Source of the DNA: a virus | DNA: 64,000 bases | IMG/VR virus record: IMGVR_UViG_3300002038_000008 | Location: 1 to 64,000 of that record | Direction: 5' to 3' (one strand) | Shown here: positions 1-64,000 of the stretch, piece after piece | How the letters are laid out: each line of letters begins with the position of its first letter | How positions within the stretch are numbered: position 1 is the stretch's first letter | Notes under the pieces: model-generated | What the model saw: only the letters and a program-made list of their open reading frames with translations | The model's database searches: none | What the model was told of the DNA's origin: nothing | Made by a program: the position numbers and the translations under genes

Positions 1-140
1 ACATTGTAGCATCGATTGCATAGTTTGGTACCCTCGTATTCAGTAGGAAGGCCACAAAGTGTGCAATCTACCCAGCTCAGGCCCCGGGATTCCAGCTCAC
101 TGATGATACTGTTCCTCATATAGTCAGGAAACTCGGTCAT
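1..140 (-). CDS. hypothetical protein, N-terminal part only (gene runs off left edge); CxxC...CxxC Zn-ribbon-like
   Basis: Own minus-strand translation from ATG 140-138: MTEFPDYMRNSIISELESRGLSWVDCTLCGLPTEYEGTKLCNRCYN...; ATG overlaps stop of upstream ORF as TAATG. Confidence 0.3.
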   Translation of the reverse strand, partial: MTEFPDYMRNSIISELESRGLSWVDCTLCGLPTEYEGTKLCNRCYN

Positions 141-355
141 TATAGATACCCCACAAAGATGTCGTACTCGTCGTATATCTCTAATACCCACATGTCATTA
201 TACCAATCCTCTACCTTAAACATTTTGTAGGTGAAGTACCCGACCTCTTGGTTGTAGGCATCGGCAGCATCTTTTGCCAAATCTGGGTCGTAGAATTTAC
301 GAGCACTCTTTAGCTGAATTTCAGAATAATGCACGTCATAGTAGTCTCTAATCAT
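140..355 (-). CDS. hypothetical protein (71 aa)
   Basis: ORF track; member of tightly packed leftward small-gene array; no recognisable motif. Confidence 0.5.
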   Translation of the reverse strand: MIRDYYDVHYSEIQLKSARKFYDPDLAKDAADAYNQEVGYFTYKMFKVEDWYNDMWVLEIYDEYDIFVGYL

Positions 356-491
356 TTTGAAGTATCCTCCAGGCCCTATCTTGAGTAGTGTTCTGAATCT
401 CTTTAACCCTGAGTCTAGTTAATTCTTTAACGGAAAAGTACGTTACTCCGTAACTCAAGACCATAATCAATACAATTGTTACAGTAAGCAT
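348..491 (-). CDS. small membrane protein (47 aa), not in ORF track
   Basis: Own translation MLTVTIVLIMVLSYGVTYFSVKELTRLRVKEIQNTTQDRAWRILQND; N-terminal hydrophobic helix; start overlaps upstream stop (TAATG), stop overlaps next ATG. Confidence 0.35.
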   Translation of the reverse strand: MLTVTIVLIMVLSYGVTYFSVKELTRLRVKEIQNTTQDRAWRILQND

Positions 492-709
492 TATTCTTCA
501 TTCTCCCATAGGCTTCTTAGTACTTCGTATACTTCTTCTCCCTCATCACTCATTAGGAACTTCACCAAGTCTGACGTAGCTCCGTGTCTGGATACCTCTG
601 GTACTTGTTCTATGACACTCATCAAAGAGCACTCTACAGCACCTTCTACTGTGTGATACTCCAAACCACTTCTAGAAACATAAAGTTCAACTAGTTGCTT
701 TTTAATCAT
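491..709 (-). CDS. hypothetical protein (72 aa)
   Basis: ORF track; 4-nt overlap with upstream HNH gene. Confidence 0.5.
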   Translation of the reverse strand: MIKKQLVELYVSRSGLEYHTVEGAVECSLMSVIEQVPEVSRHGATSDLVKFLMSDEGEEVYEVLRSLWENEE

Positions 710-1044
710 TCTGTATCCTCGTAATCTGTCATCGTAATCAGGTCGTGGAGAGCCTCGAATTTAATTTGCTCTTCAAGAGTGGGCATTCTATCAGACTTTG
801 TAGAGTTACATCCACTGCAAGAAAGTACTGTGTTCTCTACTGAGTTACTCCCTTGCTTAGACTTGGGGACAAAGTGATCGACTGACATCTTTCTCTTTTT
901 ACCCTTTTTTGTCATGGTAACCCCACAGTAGAAGCATCGACCCTCTTGAAGTGCTCTCATAAGGGCACGTTTGTGGTCGTTCCTTACGGGGTAGCTTCTT
1001 AGCCTCCCCTCTTTGTACCTTACGATAGGTTTATTAAATATCAC
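706..1044 (-). CDS. HNH endonuclease
   Basis: CFYCG...VDHFVPKSKQGSNSVENTVLSCSGCNSTK = HNH beta-beta-alpha-Me motif flanked by two Cys pairs. ORF is open to 1161 but that overlaps the upstream gene; an in-frame GTG at 1044 sits 2 nt after the upstream stop, so start is uncertain. Confidence 0.8.
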   Translation of the reverse strand: MIFNKPIVRYKEGRLRSYPVRNDHKRALMRALQEGRCFYCGVTMTKKGKKRKMSVDHFVPKSKQGSNSVENTVLSCSGCNSTKSDRMPTLEEQIKFEALHDLITMTDYEDTE

Positions 1045-1045
1045 G

Positions 1046-1546
1046 CTACCGTTCCACGTCTTCTCTAGTGACGTTGTCGCAGACATACTCACTGATGTCA
1101 CCGTCTGTGCAGAGAGCATCGGTCCAGTCATTAAATCCCTCGTTAAGAGCAATTTCGTCATCTTCTCCGTACTTCTCTACTATCATTGCCCTAACTTCCG
1201 GCCACTGGTCTCGGAGTAGTTTCTCCTCTTCCTCTCTTTGCTCGTTGGTTTCAACTACTTTGTGGACTAGTTCCTCGCAGGAGTACCATACCATTAAATT
1301 TTTAAACGATAGCAGGGAGTTGTCTAAGTTTTTGCACCCTCCGAGCAGCTCAAAAACGTTATCGTAACCGCAATTTTCTGCTTGTTCTCCGACTAATTCA
1401 AACAACTCGTCCTCAAATTCATCAAAGATCTTTGTTGTATCCTTATAGTACGTAATGTAAGGAAACCCAGATGAGCACCCGTAAGTAGCTATGTCTTCTA
1501 CGTAGTCCCCGAGGTGCTCGTCGAACCAATCTTTAAATGTGGTCAT
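1046..1546 (-). CDS. hypothetical, strongly acidic early protein (166 aa)
   Basis: ORF track; D/E-rich runs (FDEFEDELFELVGEQAE, EQREEEEK, GEDDEIALNEGFNDWTD). Confidence 0.6.
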   Translation of the reverse strand: MTTFKDWFDEHLGDYVEDIATYGCSSGFPYITYYKDTTKIFDEFEDELFELVGEQAENCGYDNVFELLGGCKNLDNSLLSFKNLMVWYSCEELVHKVVETNEQREEEEKLLRDQWPEVRAMIVEKYGEDDEIALNEGFNDWTDALCTDGDISEYVCDNVTREDVER

Positions 1547-1578
1547 TTGTGCTCTCCTCTAGAAATCATTTCATACTC

Positions 1579-1953
1579 CTAAACTATGTCTATAGTTCCG
1601 TCGCTATACTGGTGTAACGCAATACCTTTGTAAGATGACTTGTCACACCACTCTGTTAGCAAGTCTCCATAATAGGGCCAAGACCCGTCCCAAAACCCCG
1701 CATCAGAACTAGTTAGTGTTAACCAGAGATCATAAGCTGCCATTTTAATTCTTAATCGTGGGTCTGCTTCTTTGAAGAACTCTAGAAGTACTAAGTGTCT
1801 GTTATCATCCCAAAACTCCGAGCAAAGCGCCCTAAGTTGTCCGTAGCACTCATTTGACATTTCTTCCCAGTGCCAGGATTCCCCGCAGGGCTCGCTATAA
1901 ACAAGTGCTGTATCTAAAAACGCTTCGAATAACACCTTTTCCCACTTCGTCAT
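1579..1953 (-). CDS. hypothetical protein (124 aa), Trp-rich
   Basis: ORF track; DLWLTLTSSDAGFWDGSW motif; no function recognised. Confidence 0.55.
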   Translation of the reverse strand: MTKWEKVLFEAFLDTALVYSEPCGESWHWEEMSNECYGQLRALCSEFWDDNRHLVLLEFFKEADPRLRIKMAAYDLWLTLTSSDAGFWDGSWPYYGDLLTEWCDKSSYKGIALHQYSDGTIDIV

Positions 1954-1986
1954 TGTACTCTCTCCTACTACTCTAATGAACTAATC

Positions 1987-2133
1987 CTACTCCCCTCGGG
2001 TTCTCGGTGTCAATAGATTTCTGAGGTTTTCTTTCACTGAATCGAGGGTTTCAGGGTTCTCAGGGACGAGCCTGACCGGTGGGTTATCGTCGGTGTAGTA
2101 GAGCGTGTTTATTTTGTTCCAGAGAGTTTTCAT
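1987..2133 (-). CDS. small hypothetical protein (48 aa), not in ORF track
   Basis: Own translation MKTLWNKINTLYYTDDNPPVRLVPENPETLDSVKENLRNLLTPRTRGE; AAGGAA about 8 nt upstream of ATG; fills an otherwise empty gap. Confidence 0.35.
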   Translation of the reverse strand: MKTLWNKINTLYYTDDNPPVRLVPENPETLDSVKENLRNLLTPRTRGE

Positions 2134-2146
2134 AGTCGAGGTTCCT

Positions 2147-2335
2147 TTAGTGTGGGATCATTATCTCTCCACAGTGCAGGCAATACTGTGACGAGGATCC
2201 CAAACCAATAAAAAAGCCCTCACTAAGGCGGGCTCTCTGAGAGGAGTAGTTGAGGTTTACAATAGGCTCTTGCGTAATTCCTGGTAACTGTCCTCTGATA
2301 ACTCGCTTGCATGTTTTGTATTTGCAGATCTTCAT
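2147..2335 (-). CDS. hypothetical protein (62 aa), possible Zn-ribbon
   Basis: ORF track; CKYKTC ... CLHCG Cys pairs; 4-nt overlap with upstream gene. Confidence 0.45.
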   Translation of the reverse strand: MKICKYKTCKRVIRGQLPGITQEPIVNLNYSSQRARLSEGFFIGLGSSSQYCLHCGEIMIPH

Positions 2336-2646
2336 TCTTGCTCAAGGCTCCTTTTTAGTTCTTCATAGCTCTCCTGTGAGAGTCTAATTAATTTTCCATC
2401 GATGTTAATGGTGTGGTCCTGCTCAAGCTCAAAGAACTGCTTCAGCGTTAACTCTTGATGAATACTACTTCTATACTTATCCTCCTCTATACCATAGGTG
2501 TGGTGAATTTTATTACCCTCGACAGAGTACCTGTAGATAAATGATGCAGTCACGTTAGACAAAAGAAAGCATTTGGACACCGCTTCTCTTACCTCTTCGG
2601 GAAGAAAAGAGATATCTACTTTACCTGTTGTGTACTTATATCTCAT
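2332..2646 (-). CDS. hypothetical protein (104 aa), tandem paralog A
   Basis: ORF track; shares KVDISFLPEEVR / TLKQFFE / INIDGKLIRLSQESYEELKRSL pattern with neighbour 2643..2951. Confidence 0.6.
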   Translation of the reverse strand: MRYKYTTGKVDISFLPEEVREAVSKCFLLSNVTASFIYRYSVEGNKIHHTYGIEEDKYRSSIHQELTLKQFFELEQDHTINIDGKLIRLSQESYEELKRSLEQE

Positions 2647-2951
2647 AGTAGGCTACTCTTCAGCTGCTTAAAACTCTCCTCTGACAGTTCTATACTCTTG
2701 CCGTCAATCTGTATAACGTGCACTTTCTCTTCTTCGAAGAACTCCTTTAGAGTTGCTTCCTTGTGTACGTGTTTGTCGAAGTTTATTCTGAGTGATGCTG
2801 ATAGGTGCGTTCCGTCTTTATATCTAAAAAGGAAGTCATCTTCGTTGGAGCAGCTATGATAGTTTAGTACGACTTTCCTGACTTCTTTCGGTAGCCAAGA
2901 AATGTCCACTTTGCAGGTCTTGTACTTGTAATTTGGTGTCTTAGTTGTCAT
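2643..2951 (-). CDS. hypothetical protein (102 aa), tandem paralog B
   Basis: ORF track; KVDISWLPKEVR / TLKEFFE / IQIDGKSIELSEESFKQLKSSL matches neighbour. Confidence 0.6.
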   Translation of the reverse strand: MTTKTPNYKYKTCKVDISWLPKEVRKVVLNYHSCSNEDDFLFRYKDGTHLSASLRINFDKHVHKEATLKEFFEEEKVHVIQIDGKSIELSEESFKQLKSSLL

Positions 2952-2960
2952 TGTGCTCTC

Positions 2961-3053
2961 TTATACATTGTATTTTTCGGCCTTGCTCTGAAACTCCACG
3001 TCTGGATTGCCACATTCCGGGCAGCGTACTTTTACTGTGTCGAACAGTCCCAT
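2961..3053 (-). CDS. tiny ORF (30 aa) with CPECG half Zn-ribbon, not in ORF track
   Basis: Own translation MGLFDTVKVRCPECGNPDVEFQSKAEKYNV; ATG overlaps upstream stop as TAATG. Confidence 0.25.
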   Translation of the reverse strand: MGLFDTVKVRCPECGNPDVEFQSKAEKYNV

Positions 3054-3280
3054 TATACTAATTCTCCTTTCTCTTGCAGGCTAGCCAGTGCTTGCCGGAT
3101 AATATCAAGATCTTCAAGACCGAAGCCTTCTGTGTGAGATTCCAGATACCAGTTGTTATCTTTTCCTCTTGAAGGAACCAAATAACCTAGAATGTAGCCG
3201 TCGTTCAAGGCAACTTTGTAGACTTGGCCAGGGTTCTCTGTGAAGTCCAAGTGACCAACGCGGAGATGTTTAGTGTTCAT
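3053..3280 (-). CDS. hypothetical protein (75 aa)
   Basis: ORF track. Confidence 0.55.
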   Translation of the reverse strand: MNTKHLRVGHLDFTENPGQVYKVALNDGYILGYLVPSRGKDNNWYLESHTEGFGLEDLDIIRQALASLQEKGELV

Positions 3281-3324
3281 TTTTATTACCTATAGTTGCT
3301 GTTCGCATCTAGCATATTAGCACG

Positions 3325-3531
3325 TCACAGGTCCTTTTTCAGTGCCTGGAAGAACATAAAATCGCTATATAAGCCAGTCCGAGTTCGGCTCACGTGTGGA
3401 ACTACTTGGAGGGAACCCTGGGGTTTCCATCCTCTCTTTAGGTGTTGATTAACTATCTCTTCTGCACCGTGTTGGAATGCAGAGGATACGATAGTGTACT
3501 CAGGGTGTCTTTCTTTTATTGGTACTGGCAT
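3325..3531 (-). CDS. hypothetical protein (68 aa), first gene of leftward array
   Basis: ORF track; AAGGAG about 10 nt upstream of the ATG (reverse complement of 3542-3547). Confidence 0.55.
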   Translation of the reverse strand: MPVPIKERHPEYTIVSSAFQHGAEEIVNQHLKRGWKPQGSLQVVPHVSRTRTGLYSDFMFFQALKKDL

Positions 3532-3566
3532 TTTTCTTGTGCTCCTTTCAATTACATCCCGCGCGG

Positions 3567-3596
3567 ATCATATCACCAAAGGCAGGCACGATACAA
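3567..3596 (-). promoter_or_regulatory. candidate sigma70-type leftward promoter (TTGTAT-18 nt-TATGAT with extended TG)
   Basis: Reverse complement reads TTGTAT cgtgcctgcctttggTGa TATGAT, about 20-25 nt upstream of the RBS of 3325..3531. Confidence 0.3.
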
Positions 3597-4229
3597 GCTC
3601 TGGAGCACAGCAATACACTGTACGTTGCAATACCTCAGACTCTAATTGACCTAGTCCGAGGACTGGCAACAACTAGATAAGGCCGTCCGAATACCCCGAT
3701 TGAGTACGCCGATACCCGATATTGGTACTACCTCAGATGTCAGGGGATGCAGTGAAAGGGGTATTTTCCGCCTTATATTGGTGTCCAAATAGGGCCGTTT
3801 CGTTGCCTCAAATGGGTGTGGGGTGGAACAATGGACTGTTGATGGTACTGTAGTCGCTCCTCCCAACCCACTGCAAGTCCTTGAAATCATTGAGTATTCT
3901 TCTATATTGTATACAAACTGGACAGCAGCGCAGCACACGAGGAAGAGCAAAAACAAGCCAGGGGATGGTCCACACAGAACAGGGACTCCGGTCCCGAATC
4001 CGAACCCACTGCCCACCCTTCCGCTGTGTCACGGATATAGGTATATATAAATGACCCTATACCGGGGAGATTCTGTAGGTTTATCAAGGGCTTAGAAGCA
4101 CGTAACGACAGGGGAACGTCCGACGTTTTATTTTGCCTCCCTTTCCGAAGGAGAACAGATACCGTATAATAATTAGTCAGCCCGTCTCTAAGGGACGGCT
4201 GAAGCTAGAACGAAACTCCGTGAGGTAAA
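3597..4229. other. ORF-poor divergent control region; candidate structured RNA and/or origin
   Basis: Only mutually overlapping, RBS-less ORFs on both strands. G-rich block (~3740-3830) and C-rich block (~3960-4025). Direct repeats CAGGGGATG (3741, 3959), AACCCACTGC (3865, 4003), ATACCC(C)GAT (3691, 3712). Hairpins 3982-3995 and 4032-4064. Terminator-like hairpin plus TTTTATTTT at 4115-4134. TATAAT at 4165-4170. Confidence 0.4.
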
Positions 4230-4874
4230 ATGAAAATGAAGGAGGCCCAGAGAGACTGTCGTTTGCTTCTTTTGAACGAAAGAGGGAACTTATTGTCTAA
4301 TGTACGTATGAATAAAAAAAGTAGAATCCTCGGTCTAGAGGACCTCGATACGGCACGGAGTAAGTCCCATTCGAGGAAAGTTAAAGAAGGTATCCAGAAA
4401 CGGGAGCAGAAGAAGCTCCGTAAGCGTCTGAGGTACATCAAGACGCGAGAAAAGGCAGAGTTGCAGGGTACCCCTTGGTCAGAGTACCAATGGGGCACAG
4501 AGAGGCTCAGGGGCCTCAAGGCCCAATCTCGTCAGAAGGGAAAGTACAGAAAGAAAGCAGAGAAGCTAGCCTACCTCCTTTTCGGGGTAGTCAAACCCCG
4601 GAAACTTCAAGGTAACCATTCTCGTCACTACGAGGAATGGGAACTCAAGATGAACTTCATAACTCAAGGATGGGATCCTTGGACAGGATCCATAGATCCA
4701 GATTCCCCCTTCAAGAGGGGAAGATGGGACCTCGATGTAGAGGATTGGAAGAAGTTGTGGAGCAACTTCCCTGACAGTTTACGTAATTCGTACAGGATTC
4801 GAAGGATAAATCCTGAAGAATCATATACTTATGAGAACTTAATAGTAGAACGGTTACCGAAGAAAGGTAATTAA
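4230..4874 (+). CDS. hypothetical, very basic (K/R-rich) protein with Trp-rich C-terminal domain (214 aa)
   Basis: ORF track; GAGG 4 nt upstream of the ATG; N-terminal ~130 aa Lys/Arg-rich; C-terminus SYRIRRINPEESYTYENLIVE. Confidence 0.5.
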   Translation: MKMKEAQRDCRLLLLNERGNLLSNVRMNKKSRILGLEDLDTARSKSHSRKVKEGIQKREQKKLRKRLRYIKTREKAELQGTPWSEYQWGTERLRGLKAQSRQKGKYRKKAEKLAYLLFGVVKPRKLQGNHSRHYEEWELKMNFITQGWDPWTGSIDPDSPFKRGRWDLDVEDWKKLWSNFPDSLRNSYRIRRINPEESYTYENLIVERLPKKGN

Positions 4875-5043
4875 TTTGTGAATTAATTCCTGAATTCGGG
4901 AACTTGTTATTCTTTTTTGGTGTCTAAATAATGGAACTTATTAGTTGTTAGTGAGTAGGTAGTTAACTCTTAAATCAATTCCTTGGGGGATTGATTAGCT
5001 ACTTTAGAAAGAGTTGACTGGCTACGAACTTACAACTACTAGG

Positions 5044-5078
5044 CTAGAGAGATCGCCCTCTGAGGGAGGGCTCTCTAG
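5044..5078 (+). promoter_or_regulatory. strong imperfect hairpin in 245-nt intergenic region
   Basis: CTAGAGA(g atc)GCCCTC tgagg GAGGGC TCTCTAG: 7 + 6 bp with a small bulge. Confidence 0.35.
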
Positions 5079-5120
5079 ACTACTAACTAGTACTAATTCT
5101 TTTATGTGGAGATCTGTCAA

Positions 5121-5750
5121 ATGAATGTGGATTTACGAGCTCTGTTAGATTCTATTGAGGATCTCCAGGAACAGTTTGAGTTCATCGCGGCTCAACTTCG
5201 GCAAGAAGTACCGGACGACCCCGAAGGGGACGACGAAGTGGTCATTATTGACCCACCTCCGGGCAACGCCCCTGATGAGGACGGGGCCGTTGTACTTTCT
5301 GAGTACACGGACTACGTCGCACAGAAAAAGGCCCGATACTACAACAAGCCCTCGGTCGTAGCGGCCATCGAAGAGAAGAAATTTGATCGGTTTCTCTGGC
5401 ACGACATGCCCCACCTGACGGAGGAGCAGCGCCGGATGGTTCAGGCCAACGGTGATTCCAGCCAGAGTTGGTTCAAGCGCCTGTTCGCCGGGTCTAAGCC
5501 CGGGTGGCAAATCCGTAAGTTTAAGCGGATCGCACGGTTCAATCCCAATTCGGACACCGATATTGAGATCCCGCGCACGGCAGTGCTCTATGACAATACG
5601 TTCACTGTAACTCCGGGGAACAAGGCCTACGATAAGCGGGTACCCTGGGACAAGGGACGCGTACTCGGAGAGGCCAAGACTCACCTGGACCGACGAATCC
5701 AAGATGCCCTGAACGCTCTCGTACAAATTGAAGGCCAACGCCGGGGTTGA
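5121..5750 (+). CDS. hypothetical protein (~209 aa), acidic N-terminus
   Basis: ORF track (opens at GTG 5106; first ATG at 5121 has GGAG 9 nt upstream). A fully overlapping antisense ORF exists, but the plus-strand product looks protein-like. Confidence 0.5.
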   Translation: MNVDLRALLDSIEDLQEQFEFIAAQLRQEVPDDPEGDDEVVIIDPPPGNAPDEDGAVVLSEYTDYVAQKKARYYNKPSVVAAIEEKKFDRFLWHDMPHLTEEQRRMVQANGDSSQSWFKRLFAGSKPGWQIRKFKRIARFNPNSDTDIEIPRTAVLYDNTFTVTPGNKAYDKRVPWDKGRVLGEAKTHLDRRIQDALNALVQIEGQRRG

Positions 5751-5775
5751 CAAATGGATCCTATTGTAATATAGT
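5747..5775 (+). promoter_or_regulatory. near-consensus sigma70-type promoter TTGACA-17 nt-TATAGT
   Basis: ggggTTGACAaatggatcctattgtaaTATAGTatac; the -35 overlaps the stop of the upstream ORF; followed by ~300 nt without credible coding. Confidence 0.45.
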
Positions 5776-6076
5776 ATACTGAGTGCAAGGAGCCACATAG
5801 CCACATAGCCAATCCTGTTTGACTGACCAGACAAGAACTGGTCGGCACCAGGAAGCACTAGCCTTTCGGGGTTAGTGCGTAATATTTAACAGCACAATCG
5901 AGCCGGAGTAGTCACCGGAACGGCCCGTGCGGGGCTCCGACAGAAAGGAGACAAGGGCAAAAATTAGACAGGACCTAGAGAACCGGAGGACCACGTGCAC
6001 TCGGAGTTTCGCTACTACGAACCGCTCGTCGGGTACCTCTGGTTCTCGGGACCGACTCTACAGAAGGGAGCGCACT

Positions 6077-6235
6077 ATGGAGTATGACGAACAAAAACGT
6101 AAGGCTGAGGCACTACGGATATTTCAGGAGGCCCGAAGAGAGCACCTGGTAGCTGTCCTAGAAGAATACCTAAATAGTGAAGAGTACTTAAACAGTAAGG
6201 GTCGAGAGTGCCAGACTGAAGTGACCACCGATTAA
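6077..6235 (+). CDS. small hypothetical protein (52 aa)
   Basis: ATG 6077 preceded by GAAGGGAG about 7 nt upstream; product MEYDEQKRKAEALRIFQEARREHLVAVLEEYLNSEEYLNSKGRECQTEVTTD. The track's GTG-5927 extension is Arg/Ser-rich junk. Confidence 0.45.
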   Translation: MEYDEQKRKAEALRIFQEARREHLVAVLEEYLNSEEYLNSKGRECQTEVTTD

Positions 6236-6276
6236 GAATTTAACTAACTTGTTTTTAGAAGGGAACACGTTATATT

Positions 6277-6618
6277 ATGCCGAACTGGTATCGCTACGAA
6301 AATAGTATTATTAACCTAGATTTAGTTTACTCTGTAACATACTCAGAGCCTCGTGATATTACGTACTTTAAGACGACCGAATGTGACTACGATTGGGAAA
6401 TGGAAGGTGACCACACGGAGGCCATCCTAAATAATGGAGTCGAGCAGGTTGAGCAAAGCGAGATAGACGCGGAGTTGGATGCCGCTGTGCAGGAAGCCTA
6501 CGAGAATTTACAACGGGAATCGGCTGAGCGTATCCACGAGATGGAAGACACCACCGAGAGTCTCCGAGCTGATACGATGAATTACTTGCACAAGTACTGC
6601 TCGGGGCTACGAGATTGA
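6277..6618 (+). CDS. hypothetical protein (113 aa)
   Basis: ORF track; first gene of a coupled run ending in the HslV-like genes. Confidence 0.55.
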   Translation: MPNWYRYENSIINLDLVYSVTYSEPRDITYFKTTECDYDWEMEGDHTEAILNNGVEQVEQSEIDAELDAAVQEAYENLQRESAERIHEMEDTTESLRADTMNYLHKYCSGLRD

Positions 6619-6992
6619 GCTCCTCTCGTGCTGAAAACGTAAGTTCCGGTCGCAGTGTCACGGAAGTGAGTATTAGCGGAGAATGGCTCCACTACTTCGA
6701 GACCAATGTAGAAGCTAAAACCGTAGATTATGAGTTTCGAGTACCAATAAAAAACATAGAAAGTTTAGAATCTTTTTATCAGAAGGATTCTTCCTGGAAA
6801 GAGTTCCTTACGTGGTACACGGTGCTATACACCGGGTCCAGAAGCTACGATCTTCTTGGAGTTGAGTCTAGCACCATACTTTCCTTGCTGGATGCCTACG
6901 AAGAGGTAAATATTCCAAATTATTCTTTCTACGAGGTAGATTGGGAAAAGAACAAAAAATACACCTCCGAACTGGAGCCCGAGAAGTTGTGA
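6615..6992 (+). CDS. hypothetical protein (~125 aa; TTG start uncertain)
   Basis: ORF track; TTG at 6615 overlaps upstream TGA (TTGA); its stop overlaps the GTG start of the next gene. Confidence 0.5.
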   Translation: MSSSRAENVSSGRSVTEVSISGEWLHYFETNVEAKTVDYEFRVPIKNIESLESFYQKDSSWKEFLTWYTVLYTGSRSYDLLGVESSTILSLLDAYEEVNIPNYSFYEVDWEKNKKYTSELEPEKL

Positions 6993-7462
6993 CTACAGTA
7001 GCTTATAAAGACGGAATCATGGTATCGGACCTGGCGGCAACTACGATGAGCGGTCATCGCATTGCCACAGTAAAGAAAATCTTCCAGGCCCACGGATACA
7101 CCATGGGATTTGCCGGAGATCCCGAAGCAGTACCGCTGCTCTTGAAGTGGTTCACCGATGAGGATTGGACACCTAATGCGCAGTTGCCCTACAAGCTCGT
7201 AGACGACGAGGAAGTGCTGCCTGATAACCGAATCATATTCGAAGTCATCCTGGTAGACCAAGAAGGCAATGTCTGGACACACTTTAAAGGGGAGCACCTC
7301 CATGCGGTGTTGGACAAGGAGATTGCCATAGGCAACGGCCAGCAGTACGCAAGGGCGGCAATGGCCCTGGGATTCGATGCTGAGACAGCTGTTGTGAAGG
7401 CCTCTCAGTTTTGTGGGTTCACCAGTGAAGAAGTAGACATAGCGGAGACAAATAATGGATAA
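6989..7462 (+). CDS. HslV/ClpQ-like (proteasome beta-type) Ntn-hydrolase peptidase, paralog 1
   Basis: GTG 6989 (GTGA overlap with upstream stop) gives (M)TTVAYKDGIMVSD...ATVKKIFQ...GFAGD...EIAIGNGQQYARAAMALG. Compare E. coli HslV MTTIVSVRRNG...GDGQ...VKKVRRL...GFAGG...AIGSGG. An alternative ATG at 6941 would add a 16-aa leader. Confidence 0.7.
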   Translation: MTTVAYKDGIMVSDLAATTMSGHRIATVKKIFQAHGYTMGFAGDPEAVPLLLKWFTDEDWTPNAQLPYKLVDDEEVLPDNRIIFEVILVDQEGNVWTHFKGEHLHAVLDKEIAIGNGQQYARAAMALGFDAETAVVKASQFCGFTSEEVDIAETNNG

Positions 7463-7595
7463 GCAAGGATGGCTAAGCACTGAAACAATTATCGGAGCAG
7501 GTGCCAGTAACATCAAGGACGCTGTAGAGACTGCAGGGATCTCTGGATTCGGCAATGGATAAGTACGGAATATGAGTGACACCTACACAGGATTT

Positions 7596-7670
7596 TGACC
7601 TGTAGCTCAGCGGTAGAGCTCCCGGCTGTTAACCGGGCGGTCGTAGGTTCGAATCCTACCGGGTCAGCCA
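7596..7670 (+). tRNA. tRNA-Asn: tRNA-Asn (anticodon GTT), CCA encoded
   Basis: Hand-folded cloverleaf. Acceptor TGACCTG/CGGGTCA (one G-U). D arm GCTC-AGCGGTA-GAGC. Anticodon arm CCCGG-CTGTTAA-CCGGG. Variable CGGTC. T arm GTAGG-TTCGAAT-CCTAC. Discriminator G plus CCA. Confidence 0.9.
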
Positions 7671-7690
7671 AATAAATCTTCGGAGATAAC

Positions 7691-8113
7691 GTGACAACGA
7701 TAGTGTTCAAAAAAGGAGTCATGGCCGGAGACAGTCAGATTACTGACGGCAATCATAACTTCTCCCAAGTACAGAAAGTGTTTAAGCTAGATGGGTACCT
7801 ACTGGGAGTGGCCGGAACTTTCTCTGAGTGCCAAGGTTATAAATCCTGGATAGAGACTTCGATGGACATGAAGGTGTTCCCAGAAGAGACAGAGGTAGAT
7901 GGGTGCGCCTTGTTGTACGATACTAACAAAGAGCTCCTCTACCTGCTGGAAAAGAACGAAAAGATTATTTTGGGTGACGAATTCGTAGCTATCGGATCCG
8001 GTGCCCAGTTTGCCATAGGTGCCCTGGAACAAGGGGCCTCGGCAAAGAAAGCAGTACAGGTTGCCTCCAAGTATGACGTGTACACCGGAGGAGACATTAA
8101 AGTAGTAAGATAA
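7691..8113 (+). CDS. HslV/ClpQ-like (proteasome beta-type) Ntn-hydrolase peptidase, paralog 2
   Basis: GTG start with GGAG 5 nt upstream. Product is (M)TTIVFKKGVMAGDSQITDG...VQKVFKL...GVAGT...FVAIGSGAQFAIGALEQG, with N-terminal Thr, GD, Lys and AIGSG motifs as in HslV; 139 aa. Confidence 0.75.
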   Translation: MTTIVFKKGVMAGDSQITDGNHNFSQVQKVFKLDGYLLGVAGTFSECQGYKSWIETSMDMKVFPEETEVDGCALLYDTNKELLYLLEKNEKIILGDEFVAIGSGAQFAIGALEQGASAKKAVQVASKYDVYTGGDIKVVR

Positions 8114-8114
8114 C

Positions 8115-8191
8115 GTCTGTCTCGTATAAAAGGAAGTACGAACACGCTCCAAACGTGTTAGGCCTGGGTTCGAGTCCTAGGACATTCGCCA
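8115..8191 (+). tRNA. tRNA-Trp(CCA)-like element, possibly degenerate
   Basis: T arm CTGGG-TTCGAGT-CCTAG. Anticodon arm ACACG-CTCCAAA-CGTGT. Discriminator G plus CCA. D arm GTAT-AAAAGGAA-GTAC. However, the acceptor GTCTGTC/GACATTC has two pyrimidine-pyrimidine mismatches (2:71, 3:70) and there is one extra nt before the anticodon stem. Confidence 0.4.
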
Positions 8192-8289
8192 AAGTTTACA
8201 GGTACTCGGTTAATTCGTGTGCTCCGAAAGCCTGTTCGAAGACCTCGTGTAAGTTCTAGTCTATAGCACTAAAGTACTAGCGTCGAGGC

Positions 8290-8369
8290 CGGTCAGAGTT
8301 GATCACTGACCGTAATCCTCCCCTCGGTAGTCTCAGACCGAGGCCCGCACTTGGCCACAACCAGGTGCG
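8290..8369 (+). promoter_or_regulatory. cluster of three stem-loops upstream of the fibre-cluster operon
   Basis: Hairpins 8290-8312 (7 bp), 8322-8343 (7 bp) and 8346-8369 (9 bp incl. one G-U) in a 206-nt non-coding gap. Confidence 0.35.
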
Positions 8370-8397
8370 CTCTATTTAAGGACCCACGTAGATTCTT

Positions 8398-8649
8398 ATG
8401 TCTTGGTTGAAACGAAGAAAAATTAGAAAGACCAAGAAGCAAGGTCTACTGGGCGAAAGCCTCGGGTACACCGAGGAAGAGTTAGAAAATTATGTGGACA
8501 GGGACCTTACGGGGTCCCTTATTCTGCAATTGCGTAAGAGGATCCACGATCCGGCGTACGAGTCAGACAAAGAAGATTACCGAGTCAAGGTGATGCAACT
8601 TCAGGTCTTGCTCCAGACCGACTCTCCTCAGAGAGCGGCAGGTAAATAA
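8398..8649 (+). CDS. hypothetical protein (83 aa), basic N-terminus
   Basis: ORF track. Confidence 0.5.
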   Translation: MSWLKRRKIRKTKKQGLLGESLGYTEEELENYVDRDLTGSLILQLRKRIHDPAYESDKEDYRVKVMQLQVLLQTDSPQRAAGK

Positions 8650-9074
8650 TGTCAGCACCGGGCATAAGTTTCCAAGTGGCATCTCAGATGCTCCAGGTAT
8701 TGCTAAACTCCATAGACACCGGAGCAGGCACTGCAACTCTGGAGATTCGAGCAGGAGCACCTCCTGCCACCGTAGATGACACTGCCACCGGCGCCATCCT
8801 TGCGATCTTTGCTTTGCCCAATCCCTCTTTCGGCCTACCTGCAGACGCCAATCCTAACGCCGTAGCCACGGCAGCACCCGTAGCCCCTGCCAATGCCATA
8901 GGTACCGGAGTAGCCGGATGGTTCAGGGTCTATAATCGGGACGGACTGGCAGTACACCAAGGGGACGTTACAGAGACCGGTAACGGAGGAGATGCAATCA
9001 TCAGCGACGAGAACGTAGTTGCAGGAGCAGAGCTCACAGTAATTTCTTGGACTATCACCCAGCCGGAGTCTTAA
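8649..9074 (+). CDS. hypothetical small Ala/Gly/Thr-rich beta-type protein heading the fibre cluster (141 aa)
   Basis: ORF track; TAATG overlap with upstream gene; composition typical of small virion/fibre-associated proteins. Confidence 0.45.
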   Translation: MSAPGISFQVASQMLQVLLNSIDTGAGTATLEIRAGAPPATVDDTATGAILAIFALPNPSFGLPADANPNAVATAAPVAPANAIGTGVAGWFRVYNRDGLAVHQGDVTETGNGGDAIISDENVVAGAELTVISWTITQPES

Positions 9075-9077
9075 ACT

Positions 9078-10334
9078 GTGGCGTACCGAGATGATCTGAT
9101 AGCTCTGGGAGCCAACCACGTGTGGCCGTGCGACGGAAATCTGAACGATATAGTAGGTACGCTAAATTTCGTAAATAGTGGTGGTGTGTTTACTGGGCCT
9201 GCACTTTGCGAAGATGTCTCTACTAGTTATACCACGAACGGGACTAACGATAGCGGGCTTGCTGCATCAGATGCCAGTGTACAAGACGTAACTGTAGATT
9301 ATTGTTACAGTATTTGGTTCAGGACCACAGCTATTCAGCAACCGCCTTGTAGGGTCTTCGGAGACGGTGGCCAAACCGCGAACAACTCGTTCTTTATGGG
9401 AATCGGAAACTCCGTTGTTGCCGAAGCTGACTGTGATCCGGAAGTGATACAAGTCGGCAGTGACGTCGCCATCGTGCCTAATAGGCCGTACAACCTGGTT
9501 TTGGTCTTTCGTGACATAGGAGGGGGAACGAGCGAGCTGGAGTTCTTTATTGACGGAGTGTCTAAAGGCACGCAAGATGTGTTAGATGTCTCCAACGCTG
9601 GAAGAGGAGGATTTCGGATAGGGGGCATCACTGGAACTGCCAGTTACTCTATTGGGGGAACTAATTTTCAGTTGGTTTCTCCAGTTAACGGGAACTACAA
9701 TTTCGTATCTACTTATGTTGGTCCGGATGTTCCCTCTGCTGCTGAGATCCGAAATACAATATTTGAGAAGGGAGCCTCACCTGGGATTACTATAGCCTCG
9801 GACACGGAGGCCAACATGCAAGCAGCACTAAATACTATAGCCTCCACTTTGCGGCCTAATGAAGCTTTGAACATCAGAGTAGAAGAGTTAACAGGAGGAG
9901 GAGACCTAACTCTAGTAGCTGACAACGTAACTCACGATCCTCTGGCTTCTATCCACATCCAGTACATGGGGACGGATACTCTGACCTGGGTTAATGACAA
10001 TGGATCGGATGCCTCTCTGGGTTCTGCTCCTAACCTAGGACAGATAAATTTCGTTACTAATGTGACTGTGGCTCTGACTGTGCTGTCTGCTTCTGATTTT
10101 ACTCCTATTTCGGGAGCTCGGATATTTTTGACAGATAGTGGCGGCGAAATATTTAACGACCTGACAGATGTCAATGGACAGATCAGCTTTAGTTATGGGT
10201 ACTCTGCTCCAGAAGGAATTTCTGGAAGAGCCAGAAAGGGAACAACTTCTCCTTACTTTGTATCCACTGACATTGTAGGTACGATAGAGCAGTCTGGGTT
10301 TGATGCGACCATATTAATGCTTTCGGACGAATAA
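9078..10334 (+). CDS. tail fibre/receptor-binding protein with LamG (concanavalin-like) domain and C-terminal beta-sandwich module
   Basis: GTG start. LamG-like YSIWFRTT...NRPYNLVLVF...ELEFFIDGVSKG. C-terminal ~200 aa paralogous to the end of 10338..13064 (FEKGA, GGGDLTL, NDLTDVNGQISF, ...SDE stop). Confidence 0.6.
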   Translation: MAYRDDLIALGANHVWPCDGNLNDIVGTLNFVNSGGVFTGPALCEDVSTSYTTNGTNDSGLAASDASVQDVTVDYCYSIWFRTTAIQQPPCRVFGDGGQTANNSFFMGIGNSVVAEADCDPEVIQVGSDVAIVPNRPYNLVLVFRDIGGGTSELEFFIDGVSKGTQDVLDVSNAGRGGFRIGGITGTASYSIGGTNFQLVSPVNGNYNFVSTYVGPDVPSAAEIRNTIFEKGASPGITIASDTEANMQAALNTIASTLRPNEALNIRVEELTGGGDLTLVADNVTHDPLASIHIQYMGTDTLTWVNDNGSDASLGSAPNLGQINFVTNVTVALTVLSASDFTPISGARIFLTDSGGEIFNDLTDVNGQISFSYGYSAPEGISGRARKGTTSPYFVSTDIVGTIEQSGFDATILMLSDE

Positions 10335-10337
10335 ATT

Positions 10338-13064
10338 ATGGCCGTAGTAAAAGTAGAAACTTTTGATGTCTCTCCCAGTACTGACGGGACAACTCACACC
10401 TTAACAAATGACGTAGGTTCTTTAACTAGTGCGTTTGTTAAGATTAACGGCTCTAACGACAAGGGGTCGGGACGAGTAGGAAGTACTGGAAATGCAGGAC
10501 CTCGCGATACCCACATGGGTGTCAGCTTAACTGCAACAGATGAGATCACGTTTCACAAGGGCGGCACCCTCCAAATGCGCAAGATGGGAGAGGTCTGGCG
10601 TTATACAGGCTCTCCGGGAGGGCTGGACGAATTCATTGTCCGAGGTCACTTGTCCATTACTTTGGCAGGAGGAGTGGCGTCCAATACTGCCGCAATTCCG
10701 AGCCTCGGAGATAGAAACAAGGTAGTTCCGTTTCTTACGGGGCTCAGTAGTACTTCGACTAGCACCAGCGACCACGACTCCACCACAGTAGCGGTGTTTG
10801 TTAATGCTTCGGATGAGCTTGTTGCAACCAGGCAAAGCACCGGTCAGGCCATAACAGTTTACGTTTCTGTGGTCGAATTTACGGGAATTAACTGGTCAGT
10901 AGGCCATGGCGTGTCCACCAATCATGACACGGCCCAAGAGATCGTAACTCTAAACACGGATTCTACAGGTACCGGGGGATCCGTGTTTGATGTGGGAGAC
11001 TGGTCGAATGCTTTCCTGGAAGGTACGACTCAGGGGGACACAGCAGAAACGGGCCTATCGGATAATCTTTTTATTGCTGAGCCTGGAGCAACTACAACCC
11101 AAGTCAGGGTATTTTTTCAGCAAGACGGAAATGCTAGAAACGACGGAGATGCTTACGTACACGCAGTAGTAAATGCCGGTATGGTAGTTACTCGGGACTC
11201 GAACACTAATTTTCCCGAGACTAACGGAACTATCGGAACCCTGGGGTTTCCTCCGGGCACCTCCTCGTCAGCTCTTCTGGACGAGCTGGCACTGGAATGG
11301 TTCGCAGACACCAGCGGAGTTGGAACAGCACATTCGCGTGGCCGGGTTATATCTCGCATTACTAACGCCTCCGGGACTATCGAGCACTGGGTGCATCGTT
11401 CCGGTAATAATGTTGCAATTTATTATGGCGTAATAAATCTAACTGGGGTGCAGGGTGTAGAGCCTGTAACCATAACATCCGCCCCAACTCAGATAGACGC
11501 AGGAGATCTAAATTTAGTAGTTATAGGAACAAATTTCGAAGCAACGCAAGGCGCAGGAACTGTTTACATATCTGATACTGCCTCTGTAGGAAGTGGTACG
11601 AACGTAGTACAGAGCATTGACACGTGGTCTGATACGAGCATACAGTTTGATTCTAACTTAGCGGGGTTACCGGACGGCATCGTATATATCATTGTTGAGA
11701 ACGCCAGCGGAGGAACAGCAGCCTGGTTGTTGAATAAGGGAATTCCTCCTTACACTGAGGTCATCACAACGATGATTAATCAGCCGGACCACTATCACAC
11801 TTTTGATAATACTTATGTTGCGTCCTTGGGAGGTTTTGCCGCCAACAGTTTGAATGCAGGCACTGGCACGGTTGGGTTCTTTTTAGATCCGGGCACAAGA
11901 GGAAGGACACACTCCTGGGGACCTACGGGCAGCGCCTCTAGAATTGAAATGCTAGATTCTCCTTTTACTAACGTAACTAATACGCATCGTAGGAGATTTA
12001 TAGCCGGGTTCTTTAAGTTCCCAGAAGTGCCCTTAGATCCTAAAGGCATTTGGGAAGAGGGCGGCAACGTTAACAATATTTATATGATCATCGGTTTCGG
12101 CGGAAGATTATTATGTAACGTAGCTGACTCTAGTAATGGATTTAAGTTGCAAGCGTTCTCAGATTTTATTTTGACACCTAATCGGTGGTACCACATCGGA
12201 ATATTATTTGATGGCGATGTCGGATGTAGGTGCTATATTGACGGAGTCCTCCAACAAGGATTTGATGGAGTGGCTCCTAACTCTGACCAAGCAACTCATT
12301 CCGGAGATTTTTCTTATGGGCAACCTGATGGATCTTTGGATACCGGAGGTACTGATATTAGCTACCCCTCCTTTAGTGGGTCTCGATACAACGACTGGAA
12401 ATCCTGGAGCGATACAGGGAACGATGTTCCCCCGGATACGGACATTCGCATTGAGGTCTTTGAGAAGGGAGCTCGAACAGATTTAGAGATCCTGTCAGAT
12501 ACGCCCGCTAACATGCAACTAGCGGCGAACTTACTGAGTGGGACTTCTTATCCGGACACACCTCTTGCAATAAAGGTGAACCGCCCCTCTGGAGGTGGGG
12601 ATCTGACGTTGACTTTTGACGATGTTACTTTCGAAGAAAGAACTAGTATCCAGATTCAATGGACTGGAGGAACAGGAGAAACCCTCACGATCATAAACAG
12701 TAACGGATCCAACATAGAACTAGAGAAATGCTCTACGGCATACGGAGGAACTATAGAGGTTATAGATACTGTTGTTGCGACAATTACTGTTCTCGACTTT
12801 GATCAGCAGCCAATACAAAATGCTCGCGTGTACGTAGAAGCATCTTCTGGAGGACCGTTAGTAGAAGGAACGGTACTTTTTAACGACTTAACTGACACTA
12901 ATGGTACTGTTTCATTTAATTTTTTGTACGACGGAAATGCACAGCCTGTTGTGGGTAGAACCCGTAAGAGTTCTGTGTCTCCCTTGTTCAAGTCGCAGCC
13001 CCTTACGGGAAGCATCACAAGCAGTGGCCTAAATTTAACCGTCTTTATGGACTCAGACGAATAG
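10338..13064 (+). CDS. large tail fibre/receptor-binding protein (908 aa) with LamG domain and the same C-terminal module
   Basis: LamG-like FIAGFFKF...NRWYHIGILFDG...CYIDGVLQ; C-terminal FEKGA...GGGDLTL...NDLTDTNGTVSF...SDE. Confidence 0.6.
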   Translation: MAVVKVETFDVSPSTDGTTHTLTNDVGSLTSAFVKINGSNDKGSGRVGSTGNAGPRDTHMGVSLTATDEITFHKGGTLQMRKMGEVWRYTGSPGGLDEFIVRGHLSITLAGGVASNTAAIPSLGDRNKVVPFLTGLSSTSTSTSDHDSTTVAVFVNASDELVATRQSTGQAITVYVSVVEFTGINWSVGHGVSTNHDTAQEIVTLNTDSTGTGGSVFDVGDWSNAFLEGTTQGDTAETGLSDNLFIAEPGATTTQVRVFFQQDGNARNDGDAYVHAVVNAGMVVTRDSNTNFPETNGTIGTLGFPPGTSSSALLDELALEWFADTSGVGTAHSRGRVISRITNASGTIEHWVHRSGNNVAIYYGVINLTGVQGVEPVTITSAPTQIDAGDLNLVVIGTNFEATQGAGTVYISDTASVGSGTNVVQSIDTWSDTSIQFDSNLAGLPDGIVYIIVENASGGTAAWLLNKGIPPYTEVITTMINQPDHYHTFDNTYVASLGGFAANSLNAGTGTVGFFLDPGTRGRTHSWGPTGSASRIEMLDSPFTNVTNTHRRRFIAGFFKFPEVPLDPKGIWEEGGNVNNIYMIIGFGGRLLCNVADSSNGFKLQAFSDFILTPNRWYHIGILFDGDVGCRCYIDGVLQQGFDGVAPNSDQATHSGDFSYGQPDGSLDTGGTDISYPSFSGSRYNDWKSWSDTGNDVPPDTDIRIEVFEKGARTDLEILSDTPANMQLAANLLSGTSYPDTPLAIKVNRPSGGGDLTLTFDDVTFEERTSIQIQWTGGTGETLTIINSNGSNIELEKCSTAYGGTIEVIDTVVATITVLDFDQQPIQNARVYVEASSGGPLVEGTVLFNDLTDTNGTVSFNFLYDGNAQPVVGRTRKSSVSPLFKSQPLTGSITSSGLNLTVFMDSDE

Positions 13065-13074
13065 GAATTAATTA

Positions 13075-14514
13075 ATGGCTTTTTGGGACGACTTTAGTCT
13101 TACGGACCAAGGCGGAGGCGTGTTTGATTTACGCCACACGTCAGGGACGGATCGGTACACTGTTATCGATTTATATAGAAACATACAAGACCTGGCAGAC
13201 GATGAAACTCTGGCCGGAGATGACGAGAACGATATTACGAAGGTAACTCTGGCCACTCGTCAGACTGATACCGATATTACGTTCATCAACGGTTTAAATA
13301 TCGATGATGCTTCTGTACAATTTGTTACGGACGGTACTATCACTCAGGCAGGAGGGGCTACGGTATATGCCGGGGTTGACTTGCAGTTCCTGGTAACACC
13401 TTTTACTGCTGATGTATACACCCTACAAGATGGACTTCGTGCAGATTTACCCGTACCCAGCGGCAATACGGTAACGGACAGCCTGTCGTTCCTAGTTAAA
13501 GTGCGGGACGGCGGCACTCTGGTCGACAACGGGGATGTCAGATTCTACACCCGTGTTCTTGGCAATTCGTATTCTGATCTCGCAGTAAACCTGGCAAACG
13601 GCGGTTTGACCACAGTGTTCTTGGGACCGGGCGCAGATGCTAATGTAGACGCGGGTAGCGGAGCTGCTTACGCGGCCATTTTATCGGACTTAACGATTAC
13701 ATTCGGCACTTTCCAGTTCGATGTAAACAACGGCAATGGCTTGCAGGATTACGATGTTCAGGTTGCTGTTAGTAATAGTCGTACTCCTCTAGAAGTTTTT
13801 CAAGCTCTCCAATATGCTACGAGAGATGGGTCTACTGATCTCTTAAACGGAATCGAAGGGCAGTTTTATCGTATTGCACAGGGGGGTTATACTCCTCTCC
13901 CGGCAACTCCTTTGGCCTCCTTTGCAGGCGGAAATATCACGGGTGCCCAGGGAGTTTACTTCACAGGGTTCGATCCACAATTTGCTCAGAACTTTATCGG
14001 CACTGATGATACAGGCTCTGTACAGACACCTCCTAATAGTGTTCCCGTCCAAATCACAGGATTGGAAATCGGAGACCGAGCGTTTCTCGTCCGTTCTGAC
14101 GGAAATGCTGTCGATGAGGATGAGTTTGCTCTGGCCGCAGGTAATAATAGTGGAAATGGAACTTTGGAAGTTACCACGACTATTAGCCCGGAGCATCCAG
14201 CAGCGGGTACGATCCGTGTGTTTAATGGAACAGGGTATGACCGGTACGACTACACGTCGTTTAGCGGTACTACTTTCACTTTGAGTGGGACTCTGACTCA
14301 GAACTACACTGGAGGAGACGATTGCTTCGTACCGTTTATTGATCTGGTTGCTGTTGCAGCAGGGACTGTGGGTACGACGATTATTCAGAGTACTCCGATC
14401 CCAGTAATCATCCGAGTACGTAATGCCACTGCATTAATTGTACCCTTTGAGACCACGGGTACCATCGGACCTAATGGGCTCTCGGTTGGTGCCATTCGTC
14501 AGTCTGATGCCTAA
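13075..14514 (+). CDS. hypothetical protein in fibre cluster (479 aa), probably virion-associated
   Basis: ORF track; Thr/Gly/Asp/Val-rich beta-type composition; position. Confidence 0.45.
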   Translation: MAFWDDFSLTDQGGGVFDLRHTSGTDRYTVIDLYRNIQDLADDETLAGDDENDITKVTLATRQTDTDITFINGLNIDDASVQFVTDGTITQAGGATVYAGVDLQFLVTPFTADVYTLQDGLRADLPVPSGNTVTDSLSFLVKVRDGGTLVDNGDVRFYTRVLGNSYSDLAVNLANGGLTTVFLGPGADANVDAGSGAAYAAILSDLTITFGTFQFDVNNGNGLQDYDVQVAVSNSRTPLEVFQALQYATRDGSTDLLNGIEGQFYRIAQGGYTPLPATPLASFAGGNITGAQGVYFTGFDPQFAQNFIGTDDTGSVQTPPNSVPVQITGLEIGDRAFLVRSDGNAVDEDEFALAAGNNSGNGTLEVTTTISPEHPAAGTIRVFNGTGYDRYDYTSFSGTTFTLSGTLTQNYTGGDDCFVPFIDLVAVAAGTVGTTIIQSTPIPVIIRVRNATALIVPFETTGTIGPNGLSVGAIRQSDA

Positions 14515-14516
14515 GA

Positions 14517-15059
14517 ATGGCCTATTCGGTAGACCTTCTTACTAGGATAGTGTTCGTGCCAAGGGCTGATATGCCCTTGGTACAAGCAGTTCCTGAAATC
14601 AGAACTTTGGATGTAAATGTATTTCATACAGAAGTCCGATTTCTGGAGGACACCGAGAACGGTATCATTTACCAAACGGAAGAGAACGTGTTTAATTCTG
14701 GCATAGTGGCCAGGACTCCTCCTGAGTCTCCATCTCCAGTAAATATTAGACTGATCAATGAGTTCAAGTTCGAGCCAGAAGACGGCCAATACCAAGTAAA
14801 TCTGATCGGCGGCAACAGCAATATACTGGCTAATAGAATACAGAACCAGGTATCTATGTCAGATCAGAATTTCATCGCCGCTCTGACGGATGAACAAAAC
14901 ACCAAACTTTGTGAGATGTACAAAGCGATGGGCCTGGATCGGACAGATCCTTGGAACGTAAACATCACTAGCCAAGAGGCTCACACGGATAGTAGAGATA
15001 TAGAGCTCCGCATAACCGGGGACGGAATTACTACTAATAGAGAAGAAAGGCTTCCGTAA
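14517..15059 (+). CDS. hypothetical protein in fibre cluster (180 aa)
   Basis: ORF track; N-terminal IVFVPRADMPL motif recurs in the next ORF. Confidence 0.5.
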   Translation: MAYSVDLLTRIVFVPRADMPLVQAVPEIRTLDVNVFHTEVRFLEDTENGIIYQTEENVFNSGIVARTPPESPSPVNIRLINEFKFEPEDGQYQVNLIGGNSNILANRIQNQVSMSDQNFIAALTDEQNTKLCEMYKAMGLDRTDPWNVNITSQEAHTDSRDIELRITGDGITTNREERLP

Positions 15060-15367
15060 TGAGAGCTCTGGCGTACATTACTCGGGGGAGACTGTGCGGT
15101 ACGACGAGAGCCCGAGGTTATACCACGAGAGGACGGATCTGTGGAGAAACAGGGGAACTGATATTCGAAAGTAATCTTCCCCTGGCCTACAGCCAGATAG
15201 GTTTAGATTCTGATCCCGGTAATCGCACTCTAGTCATGAATAGTGTCTTGTTTGTTCCGAGATCAGATATGTTAATTGATGATGGAACAGGATTTGATAG
15301 CACCGAGAACGACTGCTCTAATCCGATACATCGAGTTTTACAACCACCCTTAAGGACTAAGTGTTAA
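15059..15367 (+). CDS. hypothetical protein (102 aa) with Arg/Cys repeat N-terminus
   Basis: ATG overlaps upstream stop (TAATG); YITRGRLCG / YTTRGRICG repeat; C-terminal VLFVPRSDMLI motif. An alternative internal ATG lies at 15236. Confidence 0.4.
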   Translation: MRALAYITRGRLCGTTRARGYTTRGRICGETGELIFESNLPLAYSQIGLDSDPGNRTLVMNSVLFVPRSDMLIDDGTGFDSTENDCSNPIHRVLQPPLRTKC

Positions 15368-15675
15368 TGAGAGATCTAGGTACCCTGTCCTTAAATGGTG
15401 ACGTGTCAGAAGCTATGGATCTAAAAACGGGAGAAGGATTCATAGCAGCTGTTTCTGGGGATTTTGGAACAGCAAACATAGCAGTCCAGTGGCGGTCTTA
15501 CGATGGCTCTTGGATCTCTTTTACAGATGCCATGATGAAGACAGCGTTCTTCGATTATGCGATCTGTGCGAAAACCCCGATCATGGTCAGGGCGGTACTG
15601 CTAGGAGGAGATGCAGTATCCCCGATACAAATAGTAGGCGGAGGTCTGCACGACGATAGGAATCCGAGTTGTTAA
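15367..15675 (+). CDS. hypothetical protein (102 aa), paralog of 22312..22623
   Basis: ATG 15367 overlaps upstream stop (TAATG); MRDLGTLSLNGD...GEGFIAAVSGDFGTANIAVQW...PIMVRAVLLGG...DDRN aligns with the 22312 product. Confidence 0.55.
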   Translation: MRDLGTLSLNGDVSEAMDLKTGEGFIAAVSGDFGTANIAVQWRSYDGSWISFTDAMMKTAFFDYAICAKTPIMVRAVLLGGDAVSPIQIVGGGLHDDRNPSC

Positions 15676-16002
15676 ATGGAAGAGCTAAATTCGAAAATAT
15701 TATCTGCTGTACTAGATGTAAAGGAGCAGCAGCAAAAAGATGCAATCACGATAAACAGTTTGTCGGATAAGACGGACCGTATTGTGCAAGATCTAGAAGA
15801 GCATAAAGAGACGCGAGATCGAGTGAGAAACACGGAAGAGGACATCCGAGCTCTAAAAAAGGATGTGTCTCTGACACAGCAGAAGCTGAACACCAAAGTT
15901 GATACAAAGGTCGTAAATAAGAAAGCGGGCTTTTGGGGAGTAGGAGGGGGAGCTGCCGTAGCAGGTATCCTGACTGCCGTCTTAGATTTTTTTAAAAGTT
16001 AA
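15676..16002 (+). CDS. coiled-coil protein with extreme C-terminal TM anchor (108 aa)
   Basis: ORF track; charged heptad-like N-terminal part, then GFWGVGGGAAVAGILTAVLDFF. Confidence 0.5.
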   Translation: MEELNSKILSAVLDVKEQQQKDAITINSLSDKTDRIVQDLEEHKETRDRVRNTEEDIRALKKDVSLTQQKLNTKVDTKVVNKKAGFWGVGGGAAVAGILTAVLDFFKS

Positions 16003-16018
16003 TTAGAGGAAACACATC

Positions 16019-16429
16019 ATGGGCTGGACTCCAGACGAGGGCGCTCGACGCCAAGCACGCTTGATCACAGGCGTAGATAAGTTACCTGCAGGTAATACTG
16101 CTTTCGATATTATCATGACTACGAACGCTATTACTGATAACGATGAAGCATTAACTTTTGCTTCTCTTACAGAGATGACAGGAGGCGGATACGCAGCCAA
16201 GAACGTAGATCAGACAATCTTTACGCACTCCGCAACGGATGGCGGTTACACGGGCACGCAGCAGGTGTGGAACTTCACTGGCGCTCCGAGCGCTGCTCCT
16301 ACGGCTATTGTAGTTGTGGGCGATCCCGGTGGGACCCCCTATATCCACAGTATAGATCTTTATACCGAAGCAGCTCCTACTGCTAACGGAGATATTGTTC
16401 GGTTCGATCCAACGAACACGCAAGACTAA
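16019..16429 (+). CDS. hypothetical protein in fibre cluster (136 aa)
   Basis: ORF track; beta-type Thr/Gly/Ala composition. Confidence 0.45.
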   Translation: MGWTPDEGARRQARLITGVDKLPAGNTAFDIIMTTNAITDNDEALTFASLTEMTGGGYAAKNVDQTIFTHSATDGGYTGTQQVWNFTGAPSAAPTAIVVVGDPGGTPYIHSIDLYTEAAPTANGDIVRFDPTNTQD

Positions 16430-16731
16430 TGGGTTGGAGGCAGCGCGGCGTACAGGTCGCGCAGTCTCAGCAGGATCCTGAATTCGTAGCCACACACACG
16501 GTTAGTCCTGCTGATACTGATTCGACGCAAGTTAGGGTGTACTGGTCCAGCTCTCCTGGAATCACAACTAGTACTCCTGATTTTATTACCGTTCCTAGGA
16601 CAGGATTTACTACGGCTGTAGTAATTGATTCAGGACTGGTAGAAGGCACCACATATTACTACAGAACTTCTGCCATAGGTCCTGGCGGAGAGTCTGCACT
16701 TAGTAACGAGGTAGAAGTTGTAGCACGATGA
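16429..16731 (+). CDS. fibronectin type III-like domain protein (100 aa)
   Basis: TQVRVYWSSSPG...GTTYYYRTSAIGPGGESALSNEVEV is an FN3-type pattern; TAATG and ATGA overlaps with neighbours. Confidence 0.55.
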   Translation: MGWRQRGVQVAQSQQDPEFVATHTVSPADTDSTQVRVYWSSSPGITTSTPDFITVPRTGFTTAVVIDSGLVEGTTYYYRTSAIGPGGESALSNEVEVVAR

Positions 16732-19238
16732 AGAAACTCTTATTATCCTTATTTCTGCCTATGGGGGCACTCGCTCAGCCCACATTTACACCAGTAACTA
16801 TCCCTGCTCACACTCAGAATGAGCATCATGGTGTAGCTATCTCTAACACGGCAAACGTGAACGTTTTACTGACTGATCATAGTCGTAACGGACACAAGAT
16901 CTTTTCTTGGAACGGGACCAGCTTGGATGCTCCTTCCGAGATTAGTCCCGGTACGGGAGCTCTCAGGGCTACGGGCACCACGTATGGATTTATCATCGAC
17001 GATCTTTCGGGACAGTTTGGGGCAGCAGCCTTTGATGAGAACGGTAGTTTTTTAGGGTTCCCGTGCGCACCGTCTGGGGCTACTCAGTTCACGGCTTCGC
17101 GAGGAGAGATAAATGCGTTCGGAGATTTTGACGGTGACGGCTCAGATGACTGTGCGGCGTCCGATGGCAGCATCTATAGCTGGCCTGCTAGAACTCTTCT
17201 GGCTTCGGGATTGGGGCGTGGTTACGCAGTAGGTCAGTATGCAGGAGGTCCGGAACTGGATCTATTTACTGCCACGGGAGTTTATATACAACAACCAGAC
17301 GGCACCTTTACACTTATGGCTGCTCAGCCGGGGATTGTCGGTGACCTGTTCACAGCCGTTTCTCTAGACTTCGATGGTGACGGAGATAGTGATCTAGTGC
17401 AAGGGCCTGGCGGAGGCACAGTACAAGTCTGGCGTAATGACGGCACAAGCTGGACTAATGTTAGTGCCGGTAGTGGTATAAACATCACACACACAAACTT
17501 TCCTTACGGAAATTACCACGAACTACTCACCACCGATATCGATAATGACGGGTGTGACGATTACTTAAATAGCTTTGACTATCGCGTAATGCTGTCTAAC
17601 TGCGACGGCACGTTTACATTAACTCACACGCTAGATAGTTACGTACCGGGTCCGGCCACAGCTAAAGTTTCAGCTACATTTGGAGACCTGGATGGTGACG
17701 GCGACGACGACGTGTGCTGGTCTCAAGCCGGACTTCTTGAGTGCGCCTTAATAGAGGCTAACTCTGCCCCTCCCCCTCCGGCTCCCATAGCAGGAGCTGT
17801 TCCTCCTATAGTCGAGGGTACTAGGCACTTGTTTGCCAACAAGCAGTTGTTTGGTCCAATGGATTATATTAACCAAAGAACACTAGCTCTGAATGATTTG
17901 AACACCTGGATGTATGATAGGGTCCAGGCTTTATATGAATACTACCTCACTACCGGGGATGAAACAGTACATACGGAAGCACTCGCCAGTGCTCAAGAGT
18001 ATGCTCTACATTATGATCGTGCTGGGGGTAATGCAGGATTTCCTGGGTGTCGAGGTGGCTGGTCTTTTGCCGGAGTAAACAAATGTGACCGTAAGTTTAC
18101 ATACGGATCTGCTCTGTGGTACGCCTATGTAATCGATGGTGTTGTCCTATTTGATCCAGAATTACTGGAAGATCTCAGGGCCTATGCAATGGGACCGGCC
18201 TGGGAAGCCGCACAACTCCTAGATGATGTGGGTGATCGCATTAGCTTTCCGACTACTGAGCGTAACATGGGCTACTCTCTTATGCTCCTAGGCCACGTCG
18301 AGGCACTGGCAAGACGAGCTGCGGTAGGTATCCCAGCAGATAGTGTAGAGTATTTAAATGTTGCTAACACAGCCCGACAGAACATTGAAGACTCCATAGA
18401 ATGGTTCTTTGATTGGCAAGCTGACGATGTTTGGGGGTGTTGGGCGCACAGCTACCGTGCCCACGAGACGATTGGCACTCCTTATGGAGGCCCAGATGAT
18501 GACATAACTTGTAGTCCTTGGCAGTCAGGGATACTGACAGGGGCCATGTTGCGTATTTGGTTTGTAAATAATATTAAGCAGCAAACGTGTGGTCCTCAAA
18601 ATGATCAATGGTGTATACCGATCATGCTGGTCAAGTTCGCTCAGTTCCTAGAAGATTATGCTTATTTCGATGACAGTTATGCCCGTGTACCTTTTGATGG
18701 TAGAACTGGAATAATACAAGTAAACGACACTGTCACTTTCGGAGGCGGCACTGTTGGGATCATCGAGGCAGCCGATGTAGGTTCTACAGGGCAGCTCATT
18801 GTAACTGTACAGTCAGGCAGCAGTCCTTCAGATAATGAAACTATTACCACTTCGAGCGGTGGCGCGGCACTAGTCAATGGTACAACTTTAAGACCTGGAT
18901 CTTGGCGGCACCCCTGGGATGACAGCGACCAGATGGCCAGGTATCTAAGTTTACCTCTAGACTTACTAAGAGAAGGATCTGTACAGAACAACGAAGGATT
19001 TAATGTCAATGTTCACAATCCTGAAACCCAGTGCCAGACCGCATTAGGCTATCACTTCTCTGACCTCGGAGGGGCAACTGCTGCTCAGAAACAGGCCTTT
19101 CTAAATAGATACAACACAATGCAAGCATTCTACAACCTACGCGCTGGGAACGATGACATGGCAAGTTTGACCAACCCAACGCGCATGTTTGCTTGGCAGC
19201 ACGCGCACTTCGCAAGCTGCGAGTGGCTAGTACAATGA
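16728..19238 (+). CDS. signal-peptide protein with FG-GAP/VCBS-type Ca-binding repeats and a large alpha-rich C-terminal domain (836 aa); possible depolymerase/adhesin
   Basis: MKKLLLSLFLPMGALA-QP signal-like N-terminus. Four DxDxDG repeats (FGDFDGDGSDD, LDFDGDGDSD, TDIDNDGCDD, FGDLDGDGDDD). PPPPAP linker. Trp/Tyr-rich helical C-terminal half. Confidence 0.55.
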   Translation: MKKLLLSLFLPMGALAQPTFTPVTIPAHTQNEHHGVAISNTANVNVLLTDHSRNGHKIFSWNGTSLDAPSEISPGTGALRATGTTYGFIIDDLSGQFGAAAFDENGSFLGFPCAPSGATQFTASRGEINAFGDFDGDGSDDCAASDGSIYSWPARTLLASGLGRGYAVGQYAGGPELDLFTATGVYIQQPDGTFTLMAAQPGIVGDLFTAVSLDFDGDGDSDLVQGPGGGTVQVWRNDGTSWTNVSAGSGINITHTNFPYGNYHELLTTDIDNDGCDDYLNSFDYRVMLSNCDGTFTLTHTLDSYVPGPATAKVSATFGDLDGDGDDDVCWSQAGLLECALIEANSAPPPPAPIAGAVPPIVEGTRHLFANKQLFGPMDYINQRTLALNDLNTWMYDRVQALYEYYLTTGDETVHTEALASAQEYALHYDRAGGNAGFPGCRGGWSFAGVNKCDRKFTYGSALWYAYVIDGVVLFDPELLEDLRAYAMGPAWEAAQLLDDVGDRISFPTTERNMGYSLMLLGHVEALARRAAVGIPADSVEYLNVANTARQNIEDSIEWFFDWQADDVWGCWAHSYRAHETIGTPYGGPDDDITCSPWQSGILTGAMLRIWFVNNIKQQTCGPQNDQWCIPIMLVKFAQFLEDYAYFDDSYARVPFDGRTGIIQVNDTVTFGGGTVGIIEAADVGSTGQLIVTVQSGSSPSDNETITTSSGGAALVNGTTLRPGSWRHPWDDSDQMARYLSLPLDLLREGSVQNNEGFNVNVHNPETQCQTALGYHFSDLGGATAAQKQAFLNRYNTMQAFYNLRAGNDDMASLTNPTRMFAWQHAHFASCEWLVQ

Positions 19239-20851
19239 TTACATTTGGTGCCAACACACACATAGCATTCCAATCTGGGACTTTGTTTTGGTACACAACG
19301 GACGTTGATACTAGCCTGACGCTCCCAGCACACTCTGCGGCAGGTATCAATCCACACTTGTGTTGCTGGCTAGTTAACAGAAACAACGCCCCAGGGCAAG
19401 CTCAAGAACCTAGCTGGGGTAATCAATCCTTTTCTCTCGTGTCTGAGTATCTAGGATCTAGTACCAGTGTTAGCTCCAGATTGTTTGTTCTGGATTCGGC
19501 GGGATGGCTAGCCGGAGAAACTGATGGATCCGGTTGGGGCCTCACAAACGCAGATGATAGTGTTGTTGCCTTATATTGGTATTTTGATGCCGGGGTAGCC
19601 GGAGTCCCTACATACGCGACACTTGATACGAATGATGGGTTTCCTAATCCAGCCGAAGCTTATACTAGGACCCTGAGTGGCACTCCCAGTGCCGAAGCTA
19701 TGGTCATGTCGGTTGTCGGAGGTTTACCCCCAGCAAACGATACGGTTACTTTCTCAGGAGCCAACGGAGTAGGATCTAAGAGATCAGGTGCCGGAGATTT
19801 TGGAGGTTCCTGGGCCTACGAAGAAGCTGTAACAGGACTTAGAACTCACACACACACCGAGCCTACAGTGGCATTCATGCGCTTTGTTACGCACATGATT
19901 GAGATTGTTGAACCGGCTGGGGGCGGAGGAGGGATTGACGAGACCCTAACTGGCAATGTTGTACACGACCACCTAGTTTCAGGAACTATAACGTTCGAGT
20001 CTGCAAATCTGGATGAGACTCTGACAGGCAACGTTACCCATGATCATAATGTTAATGGGGTTATTGCATTTGAGGCCTCTTCTAACATTGACGTAACAAT
20101 CTTCGCAGATGTTTTCCATGACCACATTGTTAATGGTGCTATCACTTTTGAGGCGGCTTCTAGCAATATAGATGTAACCCAGACAGGTAACGTTACGCAC
20201 GAGCACCTGGTAGCTGGAATCGTTGCATTCGAGGCTGCAACCTTAGATGTAACTCTTCTAGGGAACGTAATTACCAATCATGCCAGCACGGGAACAATCA
20301 CTTTCGAGGCAGGACAGACTGGAGGAGCGGGAGTGGGGGATATCGGATTACGAGTTTATTCTGTTCCTTTAGATTGCGGACGACGCACCGGAGCAAGTGT
20401 AGCAGCAATGAATGACACCTTGCCGGATGGCATTGTGTTTGATGCGGCTGCTCCCGAATTCTGGGCAAGCCAGTGTCCCGAGCACTGGTGGCTAAGTTGG
20501 GACAGTGGAGATGTCGTTGTAAGACTACTCGCAGCCGGACCCCTCAGCGGTGACGTGGGAGATGCGGTAAGGATGCAATTGCAGTACACCTGGATTAGAG
20601 CAGGAGTGCAACACACGGACCTGGCTTCTGTTCCTAGTATTGCTCAAACCACAGACATCTCTGCCAGTACATTCAAGACTCCCCTAGAGATAGATTTTAT
20701 TATACCGGAAGCAGAAATAGATCCTACGGCACAGCAGTTCTACTGGAGATTGACCCGAGTAGCTGATGATGCTTCCGATACGTACGCAAGTAACTGGTAT
20801 GTACATGACCTCTCGTTCCGTTGGAACGGCCTAGGACTGAGCCCAGAGTAA
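19235..20851 (+). CDS. tail fibre-like protein with five tandem HxH-containing repeats
   Basis: ATG 19235 overlaps upstream stop (ATGA); internal repeats, see the repeat feature. Confidence 0.55.
   Translation: MITFGANTHIAFQSGTLFWYTTDVDTSLTLPAHSAAGINPHLCCWLVNRNNAPGQAQEPSWGNQSFSLVSEYLGSSTSVSSRLFVLDSAGWLAGETDGSGWGLTNADDSVVALYWYFDAGVAGVPTYATLDTNDGFPNPAEAYTRTLSGTPSAEAMVMSVVGGLPPANDTVTFSGANGVGSKRSGAGDFGGSWAYEEAVTGLRTHTHTEPTVAFMRFVTHMIEIVEPAGGGGGIDETLTGNVVHDHLVSGTITFESANLDETLTGNVTHDHNVNGVIAFEASSNIDVTIFADVFHDHIVNGAITFEAASSNIDVTQTGNVTHEHLVAGIVAFEAATLDVTLLGNVITNHASTGTITFEAGQTGGAGVGDIGLRVYSVPLDCGRRTGASVAAMNDTLPDGIVFDAAAPEFWASQCPEHWWLSWDSGDVVVRLLAAGPLSGDVGDAVRMQLQYTWIRAGVQHTDLASVPSIAQTTDISASTFKTPLEIDFIIPEAEIDPTAQQFYWRLTRVADDASDTYASNWYVHDLSFRWNGLGLSPE
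19934..20311 (+). repeat. five tandem in-frame ~25-aa repeats ([IL]D[EV]T..GNV.H[DE]H.V.G.I.FEA)
   Basis: IDETLTGNVVHDHLVSGTITFESAN / LDETLTGNVTHDHNVNGVIAFEASSN / IDVTIFADVFHDHIVNGAITFEAASSN / IDVTQTGNVTHEHLVAGIVAFEAAT / LDVTLLGNVITNHASTGTITFEA. Confidence 0.9.
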
Positions 20852-21903
20852 TGCACTTAGCCCCCATTTGTCGTCCTTCCCTGTCGATTACGGACCGAGT
20901 CGCTTCTCAGGCAGCTGAGGTTTTAGAGGCCCCAGCAGAGGTAGAGGAGTACAGTAACGACAAGAGACGACGGGAACACGTAGTAATGAGTCGTCAGCTG
21001 GCTACCCGGCTAGGACTGGACCGAAGGGAGCACGTCATTGTAGAAGTGTCCCCCTCGCAAAGGAAGTTGATGACCTTTGAGGTGGACTACGGGCTGGAGG
21101 TGGACGCTGTCTACCTACATCAGTTCGGGCTGGATGAGATAGCCGGAGATCCCGGTATACTGACTTTCCCTCAGAGCGCTACGATCCTTACGGAGCTTCC
21201 TTTTGAGAGTAATTCCGCGTCAGCAGAAGCCAACGACACTCTGTACGAGAGATCTCTTAGTTCGGGAACCCAAGTGTTTGTAAACGCCATTCATGGCGGA
21301 GACATAGAACTAAACACGGAAAACCAAGCACAGATCATTTATAACTTGCTAGCAGGTAATCGCTACGGCTCTTACTTGTACTCTCTGGAAGGCTACTCTT
21401 CTGGCACTCAATCTGGAAATGACAGATGGCACATCACGGCTGTGGATTTCCAAGCAAAAACTTTCCAGGGCCTCCCTGAAGGTAGAGACTTCGATATCGG
21501 AATAGGACTGCACGGGTACGTGGCCACCGGGGGACAAGCTGATATCCTCATCGGAGGTACCGCTCCTCAGGCAGAACGAGATGCTCTCAAGGTGGAACTA
21601 GATACTTTCTTGGCAGGAACCGGAGTGACTACGGACAGCACGGATATCGGTGATCACTTGGACGGAGACGCCGATGACAACGTAACTAATCGCTATGTAT
21701 CCTCTGGAAGAACTTTCCAATTAGAGCAAGTGTTCACTGTAAGAAACGATCCTTTGATAAGTCAGCTGGTGGCCCAAGGTGTAGCAAGCTACATCATAGG
21801 ATTGCTACCTACCCCTCCTGCTGTTACCGGCACCCAAGACGGAGTACTCTCCGAGGCTTTATCGGAACCTTTGTCAGAGGTTCTATTCGTCGCTCTAGTA
21901 TGA
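20851..21903 (+). CDS. hypothetical protein in fibre cluster (350 aa)
   Basis: ATG 20851 overlaps upstream stop (TAATG); the track's earlier TTG start is unlikely. Confidence 0.5.
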   Translation: MHLAPICRPSLSITDRVASQAAEVLEAPAEVEEYSNDKRRREHVVMSRQLATRLGLDRREHVIVEVSPSQRKLMTFEVDYGLEVDAVYLHQFGLDEIAGDPGILTFPQSATILTELPFESNSASAEANDTLYERSLSSGTQVFVNAIHGGDIELNTENQAQIIYNLLAGNRYGSYLYSLEGYSSGTQSGNDRWHITAVDFQAKTFQGLPEGRDFDIGIGLHGYVATGGQADILIGGTAPQAERDALKVELDTFLAGTGVTTDSTDIGDHLDGDADDNVTNRYVSSGRTFQLEQVFTVRNDPLISQLVAQGVASYIIGLLPTPPAVTGTQDGVLSEALSEPLSEVLFVALV

Positions 21904-22310
21904 ATAGATACTATCTTAGCGACCAGTCTATCGAGCACTTGTCTACGTGTGATGACAGGCTGATAAATATCATACAACACGCAATAAAGGTGTCCCCGTA
22001 CGACTTCAAGGTTATTGAGGGCCACCGTTCCTTAGAGCGGCAACTACGATTATACCAGCAAGGTGCCTCAAAGATCGATGGCATCACTAGAAAAGGCAAG
22101 CATAATTACTTCCCTAGCAGAGCTGTAGATGTTGCACCTTACCCTATCGATTGGCAAGACACCTCTCGGTTCTATACCTTGGCCGGTACTATTTTGACGG
22201 TTGCTTCTATGTTTAATGTGAACCTTCGGTGGGGAGGAGACTGGGACGGAGATGGTAGTTTTAGAGACCAGACCTTTCATGATTTACCCCACTTTGAACT
22301 AAGAGACTAA
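21900..22310 (+). CDS. peptidase M15 (VanY / L-Ala-D-Glu peptidase-like) endolysin
   Basis: GHRSLERQ..., KGKHNYFPSRAVDVAP and FHDLPHFEL fit the H-x-D / D-x-x-H Zn-binding pattern of M15 cell-wall peptidases; ATGA overlap with upstream gene. Confidence 0.75.
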   Translation: MNRYYLSDQSIEHLSTCDDRLINIIQHAIKVSPYDFKVIEGHRSLERQLRLYQQGASKIDGITRKGKHNYFPSRAVDVAPYPIDWQDTSRFYTLAGTILTVASMFNVNLRWGGDWDGDGSFRDQTFHDLPHFELRD

Positions 22311-22311
22311 T

Positions 22312-22623
22312 ATGAGATTACTAGACCCGTTAGAGAACGATGGAGATACAACTAAGAAGCTCACCCTACCTACAGGTAAGGGATTCATAGCTTCTGTAGA
22401 AGGAACTTTTGGAGGGGCTTCGGTAGTTATAGAATTTCTAGCAGACAACGGCTCAGGAGACGTGTGGGTTCCTTTCTCTAATGCTCAGGCTTTAATTGAG
22501 CCTTTCCAGTATAAAGTGGAAGCGCACGCTCCTATATCTGTACGTGCCAGGGTAGTGGGTTCTCCTACAGCTCCTCTTATCCTGAATGGCGGAGCCGAAT
22601 ACGACAACCGCAATTCTCAATAA
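22312..22623 (+). CDS. hypothetical protein (103 aa), paralog of 15367..15675
   Basis: MRLLDPLENDGD...GKGFIASVEGTFGGASVVIEF...PISVRARVVGS...YDNRN aligns with the 15367 product. Confidence 0.55.
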   Translation: MRLLDPLENDGDTTKKLTLPTGKGFIASVEGTFGGASVVIEFLADNGSGDVWVPFSNAQALIEPFQYKVEAHAPISVRARVVGSPTAPLILNGGAEYDNRNSQ

Positions 22624-22651
22624 ACTTTACTTACTAATAGAAGGGTAGTAA

Positions 22652-22978
22652 ATGACTGACGAACAAAACAAAGAGAAGTTGGCGCTACGATTTGTAGCAA
22701 ATGATCCGCACAGTACGGACCACGCAGAAGTAGTAGATGGATACGCCACTTTCTTACAGTCTGCCAAACTAGACAAGACGGCTATTGTAGAAGTCTTCGA
22801 CAAAGAAAAAGAAAAGACTGTGTACATGCTGGCAGCTCTGTGGGTAAATCCGCTAGATAGCCAGGAGAACGTTATTCCGGTAGCTCGCCTGTTCGATGAG
22901 AAAGACACACCGGATAGGTATCTTCTACCGGATCTCAAGGGAGGATGGCTAAGTGGCGAACAACAACAAGAAGCTTAG
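22652..22978 (+). CDS. hypothetical protein (108 aa)
   Basis: ORF track; overlaps terS start by 26 nt. Confidence 0.5.
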   Translation: MTDEQNKEKLALRFVANDPHSTDHAEVVDGYATFLQSAKLDKTAIVEVFDKEKEKTVYMLAALWVNPLDSQENVIPVARLFDEKDTPDRYLLPDLKGGWLSGEQQQEA

Positions 22979-23372
22979 CCTAGAGAGTTTACCTGAAGAT
23001 TGGGTTGACACTTCAATAGGTCTCTATGAACAAGGAGCCGGAGACGAAGAAGTACAGAAGGAGTTAAGAATAACTCCCGCCGCTTTCGAATCTTTATTGA
23101 GTGCAGAGCCTTACTTCTTACAAGTGATTCAATACGGTAGGCTGTGTAGAAAAGCCTGGTACTTAAAGTGGGGTAGAACTCATCTTACTGCCAAGGGAGC
23201 AAACTACACCGGATGGTTCCAGCAGATGAAGAACCTGTATGGATGGTCTGATAAGCAGCAGCAGATTATATCAGACGGAGAGATCTCTAACATGAGTAAC
23301 GAAGAGATCGAACTGAAATTGGCTGCGGTTAAAGAAGAACTAATGAAAAATGAAACAAAGAAGGTTTCGTGA
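22953..23372 (+). CDS. terS: terminase small subunit
   Basis: 139 aa immediately upstream of terL; N-terminal HTH-like segment (GLYEQGAGDEEVQKELRITPAAFESLL). Confidence 0.6.
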   Translation: MANNNKKLSLESLPEDWVDTSIGLYEQGAGDEEVQKELRITPAAFESLLSAEPYFLQVIQYGRLCRKAWYLKWGRTHLTAKGANYTGWFQQMKNLYGWSDKQQQIISDGEISNMSNEEIELKLAAVKEELMKNETKKVS

Positions 23373-23442
23373 TTGGCAAGGACTCGCCCTTAGCACGAGC
23401 ACACGGACGTAACCTCCCCTTCTCTCGGAGCTAAGGAATTTT

Positions 23443-25050
23443 ATGACTGACGAATTTGACGTACTAGACGCACTCAGAGAAGTGCCCATAGAAACTACTC
23501 CGACTGTCATGTCGGAGCAGAGCCGTCATATTATCGGACACTTAAAAGCCAAGACTAAGCCTTCTGGTAAATTCACCCTAGAAGACAAGGCGGAATTAAT
23601 AAAGCTACATTCTGAGATGCAACGCAGACAGAAGGTGTCTGGCTATGCTAACTTCTTCTTAGACGAAGGACCTCTTGCTTGGGATAAGTACAGAAGGCAC
23701 ATACGCTTCTTTAATGCCGGTAATGAGTTTCGAGAGCGAGTGTTCATGGCCGGTAACCGTACCGGTAAAACTATCGCCGGGGCTTACGAGATTGCGCGCC
23801 ACGCAGCGGGGCAGTATCCCGACTGGTGGGAGGGGAAGCGCTATAACCACGGCGTCAGTGTCTGGGTGGCCGGAGACTCTAATCAGACCACCCGAGATAT
23901 TATCCAGAGAGAGCTCCTAGGGGAACCAGGACAGCTTGGTACGGGGATGATCCCTCTGGAGCGTATCATTGATGTGCGCTCGAAGCCTGGTATCCCGAAT
24001 GCCATAGAAGTGGTCAGAGTTCAACACATCTCCGGAGACATCTCCACAATCGGCTTTAAGTCTTACGAACAGGGTCGTGCATCTTTTCAGGGCACGGCAA
24101 AGCACGTTATCTGGCTAGATGAGGAACCCCCTCAGGCAGTATACAACGAGTGCTTGATGCGAACGGCGGTGAGTCGGGAATCTCCCAAAGGTGGGATGAT
24201 GCTCACGACTTTCACCCCCCTGGAGGGCTGGACTCCCTTCATTACGAACTATTTATCGGACTCCGTAACTCCAGAATATGGAGAAGAAGCAAACCTATAC
24301 ACGGCCAAGAAGCCAGATGATAACTCCAGGTTTTTAGTCCAGGCAGGTATCGATCACTCTCCCCACCTCGATCCAGAATCGATCAACGAGATTCTGAGTC
24401 AGTACTCTCCCACAGAGCAGAAAGCTCGTCGGGAGGGCATTCCCAGCATGGGTGCCGGACAAATTTATCCGGTCCCTGAGAGCGATTACCTCATAGATCC
24501 TATACCTCTGCAGAGGCACTGGAAGAAGGTCTATGCTCTGGATGTTGGATGGAACAACACGGCGGCTCTTTGGGGGGCCTGGGATGTAGATACCGATACC
24601 GTGTACATCTACTCGGAGTACTTTCGAGGTAAAGCAGAGCCAGAAGTTCACTCGGCGGCTATCAAGTACAAGTACACGAAAGGGGGTCCTATGAGAGGCG
24701 TAGTGGATCCCAACGCAGATAACAGATCACAAGCTGACGGCATGAGATTGTTGCAGCTGTACCGAGAGCAGGGGCTGAAGCTCACAAAGGCAGATAACGG
24801 AGTAGAGAGTGGAATTACCGCAGTGTGGTCCCGCCTGTCTACAGGAAGAATCAAAGTCTTCAACACGTGCCACAACTTTCTAAAAGAGATAAGAATGTAC
24901 CGCAGGAACGATGATGGCAAAGTTATCAAAGAGCACGACCACATAATGGATTGCCTAAGATATTTGATCATGACAGGGCTACACGTAGCACAGCCTGATC
25001 CGGTACAAAACTTCGATAAGATTGCAGGAGCAGTAGACTATGGAGTCTAA
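23443..25050 (+). CDS. terL: terminase large subunit
   Basis: Walker A-like FMAGNRTGKT and Walker B-like VIWLDEEP; 535 aa; followed by an overlapping portal gene. Confidence 0.9.
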   Translation: MTDEFDVLDALREVPIETTPTVMSEQSRHIIGHLKAKTKPSGKFTLEDKAELIKLHSEMQRRQKVSGYANFFLDEGPLAWDKYRRHIRFFNAGNEFRERVFMAGNRTGKTIAGAYEIARHAAGQYPDWWEGKRYNHGVSVWVAGDSNQTTRDIIQRELLGEPGQLGTGMIPLERIIDVRSKPGIPNAIEVVRVQHISGDISTIGFKSYEQGRASFQGTAKHVIWLDEEPPQAVYNECLMRTAVSRESPKGGMMLTTFTPLEGWTPFITNYLSDSVTPEYGEEANLYTAKKPDDNSRFLVQAGIDHSPHLDPESINEILSQYSPTEQKARREGIPSMGAGQIYPVPESDYLIDPIPLQRHWKKVYALDVGWNNTAALWGAWDVDTDTVYIYSEYFRGKAEPEVHSAAIKYKYTKGGPMRGVVDPNADNRSQADGMRLLQLYREQGLKLTKADNGVESGITAVWSRLSTGRIKVFNTCHNFLKEIRMYRRNDDGKVIKEHDHIMDCLRYLIMTGLHVAQPDPVQNFDKIAGAVDYGV

Positions 25051-27346
25051 TAATCAGCAAGTAGAAGCCTTGCCCGATTTAACGGACATGTCGGAGGACG
25101 AGCTACAACTGTTCTTGGAAACTGCTCTCATAGAAGTTGAAGAAGAGAGAATGTGGGAGGAGCGCCGACGAAAGGATAAAATGTCGGGGTTTGCAGGAGC
25201 TTTACAAACTAAGATTACAGAACGTATTGCTGAACGCCAAGTGGTGGAATCTAGATGGTTAGAGGACCTTCGCCAGTATCACGGGTACTATGGTAGCTAC
25301 TTCGATCCTGATCGCCCTCTCCAGACGAACAGCCAAACGAGACAACCCCCCAAAGTAAATATCACACGGAACAAGTGCTTGATCGCCATGAGCCAGATGG
25401 TCGATCTTCAGTTCCCTGGGCGGGATAAGAACTTCTCTATCAGTCCGACTCCTGTACCGGAGTTCGAACTGAACAAGAACAGTACTGAGCCTGCGGCAGA
25501 TCCCGCAAGCGGCCAAGACACTCTGGGGCAAGAAATTAGCCTTCTACTTCGTGAGGCTTCTATAAGAGCCCGAAAGATGGAAGATGTAATCTTCGATCAA
25601 TTCACGGAGTCTAATTGGGGACCCGAGTCTCGTGAGAGTATCAGAGACATGACCATCCTGGGAACAGGAGTCCAAAAAGGTCCTACTATAGAGGCCACAG
25701 TACGTAAGAAGTGGAACCACGAGGTTATCGAAGGGAAGTCTGTTTCTACTTTTGAGTATGTAGTAGACAACACTCCGGGAGTGGAACGAGTAGATCCTTG
25801 GTATTTCTATCCGGATATGCAAGCTCGACACCCAGAGAACGCCGAAGATTCTTTTGAGCTCCATCCTATGAACCGTAAGGATCTCATCAAGCTGGCCAAG
25901 CACCCGATGTTCGATGAGGACGCAATCAGGGAGTTGCTAGAGAGTCGTCCTGACGATGTCATGACTTCTAATCTGACAGCACGGCACTCCATCACAGGGA
26001 GCGATACCTTCTTCAGAGGTCGTTATCAGGTCTGGGAATACCACGGCCTCATAGATGATGACATCATAGGGGCTCTGGGATTGGAAAATGAGGAGCTTCG
26101 AGATCCTTTGCAAGGGTACTTCGGAGAGGTTTGGTTCTGTCAGAATCATATCCTTAAGGTACGGTTATCAGCCCTAGAGGGCGACACTAATATCCCTTAT
26201 GCCTTCGCGCAGTGGGAGCCAGATGAAACGACCCCGTTTGGGTTCGGTATTCCTTTCCTAGTTCGTGATGCCCAGAAAGTAGTGAATTCTACTTGGCGTA
26301 TGATCATGGATAACTCCGGACTCTCAGCAGGTCCTCAGCTAATCATTAATAAAGATGCCGTAACTCCGGCCAACGGCAAGTGGGCCATAGAGCCTCACAA
26401 GATTTGGTACTCGAACGAGTACGGCTCTAAGCCGGAAGATAACATCTTCTTCTTCGATGTCCCGAGCAACACTGACGAGTTGTCGGCAGTACTCCAGATG
26501 GCCATCCAGTTTTCTGAGAGTGAGGCCTCCATGCCTCTTATTGCCCAAGGGGCTGACAGTTCTCACCAGGCCGCTACTACGGCCACAGGCCTATCCATGT
26601 TGCTGGATGCAACCAACGTGGTACAGAAGAGAGCAAACAAGAACTGGGATGACAATATAACGTCTGTGCTGGTCAAAAGGTTCTATGACTGGAACATGCA
26701 GTATAACCAAGATCCTTCTATCAAGGGGGACTACCAAATTATAGCCCGAGGATCTACCGACCTCATGATGAGACAGATGATGTCTCAAGATGCGGCTACG
26801 CTGATTACAGCGGCACAGCAGAACCCGGAACTCAATCTAGTACTGAGAATGGATCGTCTGGCCAAGGTGTTCATTGAATCTACTAACGTGGACTCAGAGG
26901 CCATCGTCAAGACAGAGGAAGAGATTGAAGCTGCCATAGAAGAGATGAAGCAGAATCAACAGCCGGATCCAGAGATTCTGAAGATTCAGATGGAGCAGCA
27001 GAAACTGCAACTAGAAACTCAGAAGGCTCAGCACGCCATGGCAATGAAAGAAATGGAAGTGCAATTAAAAGAGATTGCCATCAATAACACTTACGAGCAG
27101 TTTGTTGCCCAAGCTCAGGCCAATGTCATAACGGAGCAGAACGAGAGAGAACAGCTCTTAATTAAATTGGCAGCTGAGTCAGAGATGTCTGCTCAAGAAT
27201 TGTTAGCGAAAGTAGGAATGGACGAGAAGCACGAGGAAACTAAACGCCTCATTGCAGCCACCGACTTCACCGCGAAGCGAGAAGAGAACGCACTGCGTCT
27301 CAGGAACATGCAAACCAAGAAGAAAGGTGAGCATGATAGTTTTTAA
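25040..27346 (+). CDS. portal protein (768 aa) with long C-terminal Q/E-rich helical extension
   Basis: Size and position (overlaps terL stop, precedes scaffold and capsid); C-terminal ~150 aa heptad-like (KIQMEQQKLQLETQKAQHAMAMKEMEVQLKE...). Confidence 0.8.
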   Translation: MESNNQQVEALPDLTDMSEDELQLFLETALIEVEEERMWEERRRKDKMSGFAGALQTKITERIAERQVVESRWLEDLRQYHGYYGSYFDPDRPLQTNSQTRQPPKVNITRNKCLIAMSQMVDLQFPGRDKNFSISPTPVPEFELNKNSTEPAADPASGQDTLGQEISLLLREASIRARKMEDVIFDQFTESNWGPESRESIRDMTILGTGVQKGPTIEATVRKKWNHEVIEGKSVSTFEYVVDNTPGVERVDPWYFYPDMQARHPENAEDSFELHPMNRKDLIKLAKHPMFDEDAIRELLESRPDDVMTSNLTARHSITGSDTFFRGRYQVWEYHGLIDDDIIGALGLENEELRDPLQGYFGEVWFCQNHILKVRLSALEGDTNIPYAFAQWEPDETTPFGFGIPFLVRDAQKVVNSTWRMIMDNSGLSAGPQLIINKDAVTPANGKWAIEPHKIWYSNEYGSKPEDNIFFFDVPSNTDELSAVLQMAIQFSESEASMPLIAQGADSSHQAATTATGLSMLLDATNVVQKRANKNWDDNITSVLVKRFYDWNMQYNQDPSIKGDYQIIARGSTDLMMRQMMSQDAATLITAAQQNPELNLVLRMDRLAKVFIESTNVDSEAIVKTEEEIEAAIEEMKQNQQPDPEILKIQMEQQKLQLETQKAQHAMAMKEMEVQLKEIAINNTYEQFVAQAQANVITEQNEREQLLIKLAAESEMSAQELLAKVGMDEKHEETKRLIAATDFTAKREENALRLRNMQTKKKGEHDSF

Positions 27347-27365
27347 CCAACCATAGGAAATAGTA

Positions 27366-27548
27366 ATGGCAGTTAGCATTAAAGAGCGAACTCAATACTT
27401 TCCGAACGTAGAGTACAACGTAGAATTGCGTCTGTTGCTCGAAGCGTTAGTCGAAAGTATGGAAACACTCTCTGACAAACTGGACGCAGATGCAGGCGTA
27501 ACCGACACTGATTACGCAGCCACTCTAGCGACGATTGTTGAGAAGTAA
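27366..27548 (+). CDS. small hypothetical head-module protein (60 aa)
   Basis: ORF track. Confidence 0.5.
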   Translation: MAVSIKERTQYFPNVEYNVELRLLLEALVESMETLSDKLDADAGVTDTDYAATLATIVEK

Positions 27549-27745
27549 TGGCACAACTGGATATCGATCCTAGCGCCAGGTCTTGGGGGATTATCAAGTC
27601 TTATCTTAATCAAAGGAAAGGTGATCTTAGTAAAGCTCTAGCTAGTATTAAATCAACCCCCCAAGAAGATCTGGTATTGAAAGGTCGTATTGCAGAAATA
27701 AATCAGCTGCTCCTTAGCGTGGAGCCGCCCAACAACCAAGGTTAA
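27548..27745 (+). CDS. small hypothetical head-module protein (65 aa)
   Basis: ORF track; TAATG overlap. Confidence 0.5.
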   Translation: MAQLDIDPSARSWGIIKSYLNQRKGDLSKALASIKSTPQEDLVLKGRIAEINQLLLSVEPPNNQG

Positions 27746-27768
27746 TATAGAACGGGAACCTGACCTTA

Positions 27769-28812
27769 ATGAAAGAAAATAAAGAAGTATCGACGGAGGA
27801 AGATTATGAAGCTCTCTTTCAAGAGATCACTGATTCTGTTCCTCCAGAACTAGCCACTGAAGAGCCTGAGGAATCTGAAACTCCGGAGAAAGAAGATCCT
27901 GTAATTGAGGATACTCCCGAGGAGAAAGAGCCCGAGGCAGAAGCAGACGCCGAGACTGAAGAGGTCTCCGAGGATAAATCCGAAGAGACAGAAGGTCAGG
28001 AACCAGAAGTATCGATGGCCGACCTGACTCAGCAACTTAAGATGGCTGAGCATAAGCACCGGTCTGACACCGGTAGATTATCTGCCCTACAACGTAAGGT
28101 AGAGAAGCTACAGAACGAACTAGAAGATAGAAACAGTGTGAACACTGAGCTCAGCGCCAAGCTGGAGAAGTTAAGCACTGTGAAACCGGATCCGCAAGTC
28201 GAAGAGACTGCCGATCTTAAAGCACTCAAAGAAGAAGGATTGGATAAGATTGCAGCAGCAATCAAGTCCCAATCCGACGAAGCCTTGAAAGCGGCGCAAG
28301 CAGTCACCGAGCCCCAGGCTCCTGAAAGCCCTGCCCCTGCCTCCAAGGAAAGCACAACCTCAGATCAAGAAGACGAGAAGTGGGTTGAAGAGCAACGGCA
28401 AGCCGTACTCGACGTTTTTCCCAACATTGAGCAGATCACTAAGAATAAATTCTTTAAGGAATTTTTAGATCAGGCTCCACCGGGAGTTCAGAACATGGCA
28501 CGAAGCATGCACGCGGAAGATGTGATCACTCTAGTAGAGTCTCACTACGCCCCGTACTATTTCGACATGTTTCCTGAAGAACGTCCAGATAACCGCCAAG
28601 ACGTAGCATCTACGAGCACTGAATCCTCGGAAGGAGAAGAGAGTGGTGAACCCAGCGATAAGGCGTTAGCAGCCAAGGAGCGCCGTGAGGCGTCCTTAAA
28701 AGATACTAGTCCTGCCAAGGGAGCCCGTCCTAGGAACGCGCAATCTGAAGAGGACCTGAGTAGCACAGAGGCTTATGAGCGCCTGTTTAATAAAGTTGCG
28801 GAAGCAATGTAA
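27769..28812 (+). CDS. scaffolding protein
   Basis: 347 aa, highly acidic and helical/coiled-coil, between portal and major capsid gene; no protease gene nearby. Confidence 0.7.
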   Translation: MKENKEVSTEEDYEALFQEITDSVPPELATEEPEESETPEKEDPVIEDTPEEKEPEAEADAETEEVSEDKSEETEGQEPEVSMADLTQQLKMAEHKHRSDTGRLSALQRKVEKLQNELEDRNSVNTELSAKLEKLSTVKPDPQVEETADLKALKEEGLDKIAAAIKSQSDEALKAAQAVTEPQAPESPAPASKESTTSDQEDEKWVEEQRQAVLDVFPNIEQITKNKFFKEFLDQAPPGVQNMARSMHAEDVITLVESHYAPYYFDMFPEERPDNRQDVASTSTESSEGEESGEPSDKALAAKERREASLKDTSPAKGARPRNAQSEEDLSSTEAYERLFNKVAEAM

Positions 28813-28834
28813 TTTTAATTAAGGAGTAACAACA

Positions 28835-29836
28835 ATGGCAGCTGGCTATACTACTTACAGCGACATTAGCCAACGTACCACCGTGTACGCAGAGGCTCAA
28901 ATGCTGTCTCACGCCGAGCCGATTTTGGTACTTGAGCGATGGGCTTTGACCAAGCCTCTCCCCAAGAACAAGGCAGAGACAGTTAAATTCCGGCGAGCAA
29001 TCCCGTTCCCGGTAAGCACGACCACTCTCATCGAGGGTGTGACTCCTACTCCACAAGCCATGCGCTACGAGGACGTAGAAGTAACCATGGGTCAGTACGG
29101 CGACTACACCGTTATCACGGATCGTGTTGCTGATCTATCAGAAGATCCCGTTTTGCGGGACGCAACTCAGCTTTGCGGCGAGCAAGCAGCTGAGACCAAG
29201 GAGAACATCATCTGGGGTGTTTTGCGCGGTGGTACCAACGTGAGATATACCGGCACGGCCAATGCGCGAAACGAAGTTGATACGGCTCTGACCACTTCTA
29301 ACCAGAGAGGCGTAACGCGCTTCCTGAAGAAGCAGCGTGCCAAGAATCACACTTCTATGCTAAAGAGCTCTCCCAACTATGCTACGGAGCCAACTGATGC
29401 AGCGTTTATTGCGTTCGCGCACACGGACGTAGAATCAGAGATTCGTAACATGGCAGGCTTCACTCCGCGTGAGCGTTATGGCCAGACCACGGCGTTGGTT
29501 CCGGGCGAGATTGGCAAAGTGGAAGATGTACGTTACATCATCTCTCCGTTGCTGACTCCGTTTGAGGGAGCAGGCGCAGCTACTCCGGCAGGCATCAAAG
29601 GTACCAACGGTAACGCAGATGTCTACCCCGTAGTTTACGTGGGCAAGGAAGCATTCGGCACCGTACCTCTAAAGGGTGCAGGCTCTATGTCTCCGACCGT
29701 TCGCAACCCTGGCCAGCCCAGCGAATCTGATCCTCTGGGTCAGCGAGGCGCTGTTGCTTGGAAGTGCTACTTTGCAGCTTTGCGCTTGAATGAAGCGTGG
29801 ATGACTCGGGTAGAAACCGCAGTACAGGATCTGTAA
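28835..29836 (+). CDS. major capsid protein
   Basis: 333 aa; AAGGAG RBS; position after scaffold; followed by a GC stem-loop, as is typical of highly expressed capsid genes. Confidence 0.8.
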   Translation: MAAGYTTYSDISQRTTVYAEAQMLSHAEPILVLERWALTKPLPKNKAETVKFRRAIPFPVSTTTLIEGVTPTPQAMRYEDVEVTMGQYGDYTVITDRVADLSEDPVLRDATQLCGEQAAETKENIIWGVLRGGTNVRYTGTANARNEVDTALTTSNQRGVTRFLKKQRAKNHTSMLKSSPNYATEPTDAAFIAFAHTDVESEIRNMAGFTPRERYGQTTALVPGEIGKVEDVRYIISPLLTPFEGAGAATPAGIKGTNGNADVYPVVYVGKEAFGTVPLKGAGSMSPTVRNPGQPSESDPLGQRGAVAWKCYFAALRLNEAWMTRVETAVQDL

Positions 29837-29854
29837 AGATCTATTTTAATGGGA

Positions 29855-29878
29855 GCGCCCTCTTTAGCCGGAGGGCGC
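29855..29878 (+). terminator. GC-rich stem-loop after capsid gene (no U-tract; attenuator or mRNA stabiliser)
   Basis: GCGCCCTC tttagccg GAGGGCGC, 8-bp perfect stem. Confidence 0.45.
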
Positions 29879-29900
29879 AGCATCCAAAGGAGAATTAACT

Positions 29901-30407
29901 ATGGCTATTTCACAAGCACCTTCTTACCTTTATGGCACTCAGTTCAAGCCGTTGTGCCACGAGGGTGAGGATCAACACTTAACTCTGAAGTTTGATATCA
30001 CCGAAGACCTAAGTGCAGGAGACCAGATTGGACTCTTGCGTGCCGTTCCTACTGATGTTCTTATTGAGCAAGTAGCGGCATCTGCGGGCTTCGAGATCTC
30101 TGCTGCTTCTGCTGATGCAGTACGAGAGCAGTTCGCTTCAGACCCGACGGGTAGCGTCTCAGATCTGTGGGCTATTGCCGCAGCTGCTACTCCGGCCTTG
30201 GCCGTAGCTGACACAACCATGGCAGCTCAGCGTGCTCAGACCGAAGATTACGATGTATACCTGGAGGCTGCGGGAGCAGTTACTGCGGGCGCTTACACGG
30301 CTGATTTCAAAATTTTCCGTGATACTCGTAAGGAAAACACTACGAACCCTGATATCGCCGATGGCGCCAATGACGGTGTTCAGTCTGTAGTCGGTAACTC
30401 TGAGTAA
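29901..30407 (+). CDS. hypothetical head-associated protein (168 aa), possible decoration protein
   Basis: ORF track; AAGGAG RBS; lies between the capsid gene and a strong terminator. Confidence 0.4.
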   Translation: MAISQAPSYLYGTQFKPLCHEGEDQHLTLKFDITEDLSAGDQIGLLRAVPTDVLIEQVAASAGFEISAASADAVREQFASDPTGSVSDLWAIAAAATPALAVADTTMAAQRAQTEDYDVYLEAAGAVTAGAYTADFKIFRDTRKENTTNPDIADGANDGVQSVVGNSE

Positions 30408-30420
30408 CCACTACTAATCT

Positions 30421-30446
30421 CTCGCCCCTTCGGGGGCGGGATTTTT
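30421..30446 (+). terminator. rho-independent terminator
   Basis: CTCGCCCC TTCG GGGGCGGG followed by ATTTTT. Confidence 0.8.
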
Positions 30447-30465
30447 ACTAGGACTTTAATAGTAT

Positions 30466-32115
30466 ATGACAACATTCATTAGTAAAGCTCTCCGAGACGG
30501 TATTAATTTCCCGGCTCTATTTCACGAAGGCCACACCGGATGGGCTGAGGCTTCGGGAACTATTAGTGAGGCAGGCTTATTGTCAGCCAACGATAAGATC
30601 CTAGTGTTTGATCGAATTCCTAAAACTGTATGGTTCGATGCCGTACATGTTGCCCATGATAATATGGGCTTTAACGGACAACTCGTACTCTGGTCTGATG
30701 ACCCTGACGGAGCCGTCCTATACTCCCTTCCTATCAAAGTAATTAATGCCGGATCCTCTACTAGGAAAGCCGTACAGCCGTTTGATGCTACGTATAACGA
30801 GTTTGAAGAGTTTATATCTACAGTAAATGAAACTTATGGCATAGGGCTCATAGTAGACAGTCCTAATACGGCCCCTGGAAATTACTACTTTAATGTGCGG
30901 TTCTCCCAAACGGTGAGAGCCAAAGAGACTCTGAACCTGACGATCAGGAACGTTCCCTTGCCTCGGGAACTAGAAGGAACTTATTCAGCCACAGAAGAAG
31001 ATACTGATAGTGTCCTTACAGTCTCTGATGAGGGGGCCGTGGTTACAACCAATGTCGGGGACTTCAATTTTGTAGGTCCTGACGTCACGGTGACGGACGA
31101 TGGAGATAGCACGGCCACGATTACTTTTGACGTAAGCTATGACAATCTGTCTAACGTTCCTGCTACCTTTGCCCCCAGTCCCCATCCCCACGTAAAGTCA
31201 GACATCACTGATTTTAGTGATGCGGATTACGCCACGGCGGTACACGGGCATCCGATGAGTGAAGTAACAGATCTAAGTCCTACAACTATCCAAAGAACTG
31301 ACGCTGCTCAAATAGACTACTCTAGGATTAGGGTCACGTCTGATGTAGACGCCTCTCCGTCAAGCACCACACACCCGTTTCAGGTTGGCCCGACTTCCGG
31401 GGCAAATATTAGAATTGACGGCAACGAAGTCTTCGCTGTAACGAACGGAGCTGTGTCCACACTGTTTTTAAACCAAAATGGAGGCGAGGTCCGGATTAAC
31501 AACAGCATTGCTTGGCACGGGGGCAATGATGGTCCGGGCTCGGGACTAGATGCTGACACTCTTGACGGATTCCAAGGATCCTCATATGCGCGCTCCAACG
31601 CTGCGGACACGATCAGTTCTGCATGGAATTTCTCAGGCATCACTCCCACCGTAGGAGGAGTTGACATAGCTACTCTAGATGATATTCCGAGTGGGGTGAT
31701 CGTAGAGAGTGAAGTTATTGCTGCCGACGAGAGCACTTCAGCCACCAGTCAGCAGCCTCTACTAGGAGTCCTGGTGAATGTAGCAGGGATGTATGAGGTC
31801 AAGGGCGCTTTGCATTTTGTTAGTGCGATAGGAGATCTAGCAGAAGTTACGATAGGTAGCACAGGCGCTTCGGAGGCTTACATTCAGGCTACGTATCAGA
31901 CTACGAGCGGAGCAGCCCTTCAAAAAACTATAGACGCGAACAACCTAAACGCTATCGTAACTGTGACCAACCTGGATGCGTTCGGTAGTGTGGAATTTAG
32001 TGGGATAGTAGAGAGCGATGGATCTACTTCCTTCTTTGTTAACTACGAATCTGTCGCAGGCAACGTCGTGACTGTCAGTCGCGGCGCACATTTAATTGTT
32101 AGAAAGATAGACTAA
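30466..32115 (+). CDS. fibre-like protein (549 aa)
   Basis: WHGGNDGPGSGLDADTLDG motif is common in phage fibre proteins; Thr/Ser/Val-rich beta composition. Confidence 0.5.
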   Translation: MTTFISKALRDGINFPALFHEGHTGWAEASGTISEAGLLSANDKILVFDRIPKTVWFDAVHVAHDNMGFNGQLVLWSDDPDGAVLYSLPIKVINAGSSTRKAVQPFDATYNEFEEFISTVNETYGIGLIVDSPNTAPGNYYFNVRFSQTVRAKETLNLTIRNVPLPRELEGTYSATEEDTDSVLTVSDEGAVVTTNVGDFNFVGPDVTVTDDGDSTATITFDVSYDNLSNVPATFAPSPHPHVKSDITDFSDADYATAVHGHPMSEVTDLSPTTIQRTDAAQIDYSRIRVTSDVDASPSSTTHPFQVGPTSGANIRIDGNEVFAVTNGAVSTLFLNQNGGEVRINNSIAWHGGNDGPGSGLDADTLDGFQGSSYARSNAADTISSAWNFSGITPTVGGVDIATLDDIPSGVIVESEVIAADESTSATSQQPLLGVLVNVAGMYEVKGALHFVSAIGDLAEVTIGSTGASEAYIQATYQTTSGAALQKTIDANNLNAIVTVTNLDAFGSVEFSGIVESDGSTSFFVNYESVAGNVVTVSRGAHLIVRKID

Positions 32116-32144
32116 TACGTATTAGTTAGAACGGGAAAATACTA

Positions 32145-32684
32145 ATGTCACTTAATACTAAAGAAAAGTTAGAAGAGAAAACCAAAGTAGAGCTTATTGA
32201 GTATGCAGATAGTGCACTGGGCTTGAATTTAAAGCCAGCTCAATCAAAAGAAGAGATGATTGAAATCATCTTGCATAACTCTCAGGGTGTCGACCAAGTT
32301 GCTGATATCGTCAGTAAGGAAGATACGCAGGCTGTACTCAAGGGCCGAAAAGGAAAAGGTCCCGGCAGAGGAAAAATACGGATCATGATTGCCCGAAGTG
32401 CCGAGGATAAGAAGCAACGTCCAGTGTTCATTGGCCACAACGGGGTGGGATATCTTATTCCTCGTGGAAAGGAAGTGGACTTGCCGGCCAAGGTTATGCC
32501 TGCCCTCTACGACGCAGTCGAGCTGCAGCAAAGTTGGGATGACGAGGTTCAATCGGCCACGGGCCTGGGAGCTCTCGTGATGAGGGAAGGACAGTCGTAT
32601 CCTTTCTCTTGCATTGCTTTCGGAGAAGAAGACGAAAAGGGCTACGTGGGTAAGGCTGCTACCGCAATGGGATACGATCTATAA
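32145..32684 (+). CDS. hypothetical virion-module protein with N-terminal HeH/Rho-N-like motif (179 aa)
   Basis: KVELIEYADSALGLNLKPAQSKEEMIEIIL resembles the HeH/SAP-like fold motif. Confidence 0.4.
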   Translation: MSLNTKEKLEEKTKVELIEYADSALGLNLKPAQSKEEMIEIILHNSQGVDQVADIVSKEDTQAVLKGRKGKGPGRGKIRIMIARSAEDKKQRPVFIGHNGVGYLIPRGKEVDLPAKVMPALYDAVELQQSWDDEVQSATGLGALVMREGQSYPFSCIAFGEEDEKGYVGKAATAMGYDL

Positions 32685-32693
32685 GGGACTTTT

Positions 32694-33902
32694 ATGGGAA
32701 ACGCACTTACTAAAAAAACCTACTTACAGCTTGTACAGGAGGCTATCAAAGAGTCTGGCGTTTCTCAGTCTCTACCCGAAACTACCATGTCTACCTCGGG
32801 GATGACTCCGAGGTTTGTGGCGTGGGTAAAACAAGCCTACGAAGAGCTGCAAGGAGAGAGGCAGTGGAACTGGCGCCGACAGTCACACGAGTTCTTATTG
32901 CCTCGGGGCTTTGATATTGTTCCCACAGGACGCACGGACCTAGGATTAGAAGTGTGGGGAGATAGTGGGGCTTTTGCTGACTTCGATCTTGATTTTACTT
33001 CTTTGTATGAAGCAGGGGACCCTGTTCCTGATTCTAACTTTGCCCTCATGATCAGATCCAACTATCCTGTTTCTTCTGTTGTACTGGAAGGAGATGCCAA
33101 TTCACGCAATCCTTCGGAGTTCAGAGCTAACGGACAACAACTCTTAGTACGCAAGAGGGAGTTTATTAAAGCGGAAGGAGGGAACACCACTCGTAGACAT
33201 GAGGTGCAACTCCCGGAGAGCTACACAAAGAGTGCCAATACCGCTCCTAATACCTCTTCCAAGTACGAACTGACGATGGTTTATCCTTCAGTAGGAGGAA
33301 TAGGTAACGTAACGATATCTCTTGGCCTACCGTGCTTGGAGCAGCTGATTGCTCTTAATCCTTATGAAAGTGACGAGGGGTGCCACGTACGTCTCCGAGA
33401 GCTAGTGGATGGCATCTCTCAGACTGAGGTAGATAACATACTGGGAGGGAGTTCGGAGCCAGATGCGGGCCACGTTCTAGGACTTGGAGTGCCCTCTGAA
33501 GGACAAACCACGAGAGCTACGTTCATTCAGTACGAACAGTGGAGATCGGAAAACGTCCGCTTATTCAGTAAGGACCCAGGAGTACCCAACAGATTTACTC
33601 TGGGACTAGATGATGAGTTACGCTTTAATCGTCCTGCTCACGTGGATTTGGGAGTAGACCTTGATTTCACTGTGCCCATAGAAACACTGCAAGAGGATAC
33701 CGACACTACCATTGTACCTACTCGCTACCAGGATATTATCATATGGAGAGCCGTGATGTATTACGCTCAGTATGATGAGACCACTCCTACTTTTCAGAGA
33801 GCCTTGGAAAGGTATCGTTACTACAAGAAGAGAATGGAAGAGTACGAACTTCCTCAGCTGGTGTTCAAGCCTGCTGATCTATTCGGAGATTACTACCACT
33901 AA
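32694..33902 (+). CDS. head-tail adaptor / tail tubular protein A-position protein (402 aa)
   Basis: Position only (T7-type order). Confidence 0.35.
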   Translation: MGNALTKKTYLQLVQEAIKESGVSQSLPETTMSTSGMTPRFVAWVKQAYEELQGERQWNWRRQSHEFLLPRGFDIVPTGRTDLGLEVWGDSGAFADFDLDFTSLYEAGDPVPDSNFALMIRSNYPVSSVVLEGDANSRNPSEFRANGQQLLVRKREFIKAEGGNTTRRHEVQLPESYTKSANTAPNTSSKYELTMVYPSVGGIGNVTISLGLPCLEQLIALNPYESDEGCHVRLRELVDGISQTEVDNILGGSSEPDAGHVLGLGVPSEGQTTRATFIQYEQWRSENVRLFSKDPGVPNRFTLGLDDELRFNRPAHVDLGVDLDFTVPIETLQEDTDTTIVPTRYQDIIIWRAVMYYAQYDETTPTFQRALERYRYYKKRMEEYELPQLVFKPADLFGDYYH

Positions 33903-36900
33903 TGACGGACACTCTGCAGTCTCTAGATCTTATATATGGATTGGACTTAAACAGTCCCAGGGCTCGGGCCATGCCGGGGTCTTTGCGTGCGTCTAAGGGG
34001 TACGAGATAGATGCCACCGGAGGATACTCCCTCATGAAGGGAGGAGGGTGGATGACCCTCAGTGGACAGACCGAAGCGAGGTACTTCGAGACCTTTGATG
34101 TTTACTACTATGCTTTTTGTGAACTGACGGGGATCCCCTCGGGTACTACTGTTCTTAGCGATTCCGGGACTACTATTAATATCCTAAAGGAAGACCCGGC
34201 TCTGGCCAAGGAGTTCTTCTTTTCTGGGTACACCGAAGACAACGTGTATGCGTGGGTGGCCATAGAAGGTTTGGGGTTTCAGTTTCTCGATACCAACGAT
34301 ACTTTCACTCTAACTAACCCGGCACAGACACTGACTCCCGTCAGTTGGAGAGCACAAGACATACAGGGTTTTTGGAGAATCGCTGAAGTACGCTCTATTG
34401 AACGAGGACTATTACCGGCTGTAGTAGCTTACTTCTTGGCAGGTCTGGTGGCCGAGTCTTTTGACCGGCCCACTCCGGACACTCCTTTGCAGGAGGCCAA
34501 TAGATCTTTTGTGTCCGGTATCTTTTTCAACGACTATGATGCGTACTACATGGCACCTAACGAGGTTGCCCCTGACGGTAACAGTCCCCACTACCCCAGA
34601 GCGCTCCCAGGAACTTCTGGAGCTAACTCTGCAGACGGGATGCACTCAGCCAAACAAACTGCTGAGATTGCTTTCGATGAGGGAATCCTCCGTCCTATAA
34701 GTAATAGATTGCTAAGTACCATCCTGGAGAACGTCGGAAGTCTGGACGGGTTTCAGAACTTCATTAATGAGACCTCCACAGAGGGGGATGATTTCTACAT
34801 CCCCGGCAATGTAATCTACAAGGAAGTAGGGGGCACCGCCTATTGGGCCACCATCAGTGATGTGTACCAGGCTCCGGGAACTGAGTTTGTAGGAGAGAAC
34901 ATCTCTAATATTCGAGCTGCTTCAATCGAGAACGTAGCAGATATCGGAGCGGAGATCTCCAACACTCAAGTGTTGGACGGAGTAACTCTGGCAACAGGGG
35001 ACTTCGTTTTACTGAAGGATCAAGACGACCTATCAGAGAACGGACTTTATCAGGTGAACGGAGACGGCCTTACCGTTACCCGTTTCCTACTCGTAGATGA
35101 TCAGAGCTTTCGTGGAGACAGCGTGTTTCCTGTGAGGATCTTAGAGGGAGATGATAATGTGGACCGGGTGTTCAAGTTTCTGGCTCCTGTAGACAGATCC
35201 ACTCTGGAGCTAGAAGTAGACGGACTGAACTTTATAGAATTTTTCCCTGCCCAGGGTGTCATCACCGTTTGCGATATATTCTCGGAAACGGGAGGGGTAG
35301 TTACTGAGATCACAGACCAGAGTCTGCTGCCAGTAGATTCGGTCCCTTGGGAAGAAGGACGGGTGGTGTATTTCACCGATGGCAATGGATTTTTGGATTC
35401 TATCCAGCCTGGGGAATTTATTGGGTCTATGGATTCAGGTTTCGGCTCCACAGCGCAGTCAGTTCTTTTGAGAACAGTGCAGCTAGGAGGGAACTTCTTT
35501 TCTGGTACCGCAGTGGGATACATAGTGACCGGCCCCATACAAGGAGTGGTAGGGAACCCCCCGGAGTGGATAAGAGGGGACCTACTAAGAGATGTGTCAG
35601 ATAATGAAGCCGGGACTATCATTAGAGGATCTGACAACGACGATGTCAGGGATGTACTAACTACAACGACCACAAACCTCGCTGTAACCTTACCGAGCTT
35701 CGATGACATCGTGGATGCCGGAACTCGTTATCAGTACGTGGAGCACAATTTCCTAGCACTGGACGCAGACAACCAGCCGAATAGTAATCCTCTTTCTGCG
35801 ACATACTTAGTGAACGGTGTAGGCACCGCTCTTGAGTTTACTAGAACTACAGGAATTACTAGAATTAGAACGGGCTTGCCTTTCGATAAGGACAAGCCTA
35901 CGTACGTTTCTGTGCACGCTAACAGTCTCATTTTGGCTTACCCCGACGGTACCATAAATCTCAGTGTTCCAGGACAGCCCAAGAACTTTAGTGGTGTCCA
36001 AGGAGCGGCCACGTTCGGAGTGGGGCGCACTGTTACCGGATTAGTGAAACTTAATGGGGCCTCCACGGCCATCTTCACAGACGATAGTATCTACATCTTG
36101 CAAGGGACGTCGACACTGGATTATGTGCTGAGACCCTTCTCAGAGAACACGGGATGTTTCCCTTACACCGCTGTGAACATGGGGGAGGTCCTATACTGCA
36201 ACCGCCACGGTATATCTACTCTGCAAGCTTCTGATGTCTACGGGGATTTTAGATCCATCTTAGTATCGGATCGTGTGCGTCCCTACATGGATGTCCGTCT
36301 AGACAGAAACACCAGTAGCCTGGAGTCCGAGGCCGGAGGTGGAGGCTCCAGCAGGATATTTAGTCCTACAGCCCCATTGCTGGCCTATGCATTTCCCTCT
36401 AAGAATCAATACCGCCTCGTCTTCAATGACGGCTCCGTGTTGATTACCACACTACAAGACTATACGAGCTCCGGTCCTAAGTTCATGACAGACTGTCTGG
36501 AGAAGAGGCCCACAGAGAACTCGGATTTACTACTTAATCACATAGTAGTAGTACAAGATCAAAACAGGTTGGGACAGGATGTGGTCCTTCAATCGATCTC
36601 GGCAGGGGAGAACAACGACAACTACGGGATACGAAGGCTGGAGTTCATTGCCCCTCTGAAGAGGGACACCACGGCCTGGATAGTCATAGGCCCTTACTAC
36701 GGAGAGAACTTCGTAACTGAAGAGCAAACTGACAACTTTGCCTTGCTGGCCGAAGGCAGTCACTTACCTCTGGGAGTTACTATCTCTAATGACGAGACAG
36801 TTAACGTCTACCCTGACTCAGAAGAGTATGACCAAGAGGGACAATTCGGATCTTTGGTTGCTCCGTTCGGTCCGGGATTTTACGTAGATCCCCGAGTGCA

Positions 36901-37039
36901 CATCGCACATCGCTCAGATTCGGGGAAGTATTTACTAATAGGATTATCAGCAGACCAGAACGAGTACGACGTGTACTTGCCTCACCGTCTGCAACAAGTG
37001 ATCTCGGTAGATCAGAACCGCAGATTCACCAGAACATAA
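33902..37039 (+). CDS. large tail (nozzle / tail tubular B-position) protein (1045 aa)
   Basis: Size and position; TAATG overlap with upstream gene. Confidence 0.4.
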   Translation: MTDTLQSLDLIYGLDLNSPRARAMPGSLRASKGYEIDATGGYSLMKGGGWMTLSGQTEARYFETFDVYYYAFCELTGIPSGTTVLSDSGTTINILKEDPALAKEFFFSGYTEDNVYAWVAIEGLGFQFLDTNDTFTLTNPAQTLTPVSWRAQDIQGFWRIAEVRSIERGLLPAVVAYFLAGLVAESFDRPTPDTPLQEANRSFVSGIFFNDYDAYYMAPNEVAPDGNSPHYPRALPGTSGANSADGMHSAKQTAEIAFDEGILRPISNRLLSTILENVGSLDGFQNFINETSTEGDDFYIPGNVIYKEVGGTAYWATISDVYQAPGTEFVGENISNIRAASIENVADIGAEISNTQVLDGVTLATGDFVLLKDQDDLSENGLYQVNGDGLTVTRFLLVDDQSFRGDSVFPVRILEGDDNVDRVFKFLAPVDRSTLELEVDGLNFIEFFPAQGVITVCDIFSETGGVVTEITDQSLLPVDSVPWEEGRVVYFTDGNGFLDSIQPGEFIGSMDSGFGSTAQSVLLRTVQLGGNFFSGTAVGYIVTGPIQGVVGNPPEWIRGDLLRDVSDNEAGTIIRGSDNDDVRDVLTTTTTNLAVTLPSFDDIVDAGTRYQYVEHNFLALDADNQPNSNPLSATYLVNGVGTALEFTRTTGITRIRTGLPFDKDKPTYVSVHANSLILAYPDGTINLSVPGQPKNFSGVQGAATFGVGRTVTGLVKLNGASTAIFTDDSIYILQGTSTLDYVLRPFSENTGCFPYTAVNMGEVLYCNRHGISTLQASDVYGDFRSILVSDRVRPYMDVRLDRNTSSLESEAGGGGSSRIFSPTAPLLAYAFPSKNQYRLVFNDGSVLITTLQDYTSSGPKFMTDCLEKRPTENSDLLLNHIVVVQDQNRLGQDVVLQSISAGENNDNYGIRRLEFIAPLKRDTTAWIVIGPYYGENFVTEEQTDNFALLAEGSHLPLGVTISNDETVNVYPDSEEYDQEGQFGSLVAPFGPGFYVDPRVHIAHRSDSGKYLLIGLSADQNEYDVYLPHRLQQVISVDQNRRFTRT

Positions 37040-37049
37040 GAGACTATAT

Positions 37050-37964
37050 ATGGCTTTATTTGATACAATACCTACGGGAGTATCTCAGGCTCCCAACGAG
37101 GCGTTTGTAAGAAAGACCCAATCTAATGAGCTGACCTCCACCAATTTGAATAACATTCTTGCACAAGGAGGGGACTACATTCAGAATGCCCAGTCCCGAG
37201 GTCAGGAGGTGGCAGCAGGACGGGGGTTGCTCAACTCCAGTATTGCTTCGGGAGCCGCAGAGAGAGCGGCCATAGAAGCCGCTGCTCCGATTGCAGCTCA
37301 AGATGCATCGGCGTACCGCTCAGCTGCCAGTGAGAATCTAAACTACCTCAACCAGCGTGACATCGTAAACCAGCAGGATGAGCTCAGTCGCTTTCAGATA
37401 GAGACGGACGACGCAACACGCCGTTACGGCATCGATACGCAAGATGCCACGAACAGGTACGGCATAGACATAGGAGCAGAGACAGCTCGCTACCAGGCCG
37501 ATGCCTCGGCCAATGCTACTCTCGGGGCGGCCAGTATCTCAGCTAACGCAGCCCGCTCTAACTTGCAAGCCCAACTGGCACACAATAGCCAACAAGCAGA
37601 CCTGGAAAGGATGCACGGCATCACGATGCGCAACTTGGCCTTCGATCAGAACCTGGCAGCAATGGCAGCCAGTCACGATCTGGACCTCGATCAGTTGGCC
37701 GCTCGGTCTTTCTATGACATCCAGCAAATGGCAGCTCTGGACAACCTGGCCGTACGAGACCAGGGTATGAGCTTTGTGATGGGTGCCTACAATAACTATA
37801 CTGGAATGGTACAGAACGCCCTGACCGGTGACTTCGATGCAGCGGCCATGAGCCGACTACTACAGACGGCAGGTAACTACTTGGACGGCAGCATCACGTT
37901 CGGCGGAGAGTTGTTCTCTAGCTTTCCTCCTTTCGATTTCGAATTCCAAAATTACGGAGGTTAA
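37050..37964 (+). CDS. internal virion (ejection) protein-like, Q/A/N-rich (304 aa)
   Basis: Composition, short internal repeat DATRRYGIDTQDATNRYGIDIGAETARY, and position. Confidence 0.4.
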   Translation: MALFDTIPTGVSQAPNEAFVRKTQSNELTSTNLNNILAQGGDYIQNAQSRGQEVAAGRGLLNSSIASGAAERAAIEAAAPIAAQDASAYRSAASENLNYLNQRDIVNQQDELSRFQIETDDATRRYGIDTQDATNRYGIDIGAETARYQADASANATLGAASISANAARSNLQAQLAHNSQQADLERMHGITMRNLAFDQNLAAMAASHDLDLDQLAARSFYDIQQMAALDNLAVRDQGMSFVMGAYNNYTGMVQNALTGDFDAAAMSRLLQTAGNYLDGSITFGGELFSSFPPFDFEFQNYGG

Positions 37965-37965
37965 T

Positions 37966-38457
37966 ATGAAGTGTGGAAAAGAACCAGTCGGTATGTTTTG
38001 GAACATCGTAGCCGGAGTGGCCGGAGGACTACTCTCTAGCAGGAACTCTCGTAAGCAGCAACAGAACAGCTTACAAAACACCAGGGAACAGAACCGAGGT
38101 GCCCTGGAGAGACAGAGAGAGCAACAAGCATTCGAGGAGCGTTTGATCAACCGAAGGAACGTAGCCGGTGGACCGGCGTACGGAGGGGACGCAGGACCTG
38201 TGCCTGATTTCTGGTTCGGTCTCAAGGACCAAGCCGAGGGCAGCAAGATCTCTAGCTTCTTCCAGGACATGAATAAGACACGTAAGGCACCGGAAGCACC
38301 GGCAGGTGCTGGCCAAGTGGATCTTTCCAAGTACCAGAGGATGGGACGAGGGGATGCTCGTACGCCACTGACGTATGATGCTGTTGCACAAGACACCCGG
38401 TCTCAGGATACGCAAAGCCTGCTCAACATCTTTAATCGAGGTAATGGCGGTGGATAA
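37966..38457 (+). CDS. hypothetical virion-module protein (163 aa)
   Basis: ORF track. Confidence 0.45.
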   Translation: MKCGKEPVGMFWNIVAGVAGGLLSSRNSRKQQQNSLQNTREQNRGALERQREQQAFEERLINRRNVAGGPAYGGDAGPVPDFWFGLKDQAEGSKISSFFQDMNKTRKAPEAPAGAGQVDLSKYQRMGRGDARTPLTYDAVAQDTRSQDTQSLLNIFNRGNGGG

Positions 38458-39076
38458 TATAAAGCTACTAAGAACTAAGGCCACGGAGGAATACCGTGCT
38501 GACATGGCCACGGCAGTGAACAAGTTCATGACTCAGAAGAATGCCATGAATGGTCTCCTGAGCAAGATGTCCAGTACGGATATGCCCATGGCCCAAGAGA
38601 TCGGGCGCAACGCAGTCATGATTAGCTCTCGGGCTCTGGAGCAGGCCAAGGAACAAGGAGTTGATATGCCTGCCTCGGCTGCTTGGTCTATCCCTGCAGA
38701 TCAGAAAGATGTTGGCGGGGCAGTGGCCACGGCTATCAACAACCAGATTGCAATGGGTAAAGCAGCAGGTCTCATCTCTGATGAGGACGAATCTCAGCTC
38801 ATCCAGGAGTCTTTTATGTACTCTGTAATGGAGGGCCAAAGGGACCCTAATTTAGCCGAAGGAGCAGGCGCTCTGGCCGAGAAGATGAACGAGCAAGGTG
38901 CTGATCCTGTGAAGGACGGAGGTGCCAGGGGCATTCTAAAAGAGCTAGAGTCTGATCCCAAGGGGATACTGGCCCTTAATGGTGTAACGGGCTCTCAGGC
39001 CGGGGATACTATGAGTGGCTCTCTCCCTGAGGGAGGAGCATCGGGCTTGCTAGACCAGTTGATGGGAGGGCGGTAA
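38444..39076 (+). CDS. hypothetical virion-module protein (~210 aa)
   Basis: ATG 38444 (MAVDNIKLL...) with GAGG 3 nt upstream; the track start 38375 would overlap the upstream gene by 83 nt. Confidence 0.45.
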   Translation: MAVDNIKLLRTKATEEYRADMATAVNKFMTQKNAMNGLLSKMSSTDMPMAQEIGRNAVMISSRALEQAKEQGVDMPASAAWSIPADQKDVGGAVATAINNQIAMGKAAGLISDEDESQLIQESFMYSVMEGQRDPNLAEGAGALAEKMNEQGADPVKDGGARGILKELESDPKGILALNGVTGSQAGDTMSGSLPEGGASGLLDQLMGGR

Positions 39077-39831
39077 TGAGCTTCAATTCAGATGACCTGA
39101 TTGCAGGATTGTTGGGAGGCTTCGGAGCATACGCTAATCAAAAGGCCGATGACCAGGAGAGAACTCGCAGGGAAAAGGAAGAGGAAGAACGTTACCAGAG
39201 AGATCAGGAACGTCGCCGAGCAGAGCGTCAAGAAGACGCTGACTTCAAACTTAAGTTGCTGCAGGACCCGGCAAGGAAGGCTATCCGTAAAGAGGAGCAA
39301 GACGCAGAGACAGCGTCCCGCCTGGAACTGGAAAGAGAACTACAAGGCATAAAAGCTGAGTTCAAGCGACAAGGCCGCGCCGAGGAAAGACAAGAAGAGG
39401 ACGAGCGTTACCCGCTCTTGCGCCAGCGTCGCCAGGAGGGGTTGGCAGACTCTGCTCGATATCGAGGACAGCCCCAGTCTCGCAGACGGGCTCCGGCACC
39501 GAAGGGTCCTAGTACCCGTATGGTGAAGGCCCGTGTAGACCAAGCAAATAACTCTGCTGCTTTCGTCGACGACCCTGAGAGACAGGCTAAGCACGGTCCT
39601 GGAATTTTACAAGCCGCAGAGAACTCTTCAAGTGACACAGATTTCCAGCGCCGAGTGGCCGCAGAGAGATTACGAGGACGGCCCATTCCGGCTCCTAAGC
39701 AAGGATCTCAGAAACCTGAGATTTCTCCGGCTCACATCGAGATGCTCAAGGGCAATCCCTCTCCTGAACGTCAGGCACAATTCGACGAGATTTATGGAGA
39801 AGGCGCAGCTCGGTCAGTGTTGAATGGCTAA
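39076..39831 (+). CDS. hypothetical Arg/Glu-rich virion-module protein (251 aa)
   Basis: ORF track; TAATG overlap. Confidence 0.45.
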   Translation: MSFNSDDLIAGLLGGFGAYANQKADDQERTRREKEEEERYQRDQERRRAERQEDADFKLKLLQDPARKAIRKEEQDAETASRLELERELQGIKAEFKRQGRAEERQEEDERYPLLRQRRQEGLADSARYRGQPQSRRRAPAPKGPSTRMVKARVDQANNSAAFVDDPERQAKHGPGILQAAENSSSDTDFQRRVAAERLRGRPIPAPKQGSQKPEISPAHIEMLKGNPSPERQAQFDEIYGEGAARSVLNG

Positions 39832-42800
39832 CCCTTTCTCAAGTTCCTCGAATCCTTTTGGGCAAGGCACCAATCCTTTTTTGGAAGAAGCTGAGGACCA
39901 CACTTCTGAGCAGCCTCTGAGTCTTATGGATCGGCTGTCTCATCACGGGGGACAGTTCATATCTGGCATCCTGGATGTCGGAGGCAAGGCCGTGAGTGGC
40001 ACGGCTAACCTGGCAGTGGAGGGGGCCGAGAACCTTTCTAACTTGTCAGGCACTATTGCGGAAAAGTTCGGAGCCGATACCCAAGAGGACGTAGATTACA
40101 GAGTAGAGGATTCTCCTCTGTCCCTGATCAACGATGCCGGTAAGGCAATCAGTGGTGCCGGTGCAGCTGTGTCAGAAGAGCTCTCTGAGGAGAGTCTGAA
40201 AGGAACTCTGGGATCGGACCTGTCTTCTGGGGCAGGACAGCTGGTGGGCCTACTGGCCACGGGAGGTATTGCCAAGAAAGGAGCCAAGAAGCTCCTCGGC
40301 AAAACGGACGAGGCGGCTAATGCTCTGGCCGGAGGTACCGCTTTGGGAGTGGGTGCTACGTCCCAAGCTCAGAGTATGTACGAGCAAGCCATAGAAAAGG
40401 GCGCATCTAAAGATGACGCCGAGAACATGTTGTTTGCAGGAGCGGCCATAGGCAGTTTAGATGCCTTGCTGCCGGACGAAGTATTCAGAGCGGCTTCAGC
40501 AGTCCGTCCTTCTTTTGCCAAGAAGTTGAAAGAGGTTGCTGGAGCAGCGGCCCTGGAGGGAGGCACTGAAGTTATCCAAGGTACGGCCTCTAAGATAGCC
40601 CTCAACGAAGTGGTGGATCCTTCGGAGGTGCAAGAACTAATTGATTCTGGTACTATACGAGAAGGCCAGGTAGGAGCCATACTCGGAGCAGTAGTGCGTG
40701 CTGCTGTGCCGGGAAAGAAAGTAACCTTCAATCCAGAGGAACAAGCATTTAATGTCGAGAGTGAGACGTCGTCTGAAGCACAACAAGAATCTGCCGAAGT
40801 TCCCGGAGTACGGGAGCCGGAGTCACAAGAACAGCCGGTGCTGGATGAAACGTTTACAGCAGCGTACGAGTCATTGGACTCTGTACCTCAGGGAGAACAG
40901 ACCCCGGCAGACGAGACCACACTCGATCCAACAGAAACACCGCCACTCGAAGAAGCTAGCCCAATACTTCCGTCTGAAGAGAGCGGGAGTACAACGCCCT
41001 CTTTCGAGGAGTCTTTCACCGAGCTAGAGAAAGTAGAGCAACTACAAGCACGGGCCTTGGAAGTTCGAGAGGAACGTGCTGCCGAGAAGGTTATAAAGTC
41101 TGATAGACAGCTCCGCGTAGAACAAGCGAAACAACAAAGGAAAGAGAACTCTGAAGTTGCTGAGGCTGCCATAGCAGAAAGAAACCTCACTCCGAAGATG
41201 AACAAAGTACGCAAGGTATTCAATCGCTACTTCACTTCAGAGAAAGGAGCCGGTGCTTTCAGTTCTTCAGATTCGAAGTTCCAGTCTGAGCGCTCACCCC
41301 TGGCCACGAAGCAACAAGAATTCAAAGGCCAGGTGGCCTCTTCCCAGGTGGACTTCTCTATCACAAAGAGAGAACTCGATTCCCTGGTGAACCACGGGGC
41401 CGTAGAATATAATTCTAAGGATCGTGAGGCCATGGTGCAGTTCATGGAGAACAGCGGCACCTTGCCTGAGAACGTCAAGGCAAACCAGCCTCTGGCAAAG
41501 CTACTGGAAGAGAAGAAGGGTATCATTGATACTCAGGACAAGATCCTGAGGGCCAAAGGAATTATCCCGGAACAATCCGGAGATCCCCAAGGTGATATTG
41601 TAGGTGCTCTGGATGAAGACACCAGAGTGGGGTACGTACACCGAGAGTACGAGATGTTCGCTGCTCCCGGAGACGCCAAGCGTTGGGTGGAGCACGTCAA
41701 GGCCACACGTCCAGAGGTGTACCAGGAACTAAAGGACTGGCAACAGACTGAGGACGGAAGTGATTACTTAGGCTCTGCGGACCAGGAGAACTGGTCTCTG
41801 GATGGAGCCCTAGTAGAGCTGGCTTCACGTTCTAAATCTTGGGGCCAAGGTGGTTCTGGATCTCTCCTCAGAGAGGACACCTCGGCAACTAAGAAGCGTA
41901 AGAGCATTCCGGCCCCAGTAAGAAGGTTCTGGGGAGAGGTACGAGATCCTGTCCAGGCCATTGCTCAAACAGAGGCCGCTCAGTCGCAACTACTTCTGCA
42001 GCGCAAGTTCCAGGAAGACCTGGTGCAAAGTGTCGTCGAGTCAGGAGAGGCCGGTTACGGTACTAACAAGGCCGAGCAACAATGGGTCAAGCTCAAGGAT
42101 AATGCCCCTGAGACTCATCCGTTCAAGGACCTGTACGTATCTCCGGACCTCTACAGAGTGCTCAAAGATCCTGACGGACGAGCGGAGGCCGGTGCGGATG
42201 CGACAGATGACTCAACCTTGACAGACACTAAGTTCGGGGCCTTTAATCAGGCCGTGGACGGAGGCAGCCTCCTGGGTACCATTAATACCTTGGGCAAAGC
42301 CAACTTGGTTATTTATAACCCCGGTTCCCATGCCAAGAACGCGGCATCAGTAGTCTTTCTATCTGCGGCCAACGGTACTCGGGCAAGAGATATTCTCTCG
42401 GCCACTAAGCTATCTGGATTAGTAGCTCGTCACCGCGACTCGATTGCTAACCCGGCCAAGGCCAGAGAGTCAGGGAAGGATCAGTTCTCTGAACAAGAGC
42501 TCCAACAAGTCCGTGAAGTGTTAGAGGCTAACCTGATTGACGAGTCAGTACTCGGAGAGGAGTCCTTACAGAACTTCAGGAGGGTGGTAGGGGAAAGTAT
42601 GAACACCGATCCCTCCGCTACACAAAAGACCGTAGAGGGCTACAAGAAAGTTACTGAGAAGATCGGAGCGGCATTCCAACGTCCCGATTCTATCGGGCGT
42701 ATCGCTGCGTACTTGACCAATAAGAACGTACTGGAACGTTCCAAGTTCGGATCGGATATCCAAGACCCGGTAGAGCGGCAGCAGGCCATTAATAGAGAGG

Positions 42801-43966
42801 CCGCGATGCGTGCCCGGAACACCTACCCTACTTACAGTAACGTACCCTTGTCAGTATCCCAGTTGTCGAACAAGCCCGTGGGGGCGTTTTTCTCCTGGAC
42901 GATGGAGTCAGCTCGTACGTATATACAGAACTACCGTATTGCCGCCACTGATATGGCGTCTGGGGACAAGGCTCTGGTTGCTCACGGAGCCAAGAGGATG
43001 GCCATGAATGCCCTGGTTCCTACGACGCTTGCCGCTGTCACTGCCAGTGCTTTCCAAGACATGGTTAACGAGTTGGGATTCGGTGCGGATGAGGGCGAGT
43101 ACGACGAAGAAGAGGCCAAGAAGCTTCGGGCTCCTTGGATGCTGGATCACCAGGTCGTGCACTTCAAAGATGAAAAGGGAGATATCCGAGAGATAGACGT
43201 GACCAGCACGCTACCTTTCGCCATCCAAGAGGTCCTCATCAAAGCAGCCTCAGATCTACTGTCTGATGGGGCCACGGACGAAGAACTAGATGAGACCCTG
43301 ACAAACATCTATAACGAGTTCGGCAGTTCTGTACTGGGAGAGAACATCGGGTTCTCTGCCGTAAAAGCCGGACAGTCCCTGTTCACTGCGGGTATAGAGT
43401 CAGCAGCCGGGAATAGTGCGGAGGCAGAGACTCAAGCGAAGCAAGCCGCCAAGGACCTCAAGAGATTCTTGCCCGGAGTCTTAAGGACCCTGGGGGACTT
43501 TAAGGAGGGTGACATCGTCAAGGGCATGACCCGAGCTCTGGGAGCCACGGCTCAGAAGAGAGACCTGGGAACTCAGGCTTTCTTCAAGACGAAAGAGTTT
43601 AATCAGCACCGTAACAATAACAGAAAGGATGTGCTGGAGAAGCTCGACGTGGCCACCACGGACGAGGAACTGACCAAGGTACTGGAAGATTACTACCGGG
43701 CCGAACTAAGTTTCCAAGAAGATCACCGAGAAGTTGGAGTTGCTCTCACGCGCCAAGGTATGAGTGGCAAAGAGGCCACTGAGAGGATGGGCAAGATGAC
43801 ATCCCGCATTCCCGGAATAGGGAAGACAGCTTCGGGCAAGATCCTAAGGGGGTCCCCGGTGATAAAGGACCTCAACATAGACTACAAAGACTGGACCCCG
43901 CAGAAGAAAAGAAAGGTCGCAAAGATTACGGCCCAGATTAGAAGAGAGGCACGAAGAAATAAATGA
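39824..43966 (+). CDS. giant internal virion / ejection protein (1380 aa, T7 gp16-position)
   Basis: Size and position; no lysozyme motif recognised by eye. Confidence 0.5.
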   Translation: MANPFSSSSNPFGQGTNPFLEEAEDHTSEQPLSLMDRLSHHGGQFISGILDVGGKAVSGTANLAVEGAENLSNLSGTIAEKFGADTQEDVDYRVEDSPLSLINDAGKAISGAGAAVSEELSEESLKGTLGSDLSSGAGQLVGLLATGGIAKKGAKKLLGKTDEAANALAGGTALGVGATSQAQSMYEQAIEKGASKDDAENMLFAGAAIGSLDALLPDEVFRAASAVRPSFAKKLKEVAGAAALEGGTEVIQGTASKIALNEVVDPSEVQELIDSGTIREGQVGAILGAVVRAAVPGKKVTFNPEEQAFNVESETSSEAQQESAEVPGVREPESQEQPVLDETFTAAYESLDSVPQGEQTPADETTLDPTETPPLEEASPILPSEESGSTTPSFEESFTELEKVEQLQARALEVREERAAEKVIKSDRQLRVEQAKQQRKENSEVAEAAIAERNLTPKMNKVRKVFNRYFTSEKGAGAFSSSDSKFQSERSPLATKQQEFKGQVASSQVDFSITKRELDSLVNHGAVEYNSKDREAMVQFMENSGTLPENVKANQPLAKLLEEKKGIIDTQDKILRAKGIIPEQSGDPQGDIVGALDEDTRVGYVHREYEMFAAPGDAKRWVEHVKATRPEVYQELKDWQQTEDGSDYLGSADQENWSLDGALVELASRSKSWGQGGSGSLLREDTSATKKRKSIPAPVRRFWGEVRDPVQAIAQTEAAQSQLLLQRKFQEDLVQSVVESGEAGYGTNKAEQQWVKLKDNAPETHPFKDLYVSPDLYRVLKDPDGRAEAGADATDDSTLTDTKFGAFNQAVDGGSLLGTINTLGKANLVIYNPGSHAKNAASVVFLSAANGTRARDILSATKLSGLVARHRDSIANPAKARESGKDQFSEQELQQVREVLEANLIDESVLGEESLQNFRRVVGESMNTDPSATQKTVEGYKKVTEKIGAAFQRPDSIGRIAAYLTNKNVLERSKFGSDIQDPVERQQAINREAAMRARNTYPTYSNVPLSVSQLSNKPVGAFFSWTMESARTYIQNYRIAATDMASGDKALVAHGAKRMAMNALVPTTLAAVTASAFQDMVNELGFGADEGEYDEEEAKKLRAPWMLDHQVVHFKDEKGDIREIDVTSTLPFAIQEVLIKAASDLLSDGATDEELDETLTNIYNEFGSSVLGENIGFSAVKAGQSLFTAGIESAAGNSAEAETQAKQAAKDLKRFLPGVLRTLGDFKEGDIVKGMTRALGATAQKRDLGTQAFFKTKEFNQHRNNNRKDVLEKLDVATTDEELTKVLEDYYRAELSFQEDHREVGVALTRQGMSGKEATERMGKMTSRIPGIGKTASGKILRGSPVIKDLNIDYKDWTPQKKRKVAKITAQIRREARRNK

Positions 43967-44874
43967 CTACTCTATTTGAAAGAGCCCGAGGAATGGTAGG
44001 CCTGACACAACAAGGAGCTCAGAGCTCCAACTCTCAGCCTGCATCAGGGTCCCAGAGGCCCACGGTTCGTCAGGGATCTACGACGTTCGGTCTAGGGAGC
44101 CTGTTCCAGAGGAACAACGTAGCTCTCAATGCCGCTCCTATCGCTCGTCAGCAGCGCACAGAAGGCCCCACGGCAGTAGTCATCCCTGATCCGGTACCTG
44201 AAGAGCCTGCCCCGGAGATCTCTGCTCCTGAGCCAGTAGAGCCGGTTGAGCCCCCTCCTGGTCCTCCTGCTAACTCGGCACCTTTGGCCAGACCAGAAAG
44301 AGATCCGAGGTATAATTACCACGACCCCCGAGGGGTGCCCCGTACTGGAGTCTATCTGGCCCGAGGGAACGCACACGCCTTAGGAGTCAGCACCCCGGCC
44401 AACCCTCCGAGTCCTGTTGCTACAGGACGTCCGGAGATACCGGGAGGCCAAGAGGTGGCGGTAAATCCGGTGATCGAGGATCGAGCCCCGACAAGTGGGA
44501 GACCTACAGGAGTAGGACAGAGTGCCCCGGCACCCGTAACCACAACCGTAGCTCCAACCGGAGGCATGCCCGAGGGATTCTCGGGAGGGGACCAGATTTG
44601 GCAACAAGGTGTGGAGTCTCTGACGGAGCCCCTACCCACCCTCAGCATCTTCGGAGAGGGTCCGGTATCCCCTGACAGAGTACAGACTACAGCAGCCAAT
44701 CTGAGGACGTACATAGGGCAGTATAACTGGCCCCAGGAACTTAAGTCCCAGCTCTTGCGAAGGATCGATGACATGGAATCGGGAATGATGGCAGAGTTGC
44801 TACAACGTAACTCTGCTCCCGAGCCGGGCTTGGATCCCGCCTTACCAATTAGGAACGTACCCAATGAGTTTTGA
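43963..44874 (+). CDS. Pro-rich, low-complexity protein (303 aa)
   Basis: ORF track; PVPEEPAPEISAPEPVEPVEPPPGPP; ATGA overlap. Confidence 0.45.
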   Translation: MTTLFERARGMVGLTQQGAQSSNSQPASGSQRPTVRQGSTTFGLGSLFQRNNVALNAAPIARQQRTEGPTAVVIPDPVPEEPAPEISAPEPVEPVEPPPGPPANSAPLARPERDPRYNYHDPRGVPRTGVYLARGNAHALGVSTPANPPSPVATGRPEIPGGQEVAVNPVIEDRAPTSGRPTGVGQSAPAPVTTTVAPTGGMPEGFSGGDQIWQQGVESLTEPLPTLSIFGEGPVSPDRVQTTAANLRTYIGQYNWPQELKSQLLRRIDDMESGMMAELLQRNSAPEPGLDPALPIRNVPNEF

Positions 44875-45184
44875 TTTCATACAATTCTGGAAAGAGATTA
44901 ATAAGCCTCAGCAACCTAAGGCACCTGGGGTCCCTGAGAAACCGACGCCTCCCGTGGCATCCGCTCCGGCTCCGCAGACTCAAACATCAGCGCCTGTGCC
45001 ACAACAAGGTAGTAGTCGACAGCACGAGATGATGGATTACCTGAGCAAGTCCCAGGATAAATACTACGGTCCCGGAGGCAAGTATGCTCCGAACCAACAA
45101 CAGGCAGAGAACCAATCGGCCCCTACAGTGGCCGGTGGGGGAGCTCAATCCCTGGAGATGTTCTCCCACTTGAAGAGGCACTAA
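44864..45184 (+). CDS. Gln/Pro-rich hypothetical protein (106 aa)
   Basis: ORF track. Confidence 0.45.
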   Translation: MSFDFIQFWKEINKPQQPKAPGVPEKPTPPVASAPAPQTQTSAPVPQQGSSRQHEMMDYLSKSQDKYYGPGGKYAPNQQQAENQSAPTVAGGGAQSLEMFSHLKRH

Positions 45185-45188
45185 TAAG

Positions 45189-45536
45189 ATGTTAGGTAAA
45201 CTAAGAGCACTGGGTGCGGCCAAGCTTGCCCCGTTCATCCTTGCCGGACTCGTAGCCTGGACTGCCGGTGTGTATTTCTATGCGCTGGGGAAGGGTACGG
45301 CTGCAGGAGAAGCCGATTGTAAAGCTCAGCTTCAGGAAGAAGTGAACAAGAGGGTACAGGCCAAGCTCAAAGAGGAGCGACTAAAGGCCCAGAGAGATAT
45401 CCGGATTGCCGAAGAGGCCGGGAAAGAGAAACAAAAGATCGAACAAAGACTAGAGGAACCCCTAGATGAAGAAGCAGCTGCTGATTTACCTGAGTGCCTT
45501 ACTTCTAACGAGTGGGTGCGCTGGATCAAGAGTTAG
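45189..45536 (+). CDS. i-spanin (Rz-like)
   Basis: N-terminal TM (APFILAGLVAWTAGVYFYAL), then charged coiled coil; contains the start of an overlapping lipoprotein ORF in another frame. Confidence 0.65.
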   Translation: MLGKLRALGAAKLAPFILAGLVAWTAGVYFYALGKGTAAGEADCKAQLQEEVNKRVQAKLKEERLKAQRDIRIAEEAGKEKQKIEQRLEEPLDEEAAADLPECLTSNEWVRWIKS

Positions 45537-45732
45537 GTTAGTATGGACAGACGATGAACCGGTAGAGCGTAATTGTCCCGAGTTCTCTGAGGAACTGTGC
45601 GAGGCATTCGCTGAGTACGAGGAAGACATGAACTGGCTGGACATCAAAAAGACCAATCGGTTGAGGAACTACCAATATGAACTCTGTCAATTAAAACACT
45701 CTGTACTGCTACAATGTACGGAAGACAGATAA
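45466..45732 (+). CDS. o-spanin (Rz1-like lipoprotein), overlapped architecture
   Basis: MKKQLLIYLSALLLTSGC lipobox-like signal; begins inside the i-spanin gene in a different frame; last gene of the rightward arm. Confidence 0.55.
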   Translation: MKKQLLIYLSALLLTSGCAGSRVRLVWTDDEPVERNCPEFSEELCEAFAEYEEDMNWLDIKKTNRLRNYQYELCQLKHSVLLQCTEDR

Positions 45733-45735
45733 GAG

Positions 45736-45761
45736 AAAGGGACCTTAGTGGTCCCTTTTTT
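45736..45761. terminator. bidirectional rho-independent terminator at the convergence of the two arms
   Basis: AAA GGGACC ttagt GGTCCC TTTTTT: A-tract and T-tract flank a 6-bp GC stem. Confidence 0.8.
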
Positions 45762-45783
45762 ATTTCCTGTAGCAACCCTTCTA

Positions 45784-46002
45784 CTAATCTGTTGAGGTGC
45801 TCTCCGGAATTCCTGTCAGTTGAGAGGTAACGTACTCGTTCCAGGGTTTGTTCAGTTCATCCAACCTTTCGGCAAGAGACCTCAGGTGGTGAGACGGAAA
45901 TACACCACTGTTCTCTACAGGGTTGAAGTAATAGTAACCGTCTTCTAAAGCCAAGAAGTACTCTTTCTCTTCTTCTGTTCTCAAATCTGCGAATTTAAAC
46001 AC
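45784..46002 (-). CDS. hypothetical protein (72 aa), last gene of leftward arm
   Basis: ORF track. Confidence 0.5.
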   Translation of the reverse strand: MFKFADLRTEEEKEYFLALEDGYYYFNPVENSGVFPSHHLRSLAERLDELNKPWNEYVTSQLTGIPESTSTD

Positions 46003-46029
46003 TAGTTGGGCTTCCTCCTATGCTGTCTA

Positions 46030-46326
46030 CTATAGCCACGGGCTTAAGGTCTCATTCCGCTGAGGCTTGCCAAGCTTTCTCCTTGACCAAACCATCACCC
46101 CAGCTAGTAAGCTCATGACCCCAACTACAGACATTATGAAAAAACAGAGAGCCAAGAGAAACAACATTATAGGCCCCAAAGGTCCGCAGAGAACCCACAC
46201 GATCACTTCCTCTTCGGAAATAGGAGCCTCTTGGAATAATAAGATCAGTCCCACTAAGCAGAACAATACTGCTCCTGAACCGAACCAAAGTAAGGGACCA
46301 GGAATTTCCACTAGGAACTCACTCAT
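46030..46326 (-). CDS. multi-pass small membrane protein (98 aa)
   Basis: ORF track; about three hydrophobic helices. Confidence 0.55.
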   Translation of the reverse strand: MSEFLVEIPGPLLWFGSGAVLFCLVGLILLFQEAPISEEEVIVWVLCGPLGPIMLFLLALCFFIMSVVGVMSLLAGVMVWSRRKLGKPQRNETLSPWL

Positions 46327-46546
46327 GATTTATTTTTTCCTTTAGACAATGAACGAGGTCCATTAGCAGGCAAGAGACGAGGTAGAGCAAGAGTATTAAA
46401 GGAAAAATGAACGGGGCTGCGCTGGAAACGAGCAGTACCGCAGTGTCGTGTTCGTCAACGGACTCCTCGTACTTCACTAAATAGTATGCACCTCCCAAAA
46501 AGACCACAATACTTGAGACTACCCACAACGCAACTAATATATCCAT
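46319..46546 (-). CDS. small membrane protein (75 aa)
   Basis: ORF track; two to three hydrophobic helices. Confidence 0.55.
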   Translation of the reverse strand: MDILVALWVVSSIVVFLGGAYYLVKYEESVDEHDTAVLLVSSAAPFIFPLILLLYLVSCLLMDLVHCLKEKINHE

Positions 46547-46773
46547 TACCCTGGTCCTCCTCTGTCTGCATGCACGGTATGGTAAGTAAAAGCTCCGTAG
46601 GCCAGTCCTCCTCCCATGACTCCGAACAAGGGCACGAAAAGATAAGCAGCAGATCCTATCTGAGCTGCCACCTGATTTATAGCTATCACCAATATCACTC
46701 CCACGAAGTAGGCCATAATAAATATTATACTCAGAACCAAGGCAGTGACTATAACAATTGCCGCCTTACCCAC
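46546..46773 (-). CDS. small membrane protein (75 aa), holin-like topology
   Basis: ORF track; three hydrophobic helices and a charged C-terminus. Confidence 0.5.
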   Translation of the reverse strand: MGKAAIVIVTALVLSIIFIMAYFVGVILVIAINQVAAQIGSAAYLFVPLFGVMGGGLAYGAFTYHTVHADRGGPG

Positions 46774-47266
46774 CTTCCTTCTTCCTATCTGGCAAAGCCC
46801 AGATCATCTGCTTACGAACTTCCAGGACACTCGTGTCCCTGATTCCCTGATCAGGACCTTTAAGGTTCGTCCTATAATCTGGTGAGGTTACTACCACTAG
46901 TATCTTAGGCTCCTTTCCCTTCCAAGGAAGTCTGAGCGTGGTCCCTGGGTACTTAGACAGAGAGTAATTATAGGCCTTGTAGAGAGCAATCGATGCTCCG
47001 TCATATACTCCGATACTAGATCCGGGCTCTATGTTTTCTATTGTCAGTTCCCCCTCGTAATACTCCTGAGAGGGCTGCGAGCAGGGAGATACTGTCTTAG
47101 ATGTTTTAAGTTTCTCTAACTCCTTTCGAAGTTTAGAGACTTCTAGTTCCAAGTCTTGCACGCGTACTGCATTAGGATCAGAATACTTCCAGAGTGGAGT
47201 AGGCCAGTAGTAAGGAGGGCGATTCCTGTTATTGTCGAAGGGATCAAAATCCATAATGGTGGTCAT
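46766..47266 (-). CDS. hypothetical protein (166 aa)
   Basis: ORF track. Confidence 0.5.
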   Translation of the reverse strand: MTTIMDFDPFDNNRNRPPYYWPTPLWKYSDPNAVRVQDLELEVSKLRKELEKLKTSKTVSPCSQPSQEYYEGELTIENIEPGSSIGVYDGASIALYKAYNYSLSKYPGTTLRLPWKGKEPKILVVVTSPDYRTNLKGPDQGIRDTSVLEVRKQMIWALPDRKKEGG

Positions 47267-47544
47267 AATTTTCTCCTAATTTCATCACGTAAGTCTTTTT
47301 TCTTAAGTTCGTCAATGCAGCGGCGTACGGCGGCCACTTCTCGGTTTGTGACTGCGTCGCTCTCTACGATCTTTTCAGCACAAGAAACTCCGTGATACGT
47401 GTTTAATCTTTTATTCAATTGTACTAAGTTCGCATAGCTTGCTTCTTGGTCGGGGAACACAGCCTTAAAGTACACTGCCATGGACGGTAACAAGAGGCCA
47501 AGGACAATACCAATAAAGAATTTCTCTTCTTGTGTAAACATCAT
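47263..47544 (-). CDS. hypothetical membrane-anchored protein (93 aa)
   Basis: ORF track; N-terminal TM FFIGIVLGLLLPSMAVYF. Confidence 0.5.
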   Translation of the reverse strand: MMFTQEEKFFIGIVLGLLLPSMAVYFKAVFPDQEASYANLVQLNKRLNTYHGVSCAEKIVESDAVTNREVAAVRRCIDELKKKDLRDEIRRKL

Positions 47545-48002
47545 TCAAAGTACTCCGGCTCCGGCAGGTTGTCTATCCATTCGTTCTTTTTTCTAGCTGT
47601 CTGCCGTCTCTTTTTGTCACACTCTCTAAGCAGTCCTATCTTTTCTTGAGCCTCCGCCTTAGCTAAGTCTCGCAACTTCTTGGTGCCAGAGAGCTCTCCG
47701 CACTCTTGCTCGTCCCATTTAGGCCACCTCCACAAGTTAGCCCTACTAGGATACCGGACATCATAGCGGTTAATTCTAGAAAGTTCTTGTAGAGAGTCTC
47801 TGTATGCTAAGTTCCCATCTCTCAGTACTTCAATAGAATACCTATCGGGCATGCTGGCAGGCACTAATCTGTAAGTACCCACGGGATAAACGTAACTTGC
47901 TACGCAATCCTGTATTGCTTTTTCCCTGTACATATCGTACCACAGGTAGTCTACTTCTTCTACGAGACAAGAAGTCAGTATAACAACAGCAGGTACAATC
48001 AT
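47541..48002 (-). CDS. putative lipoprotein (~153 aa)
   Basis: Internal ATG 48002 gives MIVPAVVILTSC (lipobox L-T-S-C); the track ORF opens at 48032. Confidence 0.45.
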   Translation of the reverse strand: MIVPAVVILTSCLVEEVDYLWYDMYREKAIQDCVASYVYPVGTYRLVPASMPDRYSIEVLRDGNLAYRDSLQELSRINRYDVRYPSRANLWRWPKWDEQECGELSGTKKLRDLAKAEAQEKIGLLRECDKKRRQTARKKNEWIDNLPEPEYFE

Positions 48003-48084
48003 CTCTGCGCCACGACCTCTACAATTACCCAAATCAGGAACGCCAGGGCTCCCAGGCTAATCAAGTTCTTTCCCAACTTATTTA

Positions 48085-48396
48085 TCATCCGTAGTCCTCT
48101 TTTCTAAAAGAGACCCCTAAACCTTCTAGTGTAGGAATAACTTTGTCTTCGAAGCAAGAGAAGCAAATGTCGGCTTTTGTGGTAGTACCCCAGGTTTCCC
48201 ACTCATTATTAAAACTCTCTTTCATGTAGATAGATGTAATATCCCTACATGATTCCTCAGTATGCCATACTACCCCGTGTCCTGCCCATCTCGCGTCTCG
48301 GTATTCCTTTCCGCACAAGTCGCACTGCGCTCCGGCACTCTTAGTTTCTGTTCTCTCTTCCTGAGCCGGGATTACCACTGTCTCTTCGAGCTTCAT
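48085..48396 (-). CDS. hypothetical Zn-finger-like protein (103 aa)
   Basis: CDLCG ... CFSCF Cys pairs. Confidence 0.45.
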   Translation of the reverse strand: MKLEETVVIPAQEERTETKSAGAQCDLCGKEYRDARWAGHGVVWHTEESCRDITSIYMKESFNNEWETWGTTTKADICFSCFEDKVIPTLEGLGVSFRKEDYG

Positions 48397-48629
48397 AGCA
48401 AGTTATCCTTAATGAAGTCAGCAAAGGCCCCGGCATATCTCAGATCATTTACTTGGAGGGCCTCTCCTCGGGCAGTCAAGACGTAGTAGTCCTCTCCCCC
48501 CTCGTCGTAAGCGATGCCCTCGTCAACGAAAGTTAATCCAAACTCTTGGATGTTCTCAGTCATTACGTTGTCAATGGCCCTTTTCCAGGCAATTGCCTTC
48601 TCATCTTGGAACATGTCAGGTTGCTTCAT
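48393..48629 (-). CDS. hypothetical protein (78 aa)
   Basis: ORF track. Confidence 0.5.
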   Translation of the reverse strand: MKQPDMFQDEKAIAWKRAIDNVMTENIQEFGLTFVDEGIAYDEGGEDYYVLTARGEALQVNDLRYAGAFADFIKDNLL

Positions 48630-49131
48630 TATCTCTACTCTCCCACTGGTTTAGCATCTCGTGGTACTCTATTGGCTCGTATCCTATGTGCTCCAGGCAC
48701 GTGTTAAAGTAATCAGCCCCGTCCGGTCCTCCGTTGTGACAGTGCCCGTGTATGTTCCGTCTTCCTCTGAGCTCCGTTGGATGTATTGGGCAATGACTAA
48801 GCCAGAACTTCTTATACCGATGCAACCCTACCACATCATCGAAGTATTGTAAATACTCGGAGGCATTAAGTAGGTCGTGGTTCCCTCTCACGAGGACCTT
48901 CGAGCCAGTTAGATCTTCGATCGACAACAGCCCTTCTTTCGTGAAAGCCGCATCTCCCATTACGTACACCTTGTCGCGCTTGCCAACTACTCTGTTCCAC
49001 CTGTAAATGATTTCTTCTCGATGCTCTTGCTCACTTTGTATAGGAACTCCAAACCTCTCTAGTAGGGGGCGGAACTTGTGGACGTTCGTGTGGCCAAAGT
49101 GCAGGTCTCCTATAAAGTAGACACGGCTCAT
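48616..49131 (-). CDS. calcineurin-like metallophosphoesterase
   Basis: VYFIGDLHFGH, VYVMGDAAF, GNHD and HGHCH are the MPP signature blocks. ATG 49131 overlaps the upstream stop (ATGA); the track ORF opens at 49221. Confidence 0.75.
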   Translation of the reverse strand: MSRVYFIGDLHFGHTNVHKFRPLLERFGVPIQSEQEHREEIIYRWNRVVGKRDKVYVMGDAAFTKEGLLSIEDLTGSKVLVRGNHDLLNASEYLQYFDDVVGLHRYKKFWLSHCPIHPTELRGRRNIHGHCHNGGPDGADYFNTCLEHIGYEPIEYHEMLNQWESRDNEAT

Positions 49132-49313
49132 TGTTTCTCTCTCTTCATCAGTAGGGCCAACTCCTGGGCTGCTAATCTTATCAGGGACTCCAGAGCCGGA
49201 CCATATATCCATATGGCCCAAGCCCTGGCTGCGTTGTGTCCGATCTCATTAATGCGGAGGGCATAGGCCTCCACTTGAGAGTTTCGGAACTTAGGATGTC
49301 CTCCTAGTGCCAT
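49128..49313 (-). CDS. hypothetical protein (61 aa)
   Basis: ORF 49128..49340 trimmed to ATG 49313; stop coupled (ATGA) to the phosphoesterase start. Confidence 0.4.
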   Translation of the reverse strand: MALGGHPKFRNSQVEAYALRINEIGHNAARAWAIWIYGPALESLIRLAAQELALLMKREKQ

Positions 49314-49489
49314 TTCTTCACTATGTGCAGTCCTGCCCACATAGGGAGAGATATAGGCCAGAAAACTCCTACCATGAGGGCAAAACCCTCCAATCCTCCC
49401 TTAAACATCTCAGAATATTCCTGTAGTAGGTAACCAGCAGTTATACCAGCAACAATAAAATACAACGCTAATATGATAAGAACGATCAT
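49304..49489 (-). CDS. small membrane protein (61 aa)
   Basis: ORF track; two hydrophobic helices. Confidence 0.5.
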   Translation of the reverse strand: MIVLIILALYFIVAGITAGYLLQEYSEMFKGGLEGFALMVGVFWPISLPMWAGLHIVKKWH

Positions 49490-50439
49490 CGCGCCAAAGG
49501 AACCAGCAAGTCTTTACGTACGTCTTTTGGTACGGTTGTAGTACGAGTGCGAGAGATGGCCCCACAATCTTCACATCGGTACGTGGGATAGCTACCCGAG
49601 GCAGTCAGGTAAGGTGGCTCTTCCACGAGGTTACCAGAACCGCAACTACTGCACACGTGACCTTTTTGCATCAGCACTCCAAAGTTAGGATGACTCGGAA
49701 TCCAAGGTAGCAATTCCTTGTACAAGTCCCGTAACACTACCACGTCTTGCTCATTGTAGTCAACCATTTCCTGAAGAGCCTCTGTCTCTCCGTTGACGCA
49801 CCGCATCCAGGTCTCCATACCACCGGAGTCTCCCTTCAATTCTAAACTAAGAGTGCGAGCAATGTGGGCTAGCTTGTTAGACCCGAAGTTAAACTTCTTC
49901 TTCAGCGTCACTAGAGTATCCACGGACTGGAACGGACTCGGTGGGGGCATACCGTACACGAGCATACGGGAATTGATCTTGGGGATGTCGAAGCGGTTAC
50001 CGTTGTGAGCAACTACGATGTCCGCCTCATCTAATAACTTCCACAGGTTATCTACCATGGGAGAGTCATTATCAAAGATACCCGCATCCCACGAGGGATG
50101 GCTCAGGAGGCTGTCAGACTCCACAGGACCGTCGTTAAACGCCCAGGAGTAGCTGAGCATGTACCAGTTGTTAACTACGGCCTCGGGGCTTACGTTGGCC
50201 TTCCAGAACTGCCACACAGCGGCCACAGTAGGGGCGGTTTCAATATCGATGTACAAGATCCGTGGCTGAGGAACCTCTACGTTAGCCGGAGGGGAGCCTC
50301 GTAGGACCTGGCGTACCTGGTCTCGGGTTACCCCGTCAGGGAAATTAACTTCGTCGTTCTTGGCGCTCTGAAACACCTCGTCTTTATTGGAAGTTTCGAA
50401 GTAGAGCTTCCATAGTATTCCTGTTTGATTATTATCCAT
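49486..50439 (-). CDS. DEDDy-type 3'-5' exonuclease (RNase H-like fold) with C-terminal Zn-ribbon
   Basis: ILYIDIETAP (DxE), VAHNGNRFDIPKI, YNEQDVVVLRDLY (Yx3D); C-terminal CSSCGS...CEDCG. Confidence 0.65.
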   Translation of the reverse strand: MDNNQTGILWKLYFETSNKDEVFQSAKNDEVNFPDGVTRDQVRQVLRGSPPANVEVPQPRILYIDIETAPTVAAVWQFWKANVSPEAVVNNWYMLSYSWAFNDGPVESDSLLSHPSWDAGIFDNDSPMVDNLWKLLDEADIVVAHNGNRFDIPKINSRMLVYGMPPPSPFQSVDTLVTLKKKFNFGSNKLAHIARTLSLELKGDSGGMETWMRCVNGETEALQEMVDYNEQDVVVLRDLYKELLPWIPSHPNFGVLMQKGHVCSSCGSGNLVEEPPYLTASGSYPTYRCEDCGAISRTRTTTVPKDVRKDLLVPLAR

Positions 50440-50692
50440 CGTTCTTTCCTTTCTTCTTCTGATCCCTATGGAACTGTTTTAGTAGGGGCTCCAAGTTAGC
50501 CGTGTCCGGAATTCCCAGCTGGAGTAGTTGGTTTAAAAACTCTACGTTAACTGATTTCGTGGTAACTTCCGCACGCTGTTGCGCTTCTCTAGCCTCATCT
50601 AAGTGGATTAGTATGCCTTCTACTTCTGGATACACTAACTTGCACAAAGCTGTCCTCAGAGAGTCCTCTACATGTTCATTTGGCATAGCCAT
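50432..50692 (-). CDS. hypothetical protein (~86 aa)
   Basis: ATG 50692 with GGAGAG upstream; the track ORF opens at 50737. Confidence 0.45.
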   Translation of the reverse strand: MAMPNEHVEDSLRTALCKLVYPEVEGILIHLDEAREAQQRAEVTTKSVNVEFLNQLLQLGIPDTANLEPLLKQFHRDQKKKGKNDG

Positions 50693-50903
50693 TCTCTTCT
50701 CTCCAGTTAAAGAACCTACGAGTCCCAAACCCCACAAGGAACGAGGTTACGCTGAACATTAAGGTCACCAATAGTAATTTATTTCCTGGCATCGGAACGT
50801 TGGCCAAGGGGTAAATAATGAATCCGGCCCCGCAACTAATCCAGTACTTAATAAAGATACCCAGGGCTATCTCCCAGGCCGATTCTAGCTTAGTTTGACT
50901 CAC
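50676..50903 (-). CDS. small two-TM membrane protein (75 aa)
   Basis: GTG 50903 overlaps upstream stop (GTGA) with GAGGA 5 nt upstream; the track's longer ORF (to 51023) would overlap its neighbour by 124 nt. Confidence 0.45.
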   Translation of the reverse strand: MSQTKLESAWEIALGIFIKYWISCGAGFIIYPLANVPMPGNKLLLVTLMFSVTSFLVGFGTRRFFNWREENGYAK

Positions 50904-51073
50904 CAGTTCCTCAAAACATCGTTCAAAAACACTAGACAGAGGCACCCCATACCAACAAAAAAACCCGTAGATCCTGTAGGCGCTGCTGTTTGACGCCAGA
51001 CCACTTCCGCCATGATAAAACAAAAGACAGCTAGTATAGAGAAAACAAAACAGTACCAGACGTCATCTTTCAT
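50900..51073 (-). CDS. small two-TM membrane protein (57 aa)
   Basis: ATG 51073 (MKDDVWYCFVFSILAVFCFIMAEVVW...). Confidence 0.45.
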   Translation of the reverse strand: MKDDVWYCFVFSILAVFCFIMAEVVWRQTAAPTGSTGFFVGMGCLCLVFLNDVLRNW

Positions 51074-51332
51074 AGTAGTCACCTATTTGAATCTCTGAAA
51101 ATTGTTCCATTGTTATTTCGTCCTTTGAACACTTGCCTTGCTGGCAATACTCTACGTACCAGTATCCAGGAATGTGCTGTACCTGGGGTACCAACATTGT
51201 AGATCCATTGATGTGTACGTGTTGAATGTAGTGTCGAGTTCTAGGCTCCTGGTACCCTTTGTCCTTTATAATACCAGAACTCAGAGAGCACCCGGCTATG
51301 AGTAGTAATGATAACCCCAGTAGTAGTTTCAT
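51063..51332 (-). CDS. small lipoprotein (89 aa)
   Basis: MKLLLGLSLLLIAGC is a canonical lipobox. Confidence 0.6.
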   Translation of the reverse strand: MKLLLGLSLLLIAGCSLSSGIIKDKGYQEPRTRHYIQHVHINGSTMLVPQVQHIPGYWYVEYCQQGKCSKDEITMEQFSEIQIGDYYER

Positions 51333-51503
51333 TTAGACAGGATCCTCTGAATTTAAGAACAAGAACGAGATGGCCGTGAAAGCAAGCGCCGCTTTGAGTG
51401 TCTCTCCCTCTAGCAGAGAAGAAAATAAGAGCTCACTGCACACTAAGATGTACAAGAGCACAGCAAAGATCGCAACCAACTTTATGAGAACAGGATCTTT
51501 CAT
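51333..51503 (-). CDS. small two-TM membrane protein (56 aa), not in ORF track
   Basis: Own translation MKDPVLIKLVAIFAVLLYILVCSELLFSSLLEGETLKAALAFTAISFLFLNSEDPV; ATGA overlap upstream; stop directly abuts the next ATG. Confidence 0.4.
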   Translation of the reverse strand: MKDPVLIKLVAIFAVLLYILVCSELLFSSLLEGETLKAALAFTAISFLFLNSEDPV

Positions 51504-51682
51504 CGACTCTTAATATCAAAGTGTATTGCCATGGCAATCAAAACTACCAGACCCAAGAAATTTAGTAATACTCCAGATAAGTTTCCTTCTTGGTACCAGT
51601 TCAGCATCCACAAAAGAGGTATTGTAGAGCATGCCACGAAACCCGCCGCGTTCAGCAGCCTAGTTCTTGTACTCTGTTTCAC
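51500..51682 (-). CDS. small two-TM membrane protein (60 aa)
   Basis: GTG 51682 overlaps upstream stop (GTGA) with AAGGAG 8 nt upstream; the track extension to 51922 lies inside the upstream gene. Confidence 0.45.
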   Translation of the reverse strand: MKQSTRTRLLNAAGFVACSTIPLLWMLNWYQEGNLSGVLLNFLGLVVLIAMAIHFDIKSR

Positions 51683-52686
51683 TCGAAGTACTCCTTCGGA
51701 GGAAGATCGTTCCCTTCCGGATAAGTGTCCTCCCAGAGCAGTAGCATCTGAAGATTGCACACGGCATGGGCAAAGTGGTGGTTCCCAGTCTCCTGGTCGT
51801 ACTCTTCTCCTCCGAGTAAGATCCCATCTAGCAAGTGACGGCAGCACGAGTCGAGGGCCATCGTCCACTGTCCGCCCTTCATATAATTGTAAGTGACGTA
51901 TTTCTCCGCCCCCTTGGTCCACACTTCCGTAGACTCTATTAAGTAGGGATACAACATACCTATCTCGTCTCTCAAGTAGAAGGGGTCATGGGTCCTTTGG
52001 TATTTTCCTAAAGCCCACAAGACACCGAGAGCTCGGCACTCTACCTCACTCGCTCCTGTTCCTGAATAAGATCCACTATCTAACAGACATTTGTGCATAT
52101 TCAGAAGATCTACATGGTGCCACTGGGTCTTTCCTGAGTTCTTGCGGGCCGTGGTGCCCTTCTCCTGAGAGGTCAAGTCCCCTACTGCAACAACCTCTTC
52201 CTTATCTGTCTCAGATGACTCCTTTTGCTCTAGGTCATTACACATCTTTAGATAGTTATAAGAATCTGTGAACAAGGTATTAAGATCATCCTCTCGTTGC
52301 TCATCTAGTTGCAGCTCGTCGGAGTACCGTAGAAGACGGGGATCCTTGCACTCCTTATTGTACTCGTCCACTAACCTGTCGTTATACGACGGTGCATCTT
52401 TTTCTGGATCTAATTTCATCCCTAAACTCTCCTGTTCCTTTTTCAGCTCCGCCCTTTGCTTCTCCCACTCTAGCAGCTTTTGTTCCAGTTCTACTACAGC
52501 CTCTTCTATTACCCTGAGATCCTCTTCTAACAAAACAAACCCTCCTGCGGAAGACAAAAAGCAAAACTGACCATTCAGAAAGCTGTAATCAATTACTCCT
52601 AACTTCTTACCCTGTCTATACGGAGTAATAGTGTGATGCTTGGGATGAGGAGATAAGTAATCGTAGACTAGATCTATAGGTTTCAT
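51679..52686 (-). CDS. two-domain protein; C-terminal dATP/dGTP diphosphohydrolase (MazZ-type) N-terminal-like domain
   Basis: C-terminal TKGAEKYVTYNYMKGGQW...CCRHLLDGILLGGEEYDQETGNHHFAHAVCNLQMLLLW matches my recollection of the GAxKY...RHL...GE..D.E.G..H.AH..N pattern. The N-terminal ~190 aa are unknown, with an acidic coiled-coil linker. Confidence 0.45.
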   Translation of the reverse strand: MKPIDLVYDYLSPHPKHHTITPYRQGKKLGVIDYSFLNGQFCFLSSAGGFVLLEEDLRVIEEAVVELEQKLLEWEKQRAELKKEQESLGMKLDPEKDAPSYNDRLVDEYNKECKDPRLLRYSDELQLDEQREDDLNTLFTDSYNYLKMCNDLEQKESSETDKEEVVAVGDLTSQEKGTTARKNSGKTQWHHVDLLNMHKCLLDSGSYSGTGASEVECRALGVLWALGKYQRTHDPFYLRDEIGMLYPYLIESTEVWTKGAEKYVTYNYMKGGQWTMALDSCCRHLLDGILLGGEEYDQETGNHHFAHAVCNLQMLLLWEDTYPEGNDLPPKEYFE

Positions 52687-52871
52687 AAGTTATCAAAATC
52701 CTCTTCAGAGCTACGATGCTCTTTTGTGTACCCCTGTATCTCAGAGACTCCACATCCTGTTTCCCTCAACTCTGCAGCCTTTTCTTCTGCTTGTTCCAGA
52801 CTCTCAAAACTCAGCATACCGAAGTCACTGTCCCAGCCGAAATATTTAAATGAATAAAGTTTCTCATTCAT
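52683..52871 (-). CDS. hypothetical protein (62 aa)
   Basis: ORF track. Confidence 0.5.
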   Translation of the reverse strand: MNEKLYSFKYFGWDSDFGMLSFESLEQAEEKAAELRETGCGVSEIQGYTKEHRSSEEDFDNL

Positions 52872-53262
52872 TAGACCAATCCCATACTATCTCGTCCCAT
52901 CCTTTCTCTTGCTCCGGTACGGTCCTTCCTGGTGCCACGAAGCAGCAAAGGTAATCGTTGTTACGACACCAATCTGAATATCTCCAGCTCTTCTTGGCCC
53001 GAGTCAGCTTGTTGTTCCTGTGGAATACGAAGCGGATATCCTCTTCCGGGTTGTGCTCACGGACCCACTTCATCTTACGTCGGGCATCGACATCGAGCTT
53101 GCCCTTTACCTCTAGCAAGATACCGTTCTTCAAAATGAAGTCCGGAATGTAAACACGCCCGACTTCTGGCTGAACGTATGGGAGCTTAAGAGACTCGTAC
53201 TCGTATGATATCTGATAATCATCCAGAGTTCCAGCAACTTGTTCTTCCAGCTTACTCCTCAT
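52864..53262 (-). CDS. T7 endonuclease I-like Holliday junction resolvase
   Basis: SKLEEQVA...YEYES.KLPYV...YIPDFILKNGILLEVKG...EEDIRFVF aligns with T7 gp3 (LEDKVSKQLE...FEYEEWKVPYV...YTPDFLLPNGIFVETKG...DIRIVF). Confidence 0.85.
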   Translation of the reverse strand: MRSKLEEQVAGTLDDYQISYEYESLKLPYVQPEVGRVYIPDFILKNGILLEVKGKLDVDARRKMKWVREHNPEEDIRFVFHRNNKLTRAKKSWRYSDWCRNNDYLCCFVAPGRTVPEQEKGWDEIVWDWSNE

Positions 53263-53443
53263 CTTCTCGGGGCCTCACCACTACTGTCTCGTCGATGTGA
53301 TACAAAGCTTTATTGCTGTCCGTAAACCACCAGGACTTGGCCTCCTTTGTCAGAGCCCGTCCTCGGTGCTCCCAGTGCTCTTTCGTTCCCCACTGGTTCT
53401 CCAAGTTCATTGCATCCTCAACTGGATAAAAGGTCACTGACAC
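53252..53443 (-). CDS. hypothetical protein (63 aa; start may be ATG 53410)
   Basis: ORF track. Confidence 0.45.
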   Translation of the reverse strand: MSVTFYPVEDAMNLENQWGTKEHWEHRGRALTKEAKSWWFTDSNKALYHIDETVVVRPREDEE

Positions 53444-53750
53444 CCTCCTCTAGGTATACTGAATTTAATTTGTCTTCCAACGTCTTTCGGGCCTCTACAA
53501 AACTAGACTCGGTGCCGCTCCACTCCTCGTCTCCTAGCTTCATTGCCCAAACGTACCCTTCTACAGAGTTAGCTTGTCCTGTCATGAGCTTCAGGTCCTT
53601 ACCTTCATACTCTGTAGATGCCGCACGAGCATAGGACAAGTTGGTTCCTTTTAGCTGCTCCGGCTTGTACTCTTTCCACACAACTTCTAAGGGTCCAAAC
53701 TTCTCGAAGAACGGCAGGGCCGGTGACGGATCCTTACTTTTCTTTGTCAT
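53418..53750 (-). CDS. hypothetical protein (110 aa)
   Basis: ATG 53750 overlaps upstream stop (ATGA). Confidence 0.5.
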   Translation of the reverse strand: MTKKSKDPSPALPFFEKFGPLEVVWKEYKPEQLKGTNLSYARAASTEYEGKDLKLMTGQANSVEGYVWAMKLGDEEWSGTESSFVEARKTLEDKLNSVYLEEGVSDLLSS

Positions 53751-54067
53751 GACAACGCCCACGCAAAGGCTTCGGCTTTCTTAATGGCTTCTTGTTTAGA
53801 ATCGCACCACATGTACTCAAAGTTTCCTGTAATAGCATAAGTTCCTCTTGCTCTCCAGAACCATTCAAAATTCTTGTTTGCTACAAGCAGTACAATTCCT
53901 TTGTGACTGGCTTGTGTAGCTTCCCACAAGGGGGTCAGTCCTTCTGTTTCGGGTTCCCAGAAGCGAGGGGTCCACTGTAGGGAGGGGGCTCCCACATTTC
54001 CCCCGGAGAGGTCTTCATCCACAACAGTCTGCCCGTCTCCAGTATCTCTCGATCCACATTGTTCCAT
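53747..54067 (-). CDS. hypothetical protein (start uncertain: ATG 54067 overlaps the exonuclease gene by 133 nt; TTG 53929 with GAAGGA upstream is the alternative)
   Basis: ORF track plus own inspection. Confidence 0.4.
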   Translation of the reverse strand: MEQCGSRDTGDGQTVVDEDLSGGNVGAPSLQWTPRFWEPETEGLTPLWEATQASHKGIVLLVANKNFEWFWRARGTYAITGNFEYMWCDSKQEAIKKAEAFAWALS

Positions 54068-54846
54068 ATTGTTTCCTCTTCTATGCTGAGCTCTTGCTTC
54101 TCTAACTGCTTCGTGTGGTAATTATAGTACGCCTCTCGGACTTTTGCAAACAGCTTATGATCGGCAGTAGTCTCACCGATTATCTTCTCTGCTCCTTTGA
54201 TTCCTATTCCAGGAACACCTCGGATGTGATCTGCTGTGTCACCGGTTAGCATCTGAGTATAGAAATTAACTCGGGCTTGGGTAGGTGTTATCTTGTACAA
54301 TTCTATATTACTCAGTTTCGTGTGCCACCCTGGCACTGTCTCCAGGTCCTTGTCCTCAGAAGCAATGACGTAGTTAGGGGAGTAGTAGTGGGCCGATATA
54401 GAGACGTCATCGTCGGCCTCCTGCCCTTCTGACACCGTAGCCCCCCACCGGTCAATCAAGTATTCCCTGATGGCCTTCTCGTGAGTAGGACGGGGAACTC
54501 CTTTCCTGTTCCCTTTGTAAGGCTGTATGGTTGCCACTTCATACCTGAAGTTAGACTTATCAGTGGCAGTCAAGAAAGTCTCGTAAGAGGAGTGCTTCAC
54601 CTGGGAAAGTAGGTACTCCAGTTTTTGTTTAACCAGATGGAGGGCGTTTTCTACGGGCTCTAGCTTCCTCTCAGAAGTAATCTCGTAGTCATCCTCGTCG
54701 AGGCCCGAGACAAACTCCCGGGCCTCTTTCTTGTACCTGAACTGCTCCTCTCCGAAGTTAGTGCTGACGTTATATACCATGGGTTCCGTAGCAAATCCTG
54801 CCATGAACACTAAGTAATCAGCATCTATCAAGAGGACAGGATTCAT
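53935..54846 (-). CDS. 5'-3' exonuclease / flap endonuclease (PIN-like, T7 gp6-position)
   Basis: MNPVLLIDADYLVFMAG..., YKGNRKG, EADDDV, SEDKDL, GDTADHIRGVPGIGIKGAEK are FEN/53EXO motifs; ATG 54846 overlaps upstream stop (TAATG). Confidence 0.8.
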   Translation of the reverse strand: MNPVLLIDADYLVFMAGFATEPMVYNVSTNFGEEQFRYKKEAREFVSGLDEDDYEITSERKLEPVENALHLVKQKLEYLLSQVKHSSYETFLTATDKSNFRYEVATIQPYKGNRKGVPRPTHEKAIREYLIDRWGATVSEGQEADDDVSISAHYYSPNYVIASEDKDLETVPGWHTKLSNIELYKITPTQARVNFYTQMLTGDTADHIRGVPGIGIKGAEKIIGETTADHKLFAKVREAYYNYHTKQLEKQELSIEEETIWNNVDREILETGRLLWMKTSPGEMWEPPPYSGPLASGNPKQKD

Positions 54847-55121
54847 TAGTTGTAGTTCCCCTTTCCTACCGGAGTCATCGTAGTTTGCAGATCTACTTGA
54901 GCAGACGCCAGAGACATGGCCAACTTCTGGCACGCTGACATGGCATCAGGTAACGTACGAGTCTCGTGCTCCCTGATTCCTGTCTCCTCGTTCACAACCA
55001 AATACATAGGCCCTTCGTATGTTCCTGAGAAAGTACTGACTTCTGCCTTTCCGGTAGTGACGTAATACGGACTCATATAGAACGCATAAGGACTTTTCCC
55101 CTTATCCATTGAGCCACTCAT
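54846..55121 (-). CDS. hypothetical protein (91 aa)
   Basis: ORF track. Confidence 0.5.
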   Translation of the reverse strand: MSGSMDKGKSPYAFYMSPYYVTTGKAEVSTFSGTYEGPMYLVVNEETGIREHETRTLPDAMSACQKLAMSLASAQVDLQTTMTPVGKGNYN

Positions 55122-55635
55122 TGGTATCTTCCTCGCTTTCTTCTGACTCTTCTACGGAGGGCAACTCCTTTTTCTCTTCCAAGATATGAGAAGCAAACTC
55201 ATCAGTCAAGTGCTTAACCGCTCCCGTAAGAACTCCCATCTTATCAGCGGCCTTGGAAGGCAACTTAAGAGCTCCGTGCCCCAATGCCAACTCTACAGTC
55301 TCTACGGCACCTTTAAAAGCACACTGACGAATGATCTTGCGATCCTTGGCATCCCAGTCCACGGCAGGTTTACTCCCTCCTGAAGACCTAGGAGCAGGCT
55401 TAGCCTGAGCCTGGGAAGCGTTTCCAGTAGCCTTGATAGATTCGATATTCTTGAACACCTTGTCCTTCCAGGCATTCTCTTCATAAACCACCTTAACTTC
55501 TTGCCCTTTCTCCACTTTTAGTGGGTACTTGTTGCCTTTGGTGTAGTAGTCCTCTCCTTCTACAACTACCTTGTAATTACGTTCGTTCTTGTAGATGGCC
55601 GAAATGGTTCCAATAACAGTTAGTCGATCACTCAC
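55102..55635 (-). CDS. single-stranded DNA-binding protein-like
   Basis: Position next to the DNA polymerase; beta-rich N-terminal part; acidic C-terminal tail VEESEESEEDTNEWLNG, as in phage SSBs. Confidence 0.5.
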   Translation of the reverse strand: MSDRLTVIGTISAIYKNERNYKVVVEGEDYYTKGNKYPLKVEKGQEVKVVYEENAWKDKVFKNIESIKATGNASQAQAKPAPRSSGGSKPAVDWDAKDRKIIRQCAFKGAVETVELALGHGALKLPSKAADKMGVLTGAVKHLTDEFASHILEEKKELPSVEESEESEEDTNEWLNG

Positions 55636-55638
55636 TCT

Positions 55639-57534
55639 TTATTCCTCAAATTTATACGGCGGTTCAAATGTTTCTTCATACTCTTCTCCTTCACTCCAGT
55701 GAGAAGAGCACTTAATTCCCATACCCAGGGGTACGTTCCATTCAATATTATACACTACTTTTAGATAATTAAAAAGGTCTGTAGAAAAAGCCTCCCTTGA
55801 AATGTCAGTGAACAGTTGTCTTTCTTCTTCTGGCAACTCCACGATGATACTGTCGTGGATAGTATTCGTTATTAGTAGCTCAGCCTCTTCTAACTTAGCC
55901 CGATGCCAGAAATAAACAAGAGCAACAGGTATAATCTCAGCAGTGGCTAACGATTGGATGGGGTAATTATAGATGTTCTGACTATTCTTTACAAATCCAC
56001 TCTCATAGGCCTTCGTGTCCTTCCAATACATTTCCAGTCCAGAGGCCAGAGTTAACTTCTTATCCCTCAGTACCTTCCCTACCCAACTCCCTTGCTCCTC
56101 TGCAATCTTAGAGTACTTCTCATTGAAGGCTTTATAGTAGCGACGCTGCCCCGGAGTTCCCGATGTCCCACCGAACAGGGGTTTGAATGTGTGCTCTTTA
56201 GACAGCGTTCTCATGTCCTGCCCCGGATCAGCAGTCTTCTTATTCTTCTCTATCTCCTCCAGAGTCTTGTTATAAATAATAGAAGCGGAGAAGGAGTGCA
56301 CATCCTCTTTGTTCTGGATAGAGTCTACCGCCACCTTATCTTGTCCCAAGAAAGCTGCAACTCTAAACTCCAGCTGAGCCCCATCTACCTCTCCTACTAG
56401 CCATCCTTTCTTTCTACTGGAGAAGAGGGGCTTGAACCTCCGGGGTAAGTTCTGAAATTGGCACGACTTAGCTTTAGGGAACATATCAAACTTCGTAGAA
56501 CGTCCCGAGCTTGATAAACGGTGAGTCTGTACATTAGTCTGATTCAGGTTTCCGTAGAACAAACCTCCCTTCTCTTCCACCACTCCCTTGAAGAACTCCA
56601 GGTTCTTGGACAAAGCGGCCATTACCACAGCCGCTTCTTTCTTTAGTTCCAAGAATCTTTTCTGCTTCTTGTTCTTGGCCTTTAGCTTGGCCAGAGTCTT
56701 GGCATCTGCCTTTCTCTGGTCCTTGTCCGTTCGGATGGGAGATCCTCTTCGATCCTTGAGCTCCTCGAATCCCAATACGTCGTAGACAAACTCGGCTACT
56801 TGTACAGGAGATCTAGGATTGATGCCTCCGGTCATGTCATCTAGTTCTTGTTCTACCTTGCGTGCTCTCTCTACGTAGTCCTCATACGCCAGCTCTACCT
56901 TAGCCGCATCTAGGTGCAGTCCAGAGAACTCGATATCTGCCAACACAGACATCGTAAGGCACCTGGTGTACATAACGGGTAACTTACCCTGGCTGCGCAG
57001 AACCTTTCTTTGTCTTAAGAAAATGTTCAGGCACAGTAAGACATCGTAGTCGCAGTACTCTCCGAGCCACTCTATGGGCACGTCCTCTACCAGACCTGCT
57101 TTGATCATAGAGGATACCAGGTTAATTTTTCCTGGAAGTCCGTATCTCTTTGAGGTGTGCTCCAGTGATTGTAGGTTACGCCTTACTGCCAGCTGGTTCC
57201 CGTATCTTACAAACTCTCCTACTTGAGTGCAGTATGCCAGGATCTTAGTAAGATCCACTCCGCAGTTCCTAAGCCACTGAAGCTCGAACTTGGCATTATG
57301 AGCTACTAAGAAGTCAGCACGTTCTATATCTTCCAGTAGCTCTTCTTGCTCGTACTGAGATCCTACTTTTCTTTTCAAACCCTTTTGAGGAGTGTACCAA
57401 GAGGACAGTATAATCTCGTTATCAGGGTGTACTGCCGATCCTTTGTCCTGCCCTGTAGTTTCAAAGTCAAGTACGAGGTAGTTATCTCCAAGAAATATCT
57501 CGGGGTCAAGGTTCTTTAGAAAGTCAGGGAACAC
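55639..57534 (-). CDS. family A DNA polymerase with 3'-5' exonuclease domain
   Basis: Exo motifs LVLDFETTG, HNAKFELQWL, YCDYDVLL. Pol motifs VDGAQLEFRVAAFL (A), RTLSKEHTFKPLFGG (B), IHDSIIVE (C). Confidence 0.92.
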   Translation of the reverse strand: MFPDFLKNLDPEIFLGDNYLVLDFETTGQDKGSAVHPDNEIILSSWYTPQKGLKRKVGSQYEQEELLEDIERADFLVAHNAKFELQWLRNCGVDLTKILAYCTQVGEFVRYGNQLAVRRNLQSLEHTSKRYGLPGKINLVSSMIKAGLVEDVPIEWLGEYCDYDVLLCLNIFLRQRKVLRSQGKLPVMYTRCLTMSVLADIEFSGLHLDAAKVELAYEDYVERARKVEQELDDMTGGINPRSPVQVAEFVYDVLGFEELKDRRGSPIRTDKDQRKADAKTLAKLKAKNKKQKRFLELKKEAAVVMAALSKNLEFFKGVVEEKGGLFYGNLNQTNVQTHRLSSSGRSTKFDMFPKAKSCQFQNLPRRFKPLFSSRKKGWLVGEVDGAQLEFRVAAFLGQDKVAVDSIQNKEDVHSFSASIIYNKTLEEIEKNKKTADPGQDMRTLSKEHTFKPLFGGTSGTPGQRRYYKAFNEKYSKIAEEQGSWVGKVLRDKKLTLASGLEMYWKDTKAYESGFVKNSQNIYNYPIQSLATAEIIPVALVYFWHRAKLEEAELLITNTIHDSIIVELPEEERQLFTDISREAFSTDLFNYLKVVYNIEWNVPLGMGIKCSSHWSEGEEYEETFEPPYKFEE

Positions 57535-58433
57535 TCTTTATAATACTCCAGAGCAAGCTTGTTAACAGTTCTAGAAATGGTTTTCCAATCGAATCCGGAC
57601 TCTTCTATGACATCTGCTTCCTCTGTTTTAATATCATTCCCAATGAACTTCAAATACTCCGGGATGTTCTGAGGTACCCGATCTAAATCCATTTCTTGGA
57701 AGTAGTCCATACCTTGTTTCAACCTCTCAGGAGTAATCAGTGTCCGAGCAAACTCTGCGATCTTTCCGGCATCCGGATTAAGTTGCTTTGGTTTCTTGTA
57801 GTTCTTCTGGTGAGATTCTCCCTTTGCTTTGAACCACAACCCGGTGTCTTTCCTTAGTTCCTCATTTAGAGGTTTAAATACCCACCCCTCTCCCGTCCCT
57901 GAGATGCCATACACTGCCTTAGCCCAAAGGCACTCTTTGTCCACTTGCTCAACTAGCTCATTAATTTGGTCTTGGAACTCTTGGGGGTACGAAACTCTTA
58001 GAGATCGTATACGAGCTCCCGCGTCGTGAACACTCCTTAATCCTATGCTTGGTAAGCTCCCTATCTCCGTATCAAAACACACGAAGCACCTTTCTATTTC
58101 TGATACTGCAACTCCCTTTTGTATTCCCTTTCCTACCCACTCCCCATAGACAGTAGTTCCTACCTTTCTTCTAAGCCACCTAAGAAGCTTCTTCTCGTTT
58201 TCTTTTACCCAAGAGGCAAAGCCAAAGTTATCTTTTTCAGGAGTTAGCCTACGATTTCTTCCTTGAGGAATCAACTCTCCGTCCCCTACAAAAATTCCTG
58301 CGTTTGTCCCATGTAATTTTACGGTGGCCACAAAGTCTATGTGATTGAGTTGTGGGTAGTTCCTCTGGAGGTGAGCCCACATGTTCCTCAGTTGGCCTAT
58401 CTTCGGGTATTTTACCATCTCTGGATTCATCAA
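57516..58433 (-). CDS. RNA ligase family (Rnl2-type nucleotidyltransferase) protein
   Basis: Motif I KLHGTN, motif III YGEW, motif IV FVCFD, motif V EGWVFK...KAKG. Confidence 0.7.
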   Translation of the reverse strand: MMNPEMVKYPKIGQLRNMWAHLQRNYPQLNHIDFVATVKLHGTNAGIFVGDGELIPQGRNRRLTPEKDNFGFASWVKENEKKLLRWLRRKVGTTVYGEWVGKGIQKGVAVSEIERCFVCFDTEIGSLPSIGLRSVHDAGARIRSLRVSYPQEFQDQINELVEQVDKECLWAKAVYGISGTGEGWVFKPLNEELRKDTGLWFKAKGESHQKNYKKPKQLNPDAGKIAEFARTLITPERLKQGMDYFQEMDLDRVPQNIPEYLKFIGNDIKTEEADVIEESGFDWKTISRTVNKLALEYYKECSLTF

Positions 58434-58690
58434 TCTTCTCCTCTACTTTGCTCGTCGTACTTCTCGTGTCCCTCTGTCCAATCTCTGTCCTGCTGAAAAG
58501 AATGACCACAAGCCGAGCACTTAGTCACTTCTACTAGAGTAGATTTTTTATTAACAGGACCCATTGTCTGTCCTAGGAGGTCTTCTGGTGTTGATATCTC
58601 TTGACCAGGGAAATCAGTCAGACCAACGCCATAACCTTGCTTAAGAGCAATCCCCGTTTTCATCTCTGAGTTGCATCGGCGGCAGTTCAC
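58430..58690 (-). CDS. Zn-ribbon protein (86 aa)
   Basis: CRRCNS ... CSACGH. Confidence 0.5.
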   Translation of the reverse strand: MNCRRCNSEMKTGIALKQGYGVGLTDFPGQEISTPEDLLGQTMGPVNKKSTLVEVTKCSACGHSFQQDRDWTEGHEKYDEQSRGED

Positions 58691-59007
58691 ACTTCCTCCC
58701 CGCGAGCTTTGGTTAGGGCTGATTTGGCTAAACCTATGGAAACCATTTCCTTCTTTGCGTCTTCCTCGTCACAGATATCACCGGCGGTATGGTCGGCCCA
58801 CTGAAGTACTGCTTCCAAAGCCCCATAAAGCTCTGGTGCTGCTGAGATTAGGCGGGCGTTTGCTATAGACTCTTGTAGCTGCATCAGAGAAAGAAACGCT
58901 GCACCGACAGGAAGTCCGTCGGCTCCGTTGACTATCATCTGGCCTTCTGGAGTGTCTCCACCGGAACGCCAAGGCCCCGGCGTAAACTTTGGTTGGGGGC
59001 TAGTCAT
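58687..59007 (-). CDS. hypothetical protein (106 aa)
   Basis: GPW...ANARLISAAPELYGALE pattern is common in phage proteins of unknown function. Confidence 0.5.
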   Translation of the reverse strand: MTSPQPKFTPGPWRSGGDTPEGQMIVNGADGLPVGAAFLSLMQLQESIANARLISAAPELYGALEAVLQWADHTAGDICDEEDAKKEMVSIGLAKSALTKARGEEV

Positions 59008-59231
59008 TCCTTTCCTCCGGTAGTTTTATTCTTACTCATCCTGTCGCTGGCTACATCAGTGGTGACATGACCTGCTATGAACACTCCGAACAAGAACTTA
59101 GTCAGATCGATGTATCCTAACTCTGTCATTCTTCCTATAGAGAACATAACCGAGATGAAAACCATAGTTCCCAGAAAGGTGATTACCTTCTTACCTCGTA
59201 GGTCTGCAAAGTAGGTCTTAATTGCGTTCAT
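59004..59231 (-). CDS. small membrane protein (75 aa)
   Basis: ORF track; two hydrophobic helices. Confidence 0.5.
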   Translation of the reverse strand: MNAIKTYFADLRGKKVITFLGTMVFISVMFSIGRMTELGYIDLTKFLFGVFIAGHVTTDVASDRMSKNKTTGGKE

Positions 59232-59285
59232 CAGATAATCCTACAAAGAACAGCGCGGCACAAACCATAACAAAAACGTAAACCA

Positions 59286-59603
59286 TTACTCGAACCCTCC
59301 ACTAAACATCGGTACCACCTGGATATCAATAGATCCGTGAACATCAGTGGCAAACTCATTATAATCTATTTCCACTCTCCATGCAAAGGTATCTAGAGAA
59401 TAGTCCCAGACACACTCTCCGTAGAGGTAAGTACCAATCAGTTTCCCATCTAAGTAGATAGAAGGGTACAGATCCGTAACTTCTGTCCTCTCTACCCACT
59501 CAGTCCGGTCCTCCACAAAGTCATCGTTAATGAACAAGGGATTACTGTAGCAAAGTACGTCTACAATAATAGGGAATATAATTCCGGCTGACAAGCTAAT
59601 CAT
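59286..59603 (-). CDS. hypothetical protein (105 aa), N-terminal TM
   Basis: ORF track; GAGGA RBS upstream. Confidence 0.5.
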   Translation of the reverse strand: MISLSAGIIFPIIVDVLCYSNPLFINDDFVEDRTEWVERTEVTDLYPSIYLDGKLIGTYLYGECVWDYSLDTFAWRVEIDYNEFATDVHGSIDIQVVPMFSGGFE

Positions 59604-59791
59604 TTTCTATTTTCCTCATAAAGAATCCGGAGAATCTAATGGAATATCCAGCTCCGCGTCGTACATTTCCATAGTGCTGTATTTAAATTCAGGAAAGGAG
59701 TCCACGTAAGACTTTTCTTTCTCATCTTCAGAAAATACCCCATGAAAGTCTGAGCCCTCTTAAGGATAACTTGTTACAACAACATATACTG

Positions 59792-60241
59792 TCATTGCGC
59801 ATTTCTGCCGGCTTCCAGGATAGGAATTCCTGCTTCTGTCGGAATGTACACAACTCCTTCGTTGTCTTCTAGTCCCGTAATCCACAGATACCTAAGATAT
59901 TCCTCATTTCCTTTGAGTCCTTCTCCTATAATCTTGTTAGCTTCTGCCACCCCTCTGGCTCTCTCAGCCTCAGCTTGCGCTAATAGACCTGCGCTCTCTA
60001 ACTCTGCCTGAGCCTCTTCTATCCTAATCTGACGATTCTGTTCCGCTCTCCTGAGTTCTGCTTGTCCAGCAAGCCCTTGCTCCCACACCTTATACTGAGG
60101 ACACCCTGCCGCAAGAGAAACTAATAGTACTAACAAAAAACCCACAATTCTCTTTAGCCAAAACTGTAGAGAGTAGGCAGCAAGTGCGTCTTTCTTCTCT
60201 GTTCGTGTTAAATTATCAAAACTATTAGCCATGCCTTTCAC
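59792..60241 (-). CDS. membrane-anchored protein resembling the C-terminal part of SPFH/Band-7 (prohibitin/HflC-like) proteins
   Basis: TM GFLLVLLVSLAAGC, then QAELRRAEQNRQIRIEEAQAELE...AEANKIIGEGLKGNEEYLRYLWITGL...VVYIPTEAGIPIL. Confidence 0.35.
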   Translation of the reverse strand: MKGMANSFDNLTRTEKKDALAAYSLQFWLKRIVGFLLVLLVSLAAGCPQYKVWEQGLAGQAELRRAEQNRQIRIEEAQAELESAGLLAQAEAERARGVAEANKIIGEGLKGNEEYLRYLWITGLEDNEGVVYIPTEAGIPILEAGRNAQ

Positions 60242-60259
60242 TTCTCCTTAAATCTAAGA

Positions 60260-61465
60260 CTACGTAATCCTAGAAGTGGTCGGATCAATTTGTACTTCAA
60301 AGTGGTCATGGACCCCTCCTAATTTGTTTTTGCTCAACGAGATCATTCTCATATTGGCATTCTTGAACGTCTCGTTAGCTCCGAATCCTATTATAACATC
60401 AACTGCGCCAGGAATTCCAGTCTTACTACTGTCAATATCTCCCATGTCCAGCACTAACTTGTTCTCTGCCGACCCTCCGGCCTGAGTGACACTGACAGCC
60501 AAGCACTTGCGTTTTTTACCTATGTCTCTTACTCCCCTGGCAGCCTGTTCTAAATTGCTAACCAGGCCCTCCTCAGAAGCTCTGAGGTTCCTCAGCTGAT
60601 CTACGATCAGTACATCCGGTTCGTGTTTCTCAGTCAAGTCATCTACTTGCTTCAGGGTTCCCGGAGTTAGTTCTTCCATGACCAAGTTATCATGATTACC
60701 CAAAGAAAGCAACTCCCGTGCCCTTTCCACCTCCTTCATCATGGCATCTTGAGTCATCCCCGTGATGCACGACGCGATCCTTACCAGGACTTGAGCCAGA
60801 GGGTCCTCGTTTCCTATGTAAAGTACCTTGAGGCCCTGCAACAAGAAAGCCCAGATCATGGTGATGGCCAAGGCCGTCTTCCCTACCTCGGGACGTGCCA
60901 CAATAAGTAAGTGGTTCCCTCTAAGAGCCCCACCGTTTAGTCTGTCATTCAGCTGCTTTGGAGCAACCTTTATGAGGTTGTCTCTGTCTAACTTTTCAAA
61001 CAAGAGGTACTCTAAGTCGATTCCCTTGTATTGCTCCTTCTCTTCTTGCTCTTCTTCTAGGTGAACGGAGTCTAGCAGCTCCACATAAGAACTGATAAGC
61101 TCCCTTACCTTTCTTTCCGTTGCCCCAGAAACTACAGAGTTAGCAAGCTCGTTACCTACTATCTTTTTCTTTTCCTCCACTACGGCTCGGACAACATTAG
61201 ATGCCGAAACATCCATGCCCTCAGCAGACTCTAGAACCTGTACAAACAAGCTCTCGTGCTTAGGGTTGTTTAGATTTCTGACAACATCCTCTTTCAGGAT
61301 ATCAGTATCTACTGAGAAGGCTTCAGGATCAGAATCATAGTATGTAGTTACGTGTTCTAGGAGGATTCTAAACTGGCTCGTCAAGGCCTCCTTGTCAATT
61401 GTGTTTACAATTAATTTGTGAGCGCTGCGGTCCTTCAGAGCCGCCGCTAACAGTTTGGCCGACAA
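60260..61465 (-). CDS. DnaB-like replicative helicase
   Basis: Walker A ARPEVGKTALAI, Walker B PDVLIVDQLRNL, SVTQAGG; 401 aa with an N-terminal helical domain. Confidence 0.85.
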   Translation of the reverse strand: MSAKLLAAALKDRSAHKLIVNTIDKEALTSQFRILLEHVTTYYDSDPEAFSVDTDILKEDVVRNLNNPKHESLFVQVLESAEGMDVSASNVVRAVVEEKKKIVGNELANSVVSGATERKVRELISSYVELLDSVHLEEEQEEKEQYKGIDLEYLLFEKLDRDNLIKVAPKQLNDRLNGGALRGNHLLIVARPEVGKTALAITMIWAFLLQGLKVLYIGNEDPLAQVLVRIASCITGMTQDAMMKEVERARELLSLGNHDNLVMEELTPGTLKQVDDLTEKHEPDVLIVDQLRNLRASEEGLVSNLEQAARGVRDIGKKRKCLAVSVTQAGGSAENKLVLDMGDIDSSKTGIPGAVDVIIGFGANETFKNANMRMISLSKNKLGGVHDHFEVQIDPTTSRIT

Positions 61466-61783
61466 TTAATTTACCTCCCTGACTGAGTTGTAACGATACC
61501 CCATCTTAACGCACAGCTCTCTAGACTCCTTAGCTTCCAGTTCTTCTTCTTCTCCCCAACGAGAATTCGTTACCCTGTACACAGTGTGCTCCGGAACAGA
61601 GGAATCAATGTGTCCATAGAACACCAGTCCATCCGGAATGTGAGCGCAACGCTCCTTAGTTTGCTTATAGAGACGTTGCTGAAGAGCCAGGGCCATCTCG
61701 TTCCCTTCAATTAACCCCTCTCCTCTGATGAACAACTTTCCGTTCTCGTGCCTTCCTATATTGAACGTGTGCCTAGTATTCAT
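61466..61783 (-). CDS. hypothetical protein (105 aa)
   Basis: ORF track. Confidence 0.5.
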   Translation of the reverse strand: MNTRHTFNIGRHENGKLFIRGEGLIEGNEMALALQQRLYKQTKERCAHIPDGLVFYGHIDSSVPEHTVYRVTNSRWGEEEELEAKESRELCVKMGYRYNSVREVN

Positions 61784-61992
61784 TTTTTCACCTTGTAATA
61801 AGGGTCGTTGACAAAGGATCCTTTGAGCTCTCCTGCAACATCACATCTGCGAGGATCTCCTTCTCTGGGCTTAGAATAAACTTCATTGTCCGATTCTGAT
61901 CTCTTTCTGCTGTACAAGGGCATCCTGTAAAAATCCCTTTTTATATCCTCATCATCTCCCTCGTACGGGAGCACTGTTACTTTAGGCATCAT
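61780..61992 (-). CDS. hypothetical protein (70 aa)
   Basis: ORF track. Confidence 0.5.
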   Translation of the reverse strand: MMPKVTVLPYEGDDEDIKRDFYRMPLYSRKRSESDNEVYSKPREGDPRRCDVAGELKGSFVNDPYYKVKK

Positions 61993-62420
61993 TAAATAAG
62001 ATCTTTTTTGTCTGAGGCCTTAGGCTCTGTTAATAAGTTGGTGTCGTGTATGTGCAAGGAACACACGTAGACTTCCGTTAAGAACTTAGTAAAAAGATAA
62101 CACCTCATGGTTGCGTGGGCCAATCTTCCTGCTCTATCTGACAGTATAACAAAGTAGTCTCCTTTCTTTTGTTCTAGACCTGTAAGATCTATTCCTGATC
62201 CTGAGATCTGTACTATCTCGTCACACAACATCATGTTTATCCTTGACGGATTAGACATCCTGGTGCGGGAGTGGGTGCACTTACCAAAAATAAAAGCTTC
62301 ATCTTCTGGAACGTGAATAAGAACCTCGCGAGGCACCCAATAATAAGCTTCGAACGCTAAGGAACCCACTACTAGGAACAGACCGGCCCACTTTAAGGCT
62401 CCTACAATAAAATCTCGCAT
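61992..62420 (-). CDS. hypothetical membrane-anchored protein (142 aa)
   Basis: ORF track; N-terminal TM GLFLVVGSLAFEAYYW. Confidence 0.5.
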   Translation of the reverse strand: MRDFIVGALKWAGLFLVVGSLAFEAYYWVPREVLIHVPEDEAFIFGKCTHSRTRMSNPSRINMMLCDEIVQISGSGIDLTGLEQKKGDYFVILSDRAGRLAHATMRCYLFTKFLTEVYVCSLHIHDTNLLTEPKASDKKDLI

Positions 62421-63271
62421 AATTCTTTTTCTCCGTAATATTTCAGATCCCTTTCAATCAGACAAGGTCTGGCTTCCATCACCATGTTTAACTTTTTAGT
62501 AGTACTGAACGTCTGCTTAGAGGCATCCTTATCCAGGGCCACTACTCCCCTCTTAAACTTAGATACTAGATCAAACATTATATCGTCTGCCATGTAAACT
62601 CCTAGCAGGGCCACTGAATGGAACCCGTGCTGGGCTAGTTTTAAAGCCGATATGCTATCTTCAACTAGGACCACAGTATCCTTCGCCTTACACTTTGTCA
62701 AGGGGTAATAATAATTATAAAAAGGAACTTCAAAAGAATTCTTATAGGTTGCCTGAGCCTTTACATCGGTGGGCTTGTATTCAGGGAACCATTCTTCAGG
62801 ACGGAACCCGTACTTGTCCAAAGAACGACGATCATACACCCTAAGGATGTGCCCTAAGTTTTCCTCTCTTACGTTCTTCACAGGAAAGACAACATGGTGC
62901 TCCGAAAACTTCCACCCGGCACGGTCTATAGAAGATGGCCACAACTGGAAGCAAGTACCAAAGAACCTGTAGTAGTCCACAGAAAGCCTTGACATAGGAC
63001 CTTCATAAGGTCTTGATAACTTAGACTTCTTTCTTCCTTTATTAGAAAAACTAACGTGCCCGTCCCTTACCATACCTCCTCCGAGACTACAAGAAGCTCG
63101 GAAGCAATTGTAAACGAGGCCGTTAGTTACTCTGACCAGACCGAAGCTCAGCTCGTTGGAGTCTCCCCCGTTACAGTAGGGGCAAAGAATTCTTCCTGTT
63201 CTGTCCCCTTCTTCCGGTACATCGAGGCCCAACTCTAAGATTTTAATCTTTAGTTTATCGCTCAGTTTCAT
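62402..63271 (-). CDS. DNA primase (Zn-finger + TOPRIM, T7 gp4 N-terminal type)
   Basis: CPYCNGG...YNCFRASC zinc motif; TOPRIM VVLVEDSISALKL ... VALLG ... VVALDKD. Confidence 0.8.
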   Translation of the reverse strand: MKLSDKLKIKILELGLDVPEEGDRTGRILCPYCNGGDSNELSFGLVRVTNGLVYNCFRASCSLGGGMVRDGHVSFSNKGRKKSKLSRPYEGPMSRLSVDYYRFFGTCFQLWPSSIDRAGWKFSEHHVVFPVKNVREENLGHILRVYDRRSLDKYGFRPEEWFPEYKPTDVKAQATYKNSFEVPFYNYYYPLTKCKAKDTVVLVEDSISALKLAQHGFHSVALLGVYMADDIMFDLVSKFKRGVVALDKDASKQTFSTTKKLNMVMEARPCLIERDLKYYGEKELCEILL

Positions 63272-63414
63272 AGGATTGCCATCATAATAAAGGTACTGAT
63301 CCCTACTCCCCCCAGATATACCATGTCTCCTAGTTCTTCGTATTCTTCAGGAAACTGTAGAGTTGTACTAAAGAGCAGTATCAGTAAGCAAATAGACACT
63401 AAGATAATTTTCAT
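63268..63414 (-). CDS. small membrane protein (48 aa), not in ORF track
   Basis: Own translation MKIILVSICLLILLFSTTLQFPEEYEELGDMVYLGGVGISTFIMMAIL; stop overlaps the primase ATG (ATGA). Confidence 0.35.
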   Translation of the reverse strand: MKIILVSICLLILLFSTTLQFPEEYEELGDMVYLGGVGISTFIMMAIL

Positions 63415-63519
63415 ACTAATTAACCTACAAGTCCTGTTTTGTTGTATAACCTACTAGTCATTAGACCTCTTAATGACTCATATAAGATACATAAAGGGGT
63501 CTATTTCTTATCTTGTGCG

Positions 63520-63732
63520 TTACTTTTCATCCATATGCCACTCAGAAAATAGCCATTCGACGATCACGACGAGCATGACTACTAATACGCCCAGGCACGT
63601 CATTGGCCAAGCTGTCGACATGATCAACAGTTTCGCCGGGTGCTTGCCCGAGACTACTCCGTCCCAGCCCCAATCAGCGAACGATAGGACTAGCAGACTG
63701 ATGAACGAGAATACTATGTAGCTGCCCATCAC
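63520..63732 (-). CDS. small membrane protein (70 aa)
   Basis: ORF track; two hydrophobic helices. Confidence 0.5.
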   Translation of the reverse strand: MMGSYIVFSFISLLVLSFADWGWDGVVSGKHPAKLLIMSTAWPMTCLGVLVVMLVVIVEWLFSEWHMDEK

Positions 63733-63932
63733 TTCCCGCCTCCCTGTTGTTCGTCGATGCGTTCTAGCTTTTCTGCCAATTCCCAGCCGATCTGTTGAAC
63801 TGCTTTATTGATCGCGTGACCAGTTACATGGAGCCCCAATCGGTGGCACTTTTGTTCAATCCTTACTATATCTATGGATAGCTTGACGCCCTTTGTTCTC
63901 AATTCGTCTTGCCTATCACTCACAACTATCAC
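63729..63932 (-). CDS. hypothetical protein (67 aa, GTG start)
   Basis: ORF track; C-terminus AEKLERIDEQQGG resembles the end of the partial upstream ORF. Confidence 0.45.
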   Translation of the reverse strand: MIVVSDRQDELRTKGVKLSIDIVRIEQKCHRLGLHVTGHAINKAVQQIGWELAEKLERIDEQQGGGK

Positions 63933-64000
63933 CTTGTTCTATATCCTGTGACTCACAAGTATTACCTTGTTCGTCGGTGCGTTCGAACTTTTGCGTAGAA
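63916..64000 (-). CDS. hypothetical protein, C-terminal part only (runs off right edge)
   Basis: Own translation ...STQKFERTDEQGNTCESQDIEQGDSCE stop at 63916-63918. Confidence 0.3.
   Translation of the reverse strand, partial: STQKFERTDEQGNTCESQDIEQGDSCE

Follow-up and report, generated by a model that had tools for sequence, protein, structure and literature searches.

Within the proteasome-like Ntn-hydrolase family, the compact branch found in phages is called PPH. As defined by Fuchs et al. (2021), its members are about 140 aa long, lack helix H2, a propeptide and the C-terminal S12/H5 elements, and occur in Caudovirales with no co-occurring AAA+ protein. We found no biochemical characterisation of any PPH in the searchable literature. 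Two further systems are close enough for comparison. HslV (ClpQ), at about 175 aa, combines a core sandwich fold containing an H1 and H2 pair with an Ntn Thr1 that is exposed by Met removal. BPH of Thiobacillus denitrificans (PDB 5ovs) is a bacterial Group I proteasome-like protein of about 185 aa with H1 and H2 that forms heptameric double rings and has no known unfoldase; in BPH, rings that need no unfoldase go together with a long acidic pore loop (Fuchs et al.).

Here we analysed two genes carried by a 64,000-nt stretch of an IMG/VR virus record (the window), which an earlier note had interpreted as an orphan pair of HslV-like peptidases. Taking the explanation in full, we consider it fairly likely that both genes encode PPH members, based on the described features of PPH and on family matches; they are not HslV orthologues. 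The PPH family itself is already described. This phage departs from typical PPH carriers in having two copies within a 66-kb genome, each with closer relatives than the other copy; in a first copy that reaches 157 aa, has a longer acidic loop and is alone in its Ser129->Asn and Asp166->Cys replacements; and in tRNA genes interleaved with the two copies.

Organisation of the locus

The two paralogous ORFs are present as they had been described, each with a GTG start (Table 1). The GTG of paralog 1 indeed overlaps the TGA stop of the preceding ORF (6990-6992), and the resulting 157-aa protein was also the choice of an independent gene caller on an identical Logan contig. An alternative start further upstream had been given as ATG 6941; this codon is TTG. 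Paralog 2 is preceded by GGAG 5 nt upstream of its start. The two copies are 25% identical at the protein level (E 3e-12) and are separated by 228 bp (7463-7690) within one apparent transcription unit. The genes are probably expressed from a separate accessory cassette and not together with the head genes, as judged from promoter- and terminator-like sites on either side that are consensus matches only. The composition profile gave no sign of a recent foreign origin for this cassette. We also considered the two ORFs upstream of paralog 1 as extra proteasome-like subunits or conserved partners of the pair, and rejected this idea because neither shows similarity to the PPH profile, neither falls into a Pfam, PHROG or PADLOC family and neither has a phage match (tblastn for the 113-aa ORF).

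Table 1. Features of the cassette and its flanks, in window coordinates.
Feature	Position	Strand	Basis and remarks
Sigma-70-like promoter candidate, TTGACA-17-TATAGT, 11/12	5747..5775	+	Consensus scan only; upstream of cassette
113-aa ORF, no assigned function	6277..6618	+	First of three translationally coupled genes; called on Logan contig
125-aa ORF, no assigned function	6615..6992	+	TTG start overlaps upstream stop; own stop overlaps paralog 1 GTG
PPH paralog 1 (probable), 157 aa	6989..7462	+	phrog_1040, AF2, Foldseek, column counts
Small 35-aa ORF, uncertain status	7455..7562	+	Overlaps paralog 1 end; called on identical Logan contig
tRNA-Asn (GTT)	7596..7670	+	ARAGORN; Rfam tRNA 70.5 bits
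PPH paralog 2 (probable), 140 aa	7691..8113	+	phrog_1040, Pfam Proteasome, AF2, BFVD, column counts
tRNA-Trp (CCA), weak	8115..8191	+	ARAGORN; Rfam tRNA 33.2 bits (gathering score 29)
Terminator-like hairpin (inferred), 9 pairs (6 G-C)	8346..8369	+	Consensus scan; between cassette and structural operon starting 8398

ARAGORN detected only two tRNAs in the whole window, both in this cassette. The second had been labelled Trp-like, which is fair given its two mismatched acceptor-stem pairs and its score relative to the gathering score (Table 1). The arrangement had further been read as a duplicated unit of peptidase and tRNA, each tRNA following its peptidase gene. As a correction, a 35-aa ORF lies between paralog 1 and tRNA-Asn. 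We rejected a recent tandem duplication of such a unit since no DNA repeats link the two halves, the tRNA identities differ and the paralogs are not sisters: when the relatives of paralog 1 are ranked, paralog 2 comes 44th, and in the ranking for paralog 2, paralog 1 comes 165th of 171. A general association of PPH with tRNAs was rejected as well, because at nine other loci a stretch of 4-10 kb around PPH contained no tRNA, and none of these loci shows the interleaving seen here. We infer that the adjoining tRNA genes are neighbours within an accessory region and stand outside the enzyme system.

A Logan metagenome contig that is 100% identical to both window ends joins them into a 66,447-bp circular map, leaving outside the window a stretch of 2,447 bp composed of small ORFs. 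Pfam and PHROG scans of the 70 ORFs returned no AAA+ unfoldase, and neither the window nor the 2,447 bp beyond it encodes HslU. The Walker-A motifs that are present belong to the terminase, a helicase, a MazG-fusion protein and structural ORFs. The lack of an HslU partner in the window was therefore correctly noted, and closure of the genome with the identical contig excludes an HslU gene just beyond it. No near-identical phage DNA was found in GenBank. Elsewhere in the genome, the ORF at 59792-60241 matches phrog_11227, annotated as "protease"; it encodes a membrane-anchored SPFH/prohibitin-like coiled-coil protein and not a peptidase.

Family placement of the two proteins

Profile searches place both proteins in the proteasome-like family. 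Paralog 1 (E 7e-25) and paralog 2 (E 6e-39) match phrog_1040, annotated as "peptidase HslV family", and paralog 2 additionally matches Pfam Proteasome PF00227 (2.5e-8). The proteasome-beta/HslV Ntn fold proposed earlier was confirmed by AF2 models of paralog 1 (pLDDT 88.3, pTM 0.84) and paralog 2 (pLDDT 91.2, pTM 0.86), whose top PDB matches in Foldseek are HslV, BPH and 20S beta. A Foldseek search of BFVD returned 48 viral proteins, with phage proteasome-like proteins among the matches of paralog 2. The phrog_1040 matches, along with matches to proteins of Caulobacter, Rhizobium, Vibrio and Aeromonas phages, lend indirect support to a grouping with the PPH sequence cluster of Fuchs et al. (representative WP_042125023.1).

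Within this family, an HslV signature as claimed in the earlier note is too specific a reading. The HslV equivalog models TIGR03692 and PRK05456 scored paralog 2 at 24.8 and 24.4 bits, where their cut-offs lie at 157.75 and 137, and did not match paralog 1. Both AF2 models, which are predictions and not solved structures, contain a single helix, H1, between the sheet halves (residues 44-56 and 45-56); a loop leads from it to the next strands, with no H2; they terminate with one strand after H4 and lack the C-terminal S12/H5. Neither protein has a propeptide, and both begin Met-Thr-Thr. At 140 aa, paralog 2 has the length of a PPH (146 aa is the median length over 163 relatives), and paralog 1 is longer owing to a loop insertion. 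The low scores against HslV and proteasome NCBIfam models, the missing H2 and propeptide and the length of about 140 aa argue that these proteins are not HslV orthologues. The best structural matches among HslV proteins, 6kui and 1m4y, reach a TM of about 0.65 with 17-22% identity over the structural alignments, but the paralogs are 20-35 residues shorter and their genome has no hslU. BPH (Foldseek TM 0.69-0.70) is larger and about 17% identical, and shares the long acidic pore loop with paralog 1. In keeping with PPH, both genes reside in a tailed-phage genome with terminase, portal, capsid and tail genes and no AAA+ partner. The view that such proteins are not a described phage function was wrong at the level of family description, as PHROGs and many GenBank phage records annotate genes of this kind.

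Active-site residues and possible roles

A Thr directly after the initiator Met, which had been pointed out for both proteins, is the norm for the family: 152 of 163 relatives start with MTT. Conservation is nearly complete for Thr2 (161 relatives), Asp14 (161), Lys29 (163) and Gly42 (161), the equivalents of Thr1, Asp17, Lys33 and Gly47. Both proteins conform to these columns, with the Thr of their MTT start, D14, K29/K30 and G42/G43. The two copies differ in the second set of residues, those equivalent to Ser129, Asp166 and Ser/Thr169 that hold the Thr1 amine, which are S103, D129 and T132-G-G in paralog 2 and N116, C142 and T145-S-E in paralog 1. Across the 163 relatives, the column of paralog 2 Ser103 contains Ser in 151, Thr in seven and Cys in two, with Asn only in paralog 1 (AIGNG); that of its Asp129 contains Asp in 152, with Cys only in paralog 1. 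The claim of two active-site-intact subunits is wrong for paralog 1, which keeps the Thr, the acidic residue and the Lys but reads AIGNG in place of AIGSG and lacks the equivalents of both Ser129 and Asp166. Paralog 1 also presents an acidic, low-confidence loop of about 27 residues (57-83) at the position of the pore loop. Databases contain no orthologue of paralog 1 besides an identical sequence. Its matches to alphaRep/HEAT-repeat proteins and NblB were discarded as the chance resemblance of a single motif, multiplied by the repeats of the targets.

Paralog 2, given its complete residue set (Thr1, Asp14, Lys29, Gly42, Ser103, Asp129 and Thr132-Gly-Gly), is probably a catalytically competent peptidase. 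In both proteins, removal of the initiator Met would expose the Thr1 nucleophile, and paralog 2 would probably need no dedicated ATPase to attack its substrates, whether unfolded or specific proteins or peptides. Our best guess for the system, with activity, oligomeric state and substrates projected from homology, is thus an ATPase-independent Thr peptidase supplied by an accessory cassette. Paralog 1 is probably catalytically weakened or re-specialised, as suggested by its loss of residues that position the Thr1 amine and by its longer acidic pore loop, and may work together with paralog 2.

One specific form of partnership is a single hetero-oligomeric ring in which paralog 2 is catalytic and paralog 1, weakened or inactive, serves as a gate-like subunit, so that the pair would mirror on a small scale the division of proteasomes into alpha and beta subunits. 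The proximity of the copies in one apparent transcription unit, the losses and the loop confined to paralog 1, and the link in BPH between such a loop and rings that need no unfoldase would all be consistent with this arrangement. Aeromonas phage 4L372XY likewise encodes two unlike proteasome-like proteins side by side (gp205 and gp206, both "peptidase HslV family"), one PPH-like with the full GSG...D..SGG and the other divergent with Cys for Ser (GCG). The parallel is partial, however: gp206 has an RPC-like C-terminal extension of about 130 aa, gp205 (183 aa) belongs to another branch, no tRNAs are nearby and the genome is of the myovirus type with 124 kb. Paralog 1 retains Thr1, Asp and Lys and is therefore no classic inactive subunit, most PPH loci are single-copy, and Fuchs et al. 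caution that some of the new homologues may form no rings. On balance, we regard a hetero-oligomeric ring as unlikely. An extended version, in which such an ATPase-free mini-proteasome, its pore gated by the acidic loop of paralog 1, would remove host defence or takeover targets and be expressed with replacement tRNAs in one counter-defence cassette, is a long shot.

Alternatively, the phage proteins might dock on the HslU hexamer of the host, either in place of its HslV or mixed with it, and redirect ATP-dependent proteolysis, as the earlier note had proposed. Most proteobacterial hosts carry HslU, the phage supplies no unfoldase of its own, and HslV and BPH are the nearest PDB structures by fold. 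In HslUV structures, however, H2 contributes to the apical face that contacts HslU, and this helix is absent from both models; the equivalog scores also fall far below the HslV cut-offs. Docking on HslU is accordingly quite improbable in our estimate, the more so as Fuchs et al. saw none of the new homologues co-occur with an AAA+ protein and suggested ATPase-independent action.

A further reading is that the proteins are specific Ntn enzymes (an amidase, or a site-specific processing enzyme or ligase) with a single target in the host or the phage, which might be a defence protein. The superfamily includes connectase, a ligase and hence a non-protease activity, along with many non-protease Ntn hydrolases. 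Accessory regions with PPH sometimes hold genes of counter-defence type: that of RpAliso contains an RNA ligase, a polynucleotide kinase and NAD salvage genes, and a weak Acb2/Tad1-like ORF is located near the PPH of P0010. Neither protein has an insertion covering the active site like that of connectase, no neighbour gene is conserved across the PPH loci examined, and no PADLOC or anti-defence family was matched. We find such a specialised activity similarly improbable.

A role in head or virion maturation is the least credible explanation: no recognised prohead protease family occurs in the head module, but many podoviruses mature without a protease, PPH is found in unrelated phages with their own head modules and is missing from the closest capsid relatives, and the genes lie outside the head module, as had been recognised, with the terminase-portal-capsid block (23.4-29.8 kb) 15 kb further downstream and a terminator-like site of their own in between.

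Distribution and significance

The profile of the family matched 15,791 cluster representatives, and the best 150 of these 15,791 matches begin at residue 1. At other loci, PPH genes are single-copy, have varied neighbours and are accompanied by no AAA+ gene; the phages annotated as carriers in the phage collection mostly have genomes of 115-357 kb. StenR_269 and DES1, the nearest cultured relatives by capsid protein, a group infecting Stenotrophomonas and Xanthomonas, yielded no PPH match, which indicates that this lineage carries the genes as accessory ones. L003, of all partial relatives the closest to paralog 2, is not syntenic with the window.

These results relabel an orphan HslV as PPH; no new kind of system comes to light. 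With thousands of matching clusters, PPH forms a large viral part of the proteasome family. In a genome shown to be without any unfoldase, a canonical copy here stands beside one that has lost the Ser129 and Asp166 equivalents, a natural contrast with which biochemical work on PPH could begin.

Predicted fold and family placement

Both genes of the pair, paralog 1 and paralog 2, are new members of a known family, PPH, a compact phage branch of proteasome-like Ntn hydrolases. AlphaFold2 models built from a 21-sequence alignment (paralog 2, pLDDT 91.2, pTM 0.86; paralog 1, pLDDT 88.3, pTM 0.84) both present a two-sheet core with H3, H4 and a single last strand. Only one helix (residues 44-56 or 45-56) occupies the site of the H1 and H2 pair of HslV and the proteasome, and in the model of paralog 1 the pore-loop position is taken by an acidic, low-confidence loop of 27 residues (57-83). 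Foldseek matched HslV (6kui, 1m4y), BPH (5ovs) and 20S beta subunits in the PDB (TM 0.65-0.71, 13-22% identity) and found no closer solved structure there. These confident models and matches bear out the proteasome-beta/HslV-type fold proposed in the earlier note. In BFVD, 48 viral proteins matched at E <= 1e-3, including the "proteasome subunit beta" of Caulobacter phage CcrBL9 and proteins of Aeromonas phage 4L372XY, Vibrio phage VpV262 and several jumbo phages.

The two proteins share 25% identity (E 3e-12), and phrog_1040 ("peptidase HslV family") was matched by paralog 1 (E 7e-25) and paralog 2 (E 6e-39). The Pfam family Proteasome (PF00227), proposed earlier as a check, was reached by paralog 2 (2.5e-8) but not by paralog 1. 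Against NCBIfam models with cut-offs of 137-224 bits, paralog 2 scored 37 bits for archaeal proteasome beta and about 25 bits for each of two HslV equivalogs; paralog 1 had no relevant NCBIfam match. In a PDB sequence search, yeast beta5 (5.8e-7) was a better match to paralog 2 than the best HslV (0.0034). Therefore, what had been read as an HslV signature is a general proteasome-type Ntn signature. Residues 33-72 of paralog 1 (window 7085-7204), GFAGDPEAVPLLLKWFTDEDW, also matched artificial alphaRep (HEAT/PBS-lyase-type) repeat proteins and NblB. This likeness is most likely due to chance, because the segment corresponds to helix H1 and the acidic loop; repeats in the targets inflate the summed E-value.

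PPH proteins have about 140 residues and are found in Caudovirales and prophages (Fuchs et al. 2021). According to the same authors, H2 is missing from PPH and the related RPC alone, the S12/H5 elements are absent from Group I homologues, propeptides are confined to proteasome beta and HslV, and no AAA+ partner co-occurs with any new proteasome homologue. Both window proteins agree with PPH in size and in the absence of H2, of S12/H5 and of a propeptide. Such genes are labelled "HslV family peptidase", "proteasome subunit beta" or "nucleophile aminohydrolase" in GenBank, in phages of Caulobacter, Rhizobium, Aeromonas, Vibrio, Klebsiella, Ruegeria, Erythrobacter and Pseudomonas, and a Salmonella jumbo phage is explicitly stated to carry two HslV genes and no HslU (PMC7823757). 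The earlier interpretation thus keeps its fold and its orphan status but loses its novelty as a phage function. The literature searched yielded no experimental work on any phage member, mentions in other papers being descriptive only.

Active-site residues

When 1.84 billion cluster representatives were searched with a profile, 15,791 proteins matched at E <= 1e-3; 9,911 of these reached <= 1e-10 and 417 reached <= 1e-30. The best 150 of the 15,791 matches were mostly 134-200 aa long and aligned from residue 1. The presence of an MTT start in 152 of 163 aligned relatives speaks for GTG 6989, the start originally chosen for paralog 1, rather than TTG 6941; the gene caller agrees on an identical metagenome contig.

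Across these 163 relatives (paralog 2 numbering), Lys29 is invariant (163/163), and Thr2, Asp14 and Gly42 are each found in 161. The position of Ser103 (proteasome Ser129) is S in 151, T in 7 and C in 2, with Asn in paralog 1 only; that of Asp129 (proteasome Asp166) is D in 152, with Cys in paralog 1 only. In proteasomes, Ser129 and Asp166 reportedly hold the Thr1 amine (Huber et al. 2016, cited by Fuchs et al. 2021). Judging from these residue columns, paralog 1 has kept the Thr/Asp/Lys triad and lost both amine-holding residues, such that the description of two active-site-intact subunits applies to paralog 2 but not to paralog 1. A search of 5.8 billion sequences at word-index sensitivity found no orthologue of paralog 1 but itself.

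Cassette layout and genome closure

Features of the PPH cassette and its borders
Feature	Position	Strand	Evidence or remark
Sigma-70-like promoter candidate	5747-5775	+	Strong match; consensus match only
ORF, 113 aa	6277..6618	+	ORF reading
ORF, 125 aa	6615..6992	+	TTG start overlaps stop of preceding ORF
Paralog 1, 157 aa	6989..7462	+	GTG overlaps TGA at 6990-6992
ORF, 35 aa (MDKQGWLSTETIIGAGASNIKDAVETAGISGFGNG)	7455..7562	+	Overlaps paralog 1 stop; called on identical contig
tRNA-Asn(GTT)	7596-7670	+	ARAGORN; Rfam 70.5 bits
Paralog 2, 140 aa	7691..8113	+	GTG start, GGAG 5 nt upstream
tRNA-Trp(CCA)	8115-8191	+	ARAGORN; Rfam 33.2 bits
Terminator-like hairpin	8346-8369	+	Consensus match only; just 5' of structural operon starting 8398

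The paired ORFs, their starts and the two interleaved tRNAs were seen as first described, and the + strand genes were called with the same starts on the identical contig. An antisense ORF over paralog 1 (6929..7582, 217 aa) was discarded as unsupported, the gene caller having chosen the + strand genes. ARAGORN detected only these two tRNAs in the whole 64 kb; tRNA-Trp(CCA) is marginal (gathering score 29), with two mismatched acceptor-stem pairs, U-U and C-U at 2:71 and 3:70. The coupled 113- and 125-aa ORFs presented no Pfam, PHROG or PADLOC family, no detectable relatives and no relation to the PPH profile. The cassette would be transcribed as its own unit. The 35-aa ORF, for which the gene caller's call is the sole support, carries an identical 10-nt string, AATGGATAAG (repeat D2), at both ends. 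Two ORFs on the + strand (4230-4874 and 5106-5750), both exactly 214 aa long, separate the cassette from the divergent early genes; they are mutually unrelated (E 2.5) and have no PHROG/PADLOC family.

Pfam and PHROG scans of 70 ORFs identified terminase, SU10-type portal, capsid, tail proteins, endolysin, PolA, a DnaB-type helicase, a primase-like protein, exonucleases, endonuclease I, RNA ligase and metallophosphoesterase, and no member of the AAA, ClpX or HslU families. Walker-A motifs are restricted to the terminase, the helicase, a 335-aa fusion of a P-loop with a dATP/dGTP diphosphohydrolase, and two other ORFs. Logan contig SRR5078292_55704 (17,848 bp) matches window positions 1-10988 and 59588-64000 with 0 mismatches and joins them into a circular map of 66,447 bp, of which the window is nearly the whole. 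The 2,447 bp beyond it contain small ORFs only, among them the remainder of an HNH endonuclease gene and the greater part of an HTH regulator gene, and no unfoldase; therefore, the HslU partner missing from the window does not lie just outside it either.

The 335-aa ORF (51679-52686, - strand) combines an N-terminal Walker-A (ARKNSGKT) with a C-terminal PF18909 domain, a domain that two unrelated metagenome contigs (L013, L014) likewise carry in the vicinity of PPH. Beside the DnaB-type helicase, a 149-aa ORF (59792-60241, - strand) matches phrog_11227 "protease" (8.8e-51). This label is probably misleading; the protein has a transmembrane helix, a coiled coil and weak likeness to SPFH/prohibitin proteins (QmcA, prohibitin).

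Other PPH loci and possible function

None of nine other PPH loci had a tRNA within 4-10 kb, and all but one had a single PPH copy. The exception, Aeromonas phage 4L372XY, has two dissimilar proteasome-like genes side by side: gp205 (MTC... start, GCG) and gp206 (PPH core with a C-terminal extension). Paralog 2 takes 44th place in the ranking of paralog 1's relatives, and in the reverse ranking, for paralog 2, paralog 1 is 165th of 171, so the window copies are not sisters. No DNA repeat in the window links the two [peptidase + tRNA] units, which together with these ranks argues against the duplicated unit suggested earlier. Base composition is uniform.

PPH neighbours vary elsewhere: they include a metallophosphoesterase, lysis genes, a primase-helicase, a weak Acb2/Tad1-like ORF and, in roseophages, RNA ligase, polynucleotide kinase and NAD salvage genes. 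The PPH gene of the ~150-kb roseophages RpAliso, RcXuper and DSS3_MAL1 lies directly against, or overlaps, a gene for a polynucleotide kinase (or 'zeta toxin'); in Ruegeria phage RpAliso (PPH at 84466-84981) there is also an RNA ligase gene on the upstream side, with NAD-salvage genes on the downstream side. Such surroundings are typical of counter-defence and RNA-repair genes. In contrast, the window's RNA ligase (57516-58433) and metallophosphoesterase (48616-49221) lie a long way from its own PPH genes. By capsid protein, the closest cultured phages are Stenotrophomonas phage StenR_269 and Xanthomonas phage DES1 (45-46% identity); neither gave a PPH match, which makes the cassette an accessory one in this lineage.

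In E. coli HslV, Thr1 is exposed by Met removal, and by analogy the same would hold for the window proteins. From its sequence, paralog 2 would be an active Thr peptidase working without a dedicated ATPase; paralog 1 would be weakened or re-specialised and may serve as a partner of paralog 2. We consider a hetero-oligomeric particle of both paralogs unlikely, hijacking of HslU by the phage proteins quite unlikely, and a specific non-protease Ntn activity very unlikely. A role in head maturation is scarcely credible, as the paralog genes are located apart from the head genes. What is unusual in this phage is the degenerate second copy and the interleaving with tRNAs.
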